64,000 nt of DNA, taken from positions 1,984,001-2,048,000 of the forward strand of contig OZ251518.1 of assembly GCA_965242965.1 (NCBI GenBank), in the 5' to 3' direction. A model generated the notes under the pieces. It had not been told where the DNA came from and made no database searches. It worked only from the letters and a program-made list of their open reading frames with translations. This document shows positions 1-64,000 of this stretch, in pieces. The DNA comes from Candidatus Poribacteria bacterium (GTDB lineage Bacteria > Poribacteria > WGA-4E > WGA-3G). Made by a program: the position numbers and the translations under genes. The first letter of the stretch is position 1; every line of letters starts with the position of its first letter.

Positions 1-1
1 A

Positions 2-658
2 ACGCTCGCGGGGGACAGGCCCCCGCGCTACGGTAGAAGATGGCTCTCTCGCCATGCAACGCTCGCGGGGGACAGGCCCCCGCGCTACGGTATGCAAGGC
101 CGCCGCCGTGCCCAGGCTATTCTAAAAACCACTTGGATCCTCATCCCCATACTCATCTTCGCTTGGTATGTCAACGAAGTCCATCAACCTCTCGCCGGTT
201 TTCAAGAGAAATGGCACCGATTACGTCAAAACCCGTTCAATCAGCGCGTTGCATCGGAGGAATTAGCGCGCGCCGGACGCGTTGACATCCCCGATGAACA
301 GGCAGCGCAGATTCAAAAAGTCGTCGCTTATATCCACGAACATACCGCGCCGAACGAAAAAATCTTTGACTTTACGAGTCAAGGCGCGTATTACTTCTTC
401 GCGAACAGACCGAGTGTCACCCGATTTCATCAGGTATCTTACGCCTCAACGCCCGCGATGCAGCGCGAGGTTGTCGATGCACTGACACGTGATAAAACGC
501 GACTCGTGCTCTTCAAAACCGGCGGTTGGTTTGATGCCGTTGATGGCATTCCGGTTGAAGAACGTCACCCGATCATCGCGAAATATCTGCAGGAAAACTA
601 TACGCTTGCCGTTGACATTAACGGGACACACATTTTATGGAGAACCCCCGGTCTCTAA
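2..658 (+). CDS. 3' part of a membrane-anchored protein (possibly the C-terminus of a glycosyltransferase-like membrane protein); open off the left edge
   Basis: Frame of ORF 92..658 has no stop back to position 2; hydrophobic segment TWILIPILIFAW followed by a soluble domain; first 90 nt are two REP hairpins. Confidence 0.6.
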   Translation, partial: TLAGDRPPRYGRRWLSRHATLAGDRPPRYGMQGRRRAQAILKTTWILIPILIFAWYVNEVHQPLAGFQEKWHRLRQNPFNQRVASEELARAGRVDIPDEQAAQIQKVVAYIHEHTAPNEKIFDFTSQGAYYFFANRPSVTRFHQVSYASTPAMQREVVDALTRDKTRLVLFKTGGWFDAVDGIPVEERHPIIAKYLQENYTLAVDINGTHILWRTPGL

Positions 659-665
659 ATTTTGC

Positions 666-695
666 TTGCAATGCAATGCCAAAATATGCTATATT
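666..695 (+). promoter_or_regulatory. sigma70-like promoter, probably for a leaderless mRNA
   Basis: TTGCAA-18-TATATT with extended TG, 7 nt before ATG 703. Confidence 0.5.
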
Positions 696-702
696 AAAAA
701 CT

Positions 703-3700
703 ATGCCAACGCTCAACCTCAAACCAACGCATAAGGCGATAACTGCCTATTACGCCGCCCTTGAGCGGTATCAACAACTCGGTGTCTCCCACGAAACCGC
801 CGTGCGCGCCGCTTTTCAGGCACTTTTGGAGGCATGCGCGCGACAACGGCATTGGACGCTGGTTTGTGAATATACGTTAAACATCGGTAGGAGAGACCTC
901 CCGGTCTCGACAGGTTCGGTATCGGGACAAGGATGTCCCTCCTACCCAGACACCGGTAGGAGAGACCTCCCGGTCTCGATGCATTCGCGGGGGACAGGCC
1001 CCCGCGCTACGGGGCACAACAACACGATTCGTCTTGACGGTGCCCTACTTGACGCATACAGTCTCCCGCGCGGCACTTGGGAAGCAAAAGGCGTTCACGG
1101 AAACCTCCGCGCCGAAATTGAGAAGAAATTCGACGCGGGATATCCACAGGACAACATCCTCTTCCAAACGCCGGAACGCGCGATTTTGTATCAAAACGGC
1201 AGAGAAGTAATGGACGCGGACATCACCGAACCGGCTCCCCTCGTCGCTGTCCTCAAGGCATTCTTCGGCTATGAGCGCGCACACGCCGCCGAGTGGGAAG
1301 CCGCTGTCACCGCCTTCAGGGCCCTCGTCCCCGAACTGAAACGGGAAGCCAAGGCACTCATTCAGACGCGCCACCGCGAGAGTGCGCGCTTCCGCAACGC
1401 TTTCGCCGATTTCCATCAACTCTGCCAAAACGCTATTCACCCCGCACTCGCCGAAACCGCCGTGGAAGAGATGCTGCTCCAGCACCTCTTAACAGAACGC
1501 ACGTTTCGCACCGTCTTTGATAATCCTGACTTCGCACAGCGCAACATCATCGCTCGCGAAATAGAGAAGGTTATCAACGCGCTCATTGAGAATGCGTATA
1601 GCCGCGATGCATTCCTCGAAAACCTGAAGCCGTTCTATCGGGAAATCGAACGTGAAGCAGCCACCCTCGTCGATTTCTCACAAAAACAGCACTTCCTGAA
1701 TACCGTCTACGAACAGTTTTTTCAAGGGGATTCCGCCGATGTTGCCGATACGCACGGTATCGTTTATACGCCGCAACCCATCGTCGATTTCATGGTGAAG
1801 AGCGTCCAGCATCTCCTCAAAACCGAGTTCGACCGTTCCCTCTCCGATGAAGGCGTTCACATCATCGATGCGTTTGTCGGCACAGGGAACTTCATCGTCC
1901 GCCTGATGCGCGAGATAGAACCACTCAAACTCAACGCCAAATACCGTTCAGAATTGTGGTGCAACGAAGTGCTCCTCTTGCCTTACTACATCGCTAGCCT
2001 CAACATCGAACACGAATTTTACGAATCCACCGGTGAATATCTCCCCTTTGAAGGCATCTCCCTCGTGGATACGTTTGAATTAGCGGAGGACCGGCAGTTA
2101 TCCCTTTTAACGCAGGAGAACACGGCGCGCGTCGAAAAACAGAAGGCATCGCCGATGTTCGTCGTCATCGGCAATCCACCGTATAACGTCGGGCAGGCGA
2201 ATGAGCATGATCAGAATCAAAACCGAAAGTATGCGGCGTTGGATAAACTCATCCAAGAGACATACGCGAAGGACTCGTTAGCGACGAACAAAAAATCGCT
2301 CTATGATCTCTACGTGAAGGCACTCAAATGGGCATCGGAACGCATCGGCGGGGAGGGTATCGTCGCGCTTGTCACGAACAACAGCTTCCTCGATGCGAAG
2401 GCATTTGACGGCATGCGCAAACATCTCGCCCAAGATTTCGACCGGCTCTATATCGTAGACCTTGGCGGCAATGCCCGAAAAGACACCCTCGTCTCCGATG
2501 CCAGCGTCTTCGGCATCCAAGTCGGCGTGAGTATCAATTTCTTCGTCAAAGGGCCGTCTTCCACCGTAGCGCGGGGGCATGAAACGGAGGCGGCCTCGCA
2601 TACCGTAGCGCGGGGGCCTGTCCCCCGCGATCGTTCCATCGACGATAACGCCCACATCTTCTATTACCGAACCGACGACACCTGGAACAAAAACCAAAAA
2701 TTCGACTTCCTCGCGCAAACCGAACACATCGGCAACGTCCCATGGCAAACCCTGCAACCCGACACGCGCCACACCTGGCTCACCGAAGGACTCAACACCG
2801 AATTTTTGACGTTCATCCCGATGGGCACCAAAACCGCCAGACGCGCCAAAGGCAACGTTGAAGATGTCATTTTCCAACTCTATAGCAACGGCGTGAACAC
2901 CACTCGCGATGCGTGGACTTGCAACTTTAACCGAAACATTCTCGCTGAAAACATGCAAGTGATGCATGATTTCTACAATTCGCAGTTGCGCGAATGGAAC
3001 GGCACCGAAGACAAATCCAGGCTCACGGTCGATGATTTTGTCACCTATGCGGATACAAAAATCAAATGGACAATGGATTTGAGGGCAAAGTTGAGGCGCG
3101 GGCGCGTCGCTGAATACGATGAGAGCAAAATTCGGCACTCGCTTTACCGGCCCTTCACCAAAACGCATCTCTACTTCGACCGGCACTTCAATGACAGGGT
3201 GTATCGGTTTCCTTTTATCTTTCCCACGAGAGAGACAGAAGCGGAAAATCGGGTGATTTGCGTGAGTCAATCCAATAGGCAAGATTTCGCGGTGCTAGCA
3301 TCCAAATTCATCCCGAACAGTGCGCTTTACATAGAGCCGCTGCAGGCTTTTCCCTTCTACGCCTACGACGAAGACGGCACGAATCGCCGAGAAAACATCA
3401 CCGATTGGGCGTTGCAAAACTTCCGCGCGCATTACGGCGACGATACCATCACCAAATGGGAGATTTTCCATTATACTTATGGGCTTCTGCATCATCCTGC
3501 GTATCGCGAACGTTACGCCGCCGATCTCAAGCGCGACTTGCCGCATATCCCTTATGTTGAAGACTTCTGGGCATTTGCGAATGCCGGCGCGCAACTCGCA
3601 GAACTGCATGTCAATTATGAATCACAACCGCAATATGAATTGACATCTATCACGAAGGAACGCGCGCTCGATTTGCGCGTGGAACGGATGAAGTTATCCA

Positions 3701-3969
3701 AAGACCGGACATCGCTCATCTACAATGAATCCCTGACGTTAGAGGGCATTCCGCCGGAGGTTTTTGAGTATCGGTTGGGTAAACGTTCGGCATTAGAGTG
3801 GGTGCTGGATCAGTACCGGGTCAAAACAGACGATCGGAGTCAAATCACCAACTCCCCGAACGATGCGGAGTCCCCGCAGGGAATTGTAGATCTCATCGGT
3901 TCGGTAATTACGGTAAGTTTAGAAACGCAGGCGATTGTGTCGGGGTTGCCCCCATTCCCGTTCCCGTAG
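703..3969 (+). CDS. Type ISP-like restriction-modification enzyme (nuclease, N6-adenine MTase, target recognition domain; no helicase domain)
   Basis: IRLDG...WEAK PD-(D/E)XK-like motif, GIVYTPQPIVDFMV, motif I DAFVGTGNF, motif IV GNPPY, C-terminal YRPFTK...LPHIP...Y.LG.RSALEWV typical of the LlaBIII-type C-terminal domain; start moved to 703. Confidence 0.85.
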   Translation: MPTLNLKPTHKAITAYYAALERYQQLGVSHETAVRAAFQALLEACARQRHWTLVCEYTLNIGRRDLPVSTGSVSGQGCPSYPDTGRRDLPVSMHSRGTGPRATGHNNTIRLDGALLDAYSLPRGTWEAKGVHGNLRAEIEKKFDAGYPQDNILFQTPERAILYQNGREVMDADITEPAPLVAVLKAFFGYERAHAAEWEAAVTAFRALVPELKREAKALIQTRHRESARFRNAFADFHQLCQNAIHPALAETAVEEMLLQHLLTERTFRTVFDNPDFAQRNIIAREIEKVINALIENAYSRDAFLENLKPFYREIEREAATLVDFSQKQHFLNTVYEQFFQGDSADVADTHGIVYTPQPIVDFMVKSVQHLLKTEFDRSLSDEGVHIIDAFVGTGNFIVRLMREIEPLKLNAKYRSELWCNEVLLLPYYIASLNIEHEFYESTGEYLPFEGISLVDTFELAEDRQLSLLTQENTARVEKQKASPMFVVIGNPPYNVGQANEHDQNQNRKYAALDKLIQETYAKDSLATNKKSLYDLYVKALKWASERIGGEGIVALVTNNSFLDAKAFDGMRKHLAQDFDRLYIVDLGGNARKDTLVSDASVFGIQVGVSINFFVKGPSSTVARGHETEAASHTVARGPVPRDRSIDDNAHIFYYRTDDTWNKNQKFDFLAQTEHIGNVPWQTLQPDTRHTWLTEGLNTEFLTFIPMGTKTARRAKGNVEDVIFQLYSNGVNTTRDAWTCNFNRNILAENMQVMHDFYNSQLREWNGTEDKSRLTVDDFVTYADTKIKWTMDLRAKLRRGRVAEYDESKIRHSLYRPFTKTHLYFDRHFNDRVYRFPFIFPTRETEAENRVICVSQSNRQDFAVLASKFIPNSALYIEPLQAFPFYAYDEDGTNRRENITDWALQNFRAHYGDDTITKWEIFHYTYGLLHHPAYRERYAADLKRDLPHIPYVEDFWAFANAGAQLAELHVNYESQPQYELTSITKERALDLRVERMKLSKDRTSLIYNESLTLEGIPPEVFEYRLGKRSALEWVLDQYRVKTDDRSQITNSPNDAESPQGIVDLIGSVITVSLETQAIVSGLPPFPFP
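886..1011. repeat. In-frame cluster of four REP-like hairpins inside the R-M gene
   Basis: GTAGGAGAGACCTCCCGGTCTCGA x2, inverted GTAGGAGGGACATCCTTGTCCCGAT, inverted GTAGCGCGGGGGCCTGTCCCCCGCGA. Confidence 0.9.
2563..2635. repeat. In-frame REP-like hairpins inside the R-M gene
   Basis: Truncated and full GTAGCGCGGGGGCCTGTCCCCCGCGA, translated TVARG...TVARGPVPRDRS. Confidence 0.9.
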
Positions 3970-4760
3970 GAGAGACCTCCCGGTCTCGATTTCTTCGGGT
4001 AGGCGAAACCGATATTTGCGATCAGGCGATCGCAAACTACAGAAAGGATGGGTAGGAGCACTCCCGGTCTCGATTTTTCGTATCGGGACAAGGATGTCCC
4101 TCCTAGAAAAAACGTGTCTTAGGTCCTTTAGGACCTTAATGTCTATAGCACTCGTCGCCGTGAAGAGATTTAAGGTCCTTTAGGTCCTTAATAAATTTTG
4201 ACGCACCCCGTGTTTTCCATATTAAGGTCCTAAAGGACCTTGACAACGAGACGACACGGGTTTCTATAGACATTCAGGTCCTAAAGGACCTAAAGAGGGC
4301 ATCGTGATGATGGAGCTCGCGGGGGAAACCCGCTCGGATGCGCGTGTGGCATCCGAGGGCCCCGCGCTACGGGGGGGAAAAAAACGGTTCTTGCAAGGAA
4401 CGATCGCGGGGGACAGGCCCCCGCGCTACGGTTGTCGAGGCCGTCTCCCTTCATCGTAGGGCGAGGGCCTGTCCCTCGCCATCGTTCGCGCTATCAAAAA
4501 CCGTCTTTAAGGTCCTTTAGGTCCTTAATGTCTATAGCAGCCGATATGCAAAAGGCTTTAAGGTCCTTTAGGTCCTTAATGTGTTTTGACATGCCGCGTG
4601 TTTTTATTAAGGTCCTACGGACCTTGACAACGTAACGATACGTTTTTCTATAGACATTCAGGTCCTAAAGGACCTAAAGAGGGCATCGTGATGAGCATCC
4701 GCGCTACGGTGAAAATCGAGACCGGGAGGTCTCTCCTACCGGCGCATCGAGACCTGGCGC
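3966..4760. repeat. Intergenic mosaic of REP-like palindromes
   Basis: GTAG hairpins plus two AGGTCCTTTAGG(A/T)CCTTAATGTCTATAG...CTATAGACATTCAGGTCCTAAAGGACCT units between convergent genes. Confidence 0.9.
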
Positions 4761-4780
4761 GCGCGGACCTATCCCTCTCC

Positions 4781-6202
4781 TCAAACCTCCACGCGCACGA
4801 AGGCAAGATACGCACCCAACATCAACACCATAAAAAACAGCACCAATAACAGCAAATCCATCGCCGCCGTGTTGAAATCGCGACGGAGACTGAGCGTATC
4901 CTCAAAGCGCGGAATCGCCCCAGGTTCTACCTTTTTCTGAGACATGCCGGTTGGAACGCCGATGACATGCAAACTCTCCCTGTCACCCCGGTCTTCCTCA
5001 ATAACGAATTCTCGGAATTGACGGGCGTGGGCTCGGACGTTTTCCAAGAAGTGCAGGTGTCTCTCAAACCCGGTCCCGGCGAACGTCTCCATGAGATGTT
5101 GGACAATCGCTACCGGTGAGATGCGGGTGATGTTCCGCGCGCCTTGCACCTGCGCGATTTGCTCGGCAAGGCGTTCCTGATTCAAGCGTTCCTGTTGCAG
5201 GGCATCTTTCATCACGTATTCTCCCTGCGCCTGCATTTCGGGGGACAACTCCGTGTGTTTTTCGTATTTGAACCCGCGGCCGTATTGATTCTTAAACCGA
5301 TCTTCAAGTGCCTCGTCCAGTTGGCTTCGGCGTTCCCGAAATTCCGCGCTAGACATCGGCGATGAAAACCCACCCGCAATAGCGGCAAGCGTGTTCGGCA
5401 TAAACACGACGAAGGTTACCCACGTCAAGAGCAGAATCACGAGGCTCACCGCGCTGCGCTGCACGCGCGCGGAAACCAGCAACCCTAATGCGAGAAAAAG
5501 GCAGATATAGAGCATCGTGATGAGGCAGATAATGCCTAAACGTTCCCACTCTCCTGCGTTGAGTTGGACACTGCTGTCCGTGGAAATCACTAACAAGTTC
5601 ATCAATCCGGCAACCGCAAAGGGGATGAGGACGCTGATTAAGGCACCGAAGAACTTGCCGAGTAGCACGATGTGGCGCGGGATGGCATTTGCGAGTATCA
5701 AGCGCAATGTCCCACTTTCGCGTTCCCCGGCGATGGCATCAAACGTGAACAGCAGTGCGATCAGACTCAACACATAGCCGATGATAAATCCCCAATCCAC
5801 TTTGGTAACCTCCGGGCGGATATTACCCAAGTTCGGTTGGAGAGAGGGGTAGTTCAGCCGCCAAAAACTTTTCAGCGTGTCGTTTGACCACCAGTTTATT
5901 GCGCGGACAACATCGGGTAGAAAAGCCTCGCCGCCTTCTGCACAGAATTGGAGAGACGACGGCTTTTTATGAAAGTCCCCCGGTCCTTTTCGTGCGAGGA
6001 CGTAGAGGTTGTCCGCCCGCGCCGTTAACGTGTTCCGTGCGTTGGTGACAGCGTCGTGATACTGCTGAATCTGCTTGGGATGCTCGCGGAGATAGACGAT
6101 GGCATTGGTGAGCATCAATGCGAGGAGTAGCAGGGTTGTCAACCCGAATCGGAGGCTATTGAGGTTTTCGTAAAGTTCGCGTTTTGCGATGTGCCAAATC
6201 AT
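4781..6202 (-). CDS. ABC-2 type transporter permease
   Basis: 473 aa, IWHIAKREL start, FDAIAGERESGTLRLILAN motif, multiple TM segments. Confidence 0.85.
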   Translation of the reverse strand: MIWHIAKRELYENLNSLRFGLTTLLLLALMLTNAIVYLREHPKQIQQYHDAVTNARNTLTARADNLYVLARKGPGDFHKKPSSLQFCAEGGEAFLPDVVRAINWWSNDTLKSFWRLNYPSLQPNLGNIRPEVTKVDWGFIIGYVLSLIALLFTFDAIAGERESGTLRLILANAIPRHIVLLGKFFGALISVLIPFAVAGLMNLLVISTDSSVQLNAGEWERLGIICLITMLYICLFLALGLLVSARVQRSAVSLVILLLTWVTFVVFMPNTLAAIAGGFSSPMSSAEFRERRSQLDEALEDRFKNQYGRGFKYEKHTELSPEMQAQGEYVMKDALQQERLNQERLAEQIAQVQGARNITRISPVAIVQHLMETFAGTGFERHLHFLENVRAHARQFREFVIEEDRGDRESLHVIGVPTGMSQKKVEPGAIPRFEDTLSLRRDFNTAAMDLLLLVLFFMVLMLGAYLAFVRVEV

Positions 6203-6252
6203 TTTTTTTGTGTTACCTCAATGCGGGTATTTCATAAGTCGATGCCTTCCCC

Positions 6253-7021
6253 GTAGGAGAGACCTCCCGGTCTCGATGCCTTCCGGGTCGGCGCGCCTAC
6301 CGGGGCCGCGGCGGCAGAAAGCCCCCTGTCACCGTAGGGCGAGGGCCTGTCCCTCGCCATCGTTCATGCAAGAAAAAACGTCTCTTCAGGTCCGTAGGAC
6401 CTGAATGTCTATAGCACGCGCTGCCCTGAAGAGATTTAAGGTCCTTTAGGTCCTTAATAGCTTTTGCCGGGTCCGCGTGTTTTTTATTAAGGACCTAAAG
6501 GACCTTGACAACGTAACAACACGTTTTTCTATAGACATTTAGGTCCTAAAGGACCTAAGACGATGCATAGAAAAAACGCCACCCTTTACCGTAGGGCGAG
6601 GGCCTGTCCCTCGCCATCATTCATGCAAGAAAAAACGTCTCTTCAGGTCCGTAGGACCTGAATGTCTATAGCACGCGGCGACGCGAAGAGATTTAAGGTC
6701 CTTTAGGTCCTTAATGTGTTTTGATGCGCCGCGCGTGTTTTATTAAGGACCTAAAGGACCTTGACAACGTAACAACACGTTTTTCTATAGACATTTAGGT
6801 CCTAAAGGACCTAAGACGATGCATAGAAAAAACGCCACCCTTTACCGTAGGGCGAGGGCCTGTCCCTCGCCATCGTTCATGCAAGAAAAAACGTCTCTTC
6901 AGGTCCGTAGGACCTAGACACACATCGTAATGATGGAGATCGCGGGGGACAGGCCCCCGCGCTACGGGCCAAATAGGGCAAGATACGTTCCAAAAATCGA
7001 GACCAGGAGGTCTCTCCTACC
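6253..7021. repeat. REP mosaic containing about 2.3 tandem copies of a ~256 bp unit
   Basis: ACCGTAGGGCGAGGGCCTGTCCCTCGCCATC at 6331, 6588 and 6844, each followed by the same AGGTCC/GGACCT block. Confidence 0.9.
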
Positions 7022-7055
7022 GGGGAAAATCAAAATCGGGACGGCGCGCCCACAA

Positions 7056-8570
7056 TTACACCTCACGCCGCACGAAGACCAGAAATATCACCATGAACAA
7101 AACGAAATTGGTGAGAACCAAGAGGAAAAGATGCGGCAACGCACGCTGTGCATTCACCGCAATACCGCTTCGTTGATAAGAAAACGGCGGCAACGTGCTC
7201 CAATCCGCTTCTCCCTTATCCGAAAGAAACCACTCTCGCGACGCGTAAATCTCCGTATCGTAGAGATAAGCAACCAGTGCCTTTCTCCACTGCCGAACCG
7301 CGCCAAAAAAGTCTTGGATGCTCTCCAAATCCGTGCCAGCCCACGCTTGCGTCGCGGCATCATACATGCCGATAGGCGAAAGGTTCAACCACATCCTGTC
7401 CGTCGCCGCCTGCGAGACATAAATATCCTTGAGTGCAGCCTCGCGCACGTGCCACGTCTTCTCCGCTGTTTTTATCATCAGCGGCACGAGAAAACGGAAA
7501 TAATTTTGTGCATCCGGCACCCGCGTTTCACCCCTCGGTCCAACTTTGTCAAACTGGATACTGAGGTAGTAGGAATACCTTAAGGTGTCCCGCGAAGCAT
7601 TGAAATCCGAGATGACAGAACCTCTGCCGTATATCCCTAAATCCGGTTCCTCTCCAGGGACAAGATCATTGCGGAGGAACTTGAGACGTTCTCTATCAAA
7701 TTCCTCCCACAATTGCTCTATCTGATGAAAAGCGGCATCCCTACGAACCTCTGGTTCTCGCGACGGCTCTGTCAAGACCAGGGTGACGTTTGGATACACC
7801 AGCACCAAGAAGCCCCACGCGAACATGGCGACTATTAAAGCCGTGCTAGTGCGTTGCGTCACTGTTGAAATCAGCATCCCGATGAGGTAAAACACGGACA
7901 GATACGCGATGGATGAAAGCACGATGCCGCCGATGCGGAGAAAATCATCGGCGTTCAACGAAACGGCAGTGGAACTCGTCAACAAAATCAGCATGAGGAG
8001 CAGACTCATCACCACCGGCACCAGCAGGCAGAGCATCGCGCTGATGTATTTCGCGAGCAGGATGTTTCCGCGCCGAATGGAATTTGTCAAGACGAGGCGT
8101 AACGTCCCACGTTCATGTTCCCCTGCGATGGCATCGTAGGCGAAAATGAGTGCCATCAGACTAAGCACCACCTCGAAGATAAAAACAATGTCAATAGAAC
8201 TAAAAATGTGGAAGAGTGGATTATCTTGTCCGTGTGTGCCAGCGTCCCAGAGGGTTGGCACCAAATCGTAAGAAAACCATATCTTGTTTCCCAGCCGTTT
8301 ATCCAAACCGACATTGAAAATGCTCAACGGGTTCGGCGGTCTGTCGAGAAGGAGGACTTCAGCGAGCCCTGCCATATAACTCTTTTTTTTCCACAATAGT
8401 TGCTGATGTGTTTTAACAGCGGTGTTGTAGTCGGTTAATCGCCGTTCGTAATCCTTGCTCAGCACCGCCGTATTCGCGACGACGAGGAGCAGCATGATGA
8501 AGAGTGCCGCGGCGAATCGGAATGTCATGAGGTTATCAAGGATTTCGCGGCGGATTAGCGTTGTTAACAT
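7056..8570 (-). CDS. ABC-2 type transporter permease (paralog of 4781..6202)
   Basis: MLTTLIRREIL start at 8570 (upstream ORF extension is REP-derived); YDAIAGEHERGTLRLVLTN. Confidence 0.85.
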   Translation of the reverse strand: MLTTLIRREILDNLMTFRFAAALFIMLLLVVANTAVLSKDYERRLTDYNTAVKTHQQLLWKKKSYMAGLAEVLLLDRPPNPLSIFNVGLDKRLGNKIWFSYDLVPTLWDAGTHGQDNPLFHIFSSIDIVFIFEVVLSLMALIFAYDAIAGEHERGTLRLVLTNSIRRGNILLAKYISAMLCLLVPVVMSLLLMLILLTSSTAVSLNADDFLRIGGIVLSSIAYLSVFYLIGMLISTVTQRTSTALIVAMFAWGFLVLVYPNVTLVLTEPSREPEVRRDAAFHQIEQLWEEFDRERLKFLRNDLVPGEEPDLGIYGRGSVISDFNASRDTLRYSYYLSIQFDKVGPRGETRVPDAQNYFRFLVPLMIKTAEKTWHVREAALKDIYVSQAATDRMWLNLSPIGMYDAATQAWAGTDLESIQDFFGAVRQWRKALVAYLYDTEIYASREWFLSDKGEADWSTLPPFSYQRSGIAVNAQRALPHLFLLVLTNFVLFMVIFLVFVRREV

Positions 8571-8590
8571 CGGTTCATCCTTGTTCTCAT

Positions 8591-8947
8591 CGTAGGGCGG
8601 GGGCCTGTCCCTCATCGAGCGATCGCGGGGGACAGGCCCCCGCGCTACGGTTTGCAAGGCAGCCTCCCTTTCCCCGTAGGGCGAGGGCCTGTCCCTCGCC
8701 ATGCGTGAAGGGGAGACCTCCTCACCTCTGTAGGTCAGGAGTGCCTGCTCCTGAACCGTTCGGGAGCGGGCGCTCCCGAACTACAGAGGTGGGCCCGATG
8801 CGCCCCTGCCCTCCCTTTTCTATCGGCCGTGCCTCGCGCAACCCAACGATCGCGGGGGACAGGCCCCCGCGCTACGGTATCGGGACGGTTTCTCGGCAGC
8901 AGAACTGCCCCCCCCTCACCGTAGGGCGAGGGCCTGTCCCTCGCCAT
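8591..8947. repeat. Intergenic REP mosaic
   Basis: Five CCTGT-loop hairpins and an inverted pair of GCCN-loop hairpins (8730..8784). Confidence 0.9.
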
Positions 8948-8970
8948 GCCACGGATTAACAAACGCAACT

Positions 8971-10029
8971 CTATTCCCCCACAAAAATACGATAAATATC
9001 CTCAAACAAACGAACATCTGTCAACGTATCTTCGGCAGAAGAACGGAACGGTGCCGGACTTCGGACATTCGCAATGAAGTATTCCGCCTCCCGACGATAT
9101 GCCCATGTCCACGCAGGACGCGGAATAGGACGCGAAATCTCCTGCTCCTCACCAGCAAGATAAATCTCCACTTCGGCAGGCGTATTCTTCAGCAACAACG
9201 GTGGTGCCCACGTGTGAATCCAGCCGTTTTCAAAATAAATCTGGCTATGCTCATCCCACCGATAATGCGAAACATGTCCTGTCTCCAGAGTTACCCGAAC
9301 GCCGCCCATATTAAAAATGACAACACCGGAATACCCGTTTGCATCCAGATCTACGGCGGTAACGCTGACATCATCGCCTGCATCGAGAAACCAGCGCATG
9401 AGATTAATGTTGTGCGTATATTGCTGGAGGTATCCCAGATAGGAACCGCGATATTGCTCCGGCAGCCATTCCGGTGTGATGACAGGCGCGCTCGGCTTCG
9501 GTTCATCCGTGCCGTCCATCTGCGAGTCTAAATTGCAAACCCAGTCGCCGCCAAACCCGTGATTTCGGGCGTATGTCAACCTGCCGAGTTCACCTGATTC
9601 GCGGAATTCCATCACCTTCGCTTTGACAATCTCGTTGCCGGCATCGTAACGCTTCATGTAACCTACCATCAACTTTTTGCCGGAGGTGCGCGATGCCTCG
9701 ACGATGGCTTCCGCTTGCGCGATGGAGACAGCCATCGGTTTCTCCATGAAAACGTGCTTGCCCGCGAGAAGCAGGTCCTTCGCGATTTCGCCTTGGAGCG
9801 CGAAGTCCGCCGAGACAGCGACCGCCTCAATCTCCGCGTCCTGCGCGAGTGCCCCGTGGTCTTCGTAAAGTTGGGGGATGCCGAACCGCTTTTGCACTGT
9901 CGCGCCGAGTTCGGAACGCACTTCGGCGAGTGCGATTAACTCGCAGTCGGCGATGCTAGCAAAGTTCGGGATATGCACCTTCTGTGCCATGAATCCACAC
10001 CCAATATAACCGAGTCGGATTTTTTCCAT
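8971..10029 (-). CDS. Gfo/Idh/MocA family oxidoreductase
   Basis: IRLGYIGCG Rossmann motif, GKHVFMEKP, VGYMKRY; GAGG RBS before ATG 10029. Confidence 0.9.
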   Translation of the reverse strand: MEKIRLGYIGCGFMAQKVHIPNFASIADCELIALAEVRSELGATVQKRFGIPQLYEDHGALAQDAEIEAVAVSADFALQGEIAKDLLLAGKHVFMEKPMAVSIAQAEAIVEASRTSGKKLMVGYMKRYDAGNEIVKAKVMEFRESGELGRLTYARNHGFGGDWVCNLDSQMDGTDEPKPSAPVITPEWLPEQYRGSYLGYLQQYTHNINLMRWFLDAGDDVSVTAVDLDANGYSGVVIFNMGGVRVTLETGHVSHYRWDEHSQIYFENGWIHTWAPPLLLKNTPAEVEIYLAGEEQEISRPIPRPAWTWAYRREAEYFIANVRSPAPFRSSAEDTLTDVRLFEDIYRIFVGE

Positions 10030-10045
10030 GCGATTTTCCTCAAAA

Positions 10046-10522
10046 TTACTTGTGCCGCGATTCAATTCGCGCGACAGCGTCCTTCGCGCCTTCGCGCACC
10101 AAGGTGGATACGTCGTATTGCGAGAGGTATCTCAGTTTGTCAAATCCTTCGGAACCATTCACTTCAATTTTGCCGAGGGCGACGGCGACGAAATAACGGA
10201 CATCCGCGTCCTCATCGTCTAGCGCGTCCAGCAGTGCCTCGATATCCATTTGCGTGGCCAGGTCGCGTTCGTCATCGCCGATGTTAATCAAGGCTTGCGC
10301 GGCGATGCGCCGTGAATGAATGTCGCCGTAGCGTAGCGATGCGAGTAGCCCACTCGTCGCCGTCGTGGGGAGCACCGTGAGATTATCCCAATCGCAATCG
10401 TGGCAGAACCATGAATCTTCGGCGAGATTCTGGACGTTCACACTGCCGCAAGAGGGGCATTCCTCAAATACCGTTTCACCGATAGGCGGGATGCGTAACC
10501 CCGCTTTTTGTTTCTGACTCAT
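10046..10522 (-). CDS. Zinc-ribbon + HEAT-repeat protein
   Basis: CPSC...CHDC, then ALLDALDDEDADVRYFVAVALGKI HEAT/PBS-lyase repeats; ATGA overlap with upstream gene. Confidence 0.75.
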   Translation of the reverse strand: MSQKQKAGLRIPPIGETVFEECPSCGSVNVQNLAEDSWFCHDCDWDNLTVLPTTATSGLLASLRYGDIHSRRIAAQALINIGDDERDLATQMDIEALLDALDDEDADVRYFVAVALGKIEVNGSEGFDKLRYLSQYDVSTLVREGAKDAVARIESRHK

Positions 10523-10893
10523 GAGGGTTCGTCTTCCTCCAATTCCGGTAAGTCTCGCCAGATTTCAGGGCCTTCCGGCTTGAAATTAATGGTGGCGATG
10601 AACTGCATGCCGTGATAGAAGTTGATTTTGAACTTCCCGCCGCCGAAATGCTGCTTGAGGTAGTCCAAGGGGGTTTCAATCAGCGGTCCCATTTCGTCCG
10701 CGTGGTAAAAAGCGAGGGGTTTAAAGCGCACCGTATTGCCGACCGGTTCCTGAACGAGGAGGCGCGCCGATGTCGCAGGGAACAGCACTTTAAACGCGCC
10801 CCACAGGTCATCGACTGTCGGGTTTGGCTTGCCTAATCGCTTTTTGAAGTCGTTCTCCAAGTATTCCGAGAACGTGTTAAATACCCATTCCAT
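10519..10893 (-). CDS. Hypothetical protein, 124 aa
   Basis: AAAGGAG RBS, ATG, translationally coupled to the HEAT-repeat gene. Confidence 0.7.
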   Translation of the reverse strand: MEWVFNTFSEYLENDFKKRLGKPNPTVDDLWGAFKVLFPATSARLLVQEPVGNTVRFKPLAFYHADEMGPLIETPLDYLKQHFGGGKFKINFYHGMQFIATINFKPEGPEIWRDLPELEEDEPS

Positions 10894-10985
10894 GATGGAA
10901 CTCCTTTGTCGCGCTAGAGCGGTGCCTTCAAGAAGTCCTTCCAGTCAAAATGAGGCAGAGGGAACTCCTCCGTGGCTTTGCATTG

Positions 10986-11543
10986 TCAGAACGTGGCGGC
11001 TTTCTCGAAGAATTCGATATCGACACGTTCGATCTGCGCGGCGCGGGCATTCTCGGCGACACGCTGGACAACCATCTCGCGCACGAACGGAATCGGGATG
11101 CGCTTCACGCGATGCACAACTTCCTCCGTGCAAGGCACGTTCGTGTTGTCAAGAAAAGGACCATCGTGCATCGGCATTTCATCCGGATGTTCGCACGTTT
11201 CCGGCACCAATTGTTGCAAACGCATGGAGACGTAGTCGGTTACCCACTGCTTTAATGCCGCCGCGCTATCTGCAGCAGAAGCGTCCGTCTCATTTGCGAG
11301 CATCGAGACCGGGAGGTCTCTCCTACCCGCCGCGCTGTTTGCAGGAGGCGCGTTTCCCTGGGCTTGACTCCCTGTGCCGTTGTCGGTGGAAGAGCCCTCG
11401 CTGTTGTGATTGTCCTGCGCGTCGCTTGATAAACGCGCGTTCCAATCTAATTTCTGATTGATGCTGACGAGGAGGCTCTCCACGTTGGTGAGGCGTTCCT
11501 CAACGTCTGTCAGCCGTTCTTGTAAGTGAATGTTTTCGCTCAT
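10986..11543 (-). CDS. Coiled-coil + C-terminal PCP_red-like domain protein
   Basis: GGAGG RBS; CTEEVVHRVKRIPIPFVREMVVQRVAENARAAQIERVD resembles the PCP_red (BchB C-terminal) pattern. Confidence 0.7.
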   Translation of the reverse strand: MSENIHLQERLTDVEERLTNVESLLVSINQKLDWNARLSSDAQDNHNSEGSSTDNGTGSQAQGNAPPANSAAGRRDLPVSMLANETDASAADSAAALKQWVTDYVSMRLQQLVPETCEHPDEMPMHDGPFLDNTNVPCTEEVVHRVKRIPIPFVREMVVQRVAENARAAQIERVDIEFFEKAATF

Positions 11544-11596
11544 ATTTCCTCCGTGTGCCTCAAATGAGGCTTTTTATTTCCAAAACCGCACCTTTC

Positions 11597-11883
11597 CGTA
11601 GGGCGAGGGCCTGTCCCTCGCCATGCAACGATCGCGGGGGACAGGCCCCCGCACTACGTTACAAACAGGCCCGCCTTTCCAAAACAGGCCCACCTTTCCG
11701 TAGGGCGAGGGCCTGTCCCTCGCCGTGCTTGCGGGGGACAGGCCCCCGCCCTACGTTCAAAAATCGAGACCAGGAGGTCTCTCCTGCCTCGCTATGCAAC
11801 GATCGCGGGGGACAGGCCCCCGCACTACGGGCCAAATAGGGCAAGATACGTTCCAAAATCGAGACCGGGAGGTCTCTCCTACC
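11597..11883. repeat. Intergenic REP mosaic
   Basis: Five CCTGT-loop and two GAGACC-type hairpins. Confidence 0.9.
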
Positions 11884-11895
11884 GCACCATGCTAC

Positions 11896-13200
11896 TTAAC
11901 GCCGCGGCGCGAATGACGGCATGCCTGTCTTATCAAACCGCTTTTTAACCGCCTTCATGAGTTCCGGCGTAATTTCCCGATGTCCATGTTCGCGGGCATA
12001 TTTTTCGACGCTTTTGATAACCATCCCTCTTGCGAAGGAAGGCACGCGCTTTAACCGCTTCTGTGCCGCCGCATTCCATTGCAAATCGTAAGCCGGCTCA
12101 CTCGCGAACGCCGTAGCGTTTGCAAATTGGACAGGCGGCCGTTGCTGCCCCGGTTGATATTCGCACGATGCATCGGCGGCGAGGTAATTACCGGTGTCGG
12201 CGTAGGCACGCGCTCGGCATCCGCCGCAAACTTCTCGGAATTCACACGCGCCGCATTTCCCCTCAAGCAGGGTGCGGTCCCGCAATTCCTGAAACGTCTC
12301 CGCTTCATTCCAAAGTTTAACGAAACTTTCCGATTTCAGGTTACCGACGCTTACCGGCAGATAGGGACACGGTGTCAACTCTCCTTCCGGCGAGATTCGG
12401 CAGTAATAGATACCACACGGGCATGTGCCGCTCGGATAGCCTTGCAGGAAGGCGGAGTCCGACTGCTGTTCATAAATGACGCGTTTATAGTGCGGCGCGC
12501 ACTTCGCGGCGATGAGCATCTTCCCACTGTAGTCCGCCTGCAGTTGGAACATTGTCTCCAGCATTTTCTCATATTGCGCTGCAGACAAATCCATCACTGT
12601 CTTCCCTCTTCCCGTCCGCACGAGAAAGTAGAGGTTCAGCACCTTCGCGCCGAGTTGATAAGCGAACTCGACAATCCGCGGGATTTCATCGTAATTCCAC
12701 TGCGTCACCGAGGTTTGGACGAGGAAGTCAAGTTTTGCGCGTTTGAGTGCTTCAACCCCGTTCATCGTCGCCTTCCACGCGCCTTCCATCCCGCGAAACC
12801 TATCGTGGTTAGTGGGTTGAATAGAATCAATGCTGAGCCCTGCGCCGGTAACGCCGTGCCGTTGCATCTGTTCAACGACTTCGTCGTTCAGTAGCACACC
12901 GTTCGTGCCCATCACGACGAGGAACCCGGTATCGGCGGCGTATTTAGAAATCTCCAAAATATCGGGACGCAACAGCGGTTCGCCGCCGGTGAGGATGAGC
13001 AGGATGTTCGGGTTAATCTCGGCTATCTCGTCAATAATGCGGAAACATTGCGCTTGGCTGAGCTCCGCCTCGCGGTGATAGCCTTGCGGGAACTCGTCCG
13101 TATCCACGAACCCCGCGGGTAGGTAGCAGTGCATGCATTTCAGGTTACATAACCGCGTGATATTCCACGAAACCGCCTGAACTTTGGTTTGATTTTCCAT
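11896..13200 (-). CDS. Radical SAM/SPASM protein (AhbC/AhbD/NirJ-like) with C-terminal PCP_red domain
   Basis: WNITRLCNLKCMHCY, TGGEPLLR, CPCG..YCRI..G..TPC, CGACEF...CGGCRARA, tail WNAAAQKRLKRVPSFARGMVIKSVEKYA. Confidence 0.85.
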   Translation of the reverse strand: MENQTKVQAVSWNITRLCNLKCMHCYLPAGFVDTDEFPQGYHREAELSQAQCFRIIDEIAEINPNILLILTGGEPLLRPDILEISKYAADTGFLVVMGTNGVLLNDEVVEQMQRHGVTGAGLSIDSIQPTNHDRFRGMEGAWKATMNGVEALKRAKLDFLVQTSVTQWNYDEIPRIVEFAYQLGAKVLNLYFLVRTGRGKTVMDLSAAQYEKMLETMFQLQADYSGKMLIAAKCAPHYKRVIYEQQSDSAFLQGYPSGTCPCGIYYCRISPEGELTPCPYLPVSVGNLKSESFVKLWNEAETFQELRDRTLLEGKCGACEFREVCGGCRARAYADTGNYLAADASCEYQPGQQRPPVQFANATAFASEPAYDLQWNAAAQKRLKRVPSFARGMVIKSVEKYAREHGHREITPELMKAVKKRFDKTGMPSFAPRR

Positions 13201-13201
13201 T

Positions 13202-13654
13202 TTATCCTTTAAATCGTAAAGCGATGCCGAAAACAATTAAGCCTGCGATGAGCGTCAAACCGCCGAAGAGATTGACAGTTGCGCTCGGAGCGCGCTGTCC
13301 GTTTTCTTCTTCAAGGTGCCGCCGGTATAGTGCACTGTGAAGTCCCCAAAATAGTGCCATGCCTCCGAACGCCGCGAGTTTCACAACAAAGTTTAGCATA
13401 TAATCCACTTTGAATGCCATATCATTATTCCATGCGACGATAAAGAACACCATCGCGCCTGTTGTGAGGAGGACATGAATCATGAGACGTATCCAGCGTC
13501 GGAGGCGATTATGGATTGCCAGTAGCGCGTCGTTCGGCAAGTGTCGCCGCACAATCGGCATAGCGATGAAGGTAGAGAAAACTACGCCGCCGAACCAGAC
13601 TATCGCTGCGATGAGGTGTATGCATCGGATGCAGAGTTCTACGATTGTGCGCAT
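13202..13654 (-). CDS. Four-TM membrane protein, CopD/DUF4149-like
   Basis: IHLIAAIVWFGG motif, four hydrophobic helices. Confidence 0.65.
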   Translation of the reverse strand: MRTIVELCIRCIHLIAAIVWFGGVVFSTFIAMPIVRRHLPNDALLAIHNRLRRWIRLMIHVLLTTGAMVFFIVAWNNDMAFKVDYMLNFVVKLAAFGGMALFWGLHSALYRRHLEEENGQRAPSATVNLFGGLTLIAGLIVFGIALRFKG

Positions 13655-13726
13655 TTTCGATTTAAGCCTTGTTAAAGAGATTCACGATTTTGTCGGGTTA
13701 ATGATAACCTTTTCGGGGTGCAGAAG

Positions 13727-14608
13727 TCAACCTTGCGTTTTGCCCAGTTCAGCCTTCCCTGTAACGAGTGGGCAAATCCCTTCAAATTCAAGGATAGTCG
13801 CGGGGCGAATCGAAAAGTACTGATGTCTTCGTCCTTTAAACCGCACCTTTAACGCGGGGCCCTTACGAAAGGTTTGGTATCGAGGGTGTGGATATCCGCC
13901 ATTTAAGTTAACCGGTATATCCTCTTCCCGCAGTTCCAAATCAAGTTGGAGGATTTCTTCGACGGTATAGGACAACTTCAGGTAAAGCACGGCTACCAAG
14001 CGGGCAAACTTCTGGAATAGGACTGGCGTTTCGCGAAACGCTTGATAGAGTTGAGGGAACGGTGATTCATGAATTGCTAGGCCATTCTCGTGTTCAAGTG
14101 AGATGCCGTTCCGCACCCGGTATTCAAATAGCCATGGGCTGGCGGCCCCGAGTTTCTCGTCCAGAAGAATCCGCCGTGCTCGGAGTTCGGCGAGCTGGTC
14201 ACCGGTTAATTCCCCGAATCTCTTCTCATGATGCAAGCCCTGCGCCTTGCTCCTTTTCAGACTAACCTCCCAACCAGAAGAGGTTTCGGAAACTGCTTGA
14301 GGCGCAACCCACGCGGCGTAGTTGCGGTGCGCAAAAGCGAAATCTCCATCAGTGCCTGTTTTTAAGGAATGCAGAAATCCGCACTCTTCGGGTGATTCCG
14401 GCAGAAGTTTGAGAGAAATTTCGGATGAGGTCGCGTGTGCTTCTTGCACCCGAACAAAATACTGGCTCCGTTTTGTTGGACGGAGGAGCACAAATTCGCA
14501 AGGTTCGCTCTCCAGCGGCACAGTAGCCGTGAGGGCACCGCCACTCGGTTGCGGAATGGCCCCTTGATACCTTTCCATAAAAGTGAGTTCATAAATGTGT
14601 TGCGGCAT
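13727..14608 (-). CDS. Hypothetical protein, 293 aa
   Basis: Long ORF with GGAGG RBS; no family recognised. Confidence 0.65.
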   Translation of the reverse strand: MPQHIYELTFMERYQGAIPQPSGGALTATVPLESEPCEFVLLRPTKRSQYFVRVQEAHATSSEISLKLLPESPEECGFLHSLKTGTDGDFAFAHRNYAAWVAPQAVSETSSGWEVSLKRSKAQGLHHEKRFGELTGDQLAELRARRILLDEKLGAASPWLFEYRVRNGISLEHENGLAIHESPFPQLYQAFRETPVLFQKFARLVAVLYLKLSYTVEEILQLDLELREEDIPVNLNGGYPHPRYQTFRKGPALKVRFKGRRHQYFSIRPATILEFEGICPLVTGKAELGKTQG

Positions 14609-14640
14609 TTTTAGCCTCCAAGATTACGCGAGCGTCTCCG

Positions 14641-15369
14641 CTAGGGTGTAGTTGACAGCGGTGCGCGAGAGTCAATAATCCGAAGCAAGTGACTTGCGAA
14701 GATGATGAGTTCTGCAGCTTCATCGGCTGCAACGGAGACATTCCGATGGCTATGCGGGTTTTTGTAAAGGCCGATTGCGCCGGCGAACAGTTGGTGCGTG
14801 GCATCCTTTTCCGCCTGTGGTTGGTTCGCGTCTGTCAGCGGTCCGTCCTGAGCGTGGAAGGCTTGTCGCATCAAGTGAACGCCGTAATCTGTATCAGAAT
14901 AACCACCTGCATCCCGAACGGCGACTTCCACCTCTTTGAACGCTAGGAGGACAGCCGTGCCGTAATTACCCCGTGAGAAGGCATACCATACCTCTGTGGC
15001 CAACGCTGGATGCAGTAGGGATTTTGGTAATAGATTTGCGAGACGATAGGCATCCAGGTCTCTAGCATTTTCTATGCGGAGTCCCCGTCTCGTAATGAAA
15101 ATCCACTCTCCTTGACTACCAGGGCTAGGGGCGATTAAACCTTCTTTTTCAAGCCACATCCACCCTTCCATGAGATCACGACTAATGCTCTTCTGATGCT
15201 CCTGGGGATAGTCTGCTACCGTATGCGGCATACTGAAGTTATAGCGATTGAGTTCGGGACTTCCCCCTGGGAGGGATTTCAGATATTCCAAAATGACTCC
15301 TGCTAATTCCTCCGGTTCAAGGTTTAGCAAGAGTTCGTGGTCTGGAATAAGTTCGTAGATAGATGGCAT
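14641..15369 (-). CDS. TIGR02391 family protein
   Basis: AFKEVEVAVR, G..LMRQAF, LFAGAIGLYKNPHSH signature. Confidence 0.85.
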   Translation of the reverse strand: MPSIYELIPDHELLLNLEPEELAGVILEYLKSLPGGSPELNRYNFSMPHTVADYPQEHQKSISRDLMEGWMWLEKEGLIAPSPGSQGEWIFITRRGLRIENARDLDAYRLANLLPKSLLHPALATEVWYAFSRGNYGTAVLLAFKEVEVAVRDAGGYSDTDYGVHLMRQAFHAQDGPLTDANQPQAEKDATHQLFAGAIGLYKNPHSHRNVSVAADEAAELIIFASHLLRIIDSRAPLSTTP

Positions 15370-15422
15370 CGTTTACCTCAAAGCGAGTTTCATCGCGCGG
15401 GGTGGGCGCATCAACCGATTTC

Positions 15423-17123
15423 TCACTGCGGTGCCAGCATCGCCTTGATGTCTGCCGGCAGCTGAGCATCGATTATCCGCTCAAAGTCTGCAACGCTCTT
15501 GTAGAGGGTGTGAAACAACTCAGAGACATCCAATCCTCTTCTTTCGGCGGCAACCAAGTCCGCTTTGGCTTTGTTCCAATTTTGCAGGCACAGCCAAACG
15601 AGAGCCCTGTTGAAATAAACCAGGGTATCGTGCGGATTTATCCCTAGTGCCGTAGTATAGTCTTCAAGAGCCAGGTCGAATTCCCCCGTGCAGAAGTAAG
15701 CGGCACCGCGATTGCAATAAGCCTTGTTGGTGTTATCGGAACTCAGTTCAATCGCTTTCGTATAATCGGCTATCGCCCGATCGAACGCGCGGTTTTTGCC
15801 GTAAGCAACGCCCCTGTCGTAATAGGCATCCGCGAAATCGGCATTGAGTTTTATCGCCTTGCTCAAGTCTGCGATGGCTTTGTCAGCGTCGCCTGTTTTA
15901 CCATAAAGGTTGCCGCGATTGTAGTAGGCCTTAGCATAATCTGGCTTGAGTTCTATTGCCGTGTTAAAGTCTGCGATCGCCTTTTCTGATTCGCCGGTTT
16001 TGTGATAAACGCTCCCGCGGCTGTTATAGGCTTCGGCGAAACGAGAATCGAGTTCTATCGCCATGTTAAGGTCTTTGAGAGCCCTATCAAAGCTGCCTTC
16101 ATTGCCATAGACATCGCCGCGATTGTGATAGGCATCGGCGTAATCGGGTTTAAGCGTAAGCGCGGTGTTAAAATCACCGATAGCGTTGTTAATTTCGCTC
16201 TTGCGCCTATAAACGTTGCCGCGATTATTATAGGCGATAAAATCATCGGGGTTGAGTTCTATCGCGGTGTTGAAATCGTTGAGAGCCTTGTCAAACTCAC
16301 CTATGTTGCAGTAAGCGATGCCGCGATTGTTATATCCCTCGGCACAACTGGGATTGAGGGCAAGTGCTGTGTTAAAGTTTTCAATAGCCCTATCAACGTT
16401 GCCTTTTCCGCTATAGGCATCACCGCGATTGACATAGGGAATTTCAAAATCAGGTGCCAGTTTTACCGCGATGTTGAAATCCGCGATAGCAAGGTCAAAC
16501 TTACCTTTGTAGAGGTAAGCAACCCCGCGGTTATTATACGCATCGGCATGTTCTGGGTTCAGATCAATTGCATGCGAATAGGCTTCTATCGCCATTTCTA
16601 TTTCCCTAAGCATCCCGAGAAGAAAGTTCCCGTGCTGGAACACCCACTCAAGTAGCGTTTCCTTTTCCGCTGCGTTAGAGGCACGAGCCCGCGTTTCGTT
16701 AACGGCCTTTCGGAGCCCATCCACCACGTTCTGCCAACCTTTGCTCTCAGGATGCCATTCGTTAATCGGCACGCCTTTGTCAGGAAGAGCCTCAAAATTC
16801 TGGAGTTGATGATTGAGCCAATCACAACTCTCAAGGATGATGGGAATGACTCTCATTTCCAACCCTAGTGCTTCGGCTAATTCCTTATTGCAGTTCTTAG
16901 ATGCAAGGCTATCAGCAGAGACAAGGTAGATGAGCAAGTCTGAATCGGCAAGGTGTTTGAGAATGTTTTCCTGACTCGCTTTGTCCCCCGCGGTGAGATC
17001 ACCATCGTGCCAAGTTATGAGTTCGTTTTGCTTCCCCATCACAGCAAGCCGCCTTCTCAATTCGTCCTTTGCTTCAGTGTTTCTATGCGAATAGGCAATG
17101 AAGCCTTTCAGTGGTTTGCACAC
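15423..17123 (-). CDS. TIR domain + tetratricopeptide repeat protein
   Basis: FIAYSH...WHDGDL.AG...LVSADSLASKNCNKEL TIR_2 pattern; about 11 TPRs (AYNNRG..Y...A.ADF..AI.L.P); GTG start 17123 after GGAGG. Confidence 0.85.
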   Translation of the reverse strand: MCKPLKGFIAYSHRNTEAKDELRRRLAVMGKQNELITWHDGDLTAGDKASQENILKHLADSDLLIYLVSADSLASKNCNKELAEALGLEMRVIPIILESCDWLNHQLQNFEALPDKGVPINEWHPESKGWQNVVDGLRKAVNETRARASNAAEKETLLEWVFQHGNFLLGMLREIEMAIEAYSHAIDLNPEHADAYNNRGVAYLYKGKFDLAIADFNIAVKLAPDFEIPYVNRGDAYSGKGNVDRAIENFNTALALNPSCAEGYNNRGIAYCNIGEFDKALNDFNTAIELNPDDFIAYNNRGNVYRRKSEINNAIGDFNTALTLKPDYADAYHNRGDVYGNEGSFDRALKDLNMAIELDSRFAEAYNSRGSVYHKTGESEKAIADFNTAIELKPDYAKAYYNRGNLYGKTGDADKAIADLSKAIKLNADFADAYYDRGVAYGKNRAFDRAIADYTKAIELSSDNTNKAYCNRGAAYFCTGEFDLALEDYTTALGINPHDTLVYFNRALVWLCLQNWNKAKADLVAAERRGLDVSELFHTLYKSVADFERIIDAQLPADIKAMLAPQ

Positions 17124-17288
17124 CCTTTCTTTCCTCCACGATGCAGGTTTTCTGTGTGATGATAACATATCTTGCGAACAAATTTCAATCAAATTCGCAG
17201 AATTTCCAAATAGGCCATCATTTGCGAAAAAAACGCTCAACGACATCCCAAACATGTCTCCTTCTAAGGCTTAAAGAAGCATTTAACT

Positions 17289-17652
17289 GAGGGTGTTTCA
17301 TAATTCGTTCAACGTCGCGGTGACAGGCCCCTTCTACGGTGAAAAAAACGCCGCCCTTCACGTAGGGCGGTGGGAAAACCTGTCCCTCCCCATGCTTGAT
17401 TGCCCCGTTCACCGTAGGGCGAGGGCCTGTCCCTCGCCATGCCTAAGGTCTGTAAGACCTTAATGTCTATAGCATCCTGCATCGCAGCGCACCCTAAGGT
17501 CTGTAGGACCTTAATGTGCAGCGGCTCACCTCGCTGCGGCTTGATTAAGGGCCTAGCGGACCTTGAAAACAGTGGCAAATCTGTTTTTCCATAGACATGT
17601 AGGTGCTAAAGCACCTAAAGAGGCATCCATAACGGAGTTATGAAATACCCTC
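17289..17652. mobile_element. MITE-like cassette with REP cargo
   Basis: TIRs GAGGGTGTTTCATAA / TTATGAAATACCCTC; flanks ATTTAACT / AATTAACC. Confidence 0.7.
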
Positions 17653-17662
17653 AATTAACCCC

Positions 17663-17920
17663 CTATCGGATACGTCTCATGTACTCGTCGTGTTTTCCAA
17701 TCCAAAACCAGACGAGAGTTCCCTTTCGTTCAAAAGCCAACATCCGATAGGCACTGCTGATTCGTGCAACCTACAGTGTCTTGACTTTTTTCAGATGCAG
17801 AGATGGGTGCCGTGGATTTTCAGACAGGAATTCGACTTTCCTGATAGCACGTTTTTGAACGTTTCGTGGAAGTCTGTCATAACATTCCCAAAAATCGTCG
17901 TGCAGGCTATGTTTCTTCAT
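17663..17920 (-). pseudogene. RelE/ParE-like toxin with an in-frame TAG at codon 50
   Basis: Manual translation MKKHSLHDDFWECYDRLPRNVQKRA...NPRHPSLHLKKVKTL*VARISSAYRML...WFWIGKHDEY; ATGA overlap with antitoxin. Confidence 0.8.
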
Positions 17921-18366
17921 AACACTTCGTGCGTATAAGCGCGAAAATCAGAAAGCCTTGGGGCTCTTCCGGCGTTTGCGATTTTAAATCCTGTCAAGGC
18001 AGGCTTGGAAAATTGACCCACAGACTCCAAGACATCTGATGATGAATACTGAGCGAGAAACGAAGCCACATCCTCGCATTTGCCCGCATCAAAATCGGCA
18101 ATGACGCGCTCGGCGATAGCATCAAATTTCCCGGCATCCACGTCTACCTCAAGTTGTTTATCCCAAGCATCCGCATGCGCTGCCAATGCCTCCAAAAGCC
18201 TGACTTCCAGCGTTTGCACTAAGGCTTCTTTCGTTTTTTCGCGGCACTTCACCTCAGGGAATTCTTGGATCAGCCCACTCCACTCGCTACCATTCTCCCA
18301 AATATTGGCAGTATAGAGCTCGCCATCCTCCAGAGTTTGGATTTCGTGAGTATAAACGCGTGTCAT
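17917..18366 (-). CDS. Putative antitoxin (HicB-like N-terminus + AWDKQ.E.D..AGK.D motif)
   Basis: AAGGAG RBS; WSGLIQEFPEVKCREKTKEAL; directly upstream of and coupled to the toxin. Confidence 0.65.
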   Translation of the reverse strand: MTRVYTHEIQTLEDGELYTANIWENGSEWSGLIQEFPEVKCREKTKEALVQTLEVRLLEALAAHADAWDKQLEVDVDAGKFDAIAERVIADFDAGKCEDVASFLAQYSSSDVLESVGQFSKPALTGFKIANAGRAPRLSDFRAYTHEVL

Positions 18367-18376
18367 GCGTGACTCC

Positions 18377-18913
18377 TTAAAACTGCGAGGGGAAACTCCC
18401 ACGCGCAGCATCCATCACTTCCGCAGTTATCTCGGCATAGCCGTTGTCTTTCGCGAACGTTTCAATACCCATCTTTGCCATCGGACGGACAAAACTCGGA
18501 ATCCGCTCCAAGCGAGATAATGCCTCCGCTGACCAGGTAGGACCGGCGGGTTCCGCCTTCGTCGGCTCTTCTTCCTCAAACGCGCCTGCGATGACAGACG
18601 TAAACGGACACTTGCCACCCTCAGCGGTGCCCGACGCGTTTGCATCTTGGGCAGCAGGCGTGGCGGGCATCGGCTCGCGTTTGGCGGTTCCGAGCTGCGA
18701 ACGCACCATCTGCATCGGTTGCGCCGCCTCGGCACTGCCGCCTAACTGCAAGTCCAAGGATTTCAGCATTTGGGTTTCCCACGGGTTGAGGAACATAGCG
18801 AATTCCATGAAGCAATCCGGACATTCAAACACGGCGGTGACGGAACCTTGCTCAGGACGCATCACGTCTTTGAATTTCATCGCTGTATCGCATTCTCGGC
18901 ATAAGAATTTCAT
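18377..18913 (-). CDS. Zinc-finger (CxxC...CxxC) + PCP_red domain protein
   Basis: MKFLCREC...FECPDC, GKCPF, WSAEALSRLERIPSFVRPMAKMGIETFA. Confidence 0.8.
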   Translation of the reverse strand: MKFLCRECDTAMKFKDVMRPEQGSVTAVFECPDCFMEFAMFLNPWETQMLKSLDLQLGGSAEAAQPMQMVRSQLGTAKREPMPATPAAQDANASGTAEGGKCPFTSVIAGAFEEEEPTKAEPAGPTWSAEALSRLERIPSFVRPMAKMGIETFAKDNGYAEITAEVMDAARGSFPSQF

Positions 18914-19788
18914 CGTTGAATCTCCTTAAAGAAATGTTGAATTTGCGCAGCAACTGCTGTGAGTGCTACGCTTGCGGGAGTGTTCGGGTATTCACGCAAA
19001 TAAGGCACCCCCTTGTCACCACAATAGGCAAGTCTCGGGTCGAAGGGAATACTACCGAGTGTCCCTTCAATGCCCGACTCCTCCGTGGAAAAGAGGGGTT
19101 CCTTTTCGCCACAATGCTGGCAGATATGAAACGCCATGTTCTCGACAACGCCGATAACCGGAACGTTCAGAATCTGTCGCGCCATCGCCAACGATTTTTT
19201 GACGATGAATTGCGACACCTCGGACGGAATCGTCACGACGATAACGCCGCCGAGGTTTGGGATCAGTTCAACAACGTTTGGAATCCTGTCTGTGCCTGGC
19301 GGCAGATCGAGCAGGAGATAGTCTAATTCTCCCCAGTCGGTATCACCGATGAACTCTCGGAGCGCGCCGACTTCCATCGTGGCACGCCAAGTGTAGGCAT
19401 CTTTCTGGGTGGGCGCATTCCACAGAACGGGTGCCTCATCCTCGGCGAGGAGTAAGTCCATCGAGATAACCTTGATGCCGAGGGCGTTGACTGCCGGCGT
19501 GACACCCGCAGGCGAATATTCAAGCGCGGCATTTCGCACCCCCATCATTTTCGCGATTGACGGCCCGTTGATGTCAGCGTCAACGACACCGACAGTTTCG
19601 CCTTGTAGCGCAAGTGCAACAGCAAGGTTCGAGGTAATCGCACTCTTGCCGACACCGCCTTTCCCGCTCAGAATCGCGACGGTGTGTTTGACATCGGCAA
19701 GCCGTTTTTGCAGCCGATTGAACTGGCCGGCAACTTGTCCAATAATGTTGGAACCTGCATCATCCGGGAGTTCTTTGTAGGTTTTCAT
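18910..19788 (-). CDS. mrp: Mrp/ApbC/NBP35 Fe-S cluster carrier ATPase
   Basis: SGKGGVGKS, DADINGPS, LDYLLLDLPPGT, GVVENM..HICQHC; start moved to 19788. Confidence 0.9.
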   Translation of the reverse strand: MKTYKELPDDAGSNIIGQVAGQFNRLQKRLADVKHTVAILSGKGGVGKSAITSNLAVALALQGETVGVVDADINGPSIAKMMGVRNAALEYSPAGVTPAVNALGIKVISMDLLLAEDEAPVLWNAPTQKDAYTWRATMEVGALREFIGDTDWGELDYLLLDLPPGTDRIPNVVELIPNLGGVIVVTIPSEVSQFIVKKSLAMARQILNVPVIGVVENMAFHICQHCGEKEPLFSTEESGIEGTLGSIPFDPRLAYCGDKGVPYLREYPNTPASVALTAVAAQIQHFFKEIQR

Positions 19789-19795
19789 AACCATA

Positions 19796-19824
19796 ATTAT
19801 AGCAAATTTTACTGCAAATGTCAA
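19796..19824 (-). promoter_or_regulatory. Consensus sigma70 promoter, probably leaderless mrp transcript
   Basis: TTGACA-17-TATAAT with extended TG, 7 nt before ATG 19788. Confidence 0.75.
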
Positions 19825-19886
19825 TTTTTTTTCAACTGTTTTCTGAATTGGACAGGCGGCGCGCCAGATATGAAAAATTTCTCCAC

Positions 19887-19916
19887 TTGACAAAAATCCG
19901 CTAGCACTGCTAAAAT
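19887..19916 (+). promoter_or_regulatory. Divergent sigma70 promoter, probably leaderless
   Basis: TTGACA-18-TAAAAT with extended TG, 6 nt before ATG 19923. Confidence 0.65.
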
Positions 19917-19922
19917 AGGGTT

Positions 19923-20969
19923 ATGAAAATCGTAACGCTAAAACTCATTTTTATCCTCGTCTTATCCTGCTGTCATTTTGGGTGCCAAGGCGGCGCGTTA
20001 AACCTCGATTCTGTCGGCGGCAGTTTAGAGATTGTCGAAAAATCTGGCGAACTTACCGAAAACGAAGTGTGGGATGGACGCATCTATGTTACCGGCACCG
20101 TTATCGTCCCGGAAGGCATCACGCTAACCATCCGTTCCGGTGCCATCGTCGGGTTTGAGCCGATGGAGACACCGAGTCAAATCCTCGTGCGGGGGGAACT
20201 TTACGCCGAAGGCTCGCCAGATTTGATGATAGTCTTCGGTTCACTCGGCGCGCAACCGACGGAGCAAGGGGAAACCAAAACGCCAGCGACTTCGCCTTTT
20301 GCCAGCGGATACGGCTTACCGCGAACGCAGACAATTACACAATCAACAACCATGACAACCGCCGCACCGCCAAAAGCAGGAGATTGGCGAGGCATTCGCA
20401 TTGAGTCACAAAGCCCGAATAGCAGGCTCACCTATTGCCGCATTCAACACGCAACGGCGGGTATCACGATTAGCACCGATGCCGTGCAGATTGAGCGATG
20501 CCTTTTCAGCATGAACAATATCGGCGTGCTTTGCGAAAATGCGAATCCGACTATCACGAATAACGAGTTCAACCGCAACGGCACGGGACTCCAATTCCGT
20601 GGTGCTGCCGCGCCGGAGGTGGAGCATAACGCCTTCGCCGCGAACGAATACGGCATTATCTGTGAGGACGATTCGCGGCCGCGCATCGTTTACAACGAAA
20701 TCCGCGCGAATTATCAGCACGCCATCGTCTGTTATTCCACCGCCTCACCGGAGATTGTCTCTAACAACATCACGATGAACGTCGGATGGGCAGTTTACGA
20801 TGGCGGCAGACTCCGCGATAATTACATCAGTGGGAATAAACAGGCGGGACCCGGCATTACGGAACTCTCAATCAGCACACAAAGCGAACAGATTTACAGC
20901 GTTGATGAGACGTTAGACCCGAGGACTACGCCTGTCCCCGAAGCGGGAGTGCAACGGGATAATTTTTAG
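19923..20969 (+). CDS. Exported right-handed beta-helix (NosD-like) protein
   Basis: Signal/lipoprotein-like N-terminus; GDWRGI; repeated P.I..N....N..GI turns. Confidence 0.8.
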   Translation: MKIVTLKLIFILVLSCCHFGCQGGALNLDSVGGSLEIVEKSGELTENEVWDGRIYVTGTVIVPEGITLTIRSGAIVGFEPMETPSQILVRGELYAEGSPDLMIVFGSLGAQPTEQGETKTPATSPFASGYGLPRTQTITQSTTMTTAAPPKAGDWRGIRIESQSPNSRLTYCRIQHATAGITISTDAVQIERCLFSMNNIGVLCENANPTITNNEFNRNGTGLQFRGAAAPEVEHNAFAANEYGIICEDDSRPRIVYNEIRANYQHAIVCYSTASPEIVSNNITMNVGWAVYDGGRLRDNYISGNKQAGPGITELSISTQSEQIYSVDETLDPRTTPVPEAGVQRDNF

Positions 20970-21004
20970 CGCGCCGTTGAAAATCGCGTCTACCGATTTA
21001 AGGT

Positions 21005-21578
21005 GAGGGTGTTTCATATTTCGATGCGTTCGGTAGGAGAGCCCTCTAGTCTCGATGTTCCCGTAGGGCGGGGGACAGGCCCCCGCCCTACGAGGAAAGG
21101 AAGGCGTTATTTTTATCGTAGCGCGGGGGCCTGTCCCCCGCGATCGTTGGAGTGCGCGTGCACGCACGATGGCGGGGGCCTGTCCCTCGCCCTACGAGGA
21201 AAGGAAGGCGTTATTTATCGTAGCGCGGGGGCCTGTCCCCCGCGAGTTCCATCGTTCCGATGTGTGTTTCCCCCGCTGTAGTTTGTGATCACCTGATCAC
21301 AAACAGTTCAGGATCAGGCGATCCTGACTTACAGGGGTGATGCGGTCTGGCAGCAAAACGATGGCGAGGGACAGGCCCTCGCCCTACGGTGAAGTGCCGT
21401 TTTTATCGTAGCGCGGGGGCCTGTCCCCCGCGAGTTCCATCGTCACGATGTGTTTCCCCCGCTGTAGTTTGTGCTCGCCTGATCACAAACAGGTCAGGAT
21501 CAGGCGATTCTTACCTACAGAGGTGGGCTTGCATTGAGACCGGGAGGTCTCTCCTTCGGGGATTTATGAAATACCCTC
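21005..21578. mobile_element. MITE-like cassette with REP cargo
   Basis: TIRs GAGGGTGTTTCATA / TATGAAATACCCTC; flanks ATTTAAGGT / AGTTAAGGT (8/9). Confidence 0.75.
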
Positions 21579-21594
21579 AGTTAAGGTGTCTATT

Positions 21595-22518
21595 ATGAGC
21601 CGCCTGAAGGCATATCTTGAACTCATCCGTTATCCGCTCTTCGCGATTCCGATAGTCGCAACGCTCCCCGGCGCGCTCATCGCAAGCGAGGGGAAACTGA
21701 CATGGCGCGTCGCGGCGGCACTGTTCATCGCGCTGTGTGGCTACTTCGCCGGGATGATAAAGAATGACTACTTCCACCACGAGACAGATAGCCTGACAAA
21801 CCCGGAACGCCCGCTGCCGTCGCGTCGCCTAACGCCGCGGCAAGCACTCGTCCCGGCGAGTGTTATCTACGGGTTATGCGTCATCGCCGGCTTCTGGCTC
21901 AACGTCAAAGCAGGACTGCTGGTAATCAGTTTAGTTGCCATTTCGCATCTCTACAATGCGATTTTCAAGGCGCGCGGTATATTGGGCAGCCTGACACTGC
22001 CGATAGGCATCGGGTTGCTGAACGTTTTCGGCGCGCTAGTCGTCAGCGGCGAGGTGCCGCGGCTCGTATGGTATGCCTTCGCCGCGACGACGCTTTACGA
22101 TTTCGGCACGCACATCACTACCACGTTCAAAGATCTTGCGCGTGACGAAGCACTCGGCATCACGACGACACCCCTCCAGATAGGCATCCGCCCGGCGTTA
22201 TGGCTCTCCGCGCTCGCGACGATGCTCGCGTTCGCTGTCGCGCTCTTGCCGTATTGGCTTGAGCCGTTGAATCAGAAATCTTATGCTGTTTGGGTAGTTT
22301 TAGGTATCGTCGCCACGGTTGCCACGCGCATCCCGCTCTATCTGCAACCGAGTGAAAAGAACGGGTATTTCGCGCTGAAGGGTTCAATGGTGGGTTCAAT
22401 TCTCTTTTTTCCCTGCCTCATCGGCGCGCAGGTGTCTATTGTTGTTGCAGCGGCGGTTATCGTGCCGTTGCTATTGATTACGACGTTTTTGTTGAAGACG
22501 ACACGTCAGGAAGTTTGA
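21595..22518 (+). CDS. UbiA family prenyltransferase
   Basis: NDYF..ETD...NPERPLPS, KDLARDEALGITT, multiple TM helices. Confidence 0.85.
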   Translation: MSRLKAYLELIRYPLFAIPIVATLPGALIASEGKLTWRVAAALFIALCGYFAGMIKNDYFHHETDSLTNPERPLPSRRLTPRQALVPASVIYGLCVIAGFWLNVKAGLLVISLVAISHLYNAIFKARGILGSLTLPIGIGLLNVFGALVVSGEVPRLVWYAFAATTLYDFGTHITTTFKDLARDEALGITTTPLQIGIRPALWLSALATMLAFAVALLPYWLEPLNQKSYAVWVVLGIVATVATRIPLYLQPSEKNGYFALKGSMVGSILFFPCLIGAQVSIVVAAAVIVPLLLITTFLLKTTRQEV

Positions 22519-22544
22519 TTGTAATAGGGGAGAAGCATCGGATT

Positions 22545-23993
22545 ATGAAAAATATCGTTTTACTTATCACGGACACGTTCCGTTATGACAATCTCGGAGA
22601 ACGCGCAGCACGCCCCATCCGCACGCCGCACCTCGATCGGTTTGAGGCGGAACGCGCCACTACCATCGACAAATTCTATATGAGCAGCTTCCCCACTGTG
22701 CCGCATCGCACCGATGTGGCAACAGGCACAGTTGGGTGGCCCCACTATCCGTGGCAACCCATTGATGTAAGCGGGCCGAATCATATCGCGCAACTCCTCG
22801 GTGCGCAGGGTTACGCGACGCAGCTTATCTGTGATTGCCCGCATCTGTTTAACACGCGGTTCCAGCACGGATTTGATGCTGCCTTCCAGCATCGCGGACA
22901 AGAAGGCGATAAACCGCTGCTGCACCTCAATGATGCGATTCAAATCGTCATGCCGGACGAGAAGACGCGTCCGCAGCCCTCCTTCAGAGGCAATACCTTG
23001 CCGAATACGCATCGGTGGACAAACCGCTATTATCAGTATGAGGCGGAGACGTTCTCGGGCAGGACATCAGAAACGACGGTGCGGTGGTTAGAGGAGAACT
23101 ACAAGTCGGGGCCGTTCTTCCTTTGGGTGGATTTCTTCGATCCGCATGAGCCGTGGGATCCGCCGGAATACATCGTCAAACGGTATGACCCGGGTTACAC
23201 CGGCGCGCCGATGCTGCATCCAAATTACGGCAGAGCTTCGCTTTACACGGAGGCGGAGTTGCACAATTTATGGGCGCACTACGCGGGTGAAGCAGAGCTC
23301 GTAGACAGGCACATCGGACGCATTTTGGAAAAGGTAACCGATCTAGAGTTATGGGACGATACCCTTGTCATCGTCATGTCCGACCACGGTATGTCCATCG
23401 GCGAGCATGAACGCACCGGTAAATCTAACATCGACCCGGGCGACACGCGCTATTGGCCGACGTATCCGGAAATTAACCACGAGATGTTCCTCATCGCGGG
23501 CGGCGATGTGCCGCGCGGGCAACGCCGGAACTTCATCGCGCAGCCGATGGATATCTTCCCGACACTCTGCGCGTTAGCGGATGTGACGGTGGAACCTCGT
23601 AAACCGTTTGAGGGACGTTCGTTTGCGGATGCACTGCGCAGCGGCGAGGGAGAGCATCGGGAGTATGCCGTGACAGGCTGTCATATCGGTGCGCGGGATG
23701 GCACGGTACCGAGTCGTGCGACAACGCCGTTTCTCGTCACGGAGCGTTGGGGTTACGCACCGGTTGGTGCGGATGGCACACCGGAGTTGTTCGATCTCCC
23801 CGTTGATGCGCTAGCCGAGAATAACATTGCCGCTGACAACGTATCGCTCGTTGCGGAATTGCACGAGATGTTCATGACGCATCTGGTGGAGCACAACGCG
23901 CCCGAGCATTTCTTGGCACTTTGGCGGGAGTTACCTTCCGGAGAGGGGCGCGGCACCTGGTCGATCGATTATCCTGATGAGTCGGATGAATAG
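22545..23993 (+). CDS. Sulfatase-like hydrolase (alkaline phosphatase superfamily)
   Basis: NIVLLITDTFRYD, TPHLD, TVPHR at the C/SxPxR position, DPHEPW, SDHG. Confidence 0.85.
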   Translation: MKNIVLLITDTFRYDNLGERAARPIRTPHLDRFEAERATTIDKFYMSSFPTVPHRTDVATGTVGWPHYPWQPIDVSGPNHIAQLLGAQGYATQLICDCPHLFNTRFQHGFDAAFQHRGQEGDKPLLHLNDAIQIVMPDEKTRPQPSFRGNTLPNTHRWTNRYYQYEAETFSGRTSETTVRWLEENYKSGPFFLWVDFFDPHEPWDPPEYIVKRYDPGYTGAPMLHPNYGRASLYTEAELHNLWAHYAGEAELVDRHIGRILEKVTDLELWDDTLVIVMSDHGMSIGEHERTGKSNIDPGDTRYWPTYPEINHEMFLIAGGDVPRGQRRNFIAQPMDIFPTLCALADVTVEPRKPFEGRSFADALRSGEGEHREYAVTGCHIGARDGTVPSRATTPFLVTERWGYAPVGADGTPELFDLPVDALAENNIAADNVSLVAELHEMFMTHLVEHNAPEHFLALWRELPSGEGRGTWSIDYPDESDE

Positions 23994-24015
23994 GGAAGAA
24001 AAACGCGTCACGGTG

Positions 24016-24237
24016 CGTAGGGCGAGGGCCCTCGCCTGCCACACGCGCAGGCGAGCGGGTTTCCCTCGCCTTGCGTTTGGCTGGCAGACCGCATCACCTC
24101 TGTAGGTCAGGAGCACCTGCTCCTGACCCGTTCGGGAGCGGGTGCTCCCGAACTACAGCGGTGGGCCCGATGCCTTCCGGTATTCGCCATCCCTCCAAGA
24201 CAGGATAAATACCGAAACAGAGTTATGAAACACCCTC
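24016..24237. repeat. REP mosaic ending in a solo MITE end
   Basis: GTAG hairpins; TTATGAAACACCCTC at 24223..24237. Confidence 0.75.
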
Positions 24238-24240
24238 GCC

Positions 24241-25017
24241 TTATTTTGGGAGTTCCAGAAATTCATAAGGGTCAATCCCCCCATCTGGAAATTCATAAAC
24301 GGTTAAATGTGGCGGGAGGATACCTGTCAGGATTTCGTCAAAATATCTATCTTCAACATCTGGAGACGTAAGCCAACGCTGGACATGCGGCTTGCCATCT
24401 GCCCCGACAGAATCCGCCCACTTGATGTAAACCACATTGTCAATAATCGGATAAATGAGCCGATACTTACCATTAAATACAGCACCAAGGGTATGAATCC
24501 CTTGAGTCCATAACTTGATCTGGACTCTTGCTATCAACTCATGGTCTGGTGACATTGAGCGCGTGCTGATGTCATCCCAAATATCTTGTTCCGGAAAATC
24601 AGGCGGAACTTTCGGATACGGACCAAAACCGTAAGGGGAAATCCCGGAAGACGCGTGATCGATTGCAGTCTCATGAGCTTCCTCCATCAACGGTTCTTCG
24701 TCTACATCAACGAAGTCCGTTTCCGCTAATTGTTCTACCTCCGTTTCCGCAGACACCGTTTCGTGGATGTCGTCAACGTCAATGGCGAGTGCATCCGGTT
24801 GTTCCAAGGTGCTGATGTCTGAGGGCTCGGTTTGCTGCATGATTTGGGTGTCCGCATTTTTTGCCAAGTATTGCTGAACCAACCGCTGGCTCCTGTCATC
24901 TTCTTCCTGAATGCCGCGGTTGACATGCCAACTATAGAGAAGGCTGCCTGAAACCATTAGGAAGCAGAAGAGGATTCCAGCGAGGACAACTTTATTTGAG
25001 AAGATCTCGCGGAACAT
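24241..25017 (-). CDS. Hypothetical membrane-anchored protein
   Basis: GAGG RBS, N-terminal TM, acidic linker, SPYGFGPYP domain. Confidence 0.75.
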   Translation of the reverse strand: MFREIFSNKVVLAGILFCFLMVSGSLLYSWHVNRGIQEEDDRSQRLVQQYLAKNADTQIMQQTEPSDISTLEQPDALAIDVDDIHETVSAETEVEQLAETDFVDVDEEPLMEEAHETAIDHASSGISPYGFGPYPKVPPDFPEQDIWDDISTRSMSPDHELIARVQIKLWTQGIHTLGAVFNGKYRLIYPIIDNVVYIKWADSVGADGKPHVQRWLTSPDVEDRYFDEILTGILPPHLTVYEFPDGGIDPYEFLELPK

Positions 25018-25030
25018 ATGTCACCTCTTG

Positions 25031-25229
25031 AGGCGAGGGACAGGCCCTCGCCCTACGTGAAGGGCGGCGTTTTTTCACCGTAGCGCGGGGGCCTGTCCCC
25101 CGCGATCGTTGGGGTACGCGAAACGATGGCGAGGGACAGGCCCTCGCCCTACGTGAAAGAGAGGCGTTTTTTATCGTAGCGCGGGGGCCTGTCCCCCGCG
25201 ACGTTGAGCGATTTATGAAACACCACCTC
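25031..25229. repeat. REP mosaic ending in a degenerate MITE end
   Basis: Four CCTGT-loop hairpins in alternating orientation; TTATGAAACACCACCTC. Confidence 0.8.
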
Positions 25230-25231
25230 AT

Positions 25232-26197
25232 TTACAGAATCCTCAATTCATCTTCCTCGCCGCTTGCCTCCAACACCTCTTCCAATTTTGTCGCGACGGT
25301 GCCGAACGCAGCGGATTGCGGCGAATCAGGATGCGCCGCGACGATAGGCACTCCCAAATCGCCGGCTGTGCAGACTTCTGCATCCAGCGGAATTTGTCCC
25401 AACAGCGAAACGCCGAACCGTTCGCTCATCGTTTTCCCGCCGTCTGCCCGGAAAATCTCCGTTTTTTCGTTGCAGTGCGGACAGAGGAAATAACTCATAT
25501 TTTCGATGATGCCCAAGATAGGCACACCGAGGCGTTCAAACATTGCCACGCCACGCCGCACATCCGCAAGGGCAACATCCTGTGGTGTCGTGACGATGAT
25601 TGCGCCGGTGAGCGGCATCGCCTGCGTTAACGAAAGCGCGACATCACCTGTCCCCGGCGGCAAATCGATGATGAGGTAATCCAATTCACCCCAATCCACA
25701 TCGCTGAGGAACTGACGGATAGCACTGTGCAACATCGGACCGCGCCAGATCATCGCCTGCTCTTCCGGCACCATGAACCCGATCGACATCAGTTTAATGT
25801 CGTGCCGGACGAGAGGGACAAGTTTGCGTTGCGGACTCGTCTGCGGCCGTTCTTGGATGCCCATCATCGTCGGGATGCTGGGACCGTAAGCATCCGCGTC
25901 CATTAAGCCGACGGCGGCACCCGCATTCGCTAGCGAGATAGCGAGGTTCGTCGCGACGGTTGATTTCCCAACGCCGCCCTTTCCACTCGCCACGGCAATC
26001 TTGAACCGCACGTTCGGCAACGCGATGTTCTGTTGCTGCGGCTGCTGTTGCGGTTGCTGCGGCTGCTGTTGTGGCTGCTGGGGTTTCCTGCCAGAAATCT
26101 GCGCGCCGCTGATAACCTTCAGTTCGGGATGCGGATTCGCCGCTGTCTCTGGTTTCGGCTGCGGCTTTTTTTCTTCGCCTTTTCTAAAAAATTTCAT
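25232..26197 (-). CDS. mrp: Mrp/ApbC Fe-S cluster carrier ATPase with Q/P-rich N-terminus
   Basis: ASGKGGVGKST, DAYGPS, WRGPM, DLPPGTGD, CPHC. Confidence 0.92.
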   Translation of the reverse strand: MKFFRKGEEKKPQPKPETAANPHPELKVISGAQISGRKPQQPQQQPQQPQQQPQQQNIALPNVRFKIAVASGKGGVGKSTVATNLAISLANAGAAVGLMDADAYGPSIPTMMGIQERPQTSPQRKLVPLVRHDIKLMSIGFMVPEEQAMIWRGPMLHSAIRQFLSDVDWGELDYLIIDLPPGTGDVALSLTQAMPLTGAIIVTTPQDVALADVRRGVAMFERLGVPILGIIENMSYFLCPHCNEKTEIFRADGGKTMSERFGVSLLGQIPLDAEVCTAGDLGVPIVAAHPDSPQSAAFGTVATKLEEVLEASGEEDELRIL

Positions 26198-26278
26198 GGC
26201 TGTCCTCTCTTCTTCTATCTGTTTGATTAGTTTTTTTAGTTTGATGCCACTGCCCTATCGGGACAGGGAGTTTATTGC

Positions 26279-26408
26279 ATCGAGACCTGGAGGTCTCTCC
26301 TACCTGTCAAGACTAGGAGGGCTTTCCTACCTGTTGCGTCTGGAAATTTCTGTAGGTTAAGATCGCCCGATCTTGACCTGTTTGCGCGCGGGCGATCGCA
26401 AACCTACA
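26279..26408. repeat. REP mosaic
   Basis: GAGACC-type hairpins and an inverted GCCC-loop pair. Confidence 0.75.
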
Positions 26409-26429
26409 GAAGGTGGAGAACGGCAGGTC

Positions 26430-27431
26430 TTATTCCGAGATAACTCCCGTTGCTCGCAGAAGAGTTTCCTGCACCAGCAACTCGTGCGAAACGGGTCGGT
26501 CGCGTAACTGCGCCCCGGCGATAGTCGCCAAGAACGCGTCTAATTCCAATTCATAGAGACGTTGGCGGCCCTCACCCGCGATTTCGACAATCTGTTCGCC
26601 TTTCGCATAGCCGTCCTTCGCTTCCTCCAGACACAGCCGAATCTTGAGCCCCGGCTCAAAAGGTTCAAGGATGATGGCACTGCCTTCGGTGCCGTAGACC
26701 TCGAAGCGGCGTGCCATCGGGCGCGGTTCCAAAGCGGAGATAGAAATGAACGCCATCGCCTTTTCAAATTCATACACGGTGAGCGTGTTGTCTTTGAAAG
26801 GTTCAACGGAGCCGCCATCGTTTCGGAGGAACGCCGTGACTTTCTCCGGCCTGCCGAGGAGCCAAAGCACCTGGTCTAGAACGTGGCCGCCCAAGTCAAA
26901 GAAGATACCACCGATGTGTTGACTGATGCGCGCGCGTGCCTCGTGCGAGACATTGGTGGACATGTGTGCGCGCACCGAGAACACATCGCCGAGGAAGCCA
27001 GAGTGCACCCACTCCGCAACCTGCTTGAAGGCAGAGTGATAGCGCAGCATATACCCCATCTGCACCAACAGCGATTTGTCGTCAGCGGTGCCGATGACGC
27101 GCTGCCACTGCCCCCAGTTTTCGCCAGCCGGTTTATCATACCAGACGTGCTTGCCGGCGTTGACAATCTCTTCCGTCTGGTCCAGGCTTTCGGCGTTGCT
27201 TCCTTCTGAAGCGATTGCGACGATGCTCTCATCGTTCAGCATTTCGGCTGCGCTTGCGAACCAGTGGACATCGGCGAAGGTGCCTGAGTCCGCTTGCAGT
27301 TTCGCGCGCTGTTCTGCATCGGGTTCAAAAACGCCGACGACTTCCACATCGGGATTTATGAGCATCGCCCGCAATTTCCCACCGGCGTGTCCATGTTTCG
27401 TTCCGTATTGTGCCATCCGTATTTTCGCCAT
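26430..27431 (-). CDS. Gfo/Idh/MocA family oxidoreductase
   Basis: GKHVWYDKP, MGYMLRY, GGIFFDLGGH. Confidence 0.85.
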   Translation of the reverse strand: MAKIRMAQYGTKHGHAGGKLRAMLINPDVEVVGVFEPDAEQRAKLQADSGTFADVHWFASAAEMLNDESIVAIASEGSNAESLDQTEEIVNAGKHVWYDKPAGENWGQWQRVIGTADDKSLLVQMGYMLRYHSAFKQVAEWVHSGFLGDVFSVRAHMSTNVSHEARARISQHIGGIFFDLGGHVLDQVLWLLGRPEKVTAFLRNDGGSVEPFKDNTLTVYEFEKAMAFISISALEPRPMARRFEVYGTEGSAIILEPFEPGLKIRLCLEEAKDGYAKGEQIVEIAGEGRQRLYELELDAFLATIAGAQLRDRPVSHELLVQETLLRATGVISE

Positions 27432-27474
27432 ATTTCGTCACTCCCGTGAAAGACAGAATTCGTGTTATGTGACG

Positions 27475-27503
27475 ATTATATGCAGAATCCAATTGCATGT
27501 CAA
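27475..27503 (-). promoter_or_regulatory. sigma70 promoter
   Basis: TTGACA-17-TATAAT upstream of 27431. Confidence 0.7.
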
Positions 27504-27664
27504 GAGATATTTTAGCGAACAACTTCCCTCCTCCCTACGATAAAAAATGCCATCCCTTTCACCGTAGCGCGAGGGCCTGTCCCTCGCGAACGTCGGCTAC
27601 GAAAAAAAACGCCCTCCCTGTTTCCGTAGCGCGAGGGCCTGTCCCTCGCGAGCGTTACTTATTT

Positions 27665-28110
27665 GAGGGTGTTTCATAACTCAAGAAACCGTCCGGTTAC
27701 CGTAGCGCGGGGGCCTGTCCCCCGCGAGCATCCCGTAGGAGAGACCTCCCGGTCTCGATGCAATAGACTCGTTCGGGTGCAGGCGCACCCGAACTACAGA
27801 GCGGTTCGGTGGACCGCAGCATGGCGAGGGACAGGCCCTCGCCCTACGGTATGCGGCACGTTTTTTTCACCGTAGCGCGGGGGCCTGTCCCCCGCGATCG
27901 TTGTTTGGCGAGAGACAGGCCCTCGCCCTACGGTAACCCGGGCCGTTTTTTTTACCGTCGATCCGTTCGGGAGCAGGCGCTCCCGAACTACGGTCTTTTC
28001 CAAGGTCTGGGCATGGCGAGGGACAGGCCCTCGCCCTACGGTAACCCGGGCCGTTTTATCGTAGCGCGGGGCCTGTCCCCGCGACGTTGAGCGAATTATG
28101 AAACACCCTC
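27665..28110. mobile_element. MITE-like cassette with REP cargo
   Basis: Perfect 15 bp TIRs GAGGGTGTTTCATAA / TTATGAAACACCCTC; flanks ACTTATTT / AGTTATTT. Confidence 0.8.
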
Positions 28111-28126
28111 AGTTATTTATTTCTAT

Positions 28127-28155
28127 TTGACAATTTCGTGCAAATAATGTATAAT
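28127..28155 (+). promoter_or_regulatory. sigma70 promoter of argJ
   Basis: TTGACA-17-TATAAT; AGGAG RBS follows. Confidence 0.75.
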
Positions 28156-28187
28156 TTATTCCACATTAAACTTTTAGGAGCGTTTTG

Positions 28188-29393
28188 ATGAAAAAGATAG
28201 ATGGCGGTATCACGGCGGCTACCGGGGTGCGCGCCGCAGGCGTGCATGCAGGACTCAAAAAATCAGGCAAGAAAGATGTAGCCATCATCGTAACGGATAC
28301 GCCTGCCGTTGCAGCCGGTGTCTTCACGAAGAATAGCGTCACCGCCGCACCTGTGCAGTTGTGCCGCCAGCACCTCGCCGATGCAACAGCGCAAGCGATA
28401 ATTGTCAACAGCGGGAATGCTAATGCTTGCACCGGCGAGCGCGGTATGACGAACGCGCAACAGATGGCAGCATTAACAGCCGAACACCTCGGGCTATCGG
28501 CAGAACGCGTCCTCGTCTCCTCAACCGGCGTGATAGGACAGCAGTTACCGATGGACACAATCGCGAACGGCATTCAACTCGCTGTCGATGCACTTAGCAC
28601 CGAAGGAGGAAGTGATGCCGCCGAGGCGATTATGACGACAGATACGCACCCCAAATCGGGCGCGGTTGAGGTAGAAATTGCCGGCGCACCGGTGAGAATC
28701 GGCGGGATTGCGAAAGGCTCAGGCATGATTGCGCCGAACATGGCGACAATGCTCTCGTTCCTGACGACAGATGCGTGCATCACGGGCGAAACGCTCCAAG
28801 CCGCGCTCACTCGGGTCGTTGACGACACCTATAATCTGCTCACGATAGATACCGACCGGAGCACGAATGACACGGTGTTGCTTCTCGCGACAGGGAAGGC
28901 AGGCAACCCTGAAATCGCTGAAACTGACAGCGAAAATTACGAGGCATTTTGTGCAGGACTAGCGTTCGTCTGCACTGAATTGACGAAGATGCTCGCGCGC
29001 GATGGCGAAGGCGCGACGAAACTAGTGGAAGTTGTCGTCACGAACGCGAAGAATCGCGCGGATGCGGAGAAAGCGGCGCGCGCTGTCGCAGAATCGCCTC
29101 TCGTCAAAACCGCAGTCTTCGCCAACGATGCCAACTGGGGACGCATCATGATGGCCATCGGCAAGTCGGATGCGGAATTCCATCCCTATCAGGTGGATGT
29201 ATGGCTCGGCGACTATCAACTCGTCAAAGATGGCATGGATGCCGGGTTTGACGAGGAAAAGGCAACGGAGCTGTTCTCGCAAGATCCGGTGCGGATTACC
29301 ATCGATTTGCGCGCCGGTGACGCAGAAATAACGATGTGGACGTGCGATTATTCCTACGATTACATCCGCATTAACGCCGATTATCGCACCTAA
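28188..29393 (+). CDS. argJ: Bifunctional ornithine acetyltransferase / N-acetylglutamate synthase
   Basis: NSGNANACTG, AIMTTDT, KGSGMIAPNMATML, STNDTV, DGEGATK, INADYRT. Confidence 0.97.
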   Translation: MKKIDGGITAATGVRAAGVHAGLKKSGKKDVAIIVTDTPAVAAGVFTKNSVTAAPVQLCRQHLADATAQAIIVNSGNANACTGERGMTNAQQMAALTAEHLGLSAERVLVSSTGVIGQQLPMDTIANGIQLAVDALSTEGGSDAAEAIMTTDTHPKSGAVEVEIAGAPVRIGGIAKGSGMIAPNMATMLSFLTTDACITGETLQAALTRVVDDTYNLLTIDTDRSTNDTVLLLATGKAGNPEIAETDSENYEAFCAGLAFVCTELTKMLARDGEGATKLVEVVVTNAKNRADAEKAARAVAESPLVKTAVFANDANWGRIMMAIGKSDAEFHPYQVDVWLGDYQLVKDGMDAGFDEEKATELFSQDPVRITIDLRAGDAEITMWTCDYSYDYIRINADYRT

Positions 29394-29415
29394 TTGCATA
29401 TTTTTGCAAAAATTC

Positions 29416-29476
29416 TTGACAAAAAGGTCGAATTTTGTTATTTTAATTTGACATTCGCGCGAAAATGTGGTATACT
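29416..29476 (+). promoter_or_regulatory. Tandem sigma70 promoters of the tRNA operon
   Basis: TTGACA-17-TATTTT (29416) and TTGACA-17-TATACT (29448), both with extended TG. Confidence 0.7.
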
Positions 29477-29529
29477 ATATAAGCATTTGGAAATATGCAC
29501 GGGTTTGCGCGCATGTTTCATAAATTTAT

Positions 29530-29601
29530 GCGGGAGTAGCTCAGTGGTAGAGCTCCACCTTGCCAAGGTGGAGGTCGCGAGTTCAAATCTCGTCTCCCGC
29601 T
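29530..29601 (+). tRNA. tRNA-Gly(GCC)
   Basis: GCGGGAG/CTCCCGC acceptor stem, CCACC-TTGCCAA-GGTGG anticodon arm, GTTCAAAT T-loop; CCA not encoded. Confidence 0.95.
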
Positions 29602-29626
29602 TTTGCCTATCGGGTGTGTTCAGATT

Positions 29627-29821
29627 GCATCGAGACCGGCTTGATTTCTGTAGGTAAAGAGCGCCTGCTCTTTACTGCATCGAGACCAGGAGGTCTCTCC
29701 TACTGGTTTGATTTTTGTAGGTAAAGAGTGCCTACTCTTTACTGCATTGAGACCGGGAGGTCTCTCCTACCGAGAAATTGAGACCGGGAGAGGTGTATCG
29801 AGACCAGGAGGTCTCTCCTAC
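29627..29821. repeat. REP cluster between tRNA-Gly and tRNA-Cys
   Basis: Alternating GAGACC-type and GTAGGTAAAGAG.GCCT.CTCTTTAC hairpins. Confidence 0.85.
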
Positions 29822-29831
29822 CCAAAAATAT

Positions 29832-29903
29832 GGTGGCGTAGCCAAGTGGTAAGGCCAGAGTCTGCAAAACTCTTATGCGTCGGTTCGATTCCGACCGCCA
29901 CCT
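29832..29903 (+). tRNA. tRNA-Cys(GCA)
   Basis: GGTGGCG/CGCCACC acceptor, AGAGT-CTGCAAA-ACTCT, GTTCGAT. Confidence 0.95.
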
Positions 29904-29914
29904 TCACTCCTCAC

Positions 29915-29988
29915 GGGCGGTTAGCTCAGGTGGCTAGAGCGTTTGCTTGACATGCAAGAGGTCACAGGTTCAAGTCCTGTACCGCCCA
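29915..29988 (+). tRNA. tRNA-Val(GAC)
   Basis: GGGCGGT/ACCGCCC acceptor, TTGC-TTGACAT-GCAA, GTTCAAG. Confidence 0.95.
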
Positions 29989-30059
29989 TTTCCTAATCGT
30001 TCAGTTTTCCCTTCCTATTCTATTCCTATCCACAAAATGCCACCTCCTCAATTTTTTTC

Positions 30060-30088
30060 TTGACATTTCCATATTTTTGTGGTATCAT
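30060..30088 (+). promoter_or_regulatory. sigma70 promoter of the ABC operon
   Basis: TTGACA-17-TATCAT with extended TG. Confidence 0.6.
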
Positions 30089-30126
30089 TTTAACGTATCT
30101 TTTCACAAATGGTTAGAAAACGTTTT

Positions 30127-31086
30127 ATGATTGAAGTCAGACAACTCACAAAATCTTACGGGCCGACTATCGCTGTCAACAACGTCTCGTTTGATGCCCG
30201 CGCAGGCGAGGTGCTCGGATTTCTCGGCCCCAACGGTGCGGGGAAGACGACGACAATGCGCATCCTCACCTGTTACCTCGCCGCGGATGCAGGCAGTGCT
30301 ACCGTCGCCGGTTACGACGTATTTGAGGAATCGGTAGATGTCCGCAAGTCCATCGGATACTTGCCGGAGAGCGCGCCGCTTTATACGGACATGGGAGTCA
30401 TCGAATACCTGAACTTCATGACGCAGGTGCGAAGTCTTCCTAAAAGTCAACGCAAAGAGCGCATCCGTGCTGTCGTTGAGCTTTGCGGGCTTGAGGACGT
30501 TATCCAAAAGGACATCGGCGAGCTCTCGAAAGGTTACCGTCAACGCGTCGGATTAGCGCAAAGCCTTATCCATGATCCGCCTATCATGATCTTGGATGAG
30601 CCTACGTCCGGACTGGACCCGAGCCAAATCATTGAAATCCGCAATCTGATTAAGGACATCGGGCAAGAGAAGTTGGTGCTTTTCAGCACGCATATTTTGC
30701 CGGAGGTTTCGGCTACCTGTACCCGCATCCTCATCATCAACGATGGGAAGATTGTGGCGAACGGGACACCGGCAGAACTCGCGGGACAAGCGAGAGGCGA
30801 GGAGATTGTGCATATTTCCATCCGCGGCCCACAAGCAGAAATTGAGGCAAAATTGGACGCGCTGGAATTCGTCTCGCAATGGGCACCCATTGACGCTGAC
30901 CCGGACGATGGCGTAGTTGACACGGACGATGGCGTAGTCGGCTACCGCGTTACGGCGGCGCAAGGAAGCGATGCCGCGGAGGCACTGTTTCACGTCGTCG
31001 TGGATAACCGGTGGAGTTTGACAGAGCTCCACCAAGAATCGGTTGACTTGGAGGATGTATTCCTGAATTTGACGGTGCGCGAATAG
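30127..31086 (+). CDS. ABC transporter ATP-binding protein (GldA-like)
   Basis: GPNGAGKTT, LSKGYRQRVG, ILDEPT. Confidence 0.92.
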   Translation: MIEVRQLTKSYGPTIAVNNVSFDARAGEVLGFLGPNGAGKTTTMRILTCYLAADAGSATVAGYDVFEESVDVRKSIGYLPESAPLYTDMGVIEYLNFMTQVRSLPKSQRKERIRAVVELCGLEDVIQKDIGELSKGYRQRVGLAQSLIHDPPIMILDEPTSGLDPSQIIEIRNLIKDIGQEKLVLFSTHILPEVSATCTRILIINDGKIVANGTPAELAGQARGEEIVHISIRGPQAEIEAKLDALEFVSQWAPIDADPDDGVVDTDDGVVGYRVTAAQGSDAAEALFHVVVDNRWSLTELHQESVDLEDVFLNLTVRE

Positions 31087-31170
31087 CGCGCTTTAGCAGC
31101 GGTTTGACGCGCCGTGAGCGGTTGCGAGGGACAGGCCCTCGCGCTACGGATTGGGTATTTACTATAGATT

Positions 31171-31887
31171 ATGACGAACATCACAGCTATCCTTAAAAAG
31201 GAATTTAGAAGCTACTTCAATTCGCCTATCGCCTACATTTTTATCACCTTTTTCTTGGGCATTTCTTCGTGGCTATTTTACCGCGGCTTCTTCCTGATTA
31301 ACCAAGCCGAGATGCGCGGGTTTTTCGGGTTAATGCCGTGGCTCTTCCTGTTTTTCGTCCCCGCTGTCACGATGAAACTCTGGGCGGAAGAAAAGAAACT
31401 GGGGACGGTTGAAATCCTGATGACGCTGCCGATTCGGGACTACGAAGTCGTCATCGGCAAGTATCTGGCGAGTTACGCGCTGCTGGCTGTCACGGTGCTA
31501 CTCTCACTCGTCCTTCCGCTGTCAGTCAGCATTCTCGGTAATCCGGATGGCGGCACGATTCTCAGCGGTTACATCGGGTTGTTGCTGATGGGCGGTGCCT
31601 ACCTCGCGATAGGACTCTTCGCTTCAACGCTGACAGAGAACCAGATTATCGCCTTTATTTTAGGGATTACCGCCTGTTTCGGGATGCTAATCATCGGCGA
31701 AGACATCGTGCTTTTCAACGCGCCGAATTGGCTCTTCCCGATTTTCAGTTATCTGGGACTCGGCGCGCATTACAGTAGTATTCTGCGCGGCGTGCTGGAC
31801 TCCCGCGATATTCTCTACTATCTCTCGGTTATCGGGTTCTTTCTCACACTCAGTTCAATATCCGTTGAGAGTAGAAAATGGAGATAG
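31171..31887 (+). CDS. ABC-2 permease (GldF-like)
   Basis: KEFRSYFNSPIAY, AEEKKLGTVEILMTLP. Confidence 0.9.
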   Translation: MTNITAILKKEFRSYFNSPIAYIFITFFLGISSWLFYRGFFLINQAEMRGFFGLMPWLFLFFVPAVTMKLWAEEKKLGTVEILMTLPIRDYEVVIGKYLASYALLAVTVLLSLVLPLSVSILGNPDGGTILSGYIGLLLMGGAYLAIGLFASTLTENQIIAFILGITACFGMLIIGEDIVLFNAPNWLFPIFSYLGLGAHYSSILRGVLDSRDILYYLSVIGFFLTLSSISVESRKWR

Positions 31888-32020
31888 ACGCGGATACAGG
31901 CGCAGCCGATAGCTCGGGTTTGGCGAGAACGTGTGCATCGCCAACGGCGGTGCCGGTTCCGGCAAGAAGGGACACCCCTAGAGGCTTTGCGCCAATACGA
32001 AAAAAAGGAGGTAATTTTTC

Positions 32021-33634
32021 TTGGCAAACAAACGATTGACACACGGTGGCAACGCTGTGGCGTTTGTGGTGATTCTTTTCAGCATTCTCGCGTTGATTAA
32101 CTTTCTATCAACGCGCCGTTTTATCCGCGCTGATCTCACCGAAGACAAACGCTATACCATCTCGGATGCTACCAAAAATGTGCTGAACACGCTAGACGAC
32201 ATCGTCACCGTCACCGCTTACTTTTCGACGGAGCCTGCCGAGGTAGCGCAGATTCGTCGGAACGTCAGAGATGTGTTGGAGGAATATAACGCCTTCTCTA
32301 AAAAACTCCAAATCGACTTCGTGAACCCCGCCGATTTTGACGACGCGAAAAAGCAGGAACTTCGGTTTAAAGGGATTCCTGAACTCCAGATTAATGTCGT
32401 CAAAGAGGACAAAGCGGAAATCGCGAACGTCTATATGGGCATCGGCATCGGATACGGCGGCAAGGAGGAAGTCTTACCGGTTGTGCAATCCACAGCAAAT
32501 TTGGAATACGAACTCACGTCCACTCTCCTGAAAGTGACGACGAAAGAGGCGAAGACGGTAGGATTTTTGACAGGACACGGCGAACTTGACATCAACGCGC
32601 AAAATGCGCAGGAATTGCGCACCCTTTTGGATAAAAATGCCAAGGGACAATACAACATCACCACCGTAGCACTGCAAGATGGCAAACCTGTTGACGAAGC
32701 CGTCGCAACGCTGGTTGTCGCCGGACCGCGGCGGGCGTTGGCGGAACGTGAAAAATATGAGTTGGACCAGTTTATCATGCGCGGCGGCCGGATAATCTTT
32801 CTTGTCGATGCCGTTCAGTTCCAACCTAACACGTTACAGGCGACACCGCTCAGCACCGGCTTAAACGACATGCTAGCGCATTACGGTATCACACTGGGCA
32901 ATAACCTGCTCGCTGACAGGCGGTTTCACGATTCAGCGCGATTCCAACAGGGGTTCATGACGGTTATTCAGCCGTATCCCTATTTTGTCAAAATTGTGAA
33001 CCAGAATTTCTCTACGGAACACACTGTCACGAATCAGTTAGAAGCGTTGACGTTGCCATGGACGAGTTCCGTAGACGTAGTCGCGAAGGAAGGAACTACG
33101 GCGACAACATTGGCGAAAACGAGCGAATTTGGGCAGAGCATGCAAGGGTATTACAACCTCATGCCTAATGCGCAGCTGCCACCGGGTGATATGCAGCCGT
33201 ATGCCGTTGCCGTGGCGGTGGAAGGAACGGTTCCCAGTTTCTACGCCGATAAAGAAATTCCGCCGGTTGCGGCGGTTGAAGGAGCGGAATCAGTTGAACC
33301 GACGAATCCCGATGAACGCGTCACGAAGCCGATGAGTGAACAGACGCAACTCGTTGTCGTTGGCACGGCGCAATTTCTATCACAGATGCGTCCGGACGGT
33401 ATCAACTTTTTCTTAAACACTGTTGACTGGCTGACGCTCGGCGATGCGCTCATCGGCATCCGTTCGCACGCTATCACCGAGCGGCCGCTCCGCGAGACAA
33501 CTGAACTAGAGAAAAACTTCTTCAAATACCTATCTATCGTCGGCATCCCGCTGCTGGTGGTTATCTTTGGGTTGCTGCGGTATTTCTTGAAAAGGAGGGC
33601 AAAACGGATGGTAGAAACCTACGGTGCTGTGTAG
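32021..33634 (+). CDS. GldG-like ABC auxiliary protein
   Basis: TTG start after GGAGG; DLTEDKRYTIS, GFLTGHGE, FFLNTVDWL. Confidence 0.88.
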   Translation: MANKRLTHGGNAVAFVVILFSILALINFLSTRRFIRADLTEDKRYTISDATKNVLNTLDDIVTVTAYFSTEPAEVAQIRRNVRDVLEEYNAFSKKLQIDFVNPADFDDAKKQELRFKGIPELQINVVKEDKAEIANVYMGIGIGYGGKEEVLPVVQSTANLEYELTSTLLKVTTKEAKTVGFLTGHGELDINAQNAQELRTLLDKNAKGQYNITTVALQDGKPVDEAVATLVVAGPRRALAEREKYELDQFIMRGGRIIFLVDAVQFQPNTLQATPLSTGLNDMLAHYGITLGNNLLADRRFHDSARFQQGFMTVIQPYPYFVKIVNQNFSTEHTVTNQLEALTLPWTSSVDVVAKEGTTATTLAKTSEFGQSMQGYYNLMPNAQLPPGDMQPYAVAVAVEGTVPSFYADKEIPPVAAVEGAESVEPTNPDERVTKPMSEQTQLVVVGTAQFLSQMRPDGINFFLNTVDWLTLGDALIGIRSHAITERPLRETTELEKNFFKYLSIVGIPLLVVIFGLLRYFLKRRAKRMVETYGAV

Positions 33635-33707
33635 GTTTTCTGTATGGCGCAAAGCGTTCCGCAGTTGAACAACGCATTGCGAACGACAACATCCGAAAGA
33701 TAAACCG

Positions 33708-34691
33708 ATGAAGACAAAACAACTTCTGATTTTAGGCGGCGTTTTTGTTGTCTTGGCCCTCGTCGTCCTGCTCTTTGAGAATCCGTTTGGACAAAGCGAG
33801 TATGAAAAAAAGGTTCAGACAGCAATGCCGCTGTTCCCGAATTTTGATAAGGAACAGGTAACGGGAGTAGAAATCATCACTGCCGGTGAGACGACAACGC
33901 TTGCAAAACAAGATGGGAAGTGGGTAGTCACCTCGCTGGACAGTTACCCTGCCGATGCCGAAGGCGTTGAGGAATTGCTGACAAAGGTGAGCGAATTTAA
34001 GAATACGCAGCGCGTCTCCTCAAACCCCGAAAAGCAGGTGGAGTTTGAGGTGGATAGCACCACCGGCGTTGAGGTGAAACTGATGGACGCGAACGACACG
34101 CTGTTAGCACACCTGTTCGTGGGAAAAACGACACCCGGCTTTCTGAGCAGTTACGTGCGCGCTGCCGATACGAACGATGTCTACGTCGCGCAAGGGTATC
34201 TCAAATCGGTATTTGACAAAGGGGAGCGAACGTGGAAGGACAGGACGATTTTCGATTTCAACGAGGGCATCGTCACGCAGGTTAACATCACGTCGCCGGA
34301 GGAAACGGTGGAACTTCGGCTAGATGCGGAAGGCACGTGGCAGATGCTCCAACCGGAAGCATCTGCTGTCAAACAAGCAGAAGTGGATAGCCTGCTGGCG
34401 ACCTTCAGCCAGTTGGATACCGACGATTTCGCTGAGCCGAAAGAGCTCGCCGAATACGAGTTAGCATCGCCGCACTCTTCCATATCGGCGACATTGAACG
34501 ATGGGACTACGGCGACGTTACTCATCGGCAAAGAGGAAGAGGGTAAACTTTACGTCAAGCGCGCTGATGGGGATACCGTTTTCAGGCTCTTCAAATCGAA
34601 CGTAGATAGACTGATTCAGAAAGCTGAGACGCTTAAGGAAGAGGCCGCACCGCCTACCGAGGCAGAGGAGGAGGTAACGCCGACGGAATAA
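33708..34691 (+). CDS. DUF4340 domain protein
   Basis: N-terminal TM, two repeated W....P...AD...V..LL modules; usual fourth gene of GldA/F/G operons. Confidence 0.8.
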   Translation: MKTKQLLILGGVFVVLALVVLLFENPFGQSEYEKKVQTAMPLFPNFDKEQVTGVEIITAGETTTLAKQDGKWVVTSLDSYPADAEGVEELLTKVSEFKNTQRVSSNPEKQVEFEVDSTTGVEVKLMDANDTLLAHLFVGKTTPGFLSSYVRAADTNDVYVAQGYLKSVFDKGERTWKDRTIFDFNEGIVTQVNITSPEETVELRLDAEGTWQMLQPEASAVKQAEVDSLLATFSQLDTDDFAEPKELAEYELASPHSSISATLNDGTTATLLIGKEEEGKLYVKRADGDTVFRLFKSNVDRLIQKAETLKEEAAPPTEAEEEVTPTE

Positions 34692-34764
34692 GCGCGCTCC
34701 CAACTCTAGAAGCGGGGGACTGTCCCCCGCCATCTCTCAACTATTGACATAGGAGGCATTCATC

Positions 34765-35370
34765 ATGCCGTATAGCAGTTTTACCCTGGAATCAGTGCTA
34801 CAGGCGTTTCCGCTTGAAAAGGTGAATGTTCAAGGGCTGTTTTCTGCAATTGAACCGATAGAGCCGAGTGCTCTTTTGACGACAACGTTGGCGCGGAACG
34901 TGCCGTTAGCCGCTTCAATTGACACTGAGAAGGCAAAGTCTGAGATGATTGTCGCCCAGGTGCTTGTTGAACTCCGTGAGCAGTTAGAACGGCGTATCAG
35001 TCTTTTTTCGGGTGTTGACTTCAATGTGGATAGCGACAGCGACTTGACAGGGGTATGCGACTTTTTAATCAGTTTATCGCCTTGGCAGCGTTTCGTAGAG
35101 GCCCCTGTCATCACGCTCGTTGAGGCAAAAAACGACAACTTGATAAACGGTTTGGGGCAGTGTGTTGCGGAGATGGTGGCGGCGCAACGCTTTAACGCGG
35201 AGAAGGGGAACGACATCCCTTGCGTGTACGGTGCCTCGACGACAGGCGTGATGTGGCAGTTTCTCAAATTAGAGGGAAAGCAACTCCACGTGGATATGAG
35301 CGTCTACCAAATCGCGGAGTGTCACAGAATTCTCGGTATCCTCGCCAGCATGGTGGCGCAGAAGGCGTGA
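34765..35370 (+). CDS. PD-(D/E)XK-like hypothetical protein, copy 1
   Basis: TEKAKSE, GVCDFLIS...VEAKND, GLGQCVAEM, YGASTTG..W.FLKL. Confidence 0.75.
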   Translation: MPYSSFTLESVLQAFPLEKVNVQGLFSAIEPIEPSALLTTTLARNVPLAASIDTEKAKSEMIVAQVLVELREQLERRISLFSGVDFNVDSDSDLTGVCDFLISLSPWQRFVEAPVITLVEAKNDNLINGLGQCVAEMVAAQRFNAEKGNDIPCVYGASTTGVMWQFLKLEGKQLHVDMSVYQIAECHRILGILASMVAQKA

Positions 35371-35407
35371 GAAGCCACAAGAATGACGGTAGCGGAGGGT
35401 TTTCAAC

Positions 35408-36013
35408 ATGCCGTATAGCAGTTTTACCTTGGAATCAGTGCTACAGGCGTTTCACCTTGAAAAGGTGGATGTTCAAGGGCTGTTTTCTGCAATTGAACCG
35501 ATAGAGCCGAGTGCCCTTCTCACTGCAGTGCTGGAGCGCAATCTGCCGTTAGCGGTGAGACTCGCCACCGAAAAAGCGAAGTCCGAACTGATTGTCGCCC
35601 CGGTGCTTGTTGAGCTCCGCGAGCAGTTAGAGCGGCGTATCAGTCTCTTTTCGGGAATTGACTTCAACGTTGATGACAAAGCAGAACTCGGCGGCGTATG
35701 CGATTTTTTGATAAGTTTATCCCCTTGGCAAGCGTTTGTAGAGGCACCTGTCATCGTTCTCGTTGAGGCGAAGAACGATAAAATTGAGAGCGGGTTTGGA
35801 CAATGCGTTGCGGAGATGGTGGCGGCGCAACGCTTTAACGCGGAAAAAGGGAACGCCATTCCGCGCGTATACGGTGTCACGACGACAGGCGTGATGTGGC
35901 AGTTCCTTAAATTAGAGGGACAGACACTTCACATGGATATGGATGTCCACACGATTGAGCGATGCGATAAACTCCTCGGTATCCTCGCCAGCATGGTGGC
36001 GCAGAAGGCGTGA
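35408..36013 (+). CDS. PD-(D/E)XK-like hypothetical protein, copy 2
   Basis: 201 aa paralog of 34765..35370. Confidence 0.75.
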   Translation: MPYSSFTLESVLQAFHLEKVDVQGLFSAIEPIEPSALLTAVLERNLPLAVRLATEKAKSELIVAPVLVELREQLERRISLFSGIDFNVDDKAELGGVCDFLISLSPWQAFVEAPVIVLVEAKNDKIESGFGQCVAEMVAAQRFNAEKGNAIPRVYGVTTTGVMWQFLKLEGQTLHMDMDVHTIERCDKLLGILASMVAQKA

Positions 36014-36040
36014 TGCACACTACATAGGCGGTTTTTCATC

Positions 36041-36646
36041 ATGGCATACAGTAACTTTACCTTAGCGATGGTGCGGCAAGCGTTTAACTTACAAACAGTT
36101 CAGTCTATCGGACTTTTTTCTGAAACAGAGCCGGTGGAACCGAGTGAAACCCTCACCAGGGCTCTGGCAAAAAAGGCACCATTGGCTATCGCGATTGCCA
36201 CCGAGAAAGCGAAGTCCGAGTTGATTGTCTCCGAGGTATTGTTTGAGCTCCGTGAGCACTTTGAACAGCGCATCAGTCTTTTTTCGGGGATTGATTTTAC
36301 CGTGGATGCCGCTGCCAAACTCACCGGCATCTGCGATTTTTTAGTGAGTCTGTCCCCAGAACAGTTTGAGTTGGAAGCCCCCATCATCGTTCTTGTGGAG
36401 GCAAAAAATGACGCGCTGACAAGTGGGTTGGGGCAGTGCGTTGCGGAGATGGTGGCGGCGCAACGCTTTAATGCCGAACACGGGAATGACATCCCGTGTG
36501 TCTATGGGGCCACTACGTCAGGGATGGATTGGCTTTTCCTGAAATTGGAAGGACAGCAGCTCTCCATTGACATGAGTGCCTATACGATTGAGCGATGCGA
36601 CAGGATACTGGGTATTCTCGCGAGTATGGTGCAACAACAGGCGTGA
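36041..36646 (+). CDS. PD-(D/E)XK-like hypothetical protein, copy 3
   Basis: 201 aa paralog, more diverged. Confidence 0.75.
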   Translation: MAYSNFTLAMVRQAFNLQTVQSIGLFSETEPVEPSETLTRALAKKAPLAIAIATEKAKSELIVSEVLFELREHFEQRISLFSGIDFTVDAAAKLTGICDFLVSLSPEQFELEAPIIVLVEAKNDALTSGLGQCVAEMVAAQRFNAEHGNDIPCVYGATTSGMDWLFLKLEGQQLSIDMSAYTIERCDRILGILASMVQQQA

Positions 36647-36685
36647 GACAACCGTGAGAAAACGCGGCGCGCTACCAAAGCGTGC

Positions 36686-37912
36686 CTACGGAGCCTGAAC
36701 GGGCACATCGCTATTTCGGTATACCAGAAGAATCGCGAGCGCAATCAATGTCCCGATAACTCCCACCGGCCAGAATCCTCCAACCACATCAACCAGCCAA
36801 CCGAGAGAGGGCGCGAGGACAATCGTCGCAAGCGATTTTGCCTGTGCCTCAATAGAAAGCACCGTCGCGCTCATCTCCGGTGTGGACTGCGCGTTAAAAC
36901 GGCTTATCAATCCGGGCCGCCAGAAATTCTGGAGGATAGCCAAGCCAACGAAAAGTGCAATGATGGCGGGATACGTGTTAAACCACAATGCTGGAATTAA
37001 GAGCGCGTAGAGCCCGAGGTTTACCCACCACAGCACTCGCGCTGCGCCTTCATCGCTGCCTCGCCATTCCGTGACTTTGTGCGAATTCCGGGAGGCGAAG
37101 GAGGAGAGGAAATAAAGCGCGAAATAAACGCCAGCCACTAACAACGCCGCCCGCTTCGATTCATCAAGCATTAAGAGCAGCGGCATCGCGATAGCAGTCT
37201 GTTTGAGAATCGGTTGGAGATAGTCCTTGCTCGCTTTGAACATCCCCTCGAATCCCATCCCTTCAAAAACCAATCGGCGCAAAGGTGGAAATTGAACTGA
37301 TAGTTTCAATGCCTTACCGAGTAACGCGGTGACTGTTTTGAGGGAGAACTCGCTTTTCCTGTCGCCATCTAACGCTGCCGGGTAACCGAAGAAGTTGACG
37401 ATGTTGAACGCGTAAGGAACGATTGAAAACCAGAAGATGTCGGTGAAGTTGCCGCGATAGAAAACGAGGGCACCAGCGATGAGGACAGAAACCGCCGAAC
37501 CCATCTGTGACCAGGAGCGAGTATAGCCGTATATTTTCGTCTTTTCGTCCGCTCTTCCCTGTTGCCGCAGCCAGTCGAATATCATCGCCTTGTGTGTGCC
37601 GCTTCGGAACGCGTCCCCTAAACCGAAGAAGAACATCCCGCCGAAAAGCAGGAAGAGTGCCTCGCTCATCGCGAATGTCGCGAAGGATGCGATATAGGCG
37701 ACGAACGAAAATATCATCGCGCGGCGGCGGCCGTAAAGATCTGCCACCGCACCAGAGGGAATCTCAAAAAGATTGGTGCAGATTTCCCGAAACCCGATGA
37801 GGATGCCTATCTGAAAGAAAGAGAGCCCTTTCTCCCGAAATGCTAAAATCAGGAACGCATCGTAGTAGCGTTGATTTTTCAGGAAGCCGTAGAGTGAAAA
37901 ACGAAATAGCAT
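36686..37912 (-). CDS. MFS transporter
   Basis: EIPSGAVADLYGRRR MFS motif, about 12 TM. Confidence 0.9.
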   Translation of the reverse strand: MLFRFSLYGFLKNQRYYDAFLILAFREKGLSFFQIGILIGFREICTNLFEIPSGAVADLYGRRRAMIFSFVAYIASFATFAMSEALFLLFGGMFFFGLGDAFRSGTHKAMIFDWLRQQGRADEKTKIYGYTRSWSQMGSAVSVLIAGALVFYRGNFTDIFWFSIVPYAFNIVNFFGYPAALDGDRKSEFSLKTVTALLGKALKLSVQFPPLRRLVFEGMGFEGMFKASKDYLQPILKQTAIAMPLLLMLDESKRAALLVAGVYFALYFLSSFASRNSHKVTEWRGSDEGAARVLWWVNLGLYALLIPALWFNTYPAIIALFVGLAILQNFWRPGLISRFNAQSTPEMSATVLSIEAQAKSLATIVLAPSLGWLVDVVGGFWPVGVIGTLIALAILLVYRNSDVPVQAP

Positions 37913-37961
37913 AGGAACGCGCCTTTATCGGTAGACGTGCGCTTCGCCGTTGTCTTATGGC

Positions 37962-38630
37962 TCAGCGTTTCACCGCGACAGAAATGCCATCGCGAAGCGG
38001 AATAATCGTCGTGAACACATCGGGCGAACTGTAAAGTAGCCGCGTTAATTCTTTGACACCGCGCGTGGCTTCGTGCAGCCACTGCTCGTCTTCCGGCGCA
38101 ACTTCGGGAACGTTCTGAACGACGCGCCCCATCCACAGCATGTTGTCCGTGATAAACAATCCGCCGCTCTTAAGCCGGGGAATCGCCTTGCGGAAGGCTT
38201 CGGAATACCCGTCTTTGTCGATGTCGTTGTAGATGATGTCAAATTCCCCTTCGGTTTCGTCAATGATGTCAAGCGCGTTGCCGACGCGGTAATCAATGCG
38301 TTCCGCTATGCCGCCGCGCGCGAGATACGCCGCTGCCTGCTCAGCGTTCTCCTGTGAACCGTCGGTGCAGATAATTGAAGCGTCTGGTTCACGCAACGCC
38401 TTCGCCATCCAATACGCGGAATAGCCGAACCCAGAGCCCATCTCGAAAATACGCTTCGGGTTCGTCAGTAGCACCAATTGATGCAACACGCGTCCGACGA
38501 GCGGCCCTACGATTGGGAATCGACGTTCCCGTGCGTATGCCTCCATTTCCGTTAGCACCGCGTCGCGTTCGGGGATAGTGTCAAGTAGGTATTCGTTAAT
38601 CGATGGATGCAGGATATCTAAACGTTCCAT
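37962..38630 (-). CDS. O-methyltransferase (caffeoyl-CoA OMT/YrrM-like)
   Basis: IFEMGSGFGYS, FDIIYNDIDK, GGLFITDN. Confidence 0.9.
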   Translation of the reverse strand: MERLDILHPSINEYLLDTIPERDAVLTEMEAYARERRFPIVGPLVGRVLHQLVLLTNPKRIFEMGSGFGYSAYWMAKALREPDASIICTDGSQENAEQAAAYLARGGIAERIDYRVGNALDIIDETEGEFDIIYNDIDKDGYSEAFRKAIPRLKSGGLFITDNMLWMGRVVQNVPEVAPEDEQWLHEATRGVKELTRLLYSSPDVFTTIIPLRDGISVAVKR

Positions 38631-38786
38631 AGTGTCTCCGCGTCTGTCTATCTGTCTTGATTTATCGTTAAAAGGCGCGCCATTGATGATATGTCAGAAT
38701 CACGATGCGCCTGTCGACGGTGTTCTACGTGAACTCTGTGCCTATCATAACACAGTCGCGAAATTTGTGCAATACCAAATTAGATT

Positions 38787-39200
38787 GAGGGTGTTTCATA
38801 AATCCCTGTCGGCGAGACCTCCCGGTCTCGATGCAATAGGGCGGCAGAAACCCCCCCTTCATCGTAGGGCGAGGGCCTGTCCCTCGCCATGCTTGATTGC
38901 CCCTTTCACCGTAGGGCGAGGGCCTGTCCCTCGCCATGCTTGATTGCCCCTTTCACCGTAGGGCGAGGGCCTGTCCCTCGCCATGCACCGGTCTGAGCAG
39001 CAAACATCCGTGGTCTCTGGGCTGCGGGAGGTTTCCGCAGCGGTGGAGAGATCGCGGGGGACAGGCCCCCGCGCTACGGGAACAACTCAGAAAGCGTCCC
39101 CGTTCACCGTAGGGCGGTGGGAAAACCTGTCCCTCGCCATCGTCCGCGCACTCCAACGATCGCGGGGGACAGGCCCCCGCGCTACGGGAACATCGAGACC
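38787..39200. repeat. REP mosaic starting at a solo MITE end; includes 47 bp tandem units
   Basis: GAGGGTGTTTCATAA at 38787; hairpins at 38863, 38910, 38957. Confidence 0.8.
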
Positions 39201-39284
39201 AGGTGAGGTTGTGAAAGGAGATGAAGGGAAAGGAGACAGGACGAGGGAAAAATCTTCCCTCGCCGTGCGAAACGCGAGGTGTTT

Positions 39285-40295
39285 CTATCCCGCAAGCAAT
39301 TCTTCATGATACGCAAAGATTGCAGGCGTGCCGCCCGTGTGCAGGAAGATAACCGTTTCATCAGCACCGATGCGTCCCTCTCGGATATGCTCAATCAGGC
39401 ACGCCATCGCCTTCGCAGTGTAAACCGGATCGAGGAAGATACCCTCGGTGTTGGCAACCAACTTGAGTGCCGCAATGCACTCTGGCGTGAGATACCCGTA
39501 TGCATCGCCGATGTAGTCGTCCGTATTCTGGATATCGGCGTGGGAGATTCGCGTGTCAAGTCCTAGCAGTTCCGCCGCGGTGTTGGCGGCACTGCTCATC
39601 CGTTCAAGTTTACCTTCCCATTGAATCGGCGCGCAACCGAACGGCTTCAGTTTCATGCCGAGTGCCTGGGTGCCAAGCACCAACCCGGCTTGCGTACCGC
39701 CGACAGATGAGGTGTAAATCCTGTCCGCGTCAATGCCCAGGCGTTCCTGCTGTTCCTGAATTTCGGCGATGCACCACGCGAACGCGACCGCGGCGAGAGC
39801 CGTGGAGCGCGGCGATGCAACGACGTAAGGCTTCAACCCTTGCAACCGCAATTCATCGGCGAGCGCAAATTTCAGTGCATCTAATTCAGGGCCGAAGGGG
39901 ACATCAACGACTTCCACATCCGCGCCTGCGAGCCGGTCCAACAATAAATTTCCTTGTGGGATACTCTTGTGGTCGCGGGCGAGTCGCAGGTAGCAGTTGA
40001 GTCCCAGTTTTCCGCAAGCCGCGGCGGTTTGGCGGCAGTGGTTTGATTGTGAGGCAGCACCGTGCACAATCGTATCCGCGCCTTGGTGGACACCGTCGCC
40101 AATCGTGAAGGTAAGTTGACGGACTTTGTTGCCGCCAAACGCCAAACCGGAGCAATCTTCCCGCTTCATGAAAATGCGCGGGCCGCCGAGTGCTTCGGCG
40201 AGGCGCGGGCATTCCTCAAGCGGTGTTGGAAAATGCCCGATATCCACCTGCGGCAGCCGCGCGATTGCCGAAATGAGTTGTTCCCGAATCTTCAT
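39285..40295 (-). CDS. D-cysteine desulfhydrase / ACC deaminase family PLP enzyme
   Basis: KRED.SG..FGGNKVR, QSNH, LDPVYTAKA, FLHTGG; start moved to 40295. Confidence 0.9.
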   Translation of the reverse strand: MKIREQLISAIARLPQVDIGHFPTPLEECPRLAEALGGPRIFMKREDCSGLAFGGNKVRQLTFTIGDGVHQGADTIVHGAASQSNHCRQTAAACGKLGLNCYLRLARDHKSIPQGNLLLDRLAGADVEVVDVPFGPELDALKFALADELRLQGLKPYVVASPRSTALAAVAFAWCIAEIQEQQERLGIDADRIYTSSVGGTQAGLVLGTQALGMKLKPFGCAPIQWEGKLERMSSAANTAAELLGLDTRISHADIQNTDDYIGDAYGYLTPECIAALKLVANTEGIFLDPVYTAKAMACLIEHIREGRIGADETVIFLHTGGTPAIFAYHEELLAG

Positions 40296-40370
40296 TTTTG
40301 TTGTTCCTAGCGGTAGGGTAGCGTGTGTCCTTATCAGGCAGACAAGACGTTGCATTGTCGGCATTTGAGG

Positions 40371-40464
40371 GATGCCAGTTTTGCCAACGTCAAGCCGGCT
40401 TCCATCTGTAGGTTGCGCTCGCCTGAGCGCAACAAGATGCCAGTTTTGCCAACGTCAAGCCGGC
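40371..40464. repeat. 29 bp direct repeat flanking a single REP hairpin
   Basis: GATGCCAGTTTTGCCAACGTCAAGCCGGC at 40371 and 40436. Confidence 0.85.
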
Positions 40465-40526
40465 CTGGTAAGAGAACGTGCTTATCAAAAGCAGCGTTGA
40501 ACACCACATGGCGAGAGACAAAAATC

Positions 40527-42062
40527 CTATTGGCTCTGAATCACGACGGCTGCTTGGACGACGCGTTGTCCATCCTTGGATTGCAACCCCGGCGTGATGA
40601 CTTCAATGATGGTGCCGGTTTCAAACTCGCTGGCGCGCGCGCCTTTGAGTTTGTGGTGCCGGCTTGACACCTTCGTCACCCCAGTCTCAATCGGCATCAC
40701 TTCGTAATCCATGAGTTCGAGGAACCAGTTGAGTCGCTTCGGCATCGGTTCTGGATGCGTGCTTTTCGCAACGTTCAGGAACAGGACATCCCGCACGAAT
40801 TCAACGAGGAACTTCTTGAAAGGGAGCATCTCCACCTTTGCGGCGTGCTTTTTCTCGAGGTTCGCGAGTTTCTTCGTGAAATTCTGGATGTATCCGTTGC
40901 ATTCGTTGCGGATTTTCTCTAAGTCGCGCTCATTATCGGCGATAGGACCGGCGGCGAAGACTGTGGGTGAAGGGACAGATGCGCCGCGCGTCTGCTTGAG
41001 CGTCTGCTTGAGCGTCGCTTCGATATCGGCGAGCGTTTCAACGAGTGCTTCCTGCTTCGCTTCCTCCCGCCAAGCGGCGATTTCGTTCACCATCAGGTTG
41101 AGGAGAAACACCGCGGTTTCTTCTTGGCTGAGCGTCTCGGCATCCCAATTTTCCAGCACGAGCCCGCAGCCATCTTCATAATCCTTCTCCAGTTTCGCAA
41201 TCCTGTCGTGGAGTTCGTTCTGAACGCGCTCCCCTTCTTCCCGATAGTGTGCCTTGTTCCGCCGGGCACCGGTGGGGAGTCTTAGCGCGTGGGCGAGGTT
41301 TCCGAAAACACCACCCTTTTGCACCGGTGTAGCCGATGCTGTTCCGCCGATGTTGATGGCTGCGCGCGCCTTCTTCCGTGCCGCGACGGCACTCGGCGGC
41401 AGAGACGGAATGGTAATCTGGAACCCAAAATTCGTTTCCGGCAGTGCGTCCAACCGATTCATGATGGCAGGCTTTGTGGGCAGTGCATCGTCAGCAGCGG
41501 GCGGCAGGCTTTGCGGTGCGGGCGGCAAAACCGCCTTGACAGGTTGTGCTGCCGGTTCACTCTCCGGTGCGTCTTCGGCTGCCGGTTCATTCTCGACAAG
41601 CGTTTCGGCTGCCGATACCGGTCGCGCTTCTTCCTCTTCGGCAGTGATTTCAGGCGATGCATCCTCATCCTGCGGCACCTCGGCGAGGTGTGATTCTTCC
41701 TCTTCCCCGGCTGCCTGGTCTGCAGCAAGCGTTTCTGCCGGTTCCGGCATTTCGCTTTTGAGACGTTCCAATTCTTCGACGATCTTCTCGATGTGCGTCG
41801 AGATAGGTTCGTAGTTATCGACGAAAAAGGTCAGGCGGTACGCCTGCATTACGTCTGTAGGCATAACGGCGGATTGCTTCTCATCGGCGAGGTTAAAATC
41901 GGTCCAATTGGCGCGTCCGCTGATAGGCAGCCGTTGATACATGACGCGCACGCGCCGCTCATGTTCTGCCAGGTTTTCCAGATTCATCAGGATTCGCTGC
42001 CCATTGGTACTGAAGGATACCTCGATGTCTCGAAAACGACCGGTTATGCTGTTTGTGGCCAT
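40527..42062 (-). CDS. Hypothetical protein with GrpE-like C-terminus
   Basis: AGGAG RBS; GTIIEVITPGL...RVVQAAVVI resembles the GrpE beta-domain; acidic Pro-rich linker. Confidence 0.65.
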   Translation of the reverse strand: MATNSITGRFRDIEVSFSTNGQRILMNLENLAEHERRVRVMYQRLPISGRANWTDFNLADEKQSAVMPTDVMQAYRLTFFVDNYEPISTHIEKIVEELERLKSEMPEPAETLAADQAAGEEEESHLAEVPQDEDASPEITAEEEEARPVSAAETLVENEPAAEDAPESEPAAQPVKAVLPPAPQSLPPAADDALPTKPAIMNRLDALPETNFGFQITIPSLPPSAVAARKKARAAINIGGTASATPVQKGGVFGNLAHALRLPTGARRNKAHYREEGERVQNELHDRIAKLEKDYEDGCGLVLENWDAETLSQEETAVFLLNLMVNEIAAWREEAKQEALVETLADIEATLKQTLKQTRGASVPSPTVFAAGPIADNERDLEKIRNECNGYIQNFTKKLANLEKKHAAKVEMLPFKKFLVEFVRDVLFLNVAKSTHPEPMPKRLNWFLELMDYEVMPIETGVTKVSSRHHKLKGARASEFETGTIIEVITPGLQSKDGQRVVQAAVVIQSQ

Positions 42063-42313
42063 GTTATGTTCTCCTATAAACATTTTGGGTTGTTCCTAGC
42101 GGTGGTATGCAAGTGAGGACAACTTCCTCACCGCCTGCACAGCCTAGTCGCCGCGAAACAACGCATTACAAAAGACAAAAAGTCTCTGTCCTGATTAAAT
42201 AGAAAAACGTTTTTTGTAGATTTAGGTTACAAAACTGACATAGCCATTTGATTTTTCGCCTGTGTTGATGCTCTGAAACTCCCTCATAAACGGTGAAAAA
42301 ATGGAGAATTGCC

Positions 42314-43058
42314 GGTAGGAGAGCCCTCCCGGTCTTGACATTTTCCGGTAGGAGAGACCTCCTGGTCTCGATGCAATTCGGTAGGCGTTCACGAAAAAAA
42401 ACGCCACCCTTCCTCGTAGGGCTTGGGCCCTCGCATGCCACACGCGCAGGCGAGCGGGTTTCCCTCGCCAGCGTCCGCGCGCGCCAGACCTCCTCCCTCT
42501 GTAGGGCAGGATCGCCAGATCCTGACCCGTTTGTGATCAGGCGATCACAAACTACAGAGGGGGAGCTCACCGTAGGGCGAGGGCCTGTCCCTCGCCAGCG
42601 TTCATGCACGCGCACTCTAACGATCGCGGGGGACAGGCCCCCGCGCTACGGTGGAAAAAACGGTTTATGTTACCGTAGGGCGAGGGCCTGTCCCTCGCCA
42701 TGCCTCGCGCTACGAAAAAAACGTCTCTTAGGTCCGTAGGACCTTAATGTCTATAGCAGCCGAAACGCAAAAGGCACTAAGGTCCTTTAGGTCCTTAATA
42801 TTCTTTAACGCACAACATGTTTTCCCATTAAGGACCTAAAGGACCTTGACGTGGGACCTGCACGTTTTTCTATAGACATGTAGGTCCTAAAGGACCTAGA
42901 CGCACATCGTAATGATGGACAACGCGGGGGCCTGTCCCCCGCGCTACGGGAACATCGAGACCGGGAGGTCTCTCCTACGGCATTGCATCAAGACCAGGAG
43001 GTCTCTCCTACCCCAGGAGGACGCACCTACCGAACGCATCGAAATATGAAACACCCTC
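42314..43058. repeat. Large REP mosaic ending in a solo MITE end
   Basis: All four hairpin families present; TATGAAACACCCTC at 43045..43058. Confidence 0.85.
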
Positions 43059-43175
43059 AATTAATCTAGTCTCATAATTAAACCACACAAAAAACCGTTT
43101 GTCAAATGAATTCGACTTAAATTTTCGGATAAAAATGCATTTTTGGGGGAGAATCCGGACTTTCTCCCGCCAAAT

Positions 43176-46100
43176 TCACCGTTGGATAAACATTTTCCGC
43201 GTCGCACGGAAATGCCCCGCCTCAATAGTATAGAAATAAATGCCACTTGCCACAGGTTCACCGCTAGCATTCCTGCCATCCCAATACGCTGTATGCGCGC
43301 CGGCACGCTGATGTCCAACTGCCTTGACATGGACGCGCCTACCTGTCGCATCGTAAATGGACAGCGTGACAGGTGCCGCGGCGGCGAGTTGATACGGAAT
43401 CCATGTCTCCGGATTGAACGGGTTTGGATAGTTCTGCCCGAGGTGAAACACACCGCTGGACGACAGAAATGCCTGTTCCTGTTCTACAGAAAACTGCGAT
43501 GCATCTTCTACGGCGAGTTTAAAACGGTGCGGATGCACCTGAAAAACGCGCAATTGATACAGGTCAGCGACGTATAGAACGGGCGCGCCTGAGCCCGTTG
43601 TTTCAAGTTTGAGTTCAAAGGGATAGCGGAGTCCATCAAAACGTGAGATGGAGGTCAGCGCGTGCTTGTCAATAATCTGAAGGCTCTCGCTATCTAATAA
43701 ATAGAGATAGTTTTCATGCACTTCGGCATCAATAGGAAGCGCGCCGTTTGCGTAGAGTCCTATCTGTCTCGGTTTGTCCGGTTCACTAATGTCTAACACG
43801 ACAACGCCGACGCGGCTGTCCAACAGATACGCGCGTTCCGATGCTGGTGCAATTTCAGTCGCGTTGCCTTGCGTGGCGTAACTGGAGACGCGGCGAGGCA
43901 TAGCGGCTTCCGTAATGTCAAAAATGTGCATGCCACCTTCTAGGGCGGCAATGTAGGCGTGTGAACCGTCAACCGCAATCCGATAGGCACTGCCGCGCAT
44001 ATCACGTTCGGCGATAGTGACGAACTTGTCAAGTTCAACGACGATGAGGGATTCTGCGCAGAGGTAGGCGTAGTCTTCATGGATAGCGATGTCCGTAACA
44101 GGGTTCGCTGTCGGGATATGCGTTACAAGCGTGTTGCCTGCCAAATTGACAACGGACATCCCTGTTTCGGTTGCGACGAAGCCGCTAGGCGCGTTTTTCA
44201 AGCGCGCTACGCGGACTGTGGTGGCGGATGCCGGGAGGGGCAATGTCTGTGTCACGGTGCCGTCGTGAGGAGTTGTCAATTCAATAGTCTTCAATCCGCC
44301 TGCGCCGTTTGCGATGTAGACAGCGCGTTCTCCATTTGGCTGTTCGCTTGTATCAAGTCCGTACGCTGTGCCATCAGATGCGTAGCGGTGCGTCCATTGC
44401 GGCGCGTGCGGCGTGCTGACATCGATGGTTTGGATGCCCCCTTTTCCATCGGCGACGTAAGCGAAATTGCCCCACAACGCGACATCGTTTGCGTTTCCGA
44501 ACGTTGGCTGCGAAGAAAGCCATTGCGGTTGCTGAGGTTTGCGGACATTGATGAAGTGTAATCCCGCCTGCCGGTCTGTGAGATAAACGGTGTCGTTATG
44601 CAACTGAATGCCGGTTGCGAGCCCGGGGGTATCTAAACTGGCAATGATTTCCGGTTGGAGAACGCGAGGGACAGGTGCAGGGGGATTTTCGGCTTGAGCC
44701 TGGATATTGACAACGCGGAAATTGCCACCGGCGACGTAGACGGTGCCTGTATCTGTTACCGCAAAATCGTGCGCGAGGAGAGGGACAATGCCTTCTGTCA
44801 CAAAATTGCCGAGGGGACTCGGTTTGAGGATATGAAGTCCCTGCCTGCTATCGCTGAGATAGACGGTATCGTCCGCGATGGAGATATGGAGTGGAATGCC
44901 CGCGGTTTTAAAGAATCGCCGCGGCCTCGGCGTTGCAGCATTCTGCGTATCGGGTTGGTTAAAAACGAGCAGGCCGCGTTCATTATCTAGGACATAGACT
45001 TTTCCATCGGCGATGTGAACTTTGCTCGCGTTGGTGAAGCCGCCAAGCGTTTTGATAATTCTCGGTGCAGGCGGCGAATTGATAGCGATGAGATGCACGC
45101 CTCCCTCCCCATCGGCGACATACGCCGTATCGGCATCCACGGTGACTCCTTGTGCCTTTCCCGGCGTTGCGATTTCACCGACGCGGGCAGGTTTACCCGA
45201 ATCCGTAAGCGCGAAGATTTCTAATCCCCAATCGCTGGCTGCGCAAAGATAAGGTTCGCCAGTCTCGGTGAGGTGGATTGCGACATCATGATAGTCGCTG
45301 GCGAGGTGGAGTTGCGTCATCGGCTCAAGGATATAGGAGACATTCGATTTCTTCGCGCTTGGTTGCGTTCGGTTGCCGAGAGAATGGGTTATCGCGTGCG
45401 GTTCGCTTCGTGATTGAGTCGGTTGCCTCGGTTCGCCGACTAAGGGCAATTCGGGACCGGAGTTCCCTCCTACCGCGACATATCGGAGCGTTTGTGGCGC
45501 GTCTGCCGTTACTATCAGAACAATCTGGCCATTTTGTTGTAAGTCGTCAAACCGAATCTTTCCGTTATTTTGTGCATCGAATTCAATTATAGTGGACGCG
45601 CTTTGTAACCGCGTCGGTGCAGCGGAAGGCAAATAGAGTGCCGAGGCATGGAGGTTTCCAACTTCGTCTCCATTGAGCGCGATTTCAAGCGTTGATGGCA
45701 GATTTTGAAACAAGATGTAGTGCGCACCCCACGTTTCAATTGGGATAGTGTTAGCAGCAGTCGGGTAAGTGCGGACACGCCGGACGGTAGCCGTAACCTT
45801 CCGATTACGCAGGTTTTGATAACCAAGCTGTTTGGCGCGAGTGGTATTGTTCAGCCAATTGGCGAGTCCCCAGTTCAGAAAGGCATCTGCAAAACGTTCT
45901 TCAGTAGGAGAGCCTCCCCGTTCTTGTAATGCGTTCTCAATTGCCTGTTGTCCAAGGGCATCCTCTTCCACAATTTGGCGGATGAGGGGCGCGCCGCCAT
46001 ACTGTTCATAGAGATAGAGCAGCAGCATGAACGCGCCGCCGTAATAGATATTCGGGGTGTTGGCATAAGTGAGAGAAACTTCCGGGGCGGCGAGATAACC

Positions 46101-46859
46101 GTCGACATAAATCGTGTGGACATTACCGTAGACTGCCCATTCAGCGAAGCAGGCGATGCCTTCCTCTAGCCATCGCTGATCGGTGGTGCCGCCGTTCTGA
46201 AACCAGTTAATGAGATGTCCGAATTCGTGCGCGAGACTGCTGTAAAAGGTGTGTCGGGCGCGTTCACGGAACTGATAGATGTCCATGAACAGCATTTCGC
46301 GCCGATTGCTATTGTGTGCCGTTGGGAGCTGATCTGCCGGTGCGAAGTAGCCGCCATAATCACGTCCAGAGGCGTTCATGCCGACATCGTGCATCAACAG
46401 CGTAATGCGGTTGTCTCTATCGAGCCCCGGGCGGAATTCAGTGCCCATCCACTTGCGGACTTCAGGATAGATGCGCGCGTCAAACTCCGCCGCAATGGAT
46501 ACCGCTTCCGCATCCGTGAGTAGATGCCGCACCGAGTTTTCAACGTAGACGTAGAGGTGTGCGCTTATGGCGACGCAGGTAGCCTTCACCTCCATCTCTG
46601 GAATGTGGATAAAAAACCTGTCTATCTGTCCGAGTTGGACAGGGGCTGCGGGGGCATGTTCATCCAGCAGGAGAGCCCTCCCGTTCTCGATTTCTTCGTG
46701 TAGGTGATGGCGATGGGCAGCCCGCCGCGCCCTGTCAACCAGCAACGGAGTGCCGCACTGCCACGGGGCAGCACCGTAGGCATGCCAACCCTGTGTGAAG
46801 TCAACAGCGGACACCACAAGAAAAATGAGTATGAGGGAGAGAGAAAACTTTCTCATCAT
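43176..46859 (-). CDS. Secreted zinc metallopeptidase (M30/immune inhibitor A-like) with LVIVD repeats and FlgD-Ig/T9SS-like tail
   Basis: Signal peptide, AHEFGHLI...WLEEG, repeated YVADG.GG..I.DV units, LGQNYPNPFNPETWIP...WDGRN..GE.VASGIYFY. Confidence 0.85.
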   Translation of the reverse strand: MMRKFSLSLILIFLVVSAVDFTQGWHAYGAAPWQCGTPLLVDRARRAAHRHHLHEEIENGRALLLDEHAPAAPVQLGQIDRFFIHIPEMEVKATCVAISAHLYVYVENSVRHLLTDAEAVSIAAEFDARIYPEVRKWMGTEFRPGLDRDNRITLLMHDVGMNASGRDYGGYFAPADQLPTAHNSNRREMLFMDIYQFRERARHTFYSSLAHEFGHLINWFQNGGTTDQRWLEEGIACFAEWAVYGNVHTIYVDGYLAAPEVSLTYANTPNIYYGGAFMLLLYLYEQYGGAPLIRQIVEEDALGQQAIENALQERGGSPTEERFADAFLNWGLANWLNNTTRAKQLGYQNLRNRKVTATVRRVRTYPTAANTIPIETWGAHYILFQNLPSTLEIALNGDEVGNLHASALYLPSAAPTRLQSASTIIEFDAQNNGKIRFDDLQQNGQIVLIVTADAPQTLRYVAVGGNSGPELPLVGEPRQPTQSRSEPHAITHSLGNRTQPSAKKSNVSYILEPMTQLHLASDYHDVAIHLTETGEPYLCAASDWGLEIFALTDSGKPARVGEIATPGKAQGVTVDADTAYVADGEGGVHLIAINSPPAPRIIKTLGGFTNASKVHIADGKVYVLDNERGLLVFNQPDTQNAATPRPRRFFKTAGIPLHISIADDTVYLSDSRQGLHILKPSPLGNFVTEGIVPLLAHDFAVTDTGTVYVAGGNFRVVNIQAQAENPPAPVPRVLQPEIIASLDTPGLATGIQLHNDTVYLTDRQAGLHFINVRKPQQPQWLSSQPTFGNANDVALWGNFAYVADGKGGIQTIDVSTPHAPQWTHRYASDGTAYGLDTSEQPNGERAVYIANGAGGLKTIELTTPHDGTVTQTLPLPASATTVRVARLKNAPSGFVATETGMSVVNLAGNTLVTHIPTANPVTDIAIHEDYAYLCAESLIVVELDKFVTIAERDMRGSAYRIAVDGSHAYIAALEGGMHIFDITEAAMPRRVSSYATQGNATEIAPASERAYLLDSRVGVVVLDISEPDKPRQIGLYANGALPIDAEVHENYLYLLDSESLQIIDKHALTSISRFDGLRYPFELKLETTGSGAPVLYVADLYQLRVFQVHPHRFKLAVEDASQFSVEQEQAFLSSSGVFHLGQNYPNPFNPETWIPYQLAAAAPVTLSIYDATGRRVHVKAVGHQRAGAHTAYWDGRNASGEPVASGIYFYTIEAGHFRATRKMFIQR

Positions 46860-47095
46860 AAGGCGACTGCCGATGGCCGTTCTTGAACCACAGGAATGAC
46901 GTAACTCCGAATCGTCATTTCAGCAATCTGTTCCGTTTTTACCTGCGGTTCTGGGGTTTGGCGATAATCGAAGACGACATAGTATCCCCGCGTGACACCC
47001 TCTAGTTTGAGATATTTCGCGAGCTGCTCTTTGCCGGCTTGATAGGATTTTTCGCCTTGGATTTCTGTCCGAATTCGGTGCTTTATCTGCATCAT
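46856..47095 (-). pseudogene. Short remnant resembling the C-terminal nuclease-like tail of AAA-ATPase proteins
   Basis: GKEQLAKYL...GYYVVFD only; ATGA-coupled to the peptidase; TTGACA-18-TAAACT promoter directly upstream. Confidence 0.5.
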
Positions 47096-47163
47096 GTTAA
47101 GTTTAACACAGCCTAGTGGAAATTGTCAAGGCGGACAATAAACTAAATAGGCCTGATATTAAG

Positions 47164-47418
47164 AGGGTGTTTCATAAATCTGTGTAGGAGAGCCTTCCCG
47201 ATCTCAATATCGTCCGCGCACTCCAACGCTCGCGGGGGACAGGCCCCCGCGCTACGGGAAAAAACGCCACCCCCTTCATCGTAGGGCGAGGGACAGGCCC
47301 TCGCCTGCGTGCGTGCATGCGGCATCCAACGCTCGCGGGGGACAGACTCCCGCCCTACGGGAAGAAATCAAGACCCGGAGGTCTCTCCTACCGCACGCAT
47401 CGAAATATGAAACACCCT
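47164..47418. mobile_element. MITE-like cassette with REP cargo
   Basis: AGGGTGTTTCATA / TATGAAACACCCT flanked by a perfect 9 bp direct repeat GATATTAAG. Confidence 0.85.
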
Positions 47419-47470
47419 GATATTAAGTATACCTGAAACGGACTGAATTGTCAAAAAACAGAGATTTTCC

Positions 47471-47500
47471 TTGACATCGCGGTTAACTTTGTGGTATCAT
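47471..47500 (+). promoter_or_regulatory. sigma70 promoter
   Basis: TTGACA-18-TATCAT with extended TG; AGGAGG RBS follows. Confidence 0.6.
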
Positions 47501-47529
47501 AATAGAAAAACAAAAAGGAGGCATCTGTT

Positions 47530-48120
47530 ATGCAGAGTCTATTTGAAATGTTGATAGGTGTCGGGACATCGTTAGTCGCAACCGGCATCGGTGTCCTCGC
47601 CGCTTGGCTGTGGAGCCGTAAAAAACGGGATGATGAGTCGACAAACCGGATTCACCGGCTTGAAATCCTGGTCGAGAGTTTGTCTGAAAGAGCTGACAAC
47701 CTCATCGAAAACTTGGGAATCAAATTTGATAACCTTGCCAAATTTGTCTCTTTGTCCATCCGAGATTTTGAGCAGGAGCGCGAACGTGATAAACAAGCGT
47801 TTGAAGAATACCTTGCGCGGATGCAAGAAGAACTTGAACGCGACCGCGAGTCGCTGCAGCAAAAGTGGGAAAGTGAGCGTGAGTTGCTGCAGCAAAAGTG
47901 GGAAAGTGAGCGCGAATTGCTGCAGCAAAAATGGGACCGCGAGCGCGAACTTCGGCAGCAAGAGTGGGAGCGCGAACGCGAACTTCAGCAGCAAGAGTGG
48001 GAAAAGAACAGCGATCACATTGTGAAAGCTGCCGCGCTGGAAGCCCTCAAGGTGCTGGAAGCCAGCAGGACATCCCCGCAATCGGATTCAAAAACACCGC
48101 CCAGGGACTCCAACGGCTGA
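47530..48120 (+). CDS. Membrane-anchored coiled-coil protein with 11-aa repeats
   Basis: N-terminal TM; ERE.LQQKWES-type unit about five times (33 bp tandem). Confidence 0.75.
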   Translation: MQSLFEMLIGVGTSLVATGIGVLAAWLWSRKKRDDESTNRIHRLEILVESLSERADNLIENLGIKFDNLAKFVSLSIRDFEQERERDKQAFEEYLARMQEELERDRESLQQKWESERELLQQKWESERELLQQKWDRERELRQQEWERERELQQQEWEKNSDHIVKAAALEALKVLEASRTSPQSDSKTPPRDSNG

Positions 48121-48194
48121 GCCCTAAGCACAATAATAGGACGAGGCGATGAAACCCCGTGCTTCATTGCCTCTTCCCGCTAACAGACGAAAAC

Positions 48195-48614
48195 ATGAAA
48201 CCTTACGAATACCTTGAACACACCGCCGATATGGGCTTAAAAGTCTTCGGCGAAGATTTGACGGCACTCTTCACCAACGCCGCGCAAGGACTCTTTGAGA
48301 CAATAGCTGTCGTGGACACGATTGACGAAACGGCATCGGTGCAGCTCCACGTCACAGCGGATTCGGTTGAGGAGCTCTTCGTCGCATGGCTTGATGAACT
48401 CAACTTCCGACACGAGACAGAAGCTATCTTCTTTAAGCGCGCACACATCGCTCACTGCAGCGAGACGGCTGTCTCGGCGGAGGTCTACGGTGAACCGGCG
48501 AATTTTGATAAGCACGAAGTCTATACGGAGATTAAAAGCGTCACCTATCATCAATTGCAGGTTGTGCAGAATCCGGACGGCGGGTGGTTTGCCCAGGTCA
48601 TTTTTGATTTGTAA
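48195..48614 (+). CDS. Archease
   Basis: YEYLEHTAD, EIKSVTYH, VIFDL terminus. Confidence 0.92.
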   Translation: MKPYEYLEHTADMGLKVFGEDLTALFTNAAQGLFETIAVVDTIDETASVQLHVTADSVEELFVAWLDELNFRHETEAIFFKRAHIAHCSETAVSAEVYGEPANFDKHEVYTEIKSVTYHQLQVVQNPDGGWFAQVIFDL

Positions 48615-48700
48615 AAATTAGTTAGGGAATGTCGTCATCTGCAACGTCAATAACGTTGATGATGGCTTCCGCAGAAAGAGTTGCTCTCCCCAGTAACCCT

Positions 48701-50395
48701 TTACCGAACGCCTCGCGAATGACGAATTTCCTCAATACGGATATGCCGATTCGGTTTGACGTTTTCAAGCGTATTCACGGCACCGCTTGGCCAGCGAACC
48801 ACGATTTTATCAATTTGAGCCCGGGAGGTATCTTCTACCGGCGTGCTATTGCCCAGTCCGAAGATGGCGGTGAGTTCACTCTGGGAGCAGTAACTTGAAC
48901 CGCTCTTGACGGTATGCGTCTGTGTGCCTAGCGCGGAGGTGACGCGAATTTGCGCACCGATGCCATCGCTGTTGCTAGTTTGCCCGATGAGCGAAATCTT
49001 AATCCACGCGTTGCGGTTACCTCCATCGTTACGAAAGAGATACGCGGGCCCGTTGGAGGTAGTCACAAGTAAATCCCAGTCGCCATCGTTATCAATGTCA
49101 CCGTAGGCGGCCCCTCTGCCGACAAGCGGTTTCCCCAGAGCAGCGTCAACATCCCTGAGGATATCCGTGAATTTGCCGTTCGCCTGATGATGAAATAGGT
49201 GCGGCGGCTGCGCGTACGTCACTTCACTCTGGATGGCGTTGATGTCCGTCTCCACATGTCCGTTGGCGGTGAAAATGTCTAGGCTTCCATCCAGATCGAA
49301 GTCAAAAAAGAAGCATGCGAAGGTGAGTGTCAACAGCGATGCATTCCCGATGTGCGCGATGGGGGCATCGTCAATAAAAAAGTCGCCTTCGTTGTGATAG
49401 AGGTTCAGCATCTCATTAGAAAAGTTCCCGATGACGAGGCTCTCCCGACCGCTTCTGTCGTAGTCCGCCGCGTCAATGCCCATAGCACCGGTGGCGATGC
49501 CGTTTTCGTTATAGGCAATGCCGGCGAGCATCGCTGTCTCGATAAACGTGCCATCGCCGTTGTTTTGATAGAGTTTATTGGGCTGCGTGTCGTTCGCTTC
49601 AAAGATGTCTGGCCAACCGTCGCCGTTGTAATCAAAGATACACACGCCGAGGGATTTGCTGGTGTTATCCTCAATCCGTGCGATGCGGGAGACATCGAGA
49701 AAAGTGCCATCGCCTCGGTTTCTAAAGAGTTTGCTCGCTTGCCCGGTGTAGGATTCGGGAGTGCAATAGGATTTGTTCGTGCCATCCAGCGTGCAGAAAA
49801 TATCAGTTTCGATGCTCCACTCCACATAGTTCGCGACGTAAAGATCGAGGTAACCGTCTCTGTTATAGTCAAACCACGCGCAGCTCGTTCCGAAGCCGGG
49901 GTTATGGATGCCCGCGGTTTCTGTCACGTCAAGGAACGTCCCATCGCCTTGATTTTGAAAAATCCGGTCGGTTTCAAGGCAGCTGATGTAAATATCCGAG
50001 TCTTTGTCGTTATCGTAATCTGCGACGGCGACTCCCATACCATAGAGCGGCACTGCGAGCCCGACAACTTCGGTGACATCGGTGAAGGTGCCATCGCGGT
50101 TGTTCCTGTAGAGTGCCATCGTCTGCCGTTTTCCGGTTGGGTGCCCTGGCCAATCTTTGCCGTTGACAATGAGAATATCCTGCCAGCCGTCCGAGTCATA
50201 GTCCAGAAAAGCGCAGCCTGAGCCCATCGTTTCGGGGAGATATTTCTCGCCGAAGGCACCGGTGTTATGCACGAAATTGATGCCTGCCGCGCGCGTGATG
50301 TCTGTCCATTGCGGTAGAGATTGCGGTAGAGATTGCGCTGAGACTGTGAGGTAGCCGCAGCAAATATAGCAGAGTAGGGTTGCTAACGTTTTCAT
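48701..50395 (-). CDS. CRTAC1 family protein (FG-GAP repeats + ASPIC/UnbV)
   Basis: Repeated DYD.DG..D motifs, GRGAAYGDIDNDG, SGSSYCSQ..FGLG. Confidence 0.9.
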   Translation of the reverse strand: MKTLATLLCYICCGYLTVSAQSLPQSLPQWTDITRAAGINFVHNTGAFGEKYLPETMGSGCAFLDYDSDGWQDILIVNGKDWPGHPTGKRQTMALYRNNRDGTFTDVTEVVGLAVPLYGMGVAVADYDNDKDSDIYISCLETDRIFQNQGDGTFLDVTETAGIHNPGFGTSCAWFDYNRDGYLDLYVANYVEWSIETDIFCTLDGTNKSYCTPESYTGQASKLFRNRGDGTFLDVSRIARIEDNTSKSLGVCIFDYNGDGWPDIFEANDTQPNKLYQNNGDGTFIETAMLAGIAYNENGIATGAMGIDAADYDRSGRESLVIGNFSNEMLNLYHNEGDFFIDDAPIAHIGNASLLTLTFACFFFDFDLDGSLDIFTANGHVETDINAIQSEVTYAQPPHLFHHQANGKFTDILRDVDAALGKPLVGRGAAYGDIDNDGDWDLLVTTSNGPAYLFRNDGGNRNAWIKISLIGQTSNSDGIGAQIRVTSALGTQTHTVKSGSSYCSQSELTAIFGLGNSTPVEDTSRAQIDKIVVRWPSGAVNTLENVKPNRHIRIEEIRHSRGVR

Positions 50396-51693
50396 TTTCG
50401 CAAAACCAATAGATATTCGGATTTCATTCCGTCAGGGTTCTTATTTTTTCGCGCGCCGAAGAGTTTCCGCGTCTGAATTCTGTCCTCATAGACATGCTCA
50501 AACGTCCAACCGCGTTCACAGAAATACTCCATCGCTATCCGCCAGATTTCGACGGCTATGCCATCAATCTTCGGATTGCCGACGAAAATGCATGCAGGCG
50601 CGCCCGGTTTCAAGCAATTCATCGCGTTTTCAAGTGCGTTGAGGGTGTGGCAAAAATAGGAATCTAAACGCTGCCGTAGATCTGGGCGCGTCAACGCTGT
50701 CCGTATTTTCTCCAGCGTCGGTGTGTCAATCACCCTGTCCGCCTTCCGATAGGGAATCTCCAGACGCGACAACTCGCGAATCTTTTCCTCGCCGTAGCCG
50801 AGCCAGAACAACTCCATCTTCGTTGAACGGATGTATTCCTGCGCTTGCAGATACGGCGGCGAGGTAATCAACGCATCACACTCCCGCTGAATGTGGTGAT
50901 ACGACGAGTCAACGCCGCCGTGGAACGCCACATGGCTATGGCTGTCGTGCTGGCGCGTGATAGTCATAAACTCGTTGAGGCACCTAAGCGTTTTCAAGGC
51001 ATGACTGCTCACCATCGTCCTTAACTGCGCTTGCCAGTCTTCTTGAAGGAGTGCCTCAATGGACTTCAATTTGCTTTTTGAGCGCGCCAATTTCGGCGTG
51101 CGGTGCTCGGCATAAGAGAAGTGTTTGCTCGCTTTCAGCAACCCCGATTCGATAATCCGCGCATAGATGCAATCATTTGCAGATTTGATGAACCCCCAAT
51201 AGCGCGAGAGAACTTCCAGCATCGCCTCTGGATACCAATAGGTGACGTTGGACCAGGCAGGGAGAAAACACTTGGTGCTTTGCGCCATGTCGTCTAGTTT
51301 TTGACACAACCTCTCCTCGCGCAATGCTTCTTTCCCTCGGTAAACCTTCATCGGCATGAGATGGTTCAAAAGCGGATTCAGATCGAGGAGCACAGCGTTG
51401 CGTTTGCAGAGATATGCCTCAACTCCGACGGTGCCGGAACCTGCGAACGGATCGACAATCCAGTCGCCGGTTTGTGTGAAAGTATCAATTGCGTATCTCA
51501 CCACTTGCGGGATGAATTTCGCGGGATAAGCAAAAATGGCGTGCGTCAGGTAGCCGGTATCGCGAATTTCGGGAACAAGTTCCCGAAAAGAGACGCGCGT
51601 CATTTCTTCGGGAATAGGCGTGTTTTCGGGATTTTCCGGCGCAGCCGCCGCGGGGAAAATCATCAATTGTTCTTTAAGTTTACGGTTTGTCAT
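50392..51693 (-). CDS. Orphan DNA amino-methyltransferase, probably N4-cytosine
   Basis: YPAKFIPQ, DPFAGSGT, ITSPPY. Confidence 0.85.
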   Translation of the reverse strand: MTNRKLKEQLMIFPAAAAPENPENTPIPEEMTRVSFRELVPEIRDTGYLTHAIFAYPAKFIPQVVRYAIDTFTQTGDWIVDPFAGSGTVGVEAYLCKRNAVLLDLNPLLNHLMPMKVYRGKEALREERLCQKLDDMAQSTKCFLPAWSNVTYWYPEAMLEVLSRYWGFIKSANDCIYARIIESGLLKASKHFSYAEHRTPKLARSKSKLKSIEALLQEDWQAQLRTMVSSHALKTLRCLNEFMTITRQHDSHSHVAFHGGVDSSYHHIQRECDALITSPPYLQAQEYIRSTKMELFWLGYGEEKIRELSRLEIPYRKADRVIDTPTLEKIRTALTRPDLRQRLDSYFCHTLNALENAMNCLKPGAPACIFVGNPKIDGIAVEIWRIAMEYFCERGWTFEHVYEDRIQTRKLFGARKNKNPDGMKSEYLLVLRK

Positions 51694-51832
51694 TTTTTGT
51701 TGTTCGCGAGGCGTTGTTTGGCTTTTGCTGTGCTGATGATATTTTTGTTGTTCGCTAGGCGTTGTTTGACTTTTTCTGTGCTGATGATATTGACTGAGCA
51801 GGCCGCATTGACGTTGTCAATGCTTGCATTCC
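51694..51832. repeat. 48 bp tandem duplication plus GACGTTGTCA hairpin (dispersed repeat family)
   Basis: TTTTTGTTGTTCGC.AGGCGTTGTTTG.CTTTT.CTGTGCTGATGATA x2, then GCATTGAC-GTT-GTCAATGC. Confidence 0.75.
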
Positions 51833-51868
51833 TGGGTTGTGCGTGAGGCGGTCAGTCGGTTGTCCCGC

Positions 51869-53038
51869 TCATCTTTGAATAGGAATCCACTGCTCACACT
51901 CCCACGAGGTTTGGATAGCGGCTTGCACATCGGCGACAGCGGCGGCTTCGCGAAAGCCTGGCACGCCTTGCTTTCCGTCGCGGATAGCACTCAGAAACTG
52001 ATATGCCTCAATTATCTTCAAATCATCGTAACCTAAACCGACACCGGGTCCGGGGTTAAAATGACTGTGGAAAGGATGCGCCGGTCCGCTCAACACGCGC
52101 GTATAGCCATCAGAGAACCTGTCTTCAGTCGGCAGGCATACCTCCAGCTCGTTCATCTGTTCAAAGTTCCATCGGAGCGCGCCGTTTGTGCCGTGCACTT
52201 CAAACGCCATTTCACATTTCGGACCGGCGATGATTCTGCACGCCTCTAACGTGCCGCGTGCGCCGTTTTCAAATCGCACTAGCGCGCCGACGTAGTCCTC
52301 GTTCGTAACAGGGTTTACCGGGCTATCAGAATTTCCGTGTGTAAAATGTGTGCCGGAACCTGCTGCCGCTACCGGACGTTCGGGAATGAACGTCTCCTTT
52401 TGCGCTACCACACTGGCGATGTCACCCGCAATAAAGCGCGCCATGTCGATGACGTGTGAAAGCAAATCTCCCAAGGCACCGAGCCCCGCGATTTCTTCCT
52501 GAAACCGCCATGAAAGCACGGCGCGTGGATGACTCGCATACCCGGCGAAAAACCGTCCGCGATAGTGCGTGAGTTTGCCTAACTTTCCCTCCGAAATGAG
52601 CCGCTGCGCGTGCTGCACGACAGGTGCCCATCGGTAGTTATAGCCGACGCAGGTGAGCACCCCGGCGCGTTGCGCGGCGGCATAAATCGCTTTTGTCTCC
52701 GCGGGATTCCGTCCGACAGGCTTTTCACAGAAAACGTGTTTTCCTGCCGCTGTTGCTGCTTCCACTATCTCAAGATGCTTATTGTTCGGCGCGGCGATAT
52801 CGACGACATCAACGCTTTTTTCGCGTAGCACCTTTTGGAAGTCAGTAGTGGCGTGTTCAAAGCCGAAGCGCGTTTTCGCTTCGGTGGCGCGTTGCCCAAC
52901 GTCGTCAGCACAGATGACAAGTCTCGGTTGAAGTCCGCTTTCGTGAAACCTATCCGCAATCTGGCGATAGGCGCGGGCATGCGTCATCCCCATCCAGCCC
53001 ATGCCGATGATACCGATACCTATTGTCTGTCTTGCCAT
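51869..53038 (-). CDS. Gfo/Idh/MocA family oxidoreductase
   Basis: IGIIGMGWMG, GKHVFCEKP, GALGDLLSH. Confidence 0.92.
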   Translation of the reverse strand: MARQTIGIGIIGMGWMGMTHARAYRQIADRFHESGLQPRLVICADDVGQRATEAKTRFGFEHATTDFQKVLREKSVDVVDIAAPNNKHLEIVEAATAAGKHVFCEKPVGRNPAETKAIYAAAQRAGVLTCVGYNYRWAPVVQHAQRLISEGKLGKLTHYRGRFFAGYASHPRAVLSWRFQEEIAGLGALGDLLSHVIDMARFIAGDIASVVAQKETFIPERPVAAAGSGTHFTHGNSDSPVNPVTNEDYVGALVRFENGARGTLEACRIIAGPKCEMAFEVHGTNGALRWNFEQMNELEVCLPTEDRFSDGYTRVLSGPAHPFHSHFNPGPGVGLGYDDLKIIEAYQFLSAIRDGKQGVPGFREAAAVADVQAAIQTSWECEQWIPIQR

Positions 53039-53721
53039 TTCAGGTTTCCCCAGGTAGTCGCGAGTTTGCCGCGAGGTGCAACAGGACGCGGTTTTCCGGG
53101 GCCGCCACTGCGGATATTCGCCCCAGTTATCTCCACATTGTCAAACCGCGCTTGTGCATCTGAAACAACGAGTCCTGCTTGTCCACCTTTCAATGGTTCA
53201 TCGTCAATAGCAGTGAATACCTCGTCGTCAACCTTGAATTCAAGAGTGCCATCTTCATAAACGGTGGCAGTGAGTTCATACCACGTGTCAATCTCGGCAG
53301 CGAACGGAAATACCACGGGAAACCAGTCGTTTGGTTCTGCCTTGATGATTCGGACGGTGCCGAAAACATAGTCAATAAAGAATAGGTAGCGGGTATCCTC
53401 TTCACCTCTATCGTGGAGTGTCAGCCCGATGCTCGGCGGTTCGTCCTTTTCCTCAACTAACTTTGCGCGGCAGGAGAGGGAATAGTATCGCCACGAGAGT
53501 TCGCCGGTTGTCCAGAGACTCATGAAGCCGGGTAGGAAGATTTCACCGACAGCTTCGCCTTTGTTAATCCACCACTTTTCAACCTGCCTGTCCAGATTAA
53601 AAATTTTCCATTCGCGGGTGTCGTTGTCTTCAAAATCGTCGCGCCATGTGCCTGCGAAACCGAGTGGGTTTAAAACGAGCAGGATGGCGATGATGCTTCC
53701 GAAAGTCAGTAGTATTTTCAT
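53020..53721 (-). CDS. Secreted DUF1080/jelly-roll-like protein with C-terminal KLATTWG motif
   Basis: Signal peptide, DDFED, GG.AGL....A.FDNV.I, V.P.GKLATTWGNLK. Confidence 0.7.
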   Translation of the reverse strand: MKILLTFGSIIAILLVLNPLGFAGTWRDDFEDNDTREWKIFNLDRQVEKWWINKGEAVGEIFLPGFMSLWTTGELSWRYYSLSCRAKLVEEKDEPPSIGLTLHDRGEEDTRYLFFIDYVFGTVRIIKAEPNDWFPVVFPFAAEIDTWYELTATVYEDGTLEFKVDDEVFTAIDDEPLKGGQAGLVVSDAQARFDNVEITGANIRSGGPGKPRPVAPRGKLATTWGNLKWQDRQ

Positions 53722-53790
53722 TTCTCGTTACCTCTATTGCGGTTCTGGTAGACGCGCTTCCAAATTGCGCCTAGCGGACGTTACACAATG

Positions 53791-56700
53791 TCATTTAATG
53801 TCATCTTCGGGAGATACCAAACAACGCTTATCGGCATCGGCATACGGACAGAACTGGCAGTGCGAGAGATTTTTTTCGTAACTGCCTCGCTGCAGATTAG
53901 CGATTGTCTCCTGCCCCCGCGGTGCAATCTCCTGCAACTCAGCGCGGCTGAAACGCAGCGTCTCGCACCGATTCTCAGCGGTAAAGAAGAGGTTAACGGT
54001 AACTTCGGGCTGCTCTGGATAACGCTGATGCACCAGCCACGCGTAAAGTTCCATTTGCGGGTGATATACCGCCACATCTGAAGTCTCGCCGGTTTTGTAA
54101 TCGATGAGCTGCCACTGTCCCGCTGCGTCCTTGAATAGCCTGTCCAACCTTCCGACAAGGAGATGTTGTTCGCCGAGCTCGGCGTGGATTTGCTGTTCGC
54201 AGCGGTTTGTCTCAGCGGATGCAAGCGCGGTTTGTCCCAATTCAGAATTGAGAAAGTTGTTGACATGCTCACGAACGGCTGCCTCGGAAACGCCGCGATA
54301 CCTGCGAACTTCGCTGCGAATCAGTGACGCAACCTTTTCCACGTCAGTCTGTCGTTCAATGCCCGAGAGGACAGCGTGAACGGCGCGTCCCATCTCGGTT
54401 CCATCCCACGCCTGTGCCTCTGCTTCATCGTAACTGTCTTCCTCGGAAGAAGCATCATGCTTGGGATTCGGAATTCGGAGGACGTTCTCTAGCCGATACC
54501 GCATTGGACACCGCGCATAATTTGCGAGCTCAGTAACGGCATAGGAATTCCCGATAGTCTGCGGATTTAGCGCGCTCAGCGGCGGTTCAGGCATATCCGC
54601 AGAGACAGCTTCTTCGGCTTTGGCATCCTCAACCTTGATGTCATCCAAGCACCGAAAAATCTCAATTGAGAGATGAAAAGCGTTACGGCTTGTTATGCCC
54701 TCTGAATAAGTTTCCAATTCAACAGGCAGGCACTGCGAACCTTCATCAGGCACACCGAGGTGCGTGTAGAGCCACTCCAGCATATTGCTTCGTTTGCCAT
54801 TTGCCTCTTGCGAGCCCGCTAAGATGAGCCGGTCGCGGGCACGCGTCGCGCCGACATAGAAAAGCCGTTTCTTCTCAGCTTCTGTCTTCACTTTCGCGCG
54901 TTCCTTCATCACGGTGACGATACTCGGCTCCGTTTTCGCGTAATCTTTAGCCGGGCTACGCGGACTAAAGCCGATGCCGAGTTCTTCATCAATAAAAGGT
55001 TCTTTGTCGCCTCGAGGGGCGCGATGCAGCCCCGGCAGAATGACGACTGGGAATTCCAGGCCTTTCGCTGCGTGGATAGTCATAATGTTGACAGCCTTGC
55101 CGCCAAGTTGAACCGGTGCTTGCCCTTCGCGCGGTTCCTCGTCAATCAAAATCCGCAGGAACTCAATGAAACTCGTCAACGTTGGCGTGTCGGCATCCCC
55201 CTCGAAGTTGCGTGCCAGGTCCAACAATTTTTGGTAATTCGCCCATCGCTGAGTTCCCTGCCGCCCGGTTGCCAGCGTGCCAATCATCCCAGTATCGTTA
55301 ACGATAGTGAGAAGAAGTTCGTTTACAGGGATGCGTTTTGCGAGTTCCCGCTGTCTTTTCAGACAGTCCATCGCTATTTGAAGTCGTGGATTCTCTGTAG
55401 GCGCGCTTTGTAAGCGCGCTTCCGCTTTCTCCCAGAAATTGTCACCCTTTTGCAGTGAAATCTCATAGAGCTCGGCATCAGATATACCGAAGAAAGGCGC
55501 GCGCAAAACGGCTGCGAGTGAGACATCGCCTTCGGCAGTTGCATCAAGAACGTGGAGGTAATTCCACATATCATAAATTTCCTGACGCTGATAGAAGCCG
55601 ATGCCGCCGGTGGTGAGGTAAGGGACTTTCGCCTCAAGCAGCGCGCTTTCGATATCCGGCAGATGGGTGCGGCTGCGGATGAGGATGGCGATGTCGCCGT
55701 ATTGAATCCGACGCAGCTTGTCGCTGTCTTTATCCCAAACCTGAAATCCTTCCGCAATCAGGCTTTTGACGCGCTTGGCGATGAGTTCATTCTCATTGAC
55801 GGCATCGTCGCCCTTTTGCCCGAGAATAATCTCGATTTTGCCTTGGGCTTCTGGCGTATTAGCACTCACTTCTGCCGGCGCAGGACGGCCTTGGACGAGT
55901 TGCTGATATGCAACCTCAAATTCGTTTTCGTTGCCATCACCCATCAGATTTTCAAAAAAAACATTGACAAATCCGATGACATCGCGAAGCGAACGGAAAT
56001 TTTCCTCCATGCCGATGGATGCGCCTTGCATCACTTCTATCTTCTTGCGGGTTTGGTTGAAAACCCGAATGTCGGCATCGCGGAACCCGTAAATACCCTG
56101 TTTCGCATCGCCGACGATGAACAGATTTGCGGCGTTGAGGTTGTCTGTCAAGAGCGTCACGAGCTCTTCCTGCACCGGGTTGATGTCCTGATACTCGTCT
56201 ACCATGAAGTATCGGTAGCGTGCCTGCAGTCGCTCTCGAATTTCCGCGTTGTTTTTGAGCAAATCACGGAGTTTGAGCTGCAGGTCTGGGTAGTCCAACT
56301 GGCCTTGCGCGAGTTTGGCGTGCCGATATGCCCGCTCTATCCGCGTGTAGAGATGGAGCACATCGCGAGTAGTGTCAATGAGGAAACTGTTGTCGTCGCT
56401 CAGCAGCTCTTTAAGAGTTTCCGAGGCTGACATCAAAAATTCAATCTCACTCTCAATGTCAATTGTCTTGACTCCGAGAAAATCTCTTTTCGCGACGGTT
56501 CCACTCTTCGTTCTAATGAGAGAGGCGATCTGGCTCAGGATATCTAGTATAACCGAACCCCTCTTTCCGGTCTCTTGATTTTCCTGTTCCAATTGTTCGG
56601 TTAATTCTCGAACCTCCGGTGCGTTTTTGCCTCTCGCGACTTTCAGCACAGCGTTCAGACAACGGAGCCATTCCTCTGTATCTGGTTTGTCCTCTACTCC

Positions 56701-57285
56701 CCAGAGCTCGCCGCGGATTTCCGCGTTGCTGTGCCCGCCATAGACTTCCCGTTTCAGGCGTTCAACTACCTCGCGCTGCTCTATCATTTTCGAGAGGAAT
56801 TCCTCCAATTGCTTCCTGCTTCCGTAGCGTCGGAGCAAGCAAGTGAGCACGTTTCGCTCTGCGTCCGCCGCGTTCGTCGCGATTTCCTTCAACTCGTCCT
56901 GGACGGTTTTCTGGAGGAGAAGTTTCTGATCGATGCCTTGGAGGATGCCGAAGTTCGCCGGGACACCCGCTTGAAACGGAAATTCCCGCAGAATGCGCGA
57001 GCAGAAAGCGTGAATCGTTGAGATAGGGGCTACTGACATCTGCTCTTGAATCCCTTCGGTATTTTGCCCCTTGTTTAACTCGCTAGTGATGCGCTCCTTC
57101 ATTTCGGCAGCGGCTTTCTCGGTAAAGGTAATAGCAACAATCTCGTTCGGTTTTGCGTCCGTTTTGTGCAGAATTTCGAGATAGCGTCCTACCAATACCC
57201 TCGTTTTCCCGGAGCCGGCACCCGCTGTGACGCAGATGTGCTGTTCAATGTTGAGTGCTTCTTGTTGGCGGGGTGTAAATTGCAT
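53791..57285 (-). CDS. addA: AddA-like UvrD helicase / PD-(D/E)XK nuclease
   Basis: AGAGSGKT, DEYQD, VGDAKQGIYGFR, ENFRS, MTIHAAKGLEF, YVGATRA, GRLDRL...IDYKT. Confidence 0.85.
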   Translation of the reverse strand: MQFTPRQQEALNIEQHICVTAGAGSGKTRVLVGRYLEILHKTDAKPNEIVAITFTEKAAAEMKERITSELNKGQNTEGIQEQMSVAPISTIHAFCSRILREFPFQAGVPANFGILQGIDQKLLLQKTVQDELKEIATNAADAERNVLTCLLRRYGSRKQLEEFLSKMIEQREVVERLKREVYGGHSNAEIRGELWGVEDKPDTEEWLRCLNAVLKVARGKNAPEVRELTEQLEQENQETGKRGSVILDILSQIASLIRTKSGTVAKRDFLGVKTIDIESEIEFLMSASETLKELLSDDNSFLIDTTRDVLHLYTRIERAYRHAKLAQGQLDYPDLQLKLRDLLKNNAEIRERLQARYRYFMVDEYQDINPVQEELVTLLTDNLNAANLFIVGDAKQGIYGFRDADIRVFNQTRKKIEVMQGASIGMEENFRSLRDVIGFVNVFFENLMGDGNENEFEVAYQQLVQGRPAPAEVSANTPEAQGKIEIILGQKGDDAVNENELIAKRVKSLIAEGFQVWDKDSDKLRRIQYGDIAILIRSRTHLPDIESALLEAKVPYLTTGGIGFYQRQEIYDMWNYLHVLDATAEGDVSLAAVLRAPFFGISDAELYEISLQKGDNFWEKAEARLQSAPTENPRLQIAMDCLKRQRELAKRIPVNELLLTIVNDTGMIGTLATGRQGTQRWANYQKLLDLARNFEGDADTPTLTSFIEFLRILIDEEPREGQAPVQLGGKAVNIMTIHAAKGLEFPVVILPGLHRAPRGDKEPFIDEELGIGFSPRSPAKDYAKTEPSIVTVMKERAKVKTEAEKKRLFYVGATRARDRLILAGSQEANGKRSNMLEWLYTHLGVPDEGSQCLPVELETYSEGITSRNAFHLSIEIFRCLDDIKVEDAKAEEAVSADMPEPPLSALNPQTIGNSYAVTELANYARCPMRYRLENVLRIPNPKHDASSEEDSYDEAEAQAWDGTEMGRAVHAVLSGIERQTDVEKVASLIRSEVRRYRGVSEAAVREHVNNFLNSELGQTALASAETNRCEQQIHAELGEQHLLVGRLDRLFKDAAGQWQLIDYKTGETSDVAVYHPQMELYAWLVHQRYPEQPEVTVNLFFTAENRCETLRFSRAELQEIAPRGQETIANLQRGSYEKNLSHCQFCPYADADKRCLVSPEDDIK

Positions 57286-57350
57286 ATTTTTGTTATCCTT
57301 TTCTGTCCGGCGAGTGACAGGTTTCCCTCGTCTTACGATAGCTGGCAGTT

Positions 57351-58415
57351 TCAATCTAGCAGGGGAATGACTGCCTCTGCGGCGATTGCGAGTTGAACGG
57401 TATCGCCCGGCTTCTTTGCTTCGGTGCCCGGTTCATAGTGAGCGGCTTTCAGCGGAATGTCGGAGGCGAGGAGGTGGTATTCCTCCATTCTACCAAGATA
57501 GTTGACAGCCGCTACCTTCGCCGTGATGCGGTTTTCCTCGTGAAGGTTTCCGAGATGGATTGCCTCCGGTCGAATGGAACATTGCACCTGCGCGCCCGGT
57601 GTCAATTCGTGATAGACGGTATCAGACTGAAGCAAACCGACAGGTGTCTCAATTGTGGCACTACCGTTTGCCATGCTTTGAACGCGTCCTGAAATAAAGT
57701 TAGTCTCCCCGATAAAACTAGCGACGAAGGTATTCTTAGGGAATTGATACACCTCCCGCGGTGTGCCGACTTGGACAAGCGCGCCGTCATTCATAATTGC
57801 CATCCTGTCTGCCATAGAGAGGGCATCCACCTGGTCATGCGTGACATAGAAGGTTGTGATATTCGTGCGGCTATGAATCTGCTTGACTTCGTCGCGCATG
57901 TGCTGTCGGAGAGCGGCATCAAGATTGCTGATTGGTTCGTCAAGAAGCAGCACGCTGGGCTCGATGACGAGCGCGCGGGCGAGCGCGATGCGCTGTTGTT
58001 GTCCACCGGAGAGCGTGTTGACGGTTCTGTTGCCATAATCTGTCATTTGCACCATTTCCAACACTTCGGCGATTTTCCGTTGGCGTTCCACCTTCTCCAG
58101 TTTGCGCAGCGTGAGCCCATATTCAATGTTTTCCGCGACGGACATGTGTGGCCAGAGCGCGTAGTTTTGGAACACCATTCCTGTGTTGCGCTGGTGCGGC
58201 GGAATAGCGTTCATCACTTTGTCGTCAAACCTTAATGTCCCGACATCGGGTTGGTAGAACCCGGCGACGATGCGCAAGAAGGTAGATTTACCGCACCCGG
58301 AGGGCCCGAGGAGGAAAAAGAATTCGCCCGGTTCAATTCTGAGGCTCACGTCGTTTACCGCGAGCGTGGTATCAAAGGCTTTGGTAACGTGAGTCAATTC
58401 GACTGCAACTGCCAT
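57351..58415 (-). CDS. ABC transporter ATP-binding protein (PotA/FbpC-like, TOBE domain)
   Basis: GPSGCGKST, LSGGQQQR, LLDEP, VTHDQ. Confidence 0.92.
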   Translation of the reverse strand: MAVAVELTHVTKAFDTTLAVNDVSLRIEPGEFFFLLGPSGCGKSTFLRIVAGFYQPDVGTLRFDDKVMNAIPPHQRNTGMVFQNYALWPHMSVAENIEYGLTLRKLEKVERQRKIAEVLEMVQMTDYGNRTVNTLSGGQQQRIALARALVIEPSVLLLDEPISNLDAALRQHMRDEVKQIHSRTNITTFYVTHDQVDALSMADRMAIMNDGALVQVGTPREVYQFPKNTFVASFIGETNFISGRVQSMANGSATIETPVGLLQSDTVYHELTPGAQVQCSIRPEAIHLGNLHEENRITAKVAAVNYLGRMEEYHLLASDIPLKAAHYEPGTEAKKPGDTVQLAIAAEAVIPLLD

Positions 58416-58561
58416 ATTTTTCTTCTTCGCGATGCGTTGTTCATTTTCTGCGTGGCAAATTACGTTGCCGCAACAGGCTGACGTGACGTTGTCACGTCTT
58501 ACGTTCCTAGGCATTCAATATTAAGAATTACCTAACGCGCCTAGTAGGCGCGGTTTTGCTC

Positions 58562-59515
58562 AGCCGATTCGTCCGATGCCGCGCGGCTTGCTATTCGGCG
58601 AGTTGCTGCAAGAAGGCCTCAAGGTTCGGTGCCTGGTCCGCGGCGGGGAGCAACTGCTTGAGGCGTTCCACCTCTTGGATGTTTTCAAAGGTGGGCCGTA
58701 ATGCCTGGACGGCTGTCGCGTCAAACCGCGACTCAAGGATAGCGATGAGGGCTTCAATCATCCCATACCGTTGCCATTGTTCTTGTGCATGTGCGGCTTG
58801 TTCTTGTGCATGTGCGGCTTCGGCTTGTTTCTGTGCGTGTGCGGCTTGTTCCTCTGCGTGTGCGGCGCGCCGATTCGCCTCAGCGATGTCCCTGTCTGCG
58901 GCGGCGGCGCGCTGCCGCATCTCCTCCATGAGCGCGGCTTCCCGCTCCGCAAAAAGGCTATGAAGATAAGTTGAATATTTCACGAGATCCCTCCGGATAA
59001 AACGAGTGCCACAGTAGATTCGCGGCTGCGCGTTGGAGTTGCGTAGCCGATTCGTCCGATGCCGCGCGGCTTCCTATTCGGCGAGTTGCTGCAAGAAGGC
59101 CTCAAGGTTCGGTACCTGTCTAGCTGCCAGGAGGAGTTGCTTGAGGCGTTCCACCTCTTGGACGTTTTCAAAGGTGGGCCGTAATGCCTGGACAACTGTT
59201 GCGTCAAACCGCAATGCAAGGATAGCGATAAGGCCTTCAATAATCCCATACCGTTGCCCTTGTTCCTCTGCGTGTGCGGCTTGTTCCTGTGCATGCGCGG
59301 CTTGCTCTTGGGCTTGTTCTTGTGCGTGTGCGGCTTGTTCCTGAGCTTGTGCGGCTTGTTCTTGTGCGTGTGTGGCGCGCCGATTCGCCTCGGCGAGGTT
59401 TCTGTCCGCGTCGGCGGCGCGCTGCTGCATCTCTGCCATCAGCGCGGCTTCCCGCTCCGCAAAGAGACTCTGAAGATAAGTTGAATATTCCACGAGATCC
59501 CTCCGAATAAAACGA
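58562..59515. repeat. Tandem duplication of the Rpn 3' module (58562..59005 vs 59045..59515)
   Basis: Near-identical nucleotide blocks including RBS, stop and 3' flank. Confidence 0.9.
58591..58983 (-). CDS. Stand-alone copy of the Rpn C-terminal domain (putative RpnS-type antitoxin)
   Basis: GGAGGG-5 nt-GTG; 130 aa closely similar to the last 139 aa of Rpn. Confidence 0.65.
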   Translation of the reverse strand: MKYSTYLHSLFAEREAALMEEMRQRAAAADRDIAEANRRAAHAEEQAAHAQKQAEAAHAQEQAAHAQEQWQRYGMIEALIAILESRFDATAVQALRPTFENIQEVERLKQLLPAADQAPNLEAFLQQLAE

Positions 59516-60132
59516 TGTATCTTTTCTTGACTATACTCGGCACTGCCAAATATACCGAGCAATGCCATTAAATCTGCCTGCAATGCATCCGGCACCGGTG
59601 CAGTCGCCGTCGCACGAATACATGTCTGTAACCAGGCATCGGCATCCATTCCCGCCGGCGGCTGCATTAACGGTGTGAAAGGCAGCAACGCCGGCTCCTG
59701 CGCCTCTAACACTGATACGCCGTCAATGTCATTGAGGCGCAGCACTTTATACCGCACGGAAAAGTGATGCGCATCACCGAACTGGCACGTATACCCACCC
59801 GGGTCCCGCCGTCCCGCACGGGAATGCAAATAGATGACAGTGCCATACACCGGCAGTTTGTGCGTGGCAACGAGATACCCGCAATAGCCCGCCATGCGGA
59901 ACTGCATCTCCTCACGGCTATCATGCAATTGCACCTCGGTATGCGCGATGGCTTCTTCGCCGTTGATAAGCATCCGTACGGTGCTATCGCCACGTCGTGT
60001 CCACAGCCGCTGCTGCTCGGTATCCAACCGGCGGAGCACCGTGATGTCAGGAGTGCCGAGGAAATACTTCAGGAGCGGTTCACCGAGTTCCAGCAGCAGA
60101 TGTTTGGCGGCACTATCATAGGGAATTCGCAT
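59074..60132 (-). CDS. Rpn/YhgA-like PD-(D/E)XK nuclease (putative transposase family)
   Basis: YDSAAK, RRGD...HTEVQ, MQFRMAGY, PVYGTVIYL, A/Q/E heptad repeats, LRFDA...LKQLLLAA tail; start moved to 60132. Confidence 0.8.
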   Translation of the reverse strand: MRIPYDSAAKHLLLELGEPLLKYFLGTPDITVLRRLDTEQQRLWTRRGDSTVRMLINGEEAIAHTEVQLHDSREEMQFRMAGYCGYLVATHKLPVYGTVIYLHSRAGRRDPGGYTCQFGDAHHFSVRYKVLRLNDIDGVSVLEAQEPALLPFTPLMQPPAGMDADAWLQTCIRATATAPVPDALQADLMALLGIFGSAEYSQEKIHRFIRRDLVEYSTYLQSLFAEREAALMAEMQQRAADADRNLAEANRRATHAQEQAAQAQEQAAHAQEQAQEQAAHAQEQAAHAEEQGQRYGIIEGLIAILALRFDATVVQALRPTFENVQEVERLKQLLLAARQVPNLEAFLQQLAE

Positions 60133-60172
60133 AGTATTATACCTCACCTTGTTTCGTTTTGTCAAGTCTTTT

Positions 60173-64000: not shown

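Follow-up and report, generated by a model that had tools for sequence, protein, structure and literature searches.

Seven co-oriented genes on the minus strand at positions 10046-19788 of the window (the whole 64,000-nt stretch of Poribacteria DNA analysed) appear to form the distal half of a conserved module that completes haem used in respiration, with a radical SAM/SPASM enzyme as the leading candidate for catalysing the final step of haem b synthesis; judged from sequence, this reading is given about an even chance. The enzyme is the best candidate because hemE, hemH and hemY are present in the genome, which lacks a canonical ChdC, HemF, any HemN above cut-off and any other AhbD-like gene.

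Gene organization of the locus

The source organism is a sponge symbiont. All seven genes described in an earlier note on this DNA were recovered in minus-strand orientation, their coordinates equal or close to those given there. They are interrupted by a block at 13727..18366 (minus strand), correctly set aside in the note, that encodes a 149-aa unknown, a TIR and TPR protein (610 aa), a Hypoth_Ymh protein (242 aa) and a 293-aa unknown (Pfam); the ThsB-like TIR scores 77.8 bits in PADLOC. The block is an insertion outside the module, nearly without counterparts in 40 related Poribacteria-type loci (none for the TIR-TPR and 149-aa genes, one, locus L014, for the Ymh and 293-aa genes). A sigma-70-like promoter match (19796..19824, minus strand; TTGACA, 17 nt, TATAAT, with TG) ends 8 nt before the mrp start codon; its hexamers match at 12 of 12 positions, a consensus match only, and promoter-like sites across the whole region number 13 versus 8.6 +/- 3.5 in shuffles. 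A REP-like palindromic repeat array (11586..11895, unstranded) lies in the space that separates the radical SAM gene from the following gene, and its element recurs at 8580-8953, 17402-17446 and 21051-21440. As the note had said, the window contains no photosynthesis genes, and the gene set is unrelated to photosynthesis.

Outside these proteins, PCP_red is known as a small domain of a chlorophyll enzyme. The tails common to three of the proteins are PCP_red, as had been proposed: with the PF08369 HMM two proteins score above the Pfam cut-off, and the third, of 185 aa, falls below it (21.2 bits, E 3e-4) and is backed by a profile-profile match of its family (8 orthologues) to that of the small protein described below, spanning the whole domain (hhalign probability 71.4%, E 3.6e-5, 50 columns). 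Genome-wide, PF08369 was detected in only four proteins, these three and one Usp protein.

The 185-aa protein (10986..11543, minus strand) consists of an N-terminal helical/coiled-coil segment, two invariant Cys and a divergent PCP_red-like C-terminus, and the window's copy has a 47-aa low-complexity insert. Its gene was found at 39 of 40 Poribacteria-type loci and at none of 40 loci from other phyla. Beyond it lie genes for a highly conserved 124-aa protein of no known family (10519..10893, minus strand; zero matches in Pfam or NCBIfam) and a 158-aa Zn-ribbon and HEAT-repeat protein (10046..10522, minus strand; HEAT_2 31.9 bits, CxxC...CxxC pattern in the sequence), the latter gene overlapping the preceding one by 4 nt. 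Among 5.8 billion proteins, just 44 clusters match the 124-aa protein, and those that carry names are Poribacteria; it is nearly confined to that lineage. Each of these two genes occurs in 33 of the 40 Poribacteria-type loci and is absent from the 40 other-phylum loci (by BLAST, and for the 124-aa protein by family HMM too). They are lineage-specific neighbours, which refines the earlier view of the gene set as one system.

The radical SAM/SPASM enzyme and its membrane neighbour

The AhbD-like enzyme (11896..13200, minus strand; 434 aa from Met13 of a 446-aa ORF) carries a fused C-terminal PCP_red domain (Pfam scores: Radical_SAM 83 bits, SPASM 33 bits, PCP_red 58.5 bits). The AhbD (319.5 bits) and NirJ2 (307.4 bits) models were the best of 83 families, against 164 bits for AhbC and at most 125 bits for peptide maturase families; the label AhbC/D-like is thus narrowed to AhbD/NirJ2-like. 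The radical SAM motif CX3CX2C lies at C30-C37, and a full AhbD-type SPASM motif, CX25CX17CX37CX2CX5CX2CX17C, spans C246-C358; this eight-Cys motif is kept in 12 of 12 aligned relatives and 28 of 32 clade representatives. In a 110-row tree, of the kind that the note had suggested as a check against AhbD, the PCP_red-fused clade (30 fused rows and 3 rows without detected PCP_red; SH-aLRT 97%) is sister (83%) to a 49-row clade that includes every row scoring at least 450 bits on the AhbD model. The enzyme belongs to a distinct clade outside canonical AhbD; since it also scores below the AhbD equivalog cut-off (319.5 versus 500 bits), the same chemistry as AhbD is not assured.

The adjoining gene encodes a CopD/DUF4149-superfamily membrane protein of 150 aa and four helices (13202..13654, minus strand), matching CopD (PF05425) at 29.3 bits, under the cut-off of 32.1 bits, and DUF4149 at 20.2 bits. 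Four long helices are present in its structure model, and His13, Trp20 and Gly22 of helix 1 are invariant. By hhalign (probability 96.8%, E 2.6e-10) it is homologous to the product of a 169-aa DUF4149-like gene that 10 Nitrospira loci carry 3' of the radical SAM gene.

Mrp and the small zinc-ribbon/PCP_red protein

Mrp/NUBPL proteins are Fe-S cluster carriers. The dedicated P-loop ATPase of this family (18910..19788, minus strand; 292 aa from Met36 of a 327-aa ORF; PF10609 233 bits) scores under the equivalog cut-offs (ApbC, 165.5 versus 348 bits; MrpORP, 231 versus 450 bits), and its Walker A sequence SGKGGVGKS and CxxC motif are invariant in 10 orthologues. A second, better-scoring Mrp (349.6 bits) is encoded at 25232-26197. 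The gene for the small protein (178 aa; 18377..18913, minus strand) overlaps the mrp stop codon by 4 nt. This protein has an N-terminal four-Cys zinc ribbon (Cys5, Cys8, Cys31 and Cys34), a disordered linker with G-K-C102-P-F, and a C-terminal PCP_red domain (PF08369 61.6 bits, cut-off 32.5). In an alignment of 11 sequences from at least 5 phyla, C5, C31 and C34 are invariant, C8 is kept in 10 and the CPF motif in 9. The AF2 model shows strands in residues 13-42 and three helices at 129-173 (pLDDT ~90), and its best Foldseek matches are 2kru, 2l09 and 2ynm_D, the last being the ChlB PCP_red domain.

The mrp and small-protein genes occur as a pair, the loci with one being those with the other (7 of 40 from other phyla, 23 of 40 of Poribacteria type). 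A complex of two Mrp chains with the small protein was predicted at a score of 0.57 versus 0.02 for the best control, using alignments made for this analysis and a three-chain set-up, both of which differ from the calibration. In that calibration, 116 of 157 solved complexes and 2 of 215 mismatched pairs attained this mark; those doing so at 0.60 or less were only 18 of the 157 solved complexes, together with both passing mismatches. Runs agreed in at least 76% of contacts, with partner pLDDT of at least 61. This one predicted complex hints at the docking role that the note had imagined for PCP_red.

Conservation and the larger array

Comparison was made with 40 Poribacteria-type loci and 40 loci from other phyla, all of which contain the radical SAM enzyme by search design. 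Among the former, the CopD-like gene adjoins the radical SAM gene in all 40, the 185-aa PCP_red gene follows in 39, and mrp and the small-protein gene lie upstream in 23, a linkage far beyond chance. Further upstream, the Usp-PCP_red gene precedes mrp in 23 of the 40 and sco1 and cox genes precede that in 17. In 7 of the 40 the array continues into a Cld-like gene, via a DUF420 gene in 6. The window therefore holds only the distal half of a larger Poribacteria array, and the system placed earlier at 10046..19788 is half present there: the Usp protein, which has three PCP_red domains and belongs to the same array in most relatives, lies outside the window. In the window's genome the Usp gene is located after a cox/ctaA/ctaB/sco1 operon, and this part of the array is 2.3 Mb from the window. 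The island running from cox to Usp-PCP_red has a bd-like gene ~8 kb upstream of it.

Outside Poribacteria, the core is found again in Nitrospira, Nitrospinota, anammox bacteria, Acidobacteriota, Binatia and others, often near cytochrome or bd-like oxidase genes. The 40 other-phylum loci include Usp-PCP_red in 19, bd-like CydA in 10, cytochrome c with EB_dh in 7, cytochrome b in 5 (an adjoining Rieske gene being confirmed in one, L071) and COX3 in one. In anammox loci and many Nitrospira loci the small protein is not encoded near the enzyme, and 33 of the 40 have no mrp close to it. This co-occurrence across genomes and phyla bears out the proposal of a conserved, dedicated gene set around a tetrapyrrole-type radical SAM enzyme. 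The literature yielded no paper on this module, and the gene set is widespread but undescribed.

Haem pathway inventory

In the window's genome hemE, hemH and hemY are clustered at C1:2913482-2918664. A canonical ChdC was not found there: the sole Chlor_dismutase-family protein aligns to half of the Pfam profile (67.5 bits) and scores 46 bits versus HemQ equivalog cut-offs of 235 and 253. HemF was absent from five of five genomes including this one, no HemN exceeded the 325-bit cut-off in the genome (two HemN-like matches, 182 and 172 bits), and no second AhbD-like gene was found there (next best match 49 bits). Two of these proteins count against the haem b reading: the divergent Cld-like protein could be the real decarboxylase, and the 182-bit HemN-like protein could be an unrecognised coproporphyrinogen dehydrogenase.

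In a phylum survey of 61 genomes, all 54 of families f1-f3 (the window's included) had the enzyme and only the half-profile Cld-like protein, and the two f5 genomes had a full-length ChdC (190 bits) without the fused enzyme. PF08369 was missing from all five genomes of the phylum that lack the fused enzyme. Outside the phylum, seven of ten genomes with the fused enzyme also carry another candidate coprohaem decarboxylase: in Brocadia and in a Scalinduaceae genome the fused paralogue (335 and 289 bits) is accompanied by a near-canonical AhbD (498 and 497 bits), and five have a full-length Chlor_dismutase-family protein (128-200 bits), which in Nitrospira may be chlorite dismutase. That a paralogue is retained alongside a working enzyme points to a different or specialised task. 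Poribacteria respire oxygen, with aa3-type cox genes and cydA present; an oxygen-sensitive radical SAM enzyme as its sole haem synthase would be odd, which counts against the haem b reading.

Proposed function and alternatives

The fused enzyme would most likely turn Fe-coproporphyrin III (coprohaem) into haem b by oxidatively decarboxylating its two propionates in a SAM-dependent, oxygen-independent reaction, completing a coproporphyrin-dependent pathway without a canonical ChdC whose UroD, CpfC and CgoX are encoded together elsewhere in the genome. Mrp and the translationally coupled zinc-ribbon/PCP_red protein might install or repair the three [4Fe-4S] clusters of the enzyme or supply it with electrons, and the CopD/DUF4149-like protein, with its invariant His in the first helix, might anchor the system and may accept the electrons freed by decarboxylation. 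PCP_red would be the common module by which the proteins hold the tetrapyrrole or recognise one another, and the Usp protein could tie the module to haem-consuming oxidases.

Alternatively, and only as a tentative possibility, the enzyme may act on haem, coprohaem or another iron tetrapyrrole, making or trimming a modified haem for particular respiratory complexes (bd-like, aa3 or EB_dh-type), the PCP_red partners handing on the product. Such a tailoring role is made possible by the other ChdC-family protein or near-canonical AhbD in seven of the ten genomes, and fits both the separation of the fused clade from canonical AhbD and the linkage to bd-like CydA and cytochrome c/EB_dh genes in other phyla and to ctaA/ctaB/cox, with the bd-like gene near their island, in Poribacteria. 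We know of no modified haem in these respiratory complexes, however; in its SPASM motif and best family matches the enzyme corresponds to the coprohaem decarboxylase, and the genome has no other convincing enzyme for the last haem b step. SPASM enzymes mostly act on peptides, and among solved structures those nearest in sequence are PqqE and SkfB; one might picture a maturase of PCP_red-tagged proteins, forming a thioether or other cross-link at, for example, the Cys-Pro-Phe of the small protein, with the enzyme's own PCP_red as recognition element. The one small domain common to all partners and the retention of CPF across several phyla would suit it, but it is improbable given the far lower peptide maturase scores, the two small proteins lacking CPF, the loci without a small protein and a gene context of haem and respiration.

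Least probable, and by our estimate very doubtful, is an Fe-S or copper maturation or stress set for respiratory oxidases in which Mrp, the CopD-like protein and Usp proteins act, with the radical SAM enzyme as no more than a client. It draws on the Fe-S carrier role of Mrp/NUBPL proteins, the annotation of the CopD family as copper handlers and the sco1 and cox genes beside the array. Against it, the enzyme is the one member at every locus (a consequence of search design), PCP_red proteins within the phylum vanish with it, mrp is mostly missing near it in other phyla, and the CopD-like protein falls under the CopD cut-off. The cofactor-maturation role proposed in the note, for tetrapyrrole or Fe-S, accordingly tilts towards haem: the pathway inventory and respiratory gene context make a purely Fe-S role less likely. 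In favour of the preferred haem b reading, PMC10452713 reports for AhbD of methanogens and sulfate reducers an eight-Cys SPASM pattern, CX20-33CX17CX36-37CX2CX5CX2CX17-35C, whose spacing is matched by the window's enzyme.

Gene layout and genomic context

The seven genes of the module were identified from the ORF listing together with family scans (Pfam, NCBIfam), which bore out the earlier description of seven co-oriented minus-strand genes. The first encodes a Mrp/NUBPL ATPase (18910-19788, -), taken to start at Met36 of the ORF as its orthologues do; a sigma-70-like promoter, recognised solely by a 12/12 match to the consensus, ends 8 nt ahead of this start. The mrp gene overlaps by 4 nt (start/stop codons) with the gene of the small protein (18377-18913, -), which has 178 aa, a four-Cys zinc ribbon, a G-K-C-P-F motif and a PCP_red (PF08369) domain. 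These are followed by a CopD-like membrane protein of 150 aa (13202-13654, -), a radical SAM/SPASM enzyme of 434 aa with a C-terminal PCP_red domain (11896-13200, -; the fused enzyme), a 185-aa coiled-coil protein with a PCP_red-like tail (10986-11543, -; coil-PCP_red), a 124-aa protein of no known family (10519-10893, -) and a Zn-ribbon/HEAT protein (10046-10522, -), the last two genes again sharing a 4-nt overlap. In the coil-PCP_red protein, residues ~43-89 are a 47-aa insert of low complexity, rich in Ser, Ala, Gly, Asn and Asp, which seven aligned orthologues lack.

A four-gene block (13727-18366, -) encodes a 610-aa protein with a ThsB-like TIR domain and about ten TPR repeats, a Hypoth_Ymh protein and two proteins of 293 and 149 aa of no known family. 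Among the 40 Poribacteria-type loci compared, the TIR-TPR and 149-aa genes have no counterpart and the Ymh and 293-aa genes occur in a single locus (L014), and the gap in which the block lies is ~0.5 to 4 kb long among relatives; because its genes are so rarely matched, the block is taken to be an insertion into a variable gap, and it may represent a defence islet. REP-like palindromic repeats (core GCGAGGGACAGGCCCTCGC) are present in up to 11 copies in the gaps at 8580-8953, 11586-11895, 17402-17446 and 21051-21440; one array sits between the radical SAM gene and the next gene, and another near the breakpoint of the ancestral gene array upstream of mrp. A Type ISP restriction-modification enzyme (637-3969, +) and a selenocysteine synthase (SelA; 60952-62427, -) are unrelated to the module.

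The genome comprises 5.7 Mb in 2 contigs, and the nearest homologues that bear a name are labelled Candidatus Poribacteria. A further PCP_red protein (Usp-PCP_red; 663 aa, with two Usp and three PCP_red domains and a rubredoxin-like Cys pair) is encoded 2.3 Mb from the module, immediately after coxB-coxA-ctaA-ctaB-coxC-sco1, and a bd-like CydA homologue lies ~8 kb upstream of this island. Usp-PCP_red stands upstream of mrp in one co-linear array in 23 of the 40 Poribacteria-type loci, and on this gene order the window is therefore read as the distal half of an array that has been split in this genome. Among these loci, sco1 and cox genes come before the Usp-PCP_red gene in 17, and a PQQ-propeller gene comes after it in 18. 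Another sub-clade splits the array one gene further on. The mrp and small-protein genes fall outside the available upstream flank in 17 loci, 13 of which have a flank of ~10 kb, and in at least two of these 17 genomes the small protein is found elsewhere on the same contig. Beyond the Zn-HEAT gene, the array extends to a divergent Chlor_dismutase-family (Cld-like) gene in 7 loci, in 6 of them via a DUF420 gene.

The radical SAM enzyme

The best-scoring families for the enzyme were AhbD (TIGR04545, 319.5 bits) and NirJ2 (TIGR04055, 307.4 bits), both below cut-offs of 500 bits; none of the 61 genomes of the phylum sample reached the AhbD equivalog cut-off. The radical SAM CX3CX2C motif is present (C30-x3-C34-x2-C37; Radical_SAM Pfam, 83.1 bits), and the eight-Cys SPASM motif is complete from C246 to C358, with spacings of 25, 17, 37, 2, 5, 2 and 17. 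No AhbC/NirJ-like paralogue was found in the genome, in which the next matches to the AhbD model score 49, 45 and 39 bits. A search by sequence did not find a solved AhbD structure, the nearest chains being those of PqqE (E 7e-19) and SkfB.

An exhaustive search of 1.84 billion representative sequences was conducted with the core of the enzyme only, and the best 150 matches were taken; a PCP_red domain was detected with our own HMM in 35 of these, including 25 of the top 31. A quick LG+G4 tree was built from 110 near-full-length cores drawn from the 150 matches, seven extra fused sequences and the window sequence, with 48 rows of fewer than 300 core positions excluded and a single AhbC-like row as root. 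The fused rows formed one clade (30 fused and 3 without detected PCP_red; 97% SH-aLRT), sister (83%) to a 49-row clade that holds all rows scoring at least 450 AhbD bits together with the TIGR04053 rows. NirJ2-type rows branched outside. The label AhbC/D-like given to the enzyme in the earlier note thus holds as far as the best-scoring family is AhbD, and needs amending in that the enzyme was placed outside the canonical AhbD clade, in a clade of its own beside it.

The PCP_red domains

Two of the three PCP_red tails recognised earlier pass the Pfam cut-off of 32.5 bits, those of the small protein (61.6 bits) and of the radical SAM enzyme (58.5 bits). The third, in coil-PCP_red, falls below it at 21.2 bits; an alignment of its orthologues nevertheless matched the small-protein family across the whole domain (hhalign probability 71.4%, E 3.6e-5). 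Genome-wide, PF08369 finds only four proteins, the fourth being Usp-PCP_red. In the AF2 model of the small protein, a zinc ribbon of three strands is joined by a disordered linker to a confidently predicted three-helix domain (helices 129-137, 143-157 and 164-173, pLDDT about 90), for which the best Foldseek matches were 2kru, 2l09 and 2ynm_D, with a probability of 1.0 and E-values of 0.004-0.04, above 0.001. Matches to the NCBIfam BchB models are confined to the final 55-70 positions of the models and score 44 to 67 bits, where the cut-offs are at least 490. Nitrogenase-like catalytic domains were not found N-terminal to PCP_red, and no DPOR gene lies within the window, in keeping with the earlier statement that photosynthesis genes are absent from it.

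The domain may act as a tetrapyrrole holder or as a Mrp-docking module. In BchB, the C-terminal helices form part of the cover over the pigment pocket of the adjoining subunit and, if this is correct, a tetrapyrrole-holding role would be favoured on that account. In the available part of a preprint on DPOR, activity was disturbed by C-terminal tags on BchB; that of a second DPOR preprint says nothing on the PCP_red domain. In the literature searched, no paper joined PCP_red with radical SAM, and the PF08369 papers were judged unrelated by title and abstract.

Mrp, the small protein and the membrane partner

The module Mrp matches PF10609 with 233.3 bits (cut-off 27.1) and lies under the equivalog cut-offs of ApbC (165.5 against 348) and MrpORP (231.1 against 450). 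The SGKGGVGKS Walker A motif and C223/C226 are invariant in 10 Mrp sequences. A second Mrp/ApbC of housekeeping type (25232-26197, -; PF10609 349.6 bits) is encoded ~5 kb from the module mrp. For the small protein, NCBI labels are confined to 'PCP reductase family protein' and 'hypothetical protein'. The predicted complex of two Mrp chains with the small protein scored 0.57, against 0.02 for the best control, within a range (up to 0.60) that holds only 18 of 157 solved complexes as well as both mismatches that passed; 116 of the 157 solved complexes passed the mark itself, as did 2 of the 215 mismatches, and the set-up used here (own alignments, three chains) differs from that of the calibration. 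At least 76% of contacts agreed between runs, and partner pLDDT was at least 61. Given strict co-occurrence, translational coupling and the weak support from the complex prediction, it is plausible that the two proteins form a Mrp-adaptor pair.

The membrane protein scores 29.3 bits and its homologue at L054, a locus from another phylum, 31.4 bits on CopD (PF05425); neither reaches the cut-off of 32.1. His13, Trp20 and Gly22 are invariant within the set of Poribacteria and L054 sequences. The nearest language-model neighbours were CopD, DUF2214, DUF4149, Urate_ox_N and UPF0093 clusters (0.88-0.92), and comparison of the structural model with 48,161 chains returned generic helical bundles only (best Z 12.7, in the common range for bundles) and was thus uninformative. 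HemJ, which binds haem b, was ruled out as the identity of this protein: its profile PF03653 matched nothing in the genome at E <= 1, nor in the Pfam scan of the protein itself.

Distribution beyond the phylum

When a collection of genomes was scanned with an alignment of 12 fused enzymes, 592 of the 597 candidate stretches were confirmed, and 80 loci were kept, 40 of Poribacteria type and 40 from other phyla. Genes of the set co-occur in other genomes and phyla as well. The loci include Nitrospira and other Nitrospirota, Nitrospinota, Brocadia, Scalindua, Entotheonella, Myxococcota, Acidobacteriota (Vicinamibacterales), Binatia, Bipolaricaulia and Anaerolineales. Because greedy gene calling mis-called some genes in GC-rich loci, counts for the 40 other-phylum loci were made by clustering all ORFs and by Pfam scans of the representatives. 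Usp-PCP_red was the neighbour most often found near the enzyme (19/40), and mrp and the small protein occurred in the same loci in 7 of the 40. The other neighbours counted were a bd-like CydA (10/40), a 240-aa CarboxypepD_reg protein (10/40), a UbiE-type methyltransferase (8/40), a cytochrome c with EB_dh (7/40), a B12-radical SAM gene (7/40) and cytochrome b (5/40), beside which a Rieske gene was confirmed in one locus (L071). A DUF4149-like membrane protein gene directly follows that of the enzyme in 10 loci, all from Nitrospira; its product and the CopD-like protein of Poribacteria are homologues (hhalign probability 96.8%, E 2.6e-10). The full row of Usp-PCP_red, mrp, small protein, CopD-like protein and enzyme is found in L054.

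None of the 40 other-phylum loci was found to have the coil-PCP_red, 124-aa or Zn-HEAT gene, and for this reason the three are treated, on gene content, as lineage-specific additions. The 124-aa protein was rejected as a general partner, its family HMM finding nothing in these loci; Atlas leads for it all scored below 0.85. In 7 loci a B12-binding radical SAM protein is encoded two genes upstream of the fused enzyme, adjoining a UbiE-type methyltransferase (for example, in the Nitrospira loci L087 5999-7624 and L088 5861-7486; best family slr0320, 443 bits against a cut-off of 775). The Binatia locus L089 reads as a mirror image about position 11,540, its two strands carrying identical genes, and this is probably an assembly artefact of the record.

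The module was absent from the literature searched, where nothing resembled its set of partners. It is not mentioned in the available part of PMC5095920 (AhbD/Nitrospira), and no literature match was obtained for AhbD with anammox or for bd-like with radical SAM and Nitrospira.

Haem pathway inventory

Haem synthesis genes were surveyed in 61 genomes of the phylum and 10 from other phyla. This genome has a cluster of hemE, hemH and hemY; HemF was not found in it, its two HemN-like genes both score under the HemN cut-off, and there is no second AhbD-like gene. The only Cld-like protein is a half-profile Pfam match (positions 92-187) that scores 46.2 and 46.5 bits on the HemQ models against cut-offs of 235 and 253; judged by these profiles, the Poribacteria 'ChdC' is not canonical. 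This divergent protein is conserved across four Poribacteria families of the sample, f1-f4 (G000:C1:4692231-4692536, L008 1477-2211; L038 12792-14103). With no HemF, HemN-like genes only below cut-off, no other AhbD-like gene and no canonical ChdC, the fused enzyme is by sequence the best candidate for coprohaem decarboxylation in this genome.

All 54 genomes of families f1-f3, this one included, have the enzyme and only a half-profile Cld-like protein, while two f5 genomes have a full-length ChdC without the enzyme or any PCP_red and one genome of family f6 encodes a more canonical AhbD (425 bits) without PCP_red, a complementarity that, the genomes being kin, is a pattern and not a statistic. 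Among the ten genomes from other phyla, two encode a near-canonical AhbD in addition to the fused paralogue (a Brocadia genome, 498 bits; a Scalinduaceae genome, 497 bits), five more have a full-length Chlor_dismutase-family protein beside the fused enzyme, and only three have neither. Mutual exclusion of ChdC and the fused enzyme was therefore rejected as a general rule, being true in the phylum sample and failing in other phyla.

Function of the module

For the final step of haem b synthesis three forms are known: protoporphyrin ferrochelatase, ChdC and AhbD. The explanation that we favour, at about an even chance, is that the locus encodes a haem b synthase module of AhbD type that works without oxygen and has accessory proteins of its own, an explanation to which the gene inventory of the Poribacteria points. 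Its main rival, that the fused enzyme is a haem-tailoring paralogue, seems rather unlikely overall and draws on the other phyla: a near-canonical AhbD or a full-length Chlor_dismutase-family protein stands alongside the enzyme in 7 of the 10 genomes, and because alternative candidates coexist there, a specialised or different role is a real possibility. A dedicated cofactor-maturation system with PCP_red as a docking tag, as proposed in the earlier note, is supported in part.

A bolder and still less probable proposal, reached by analogy, is that PCP_red is a portable module that docks its clients onto a nucleotide-switch ATPase with a bridging [4Fe-4S] cluster, so that the two-component logic of DPOR would have been reused for haem. 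The client in DPOR would be ChlB and the ATPase ChlL; here, the radical SAM enzyme, the zinc-ribbon adaptor and the Usp regulators would be clients of the dedicated Mrp dimer, which would act as an ATP-driven donor of electrons or clusters. An oxygen-sensitive AhbD-type enzyme could thereby work in oxygen-respiring bacteria, with the CopD-like protein draining the decarboxylation electrons into the respiratory chain. If so, DPOR-like logic would serve to make haem in Nitrospira, anammox bacteria, Poribacteria and other phyla.

Should the haem b synthase explanation be true, it would amount to a fourth arrangement, in which oxygen-respiring bacteria of the coproporphyrin route use an AhbD-type enzyme together with a dedicated Fe-S carrier, a membrane partner and adaptors bearing PCP_red. 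It would fill the pathway gap in Poribacteria, bear on the haem supply to the very haem-rich respiration of nitrite oxidisers (Nitrospira, Nitrospina) and anammox bacteria, including their little-understood cytochrome bd-like oxidases, and give PCP_red its first function outside chlorophyll synthesis.

Comparison with known systems

ChdC/HemQ, which is peroxide-dependent and belongs to the coproporphyrin route, would share its pathway step with the module under the best explanation, but its fold and chemistry are unrelated to those of the fused enzyme; full-length ChdC and the fused enzyme are never in the same genome within the phylum sample and occur together in 4 to 5 of the 10 other-phylum genomes. 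The membrane protein resembles HemJ (UPF0093) and CopD in its four helices and the conserved His in the first. The module Mrp shares the deviant Walker A, the C-terminal CxxC and its PF10609 score with the Mrp/ApbC/NBP35/NUBPL carriers, with Desulfovibrio MrpORP as its best NCBIfam match, and differs from the Mrp/ApbC carriers in a conserved N-terminal stretch of ~35 residues (MKTY..DGGS) and in being always paired with the zinc-ribbon/PCP_red protein.

The PCP_red domains are like the C-terminal domain of ChlB/BchB in their predicted three-helix fold (2kru, TM 0.79 on target; 2ynm chain D, ChlB, rmsd 1.0 A over 49 columns), and the stand-alone PCP_red protein asr4154 (2l09) is also a fold match to the small-protein domain. 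Unlike in BchB/ChlB, the domain is here fused to a radical SAM enzyme, a zinc ribbon, Usp domains or a coiled-coil protein, with no nitrogenase-like part.

AhbD has been characterised in Methanosarcina barkeri and Desulfovibrio vulgaris. The fused enzyme shares with it the radical SAM core CX3CX2C and the eight-Cys SPASM spacing, given for AhbD of methanogens and sulfate reducers as CX20-33CX17CX36-37CX2CX5CX2CX17-35C in the available part of PMC10452713. It differs in carrying PCP_red at its C-terminus (relatives have one to three copies), in its score (319.5 bits against the 500-bit cut-off) and separate clade, in its partners (a dedicated Mrp, the zinc-ribbon/PCP_red protein, the CopD-like protein and Usp-PCP_red) and in its hosts, which have coproporphyrin-pathway genes and oxygen respiration and probably not the sirohaem-dependent pathway. 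Judged from its sequences, the module is most like AhbD in its predicted working, yet its enzyme lies outside the curated AhbD family.
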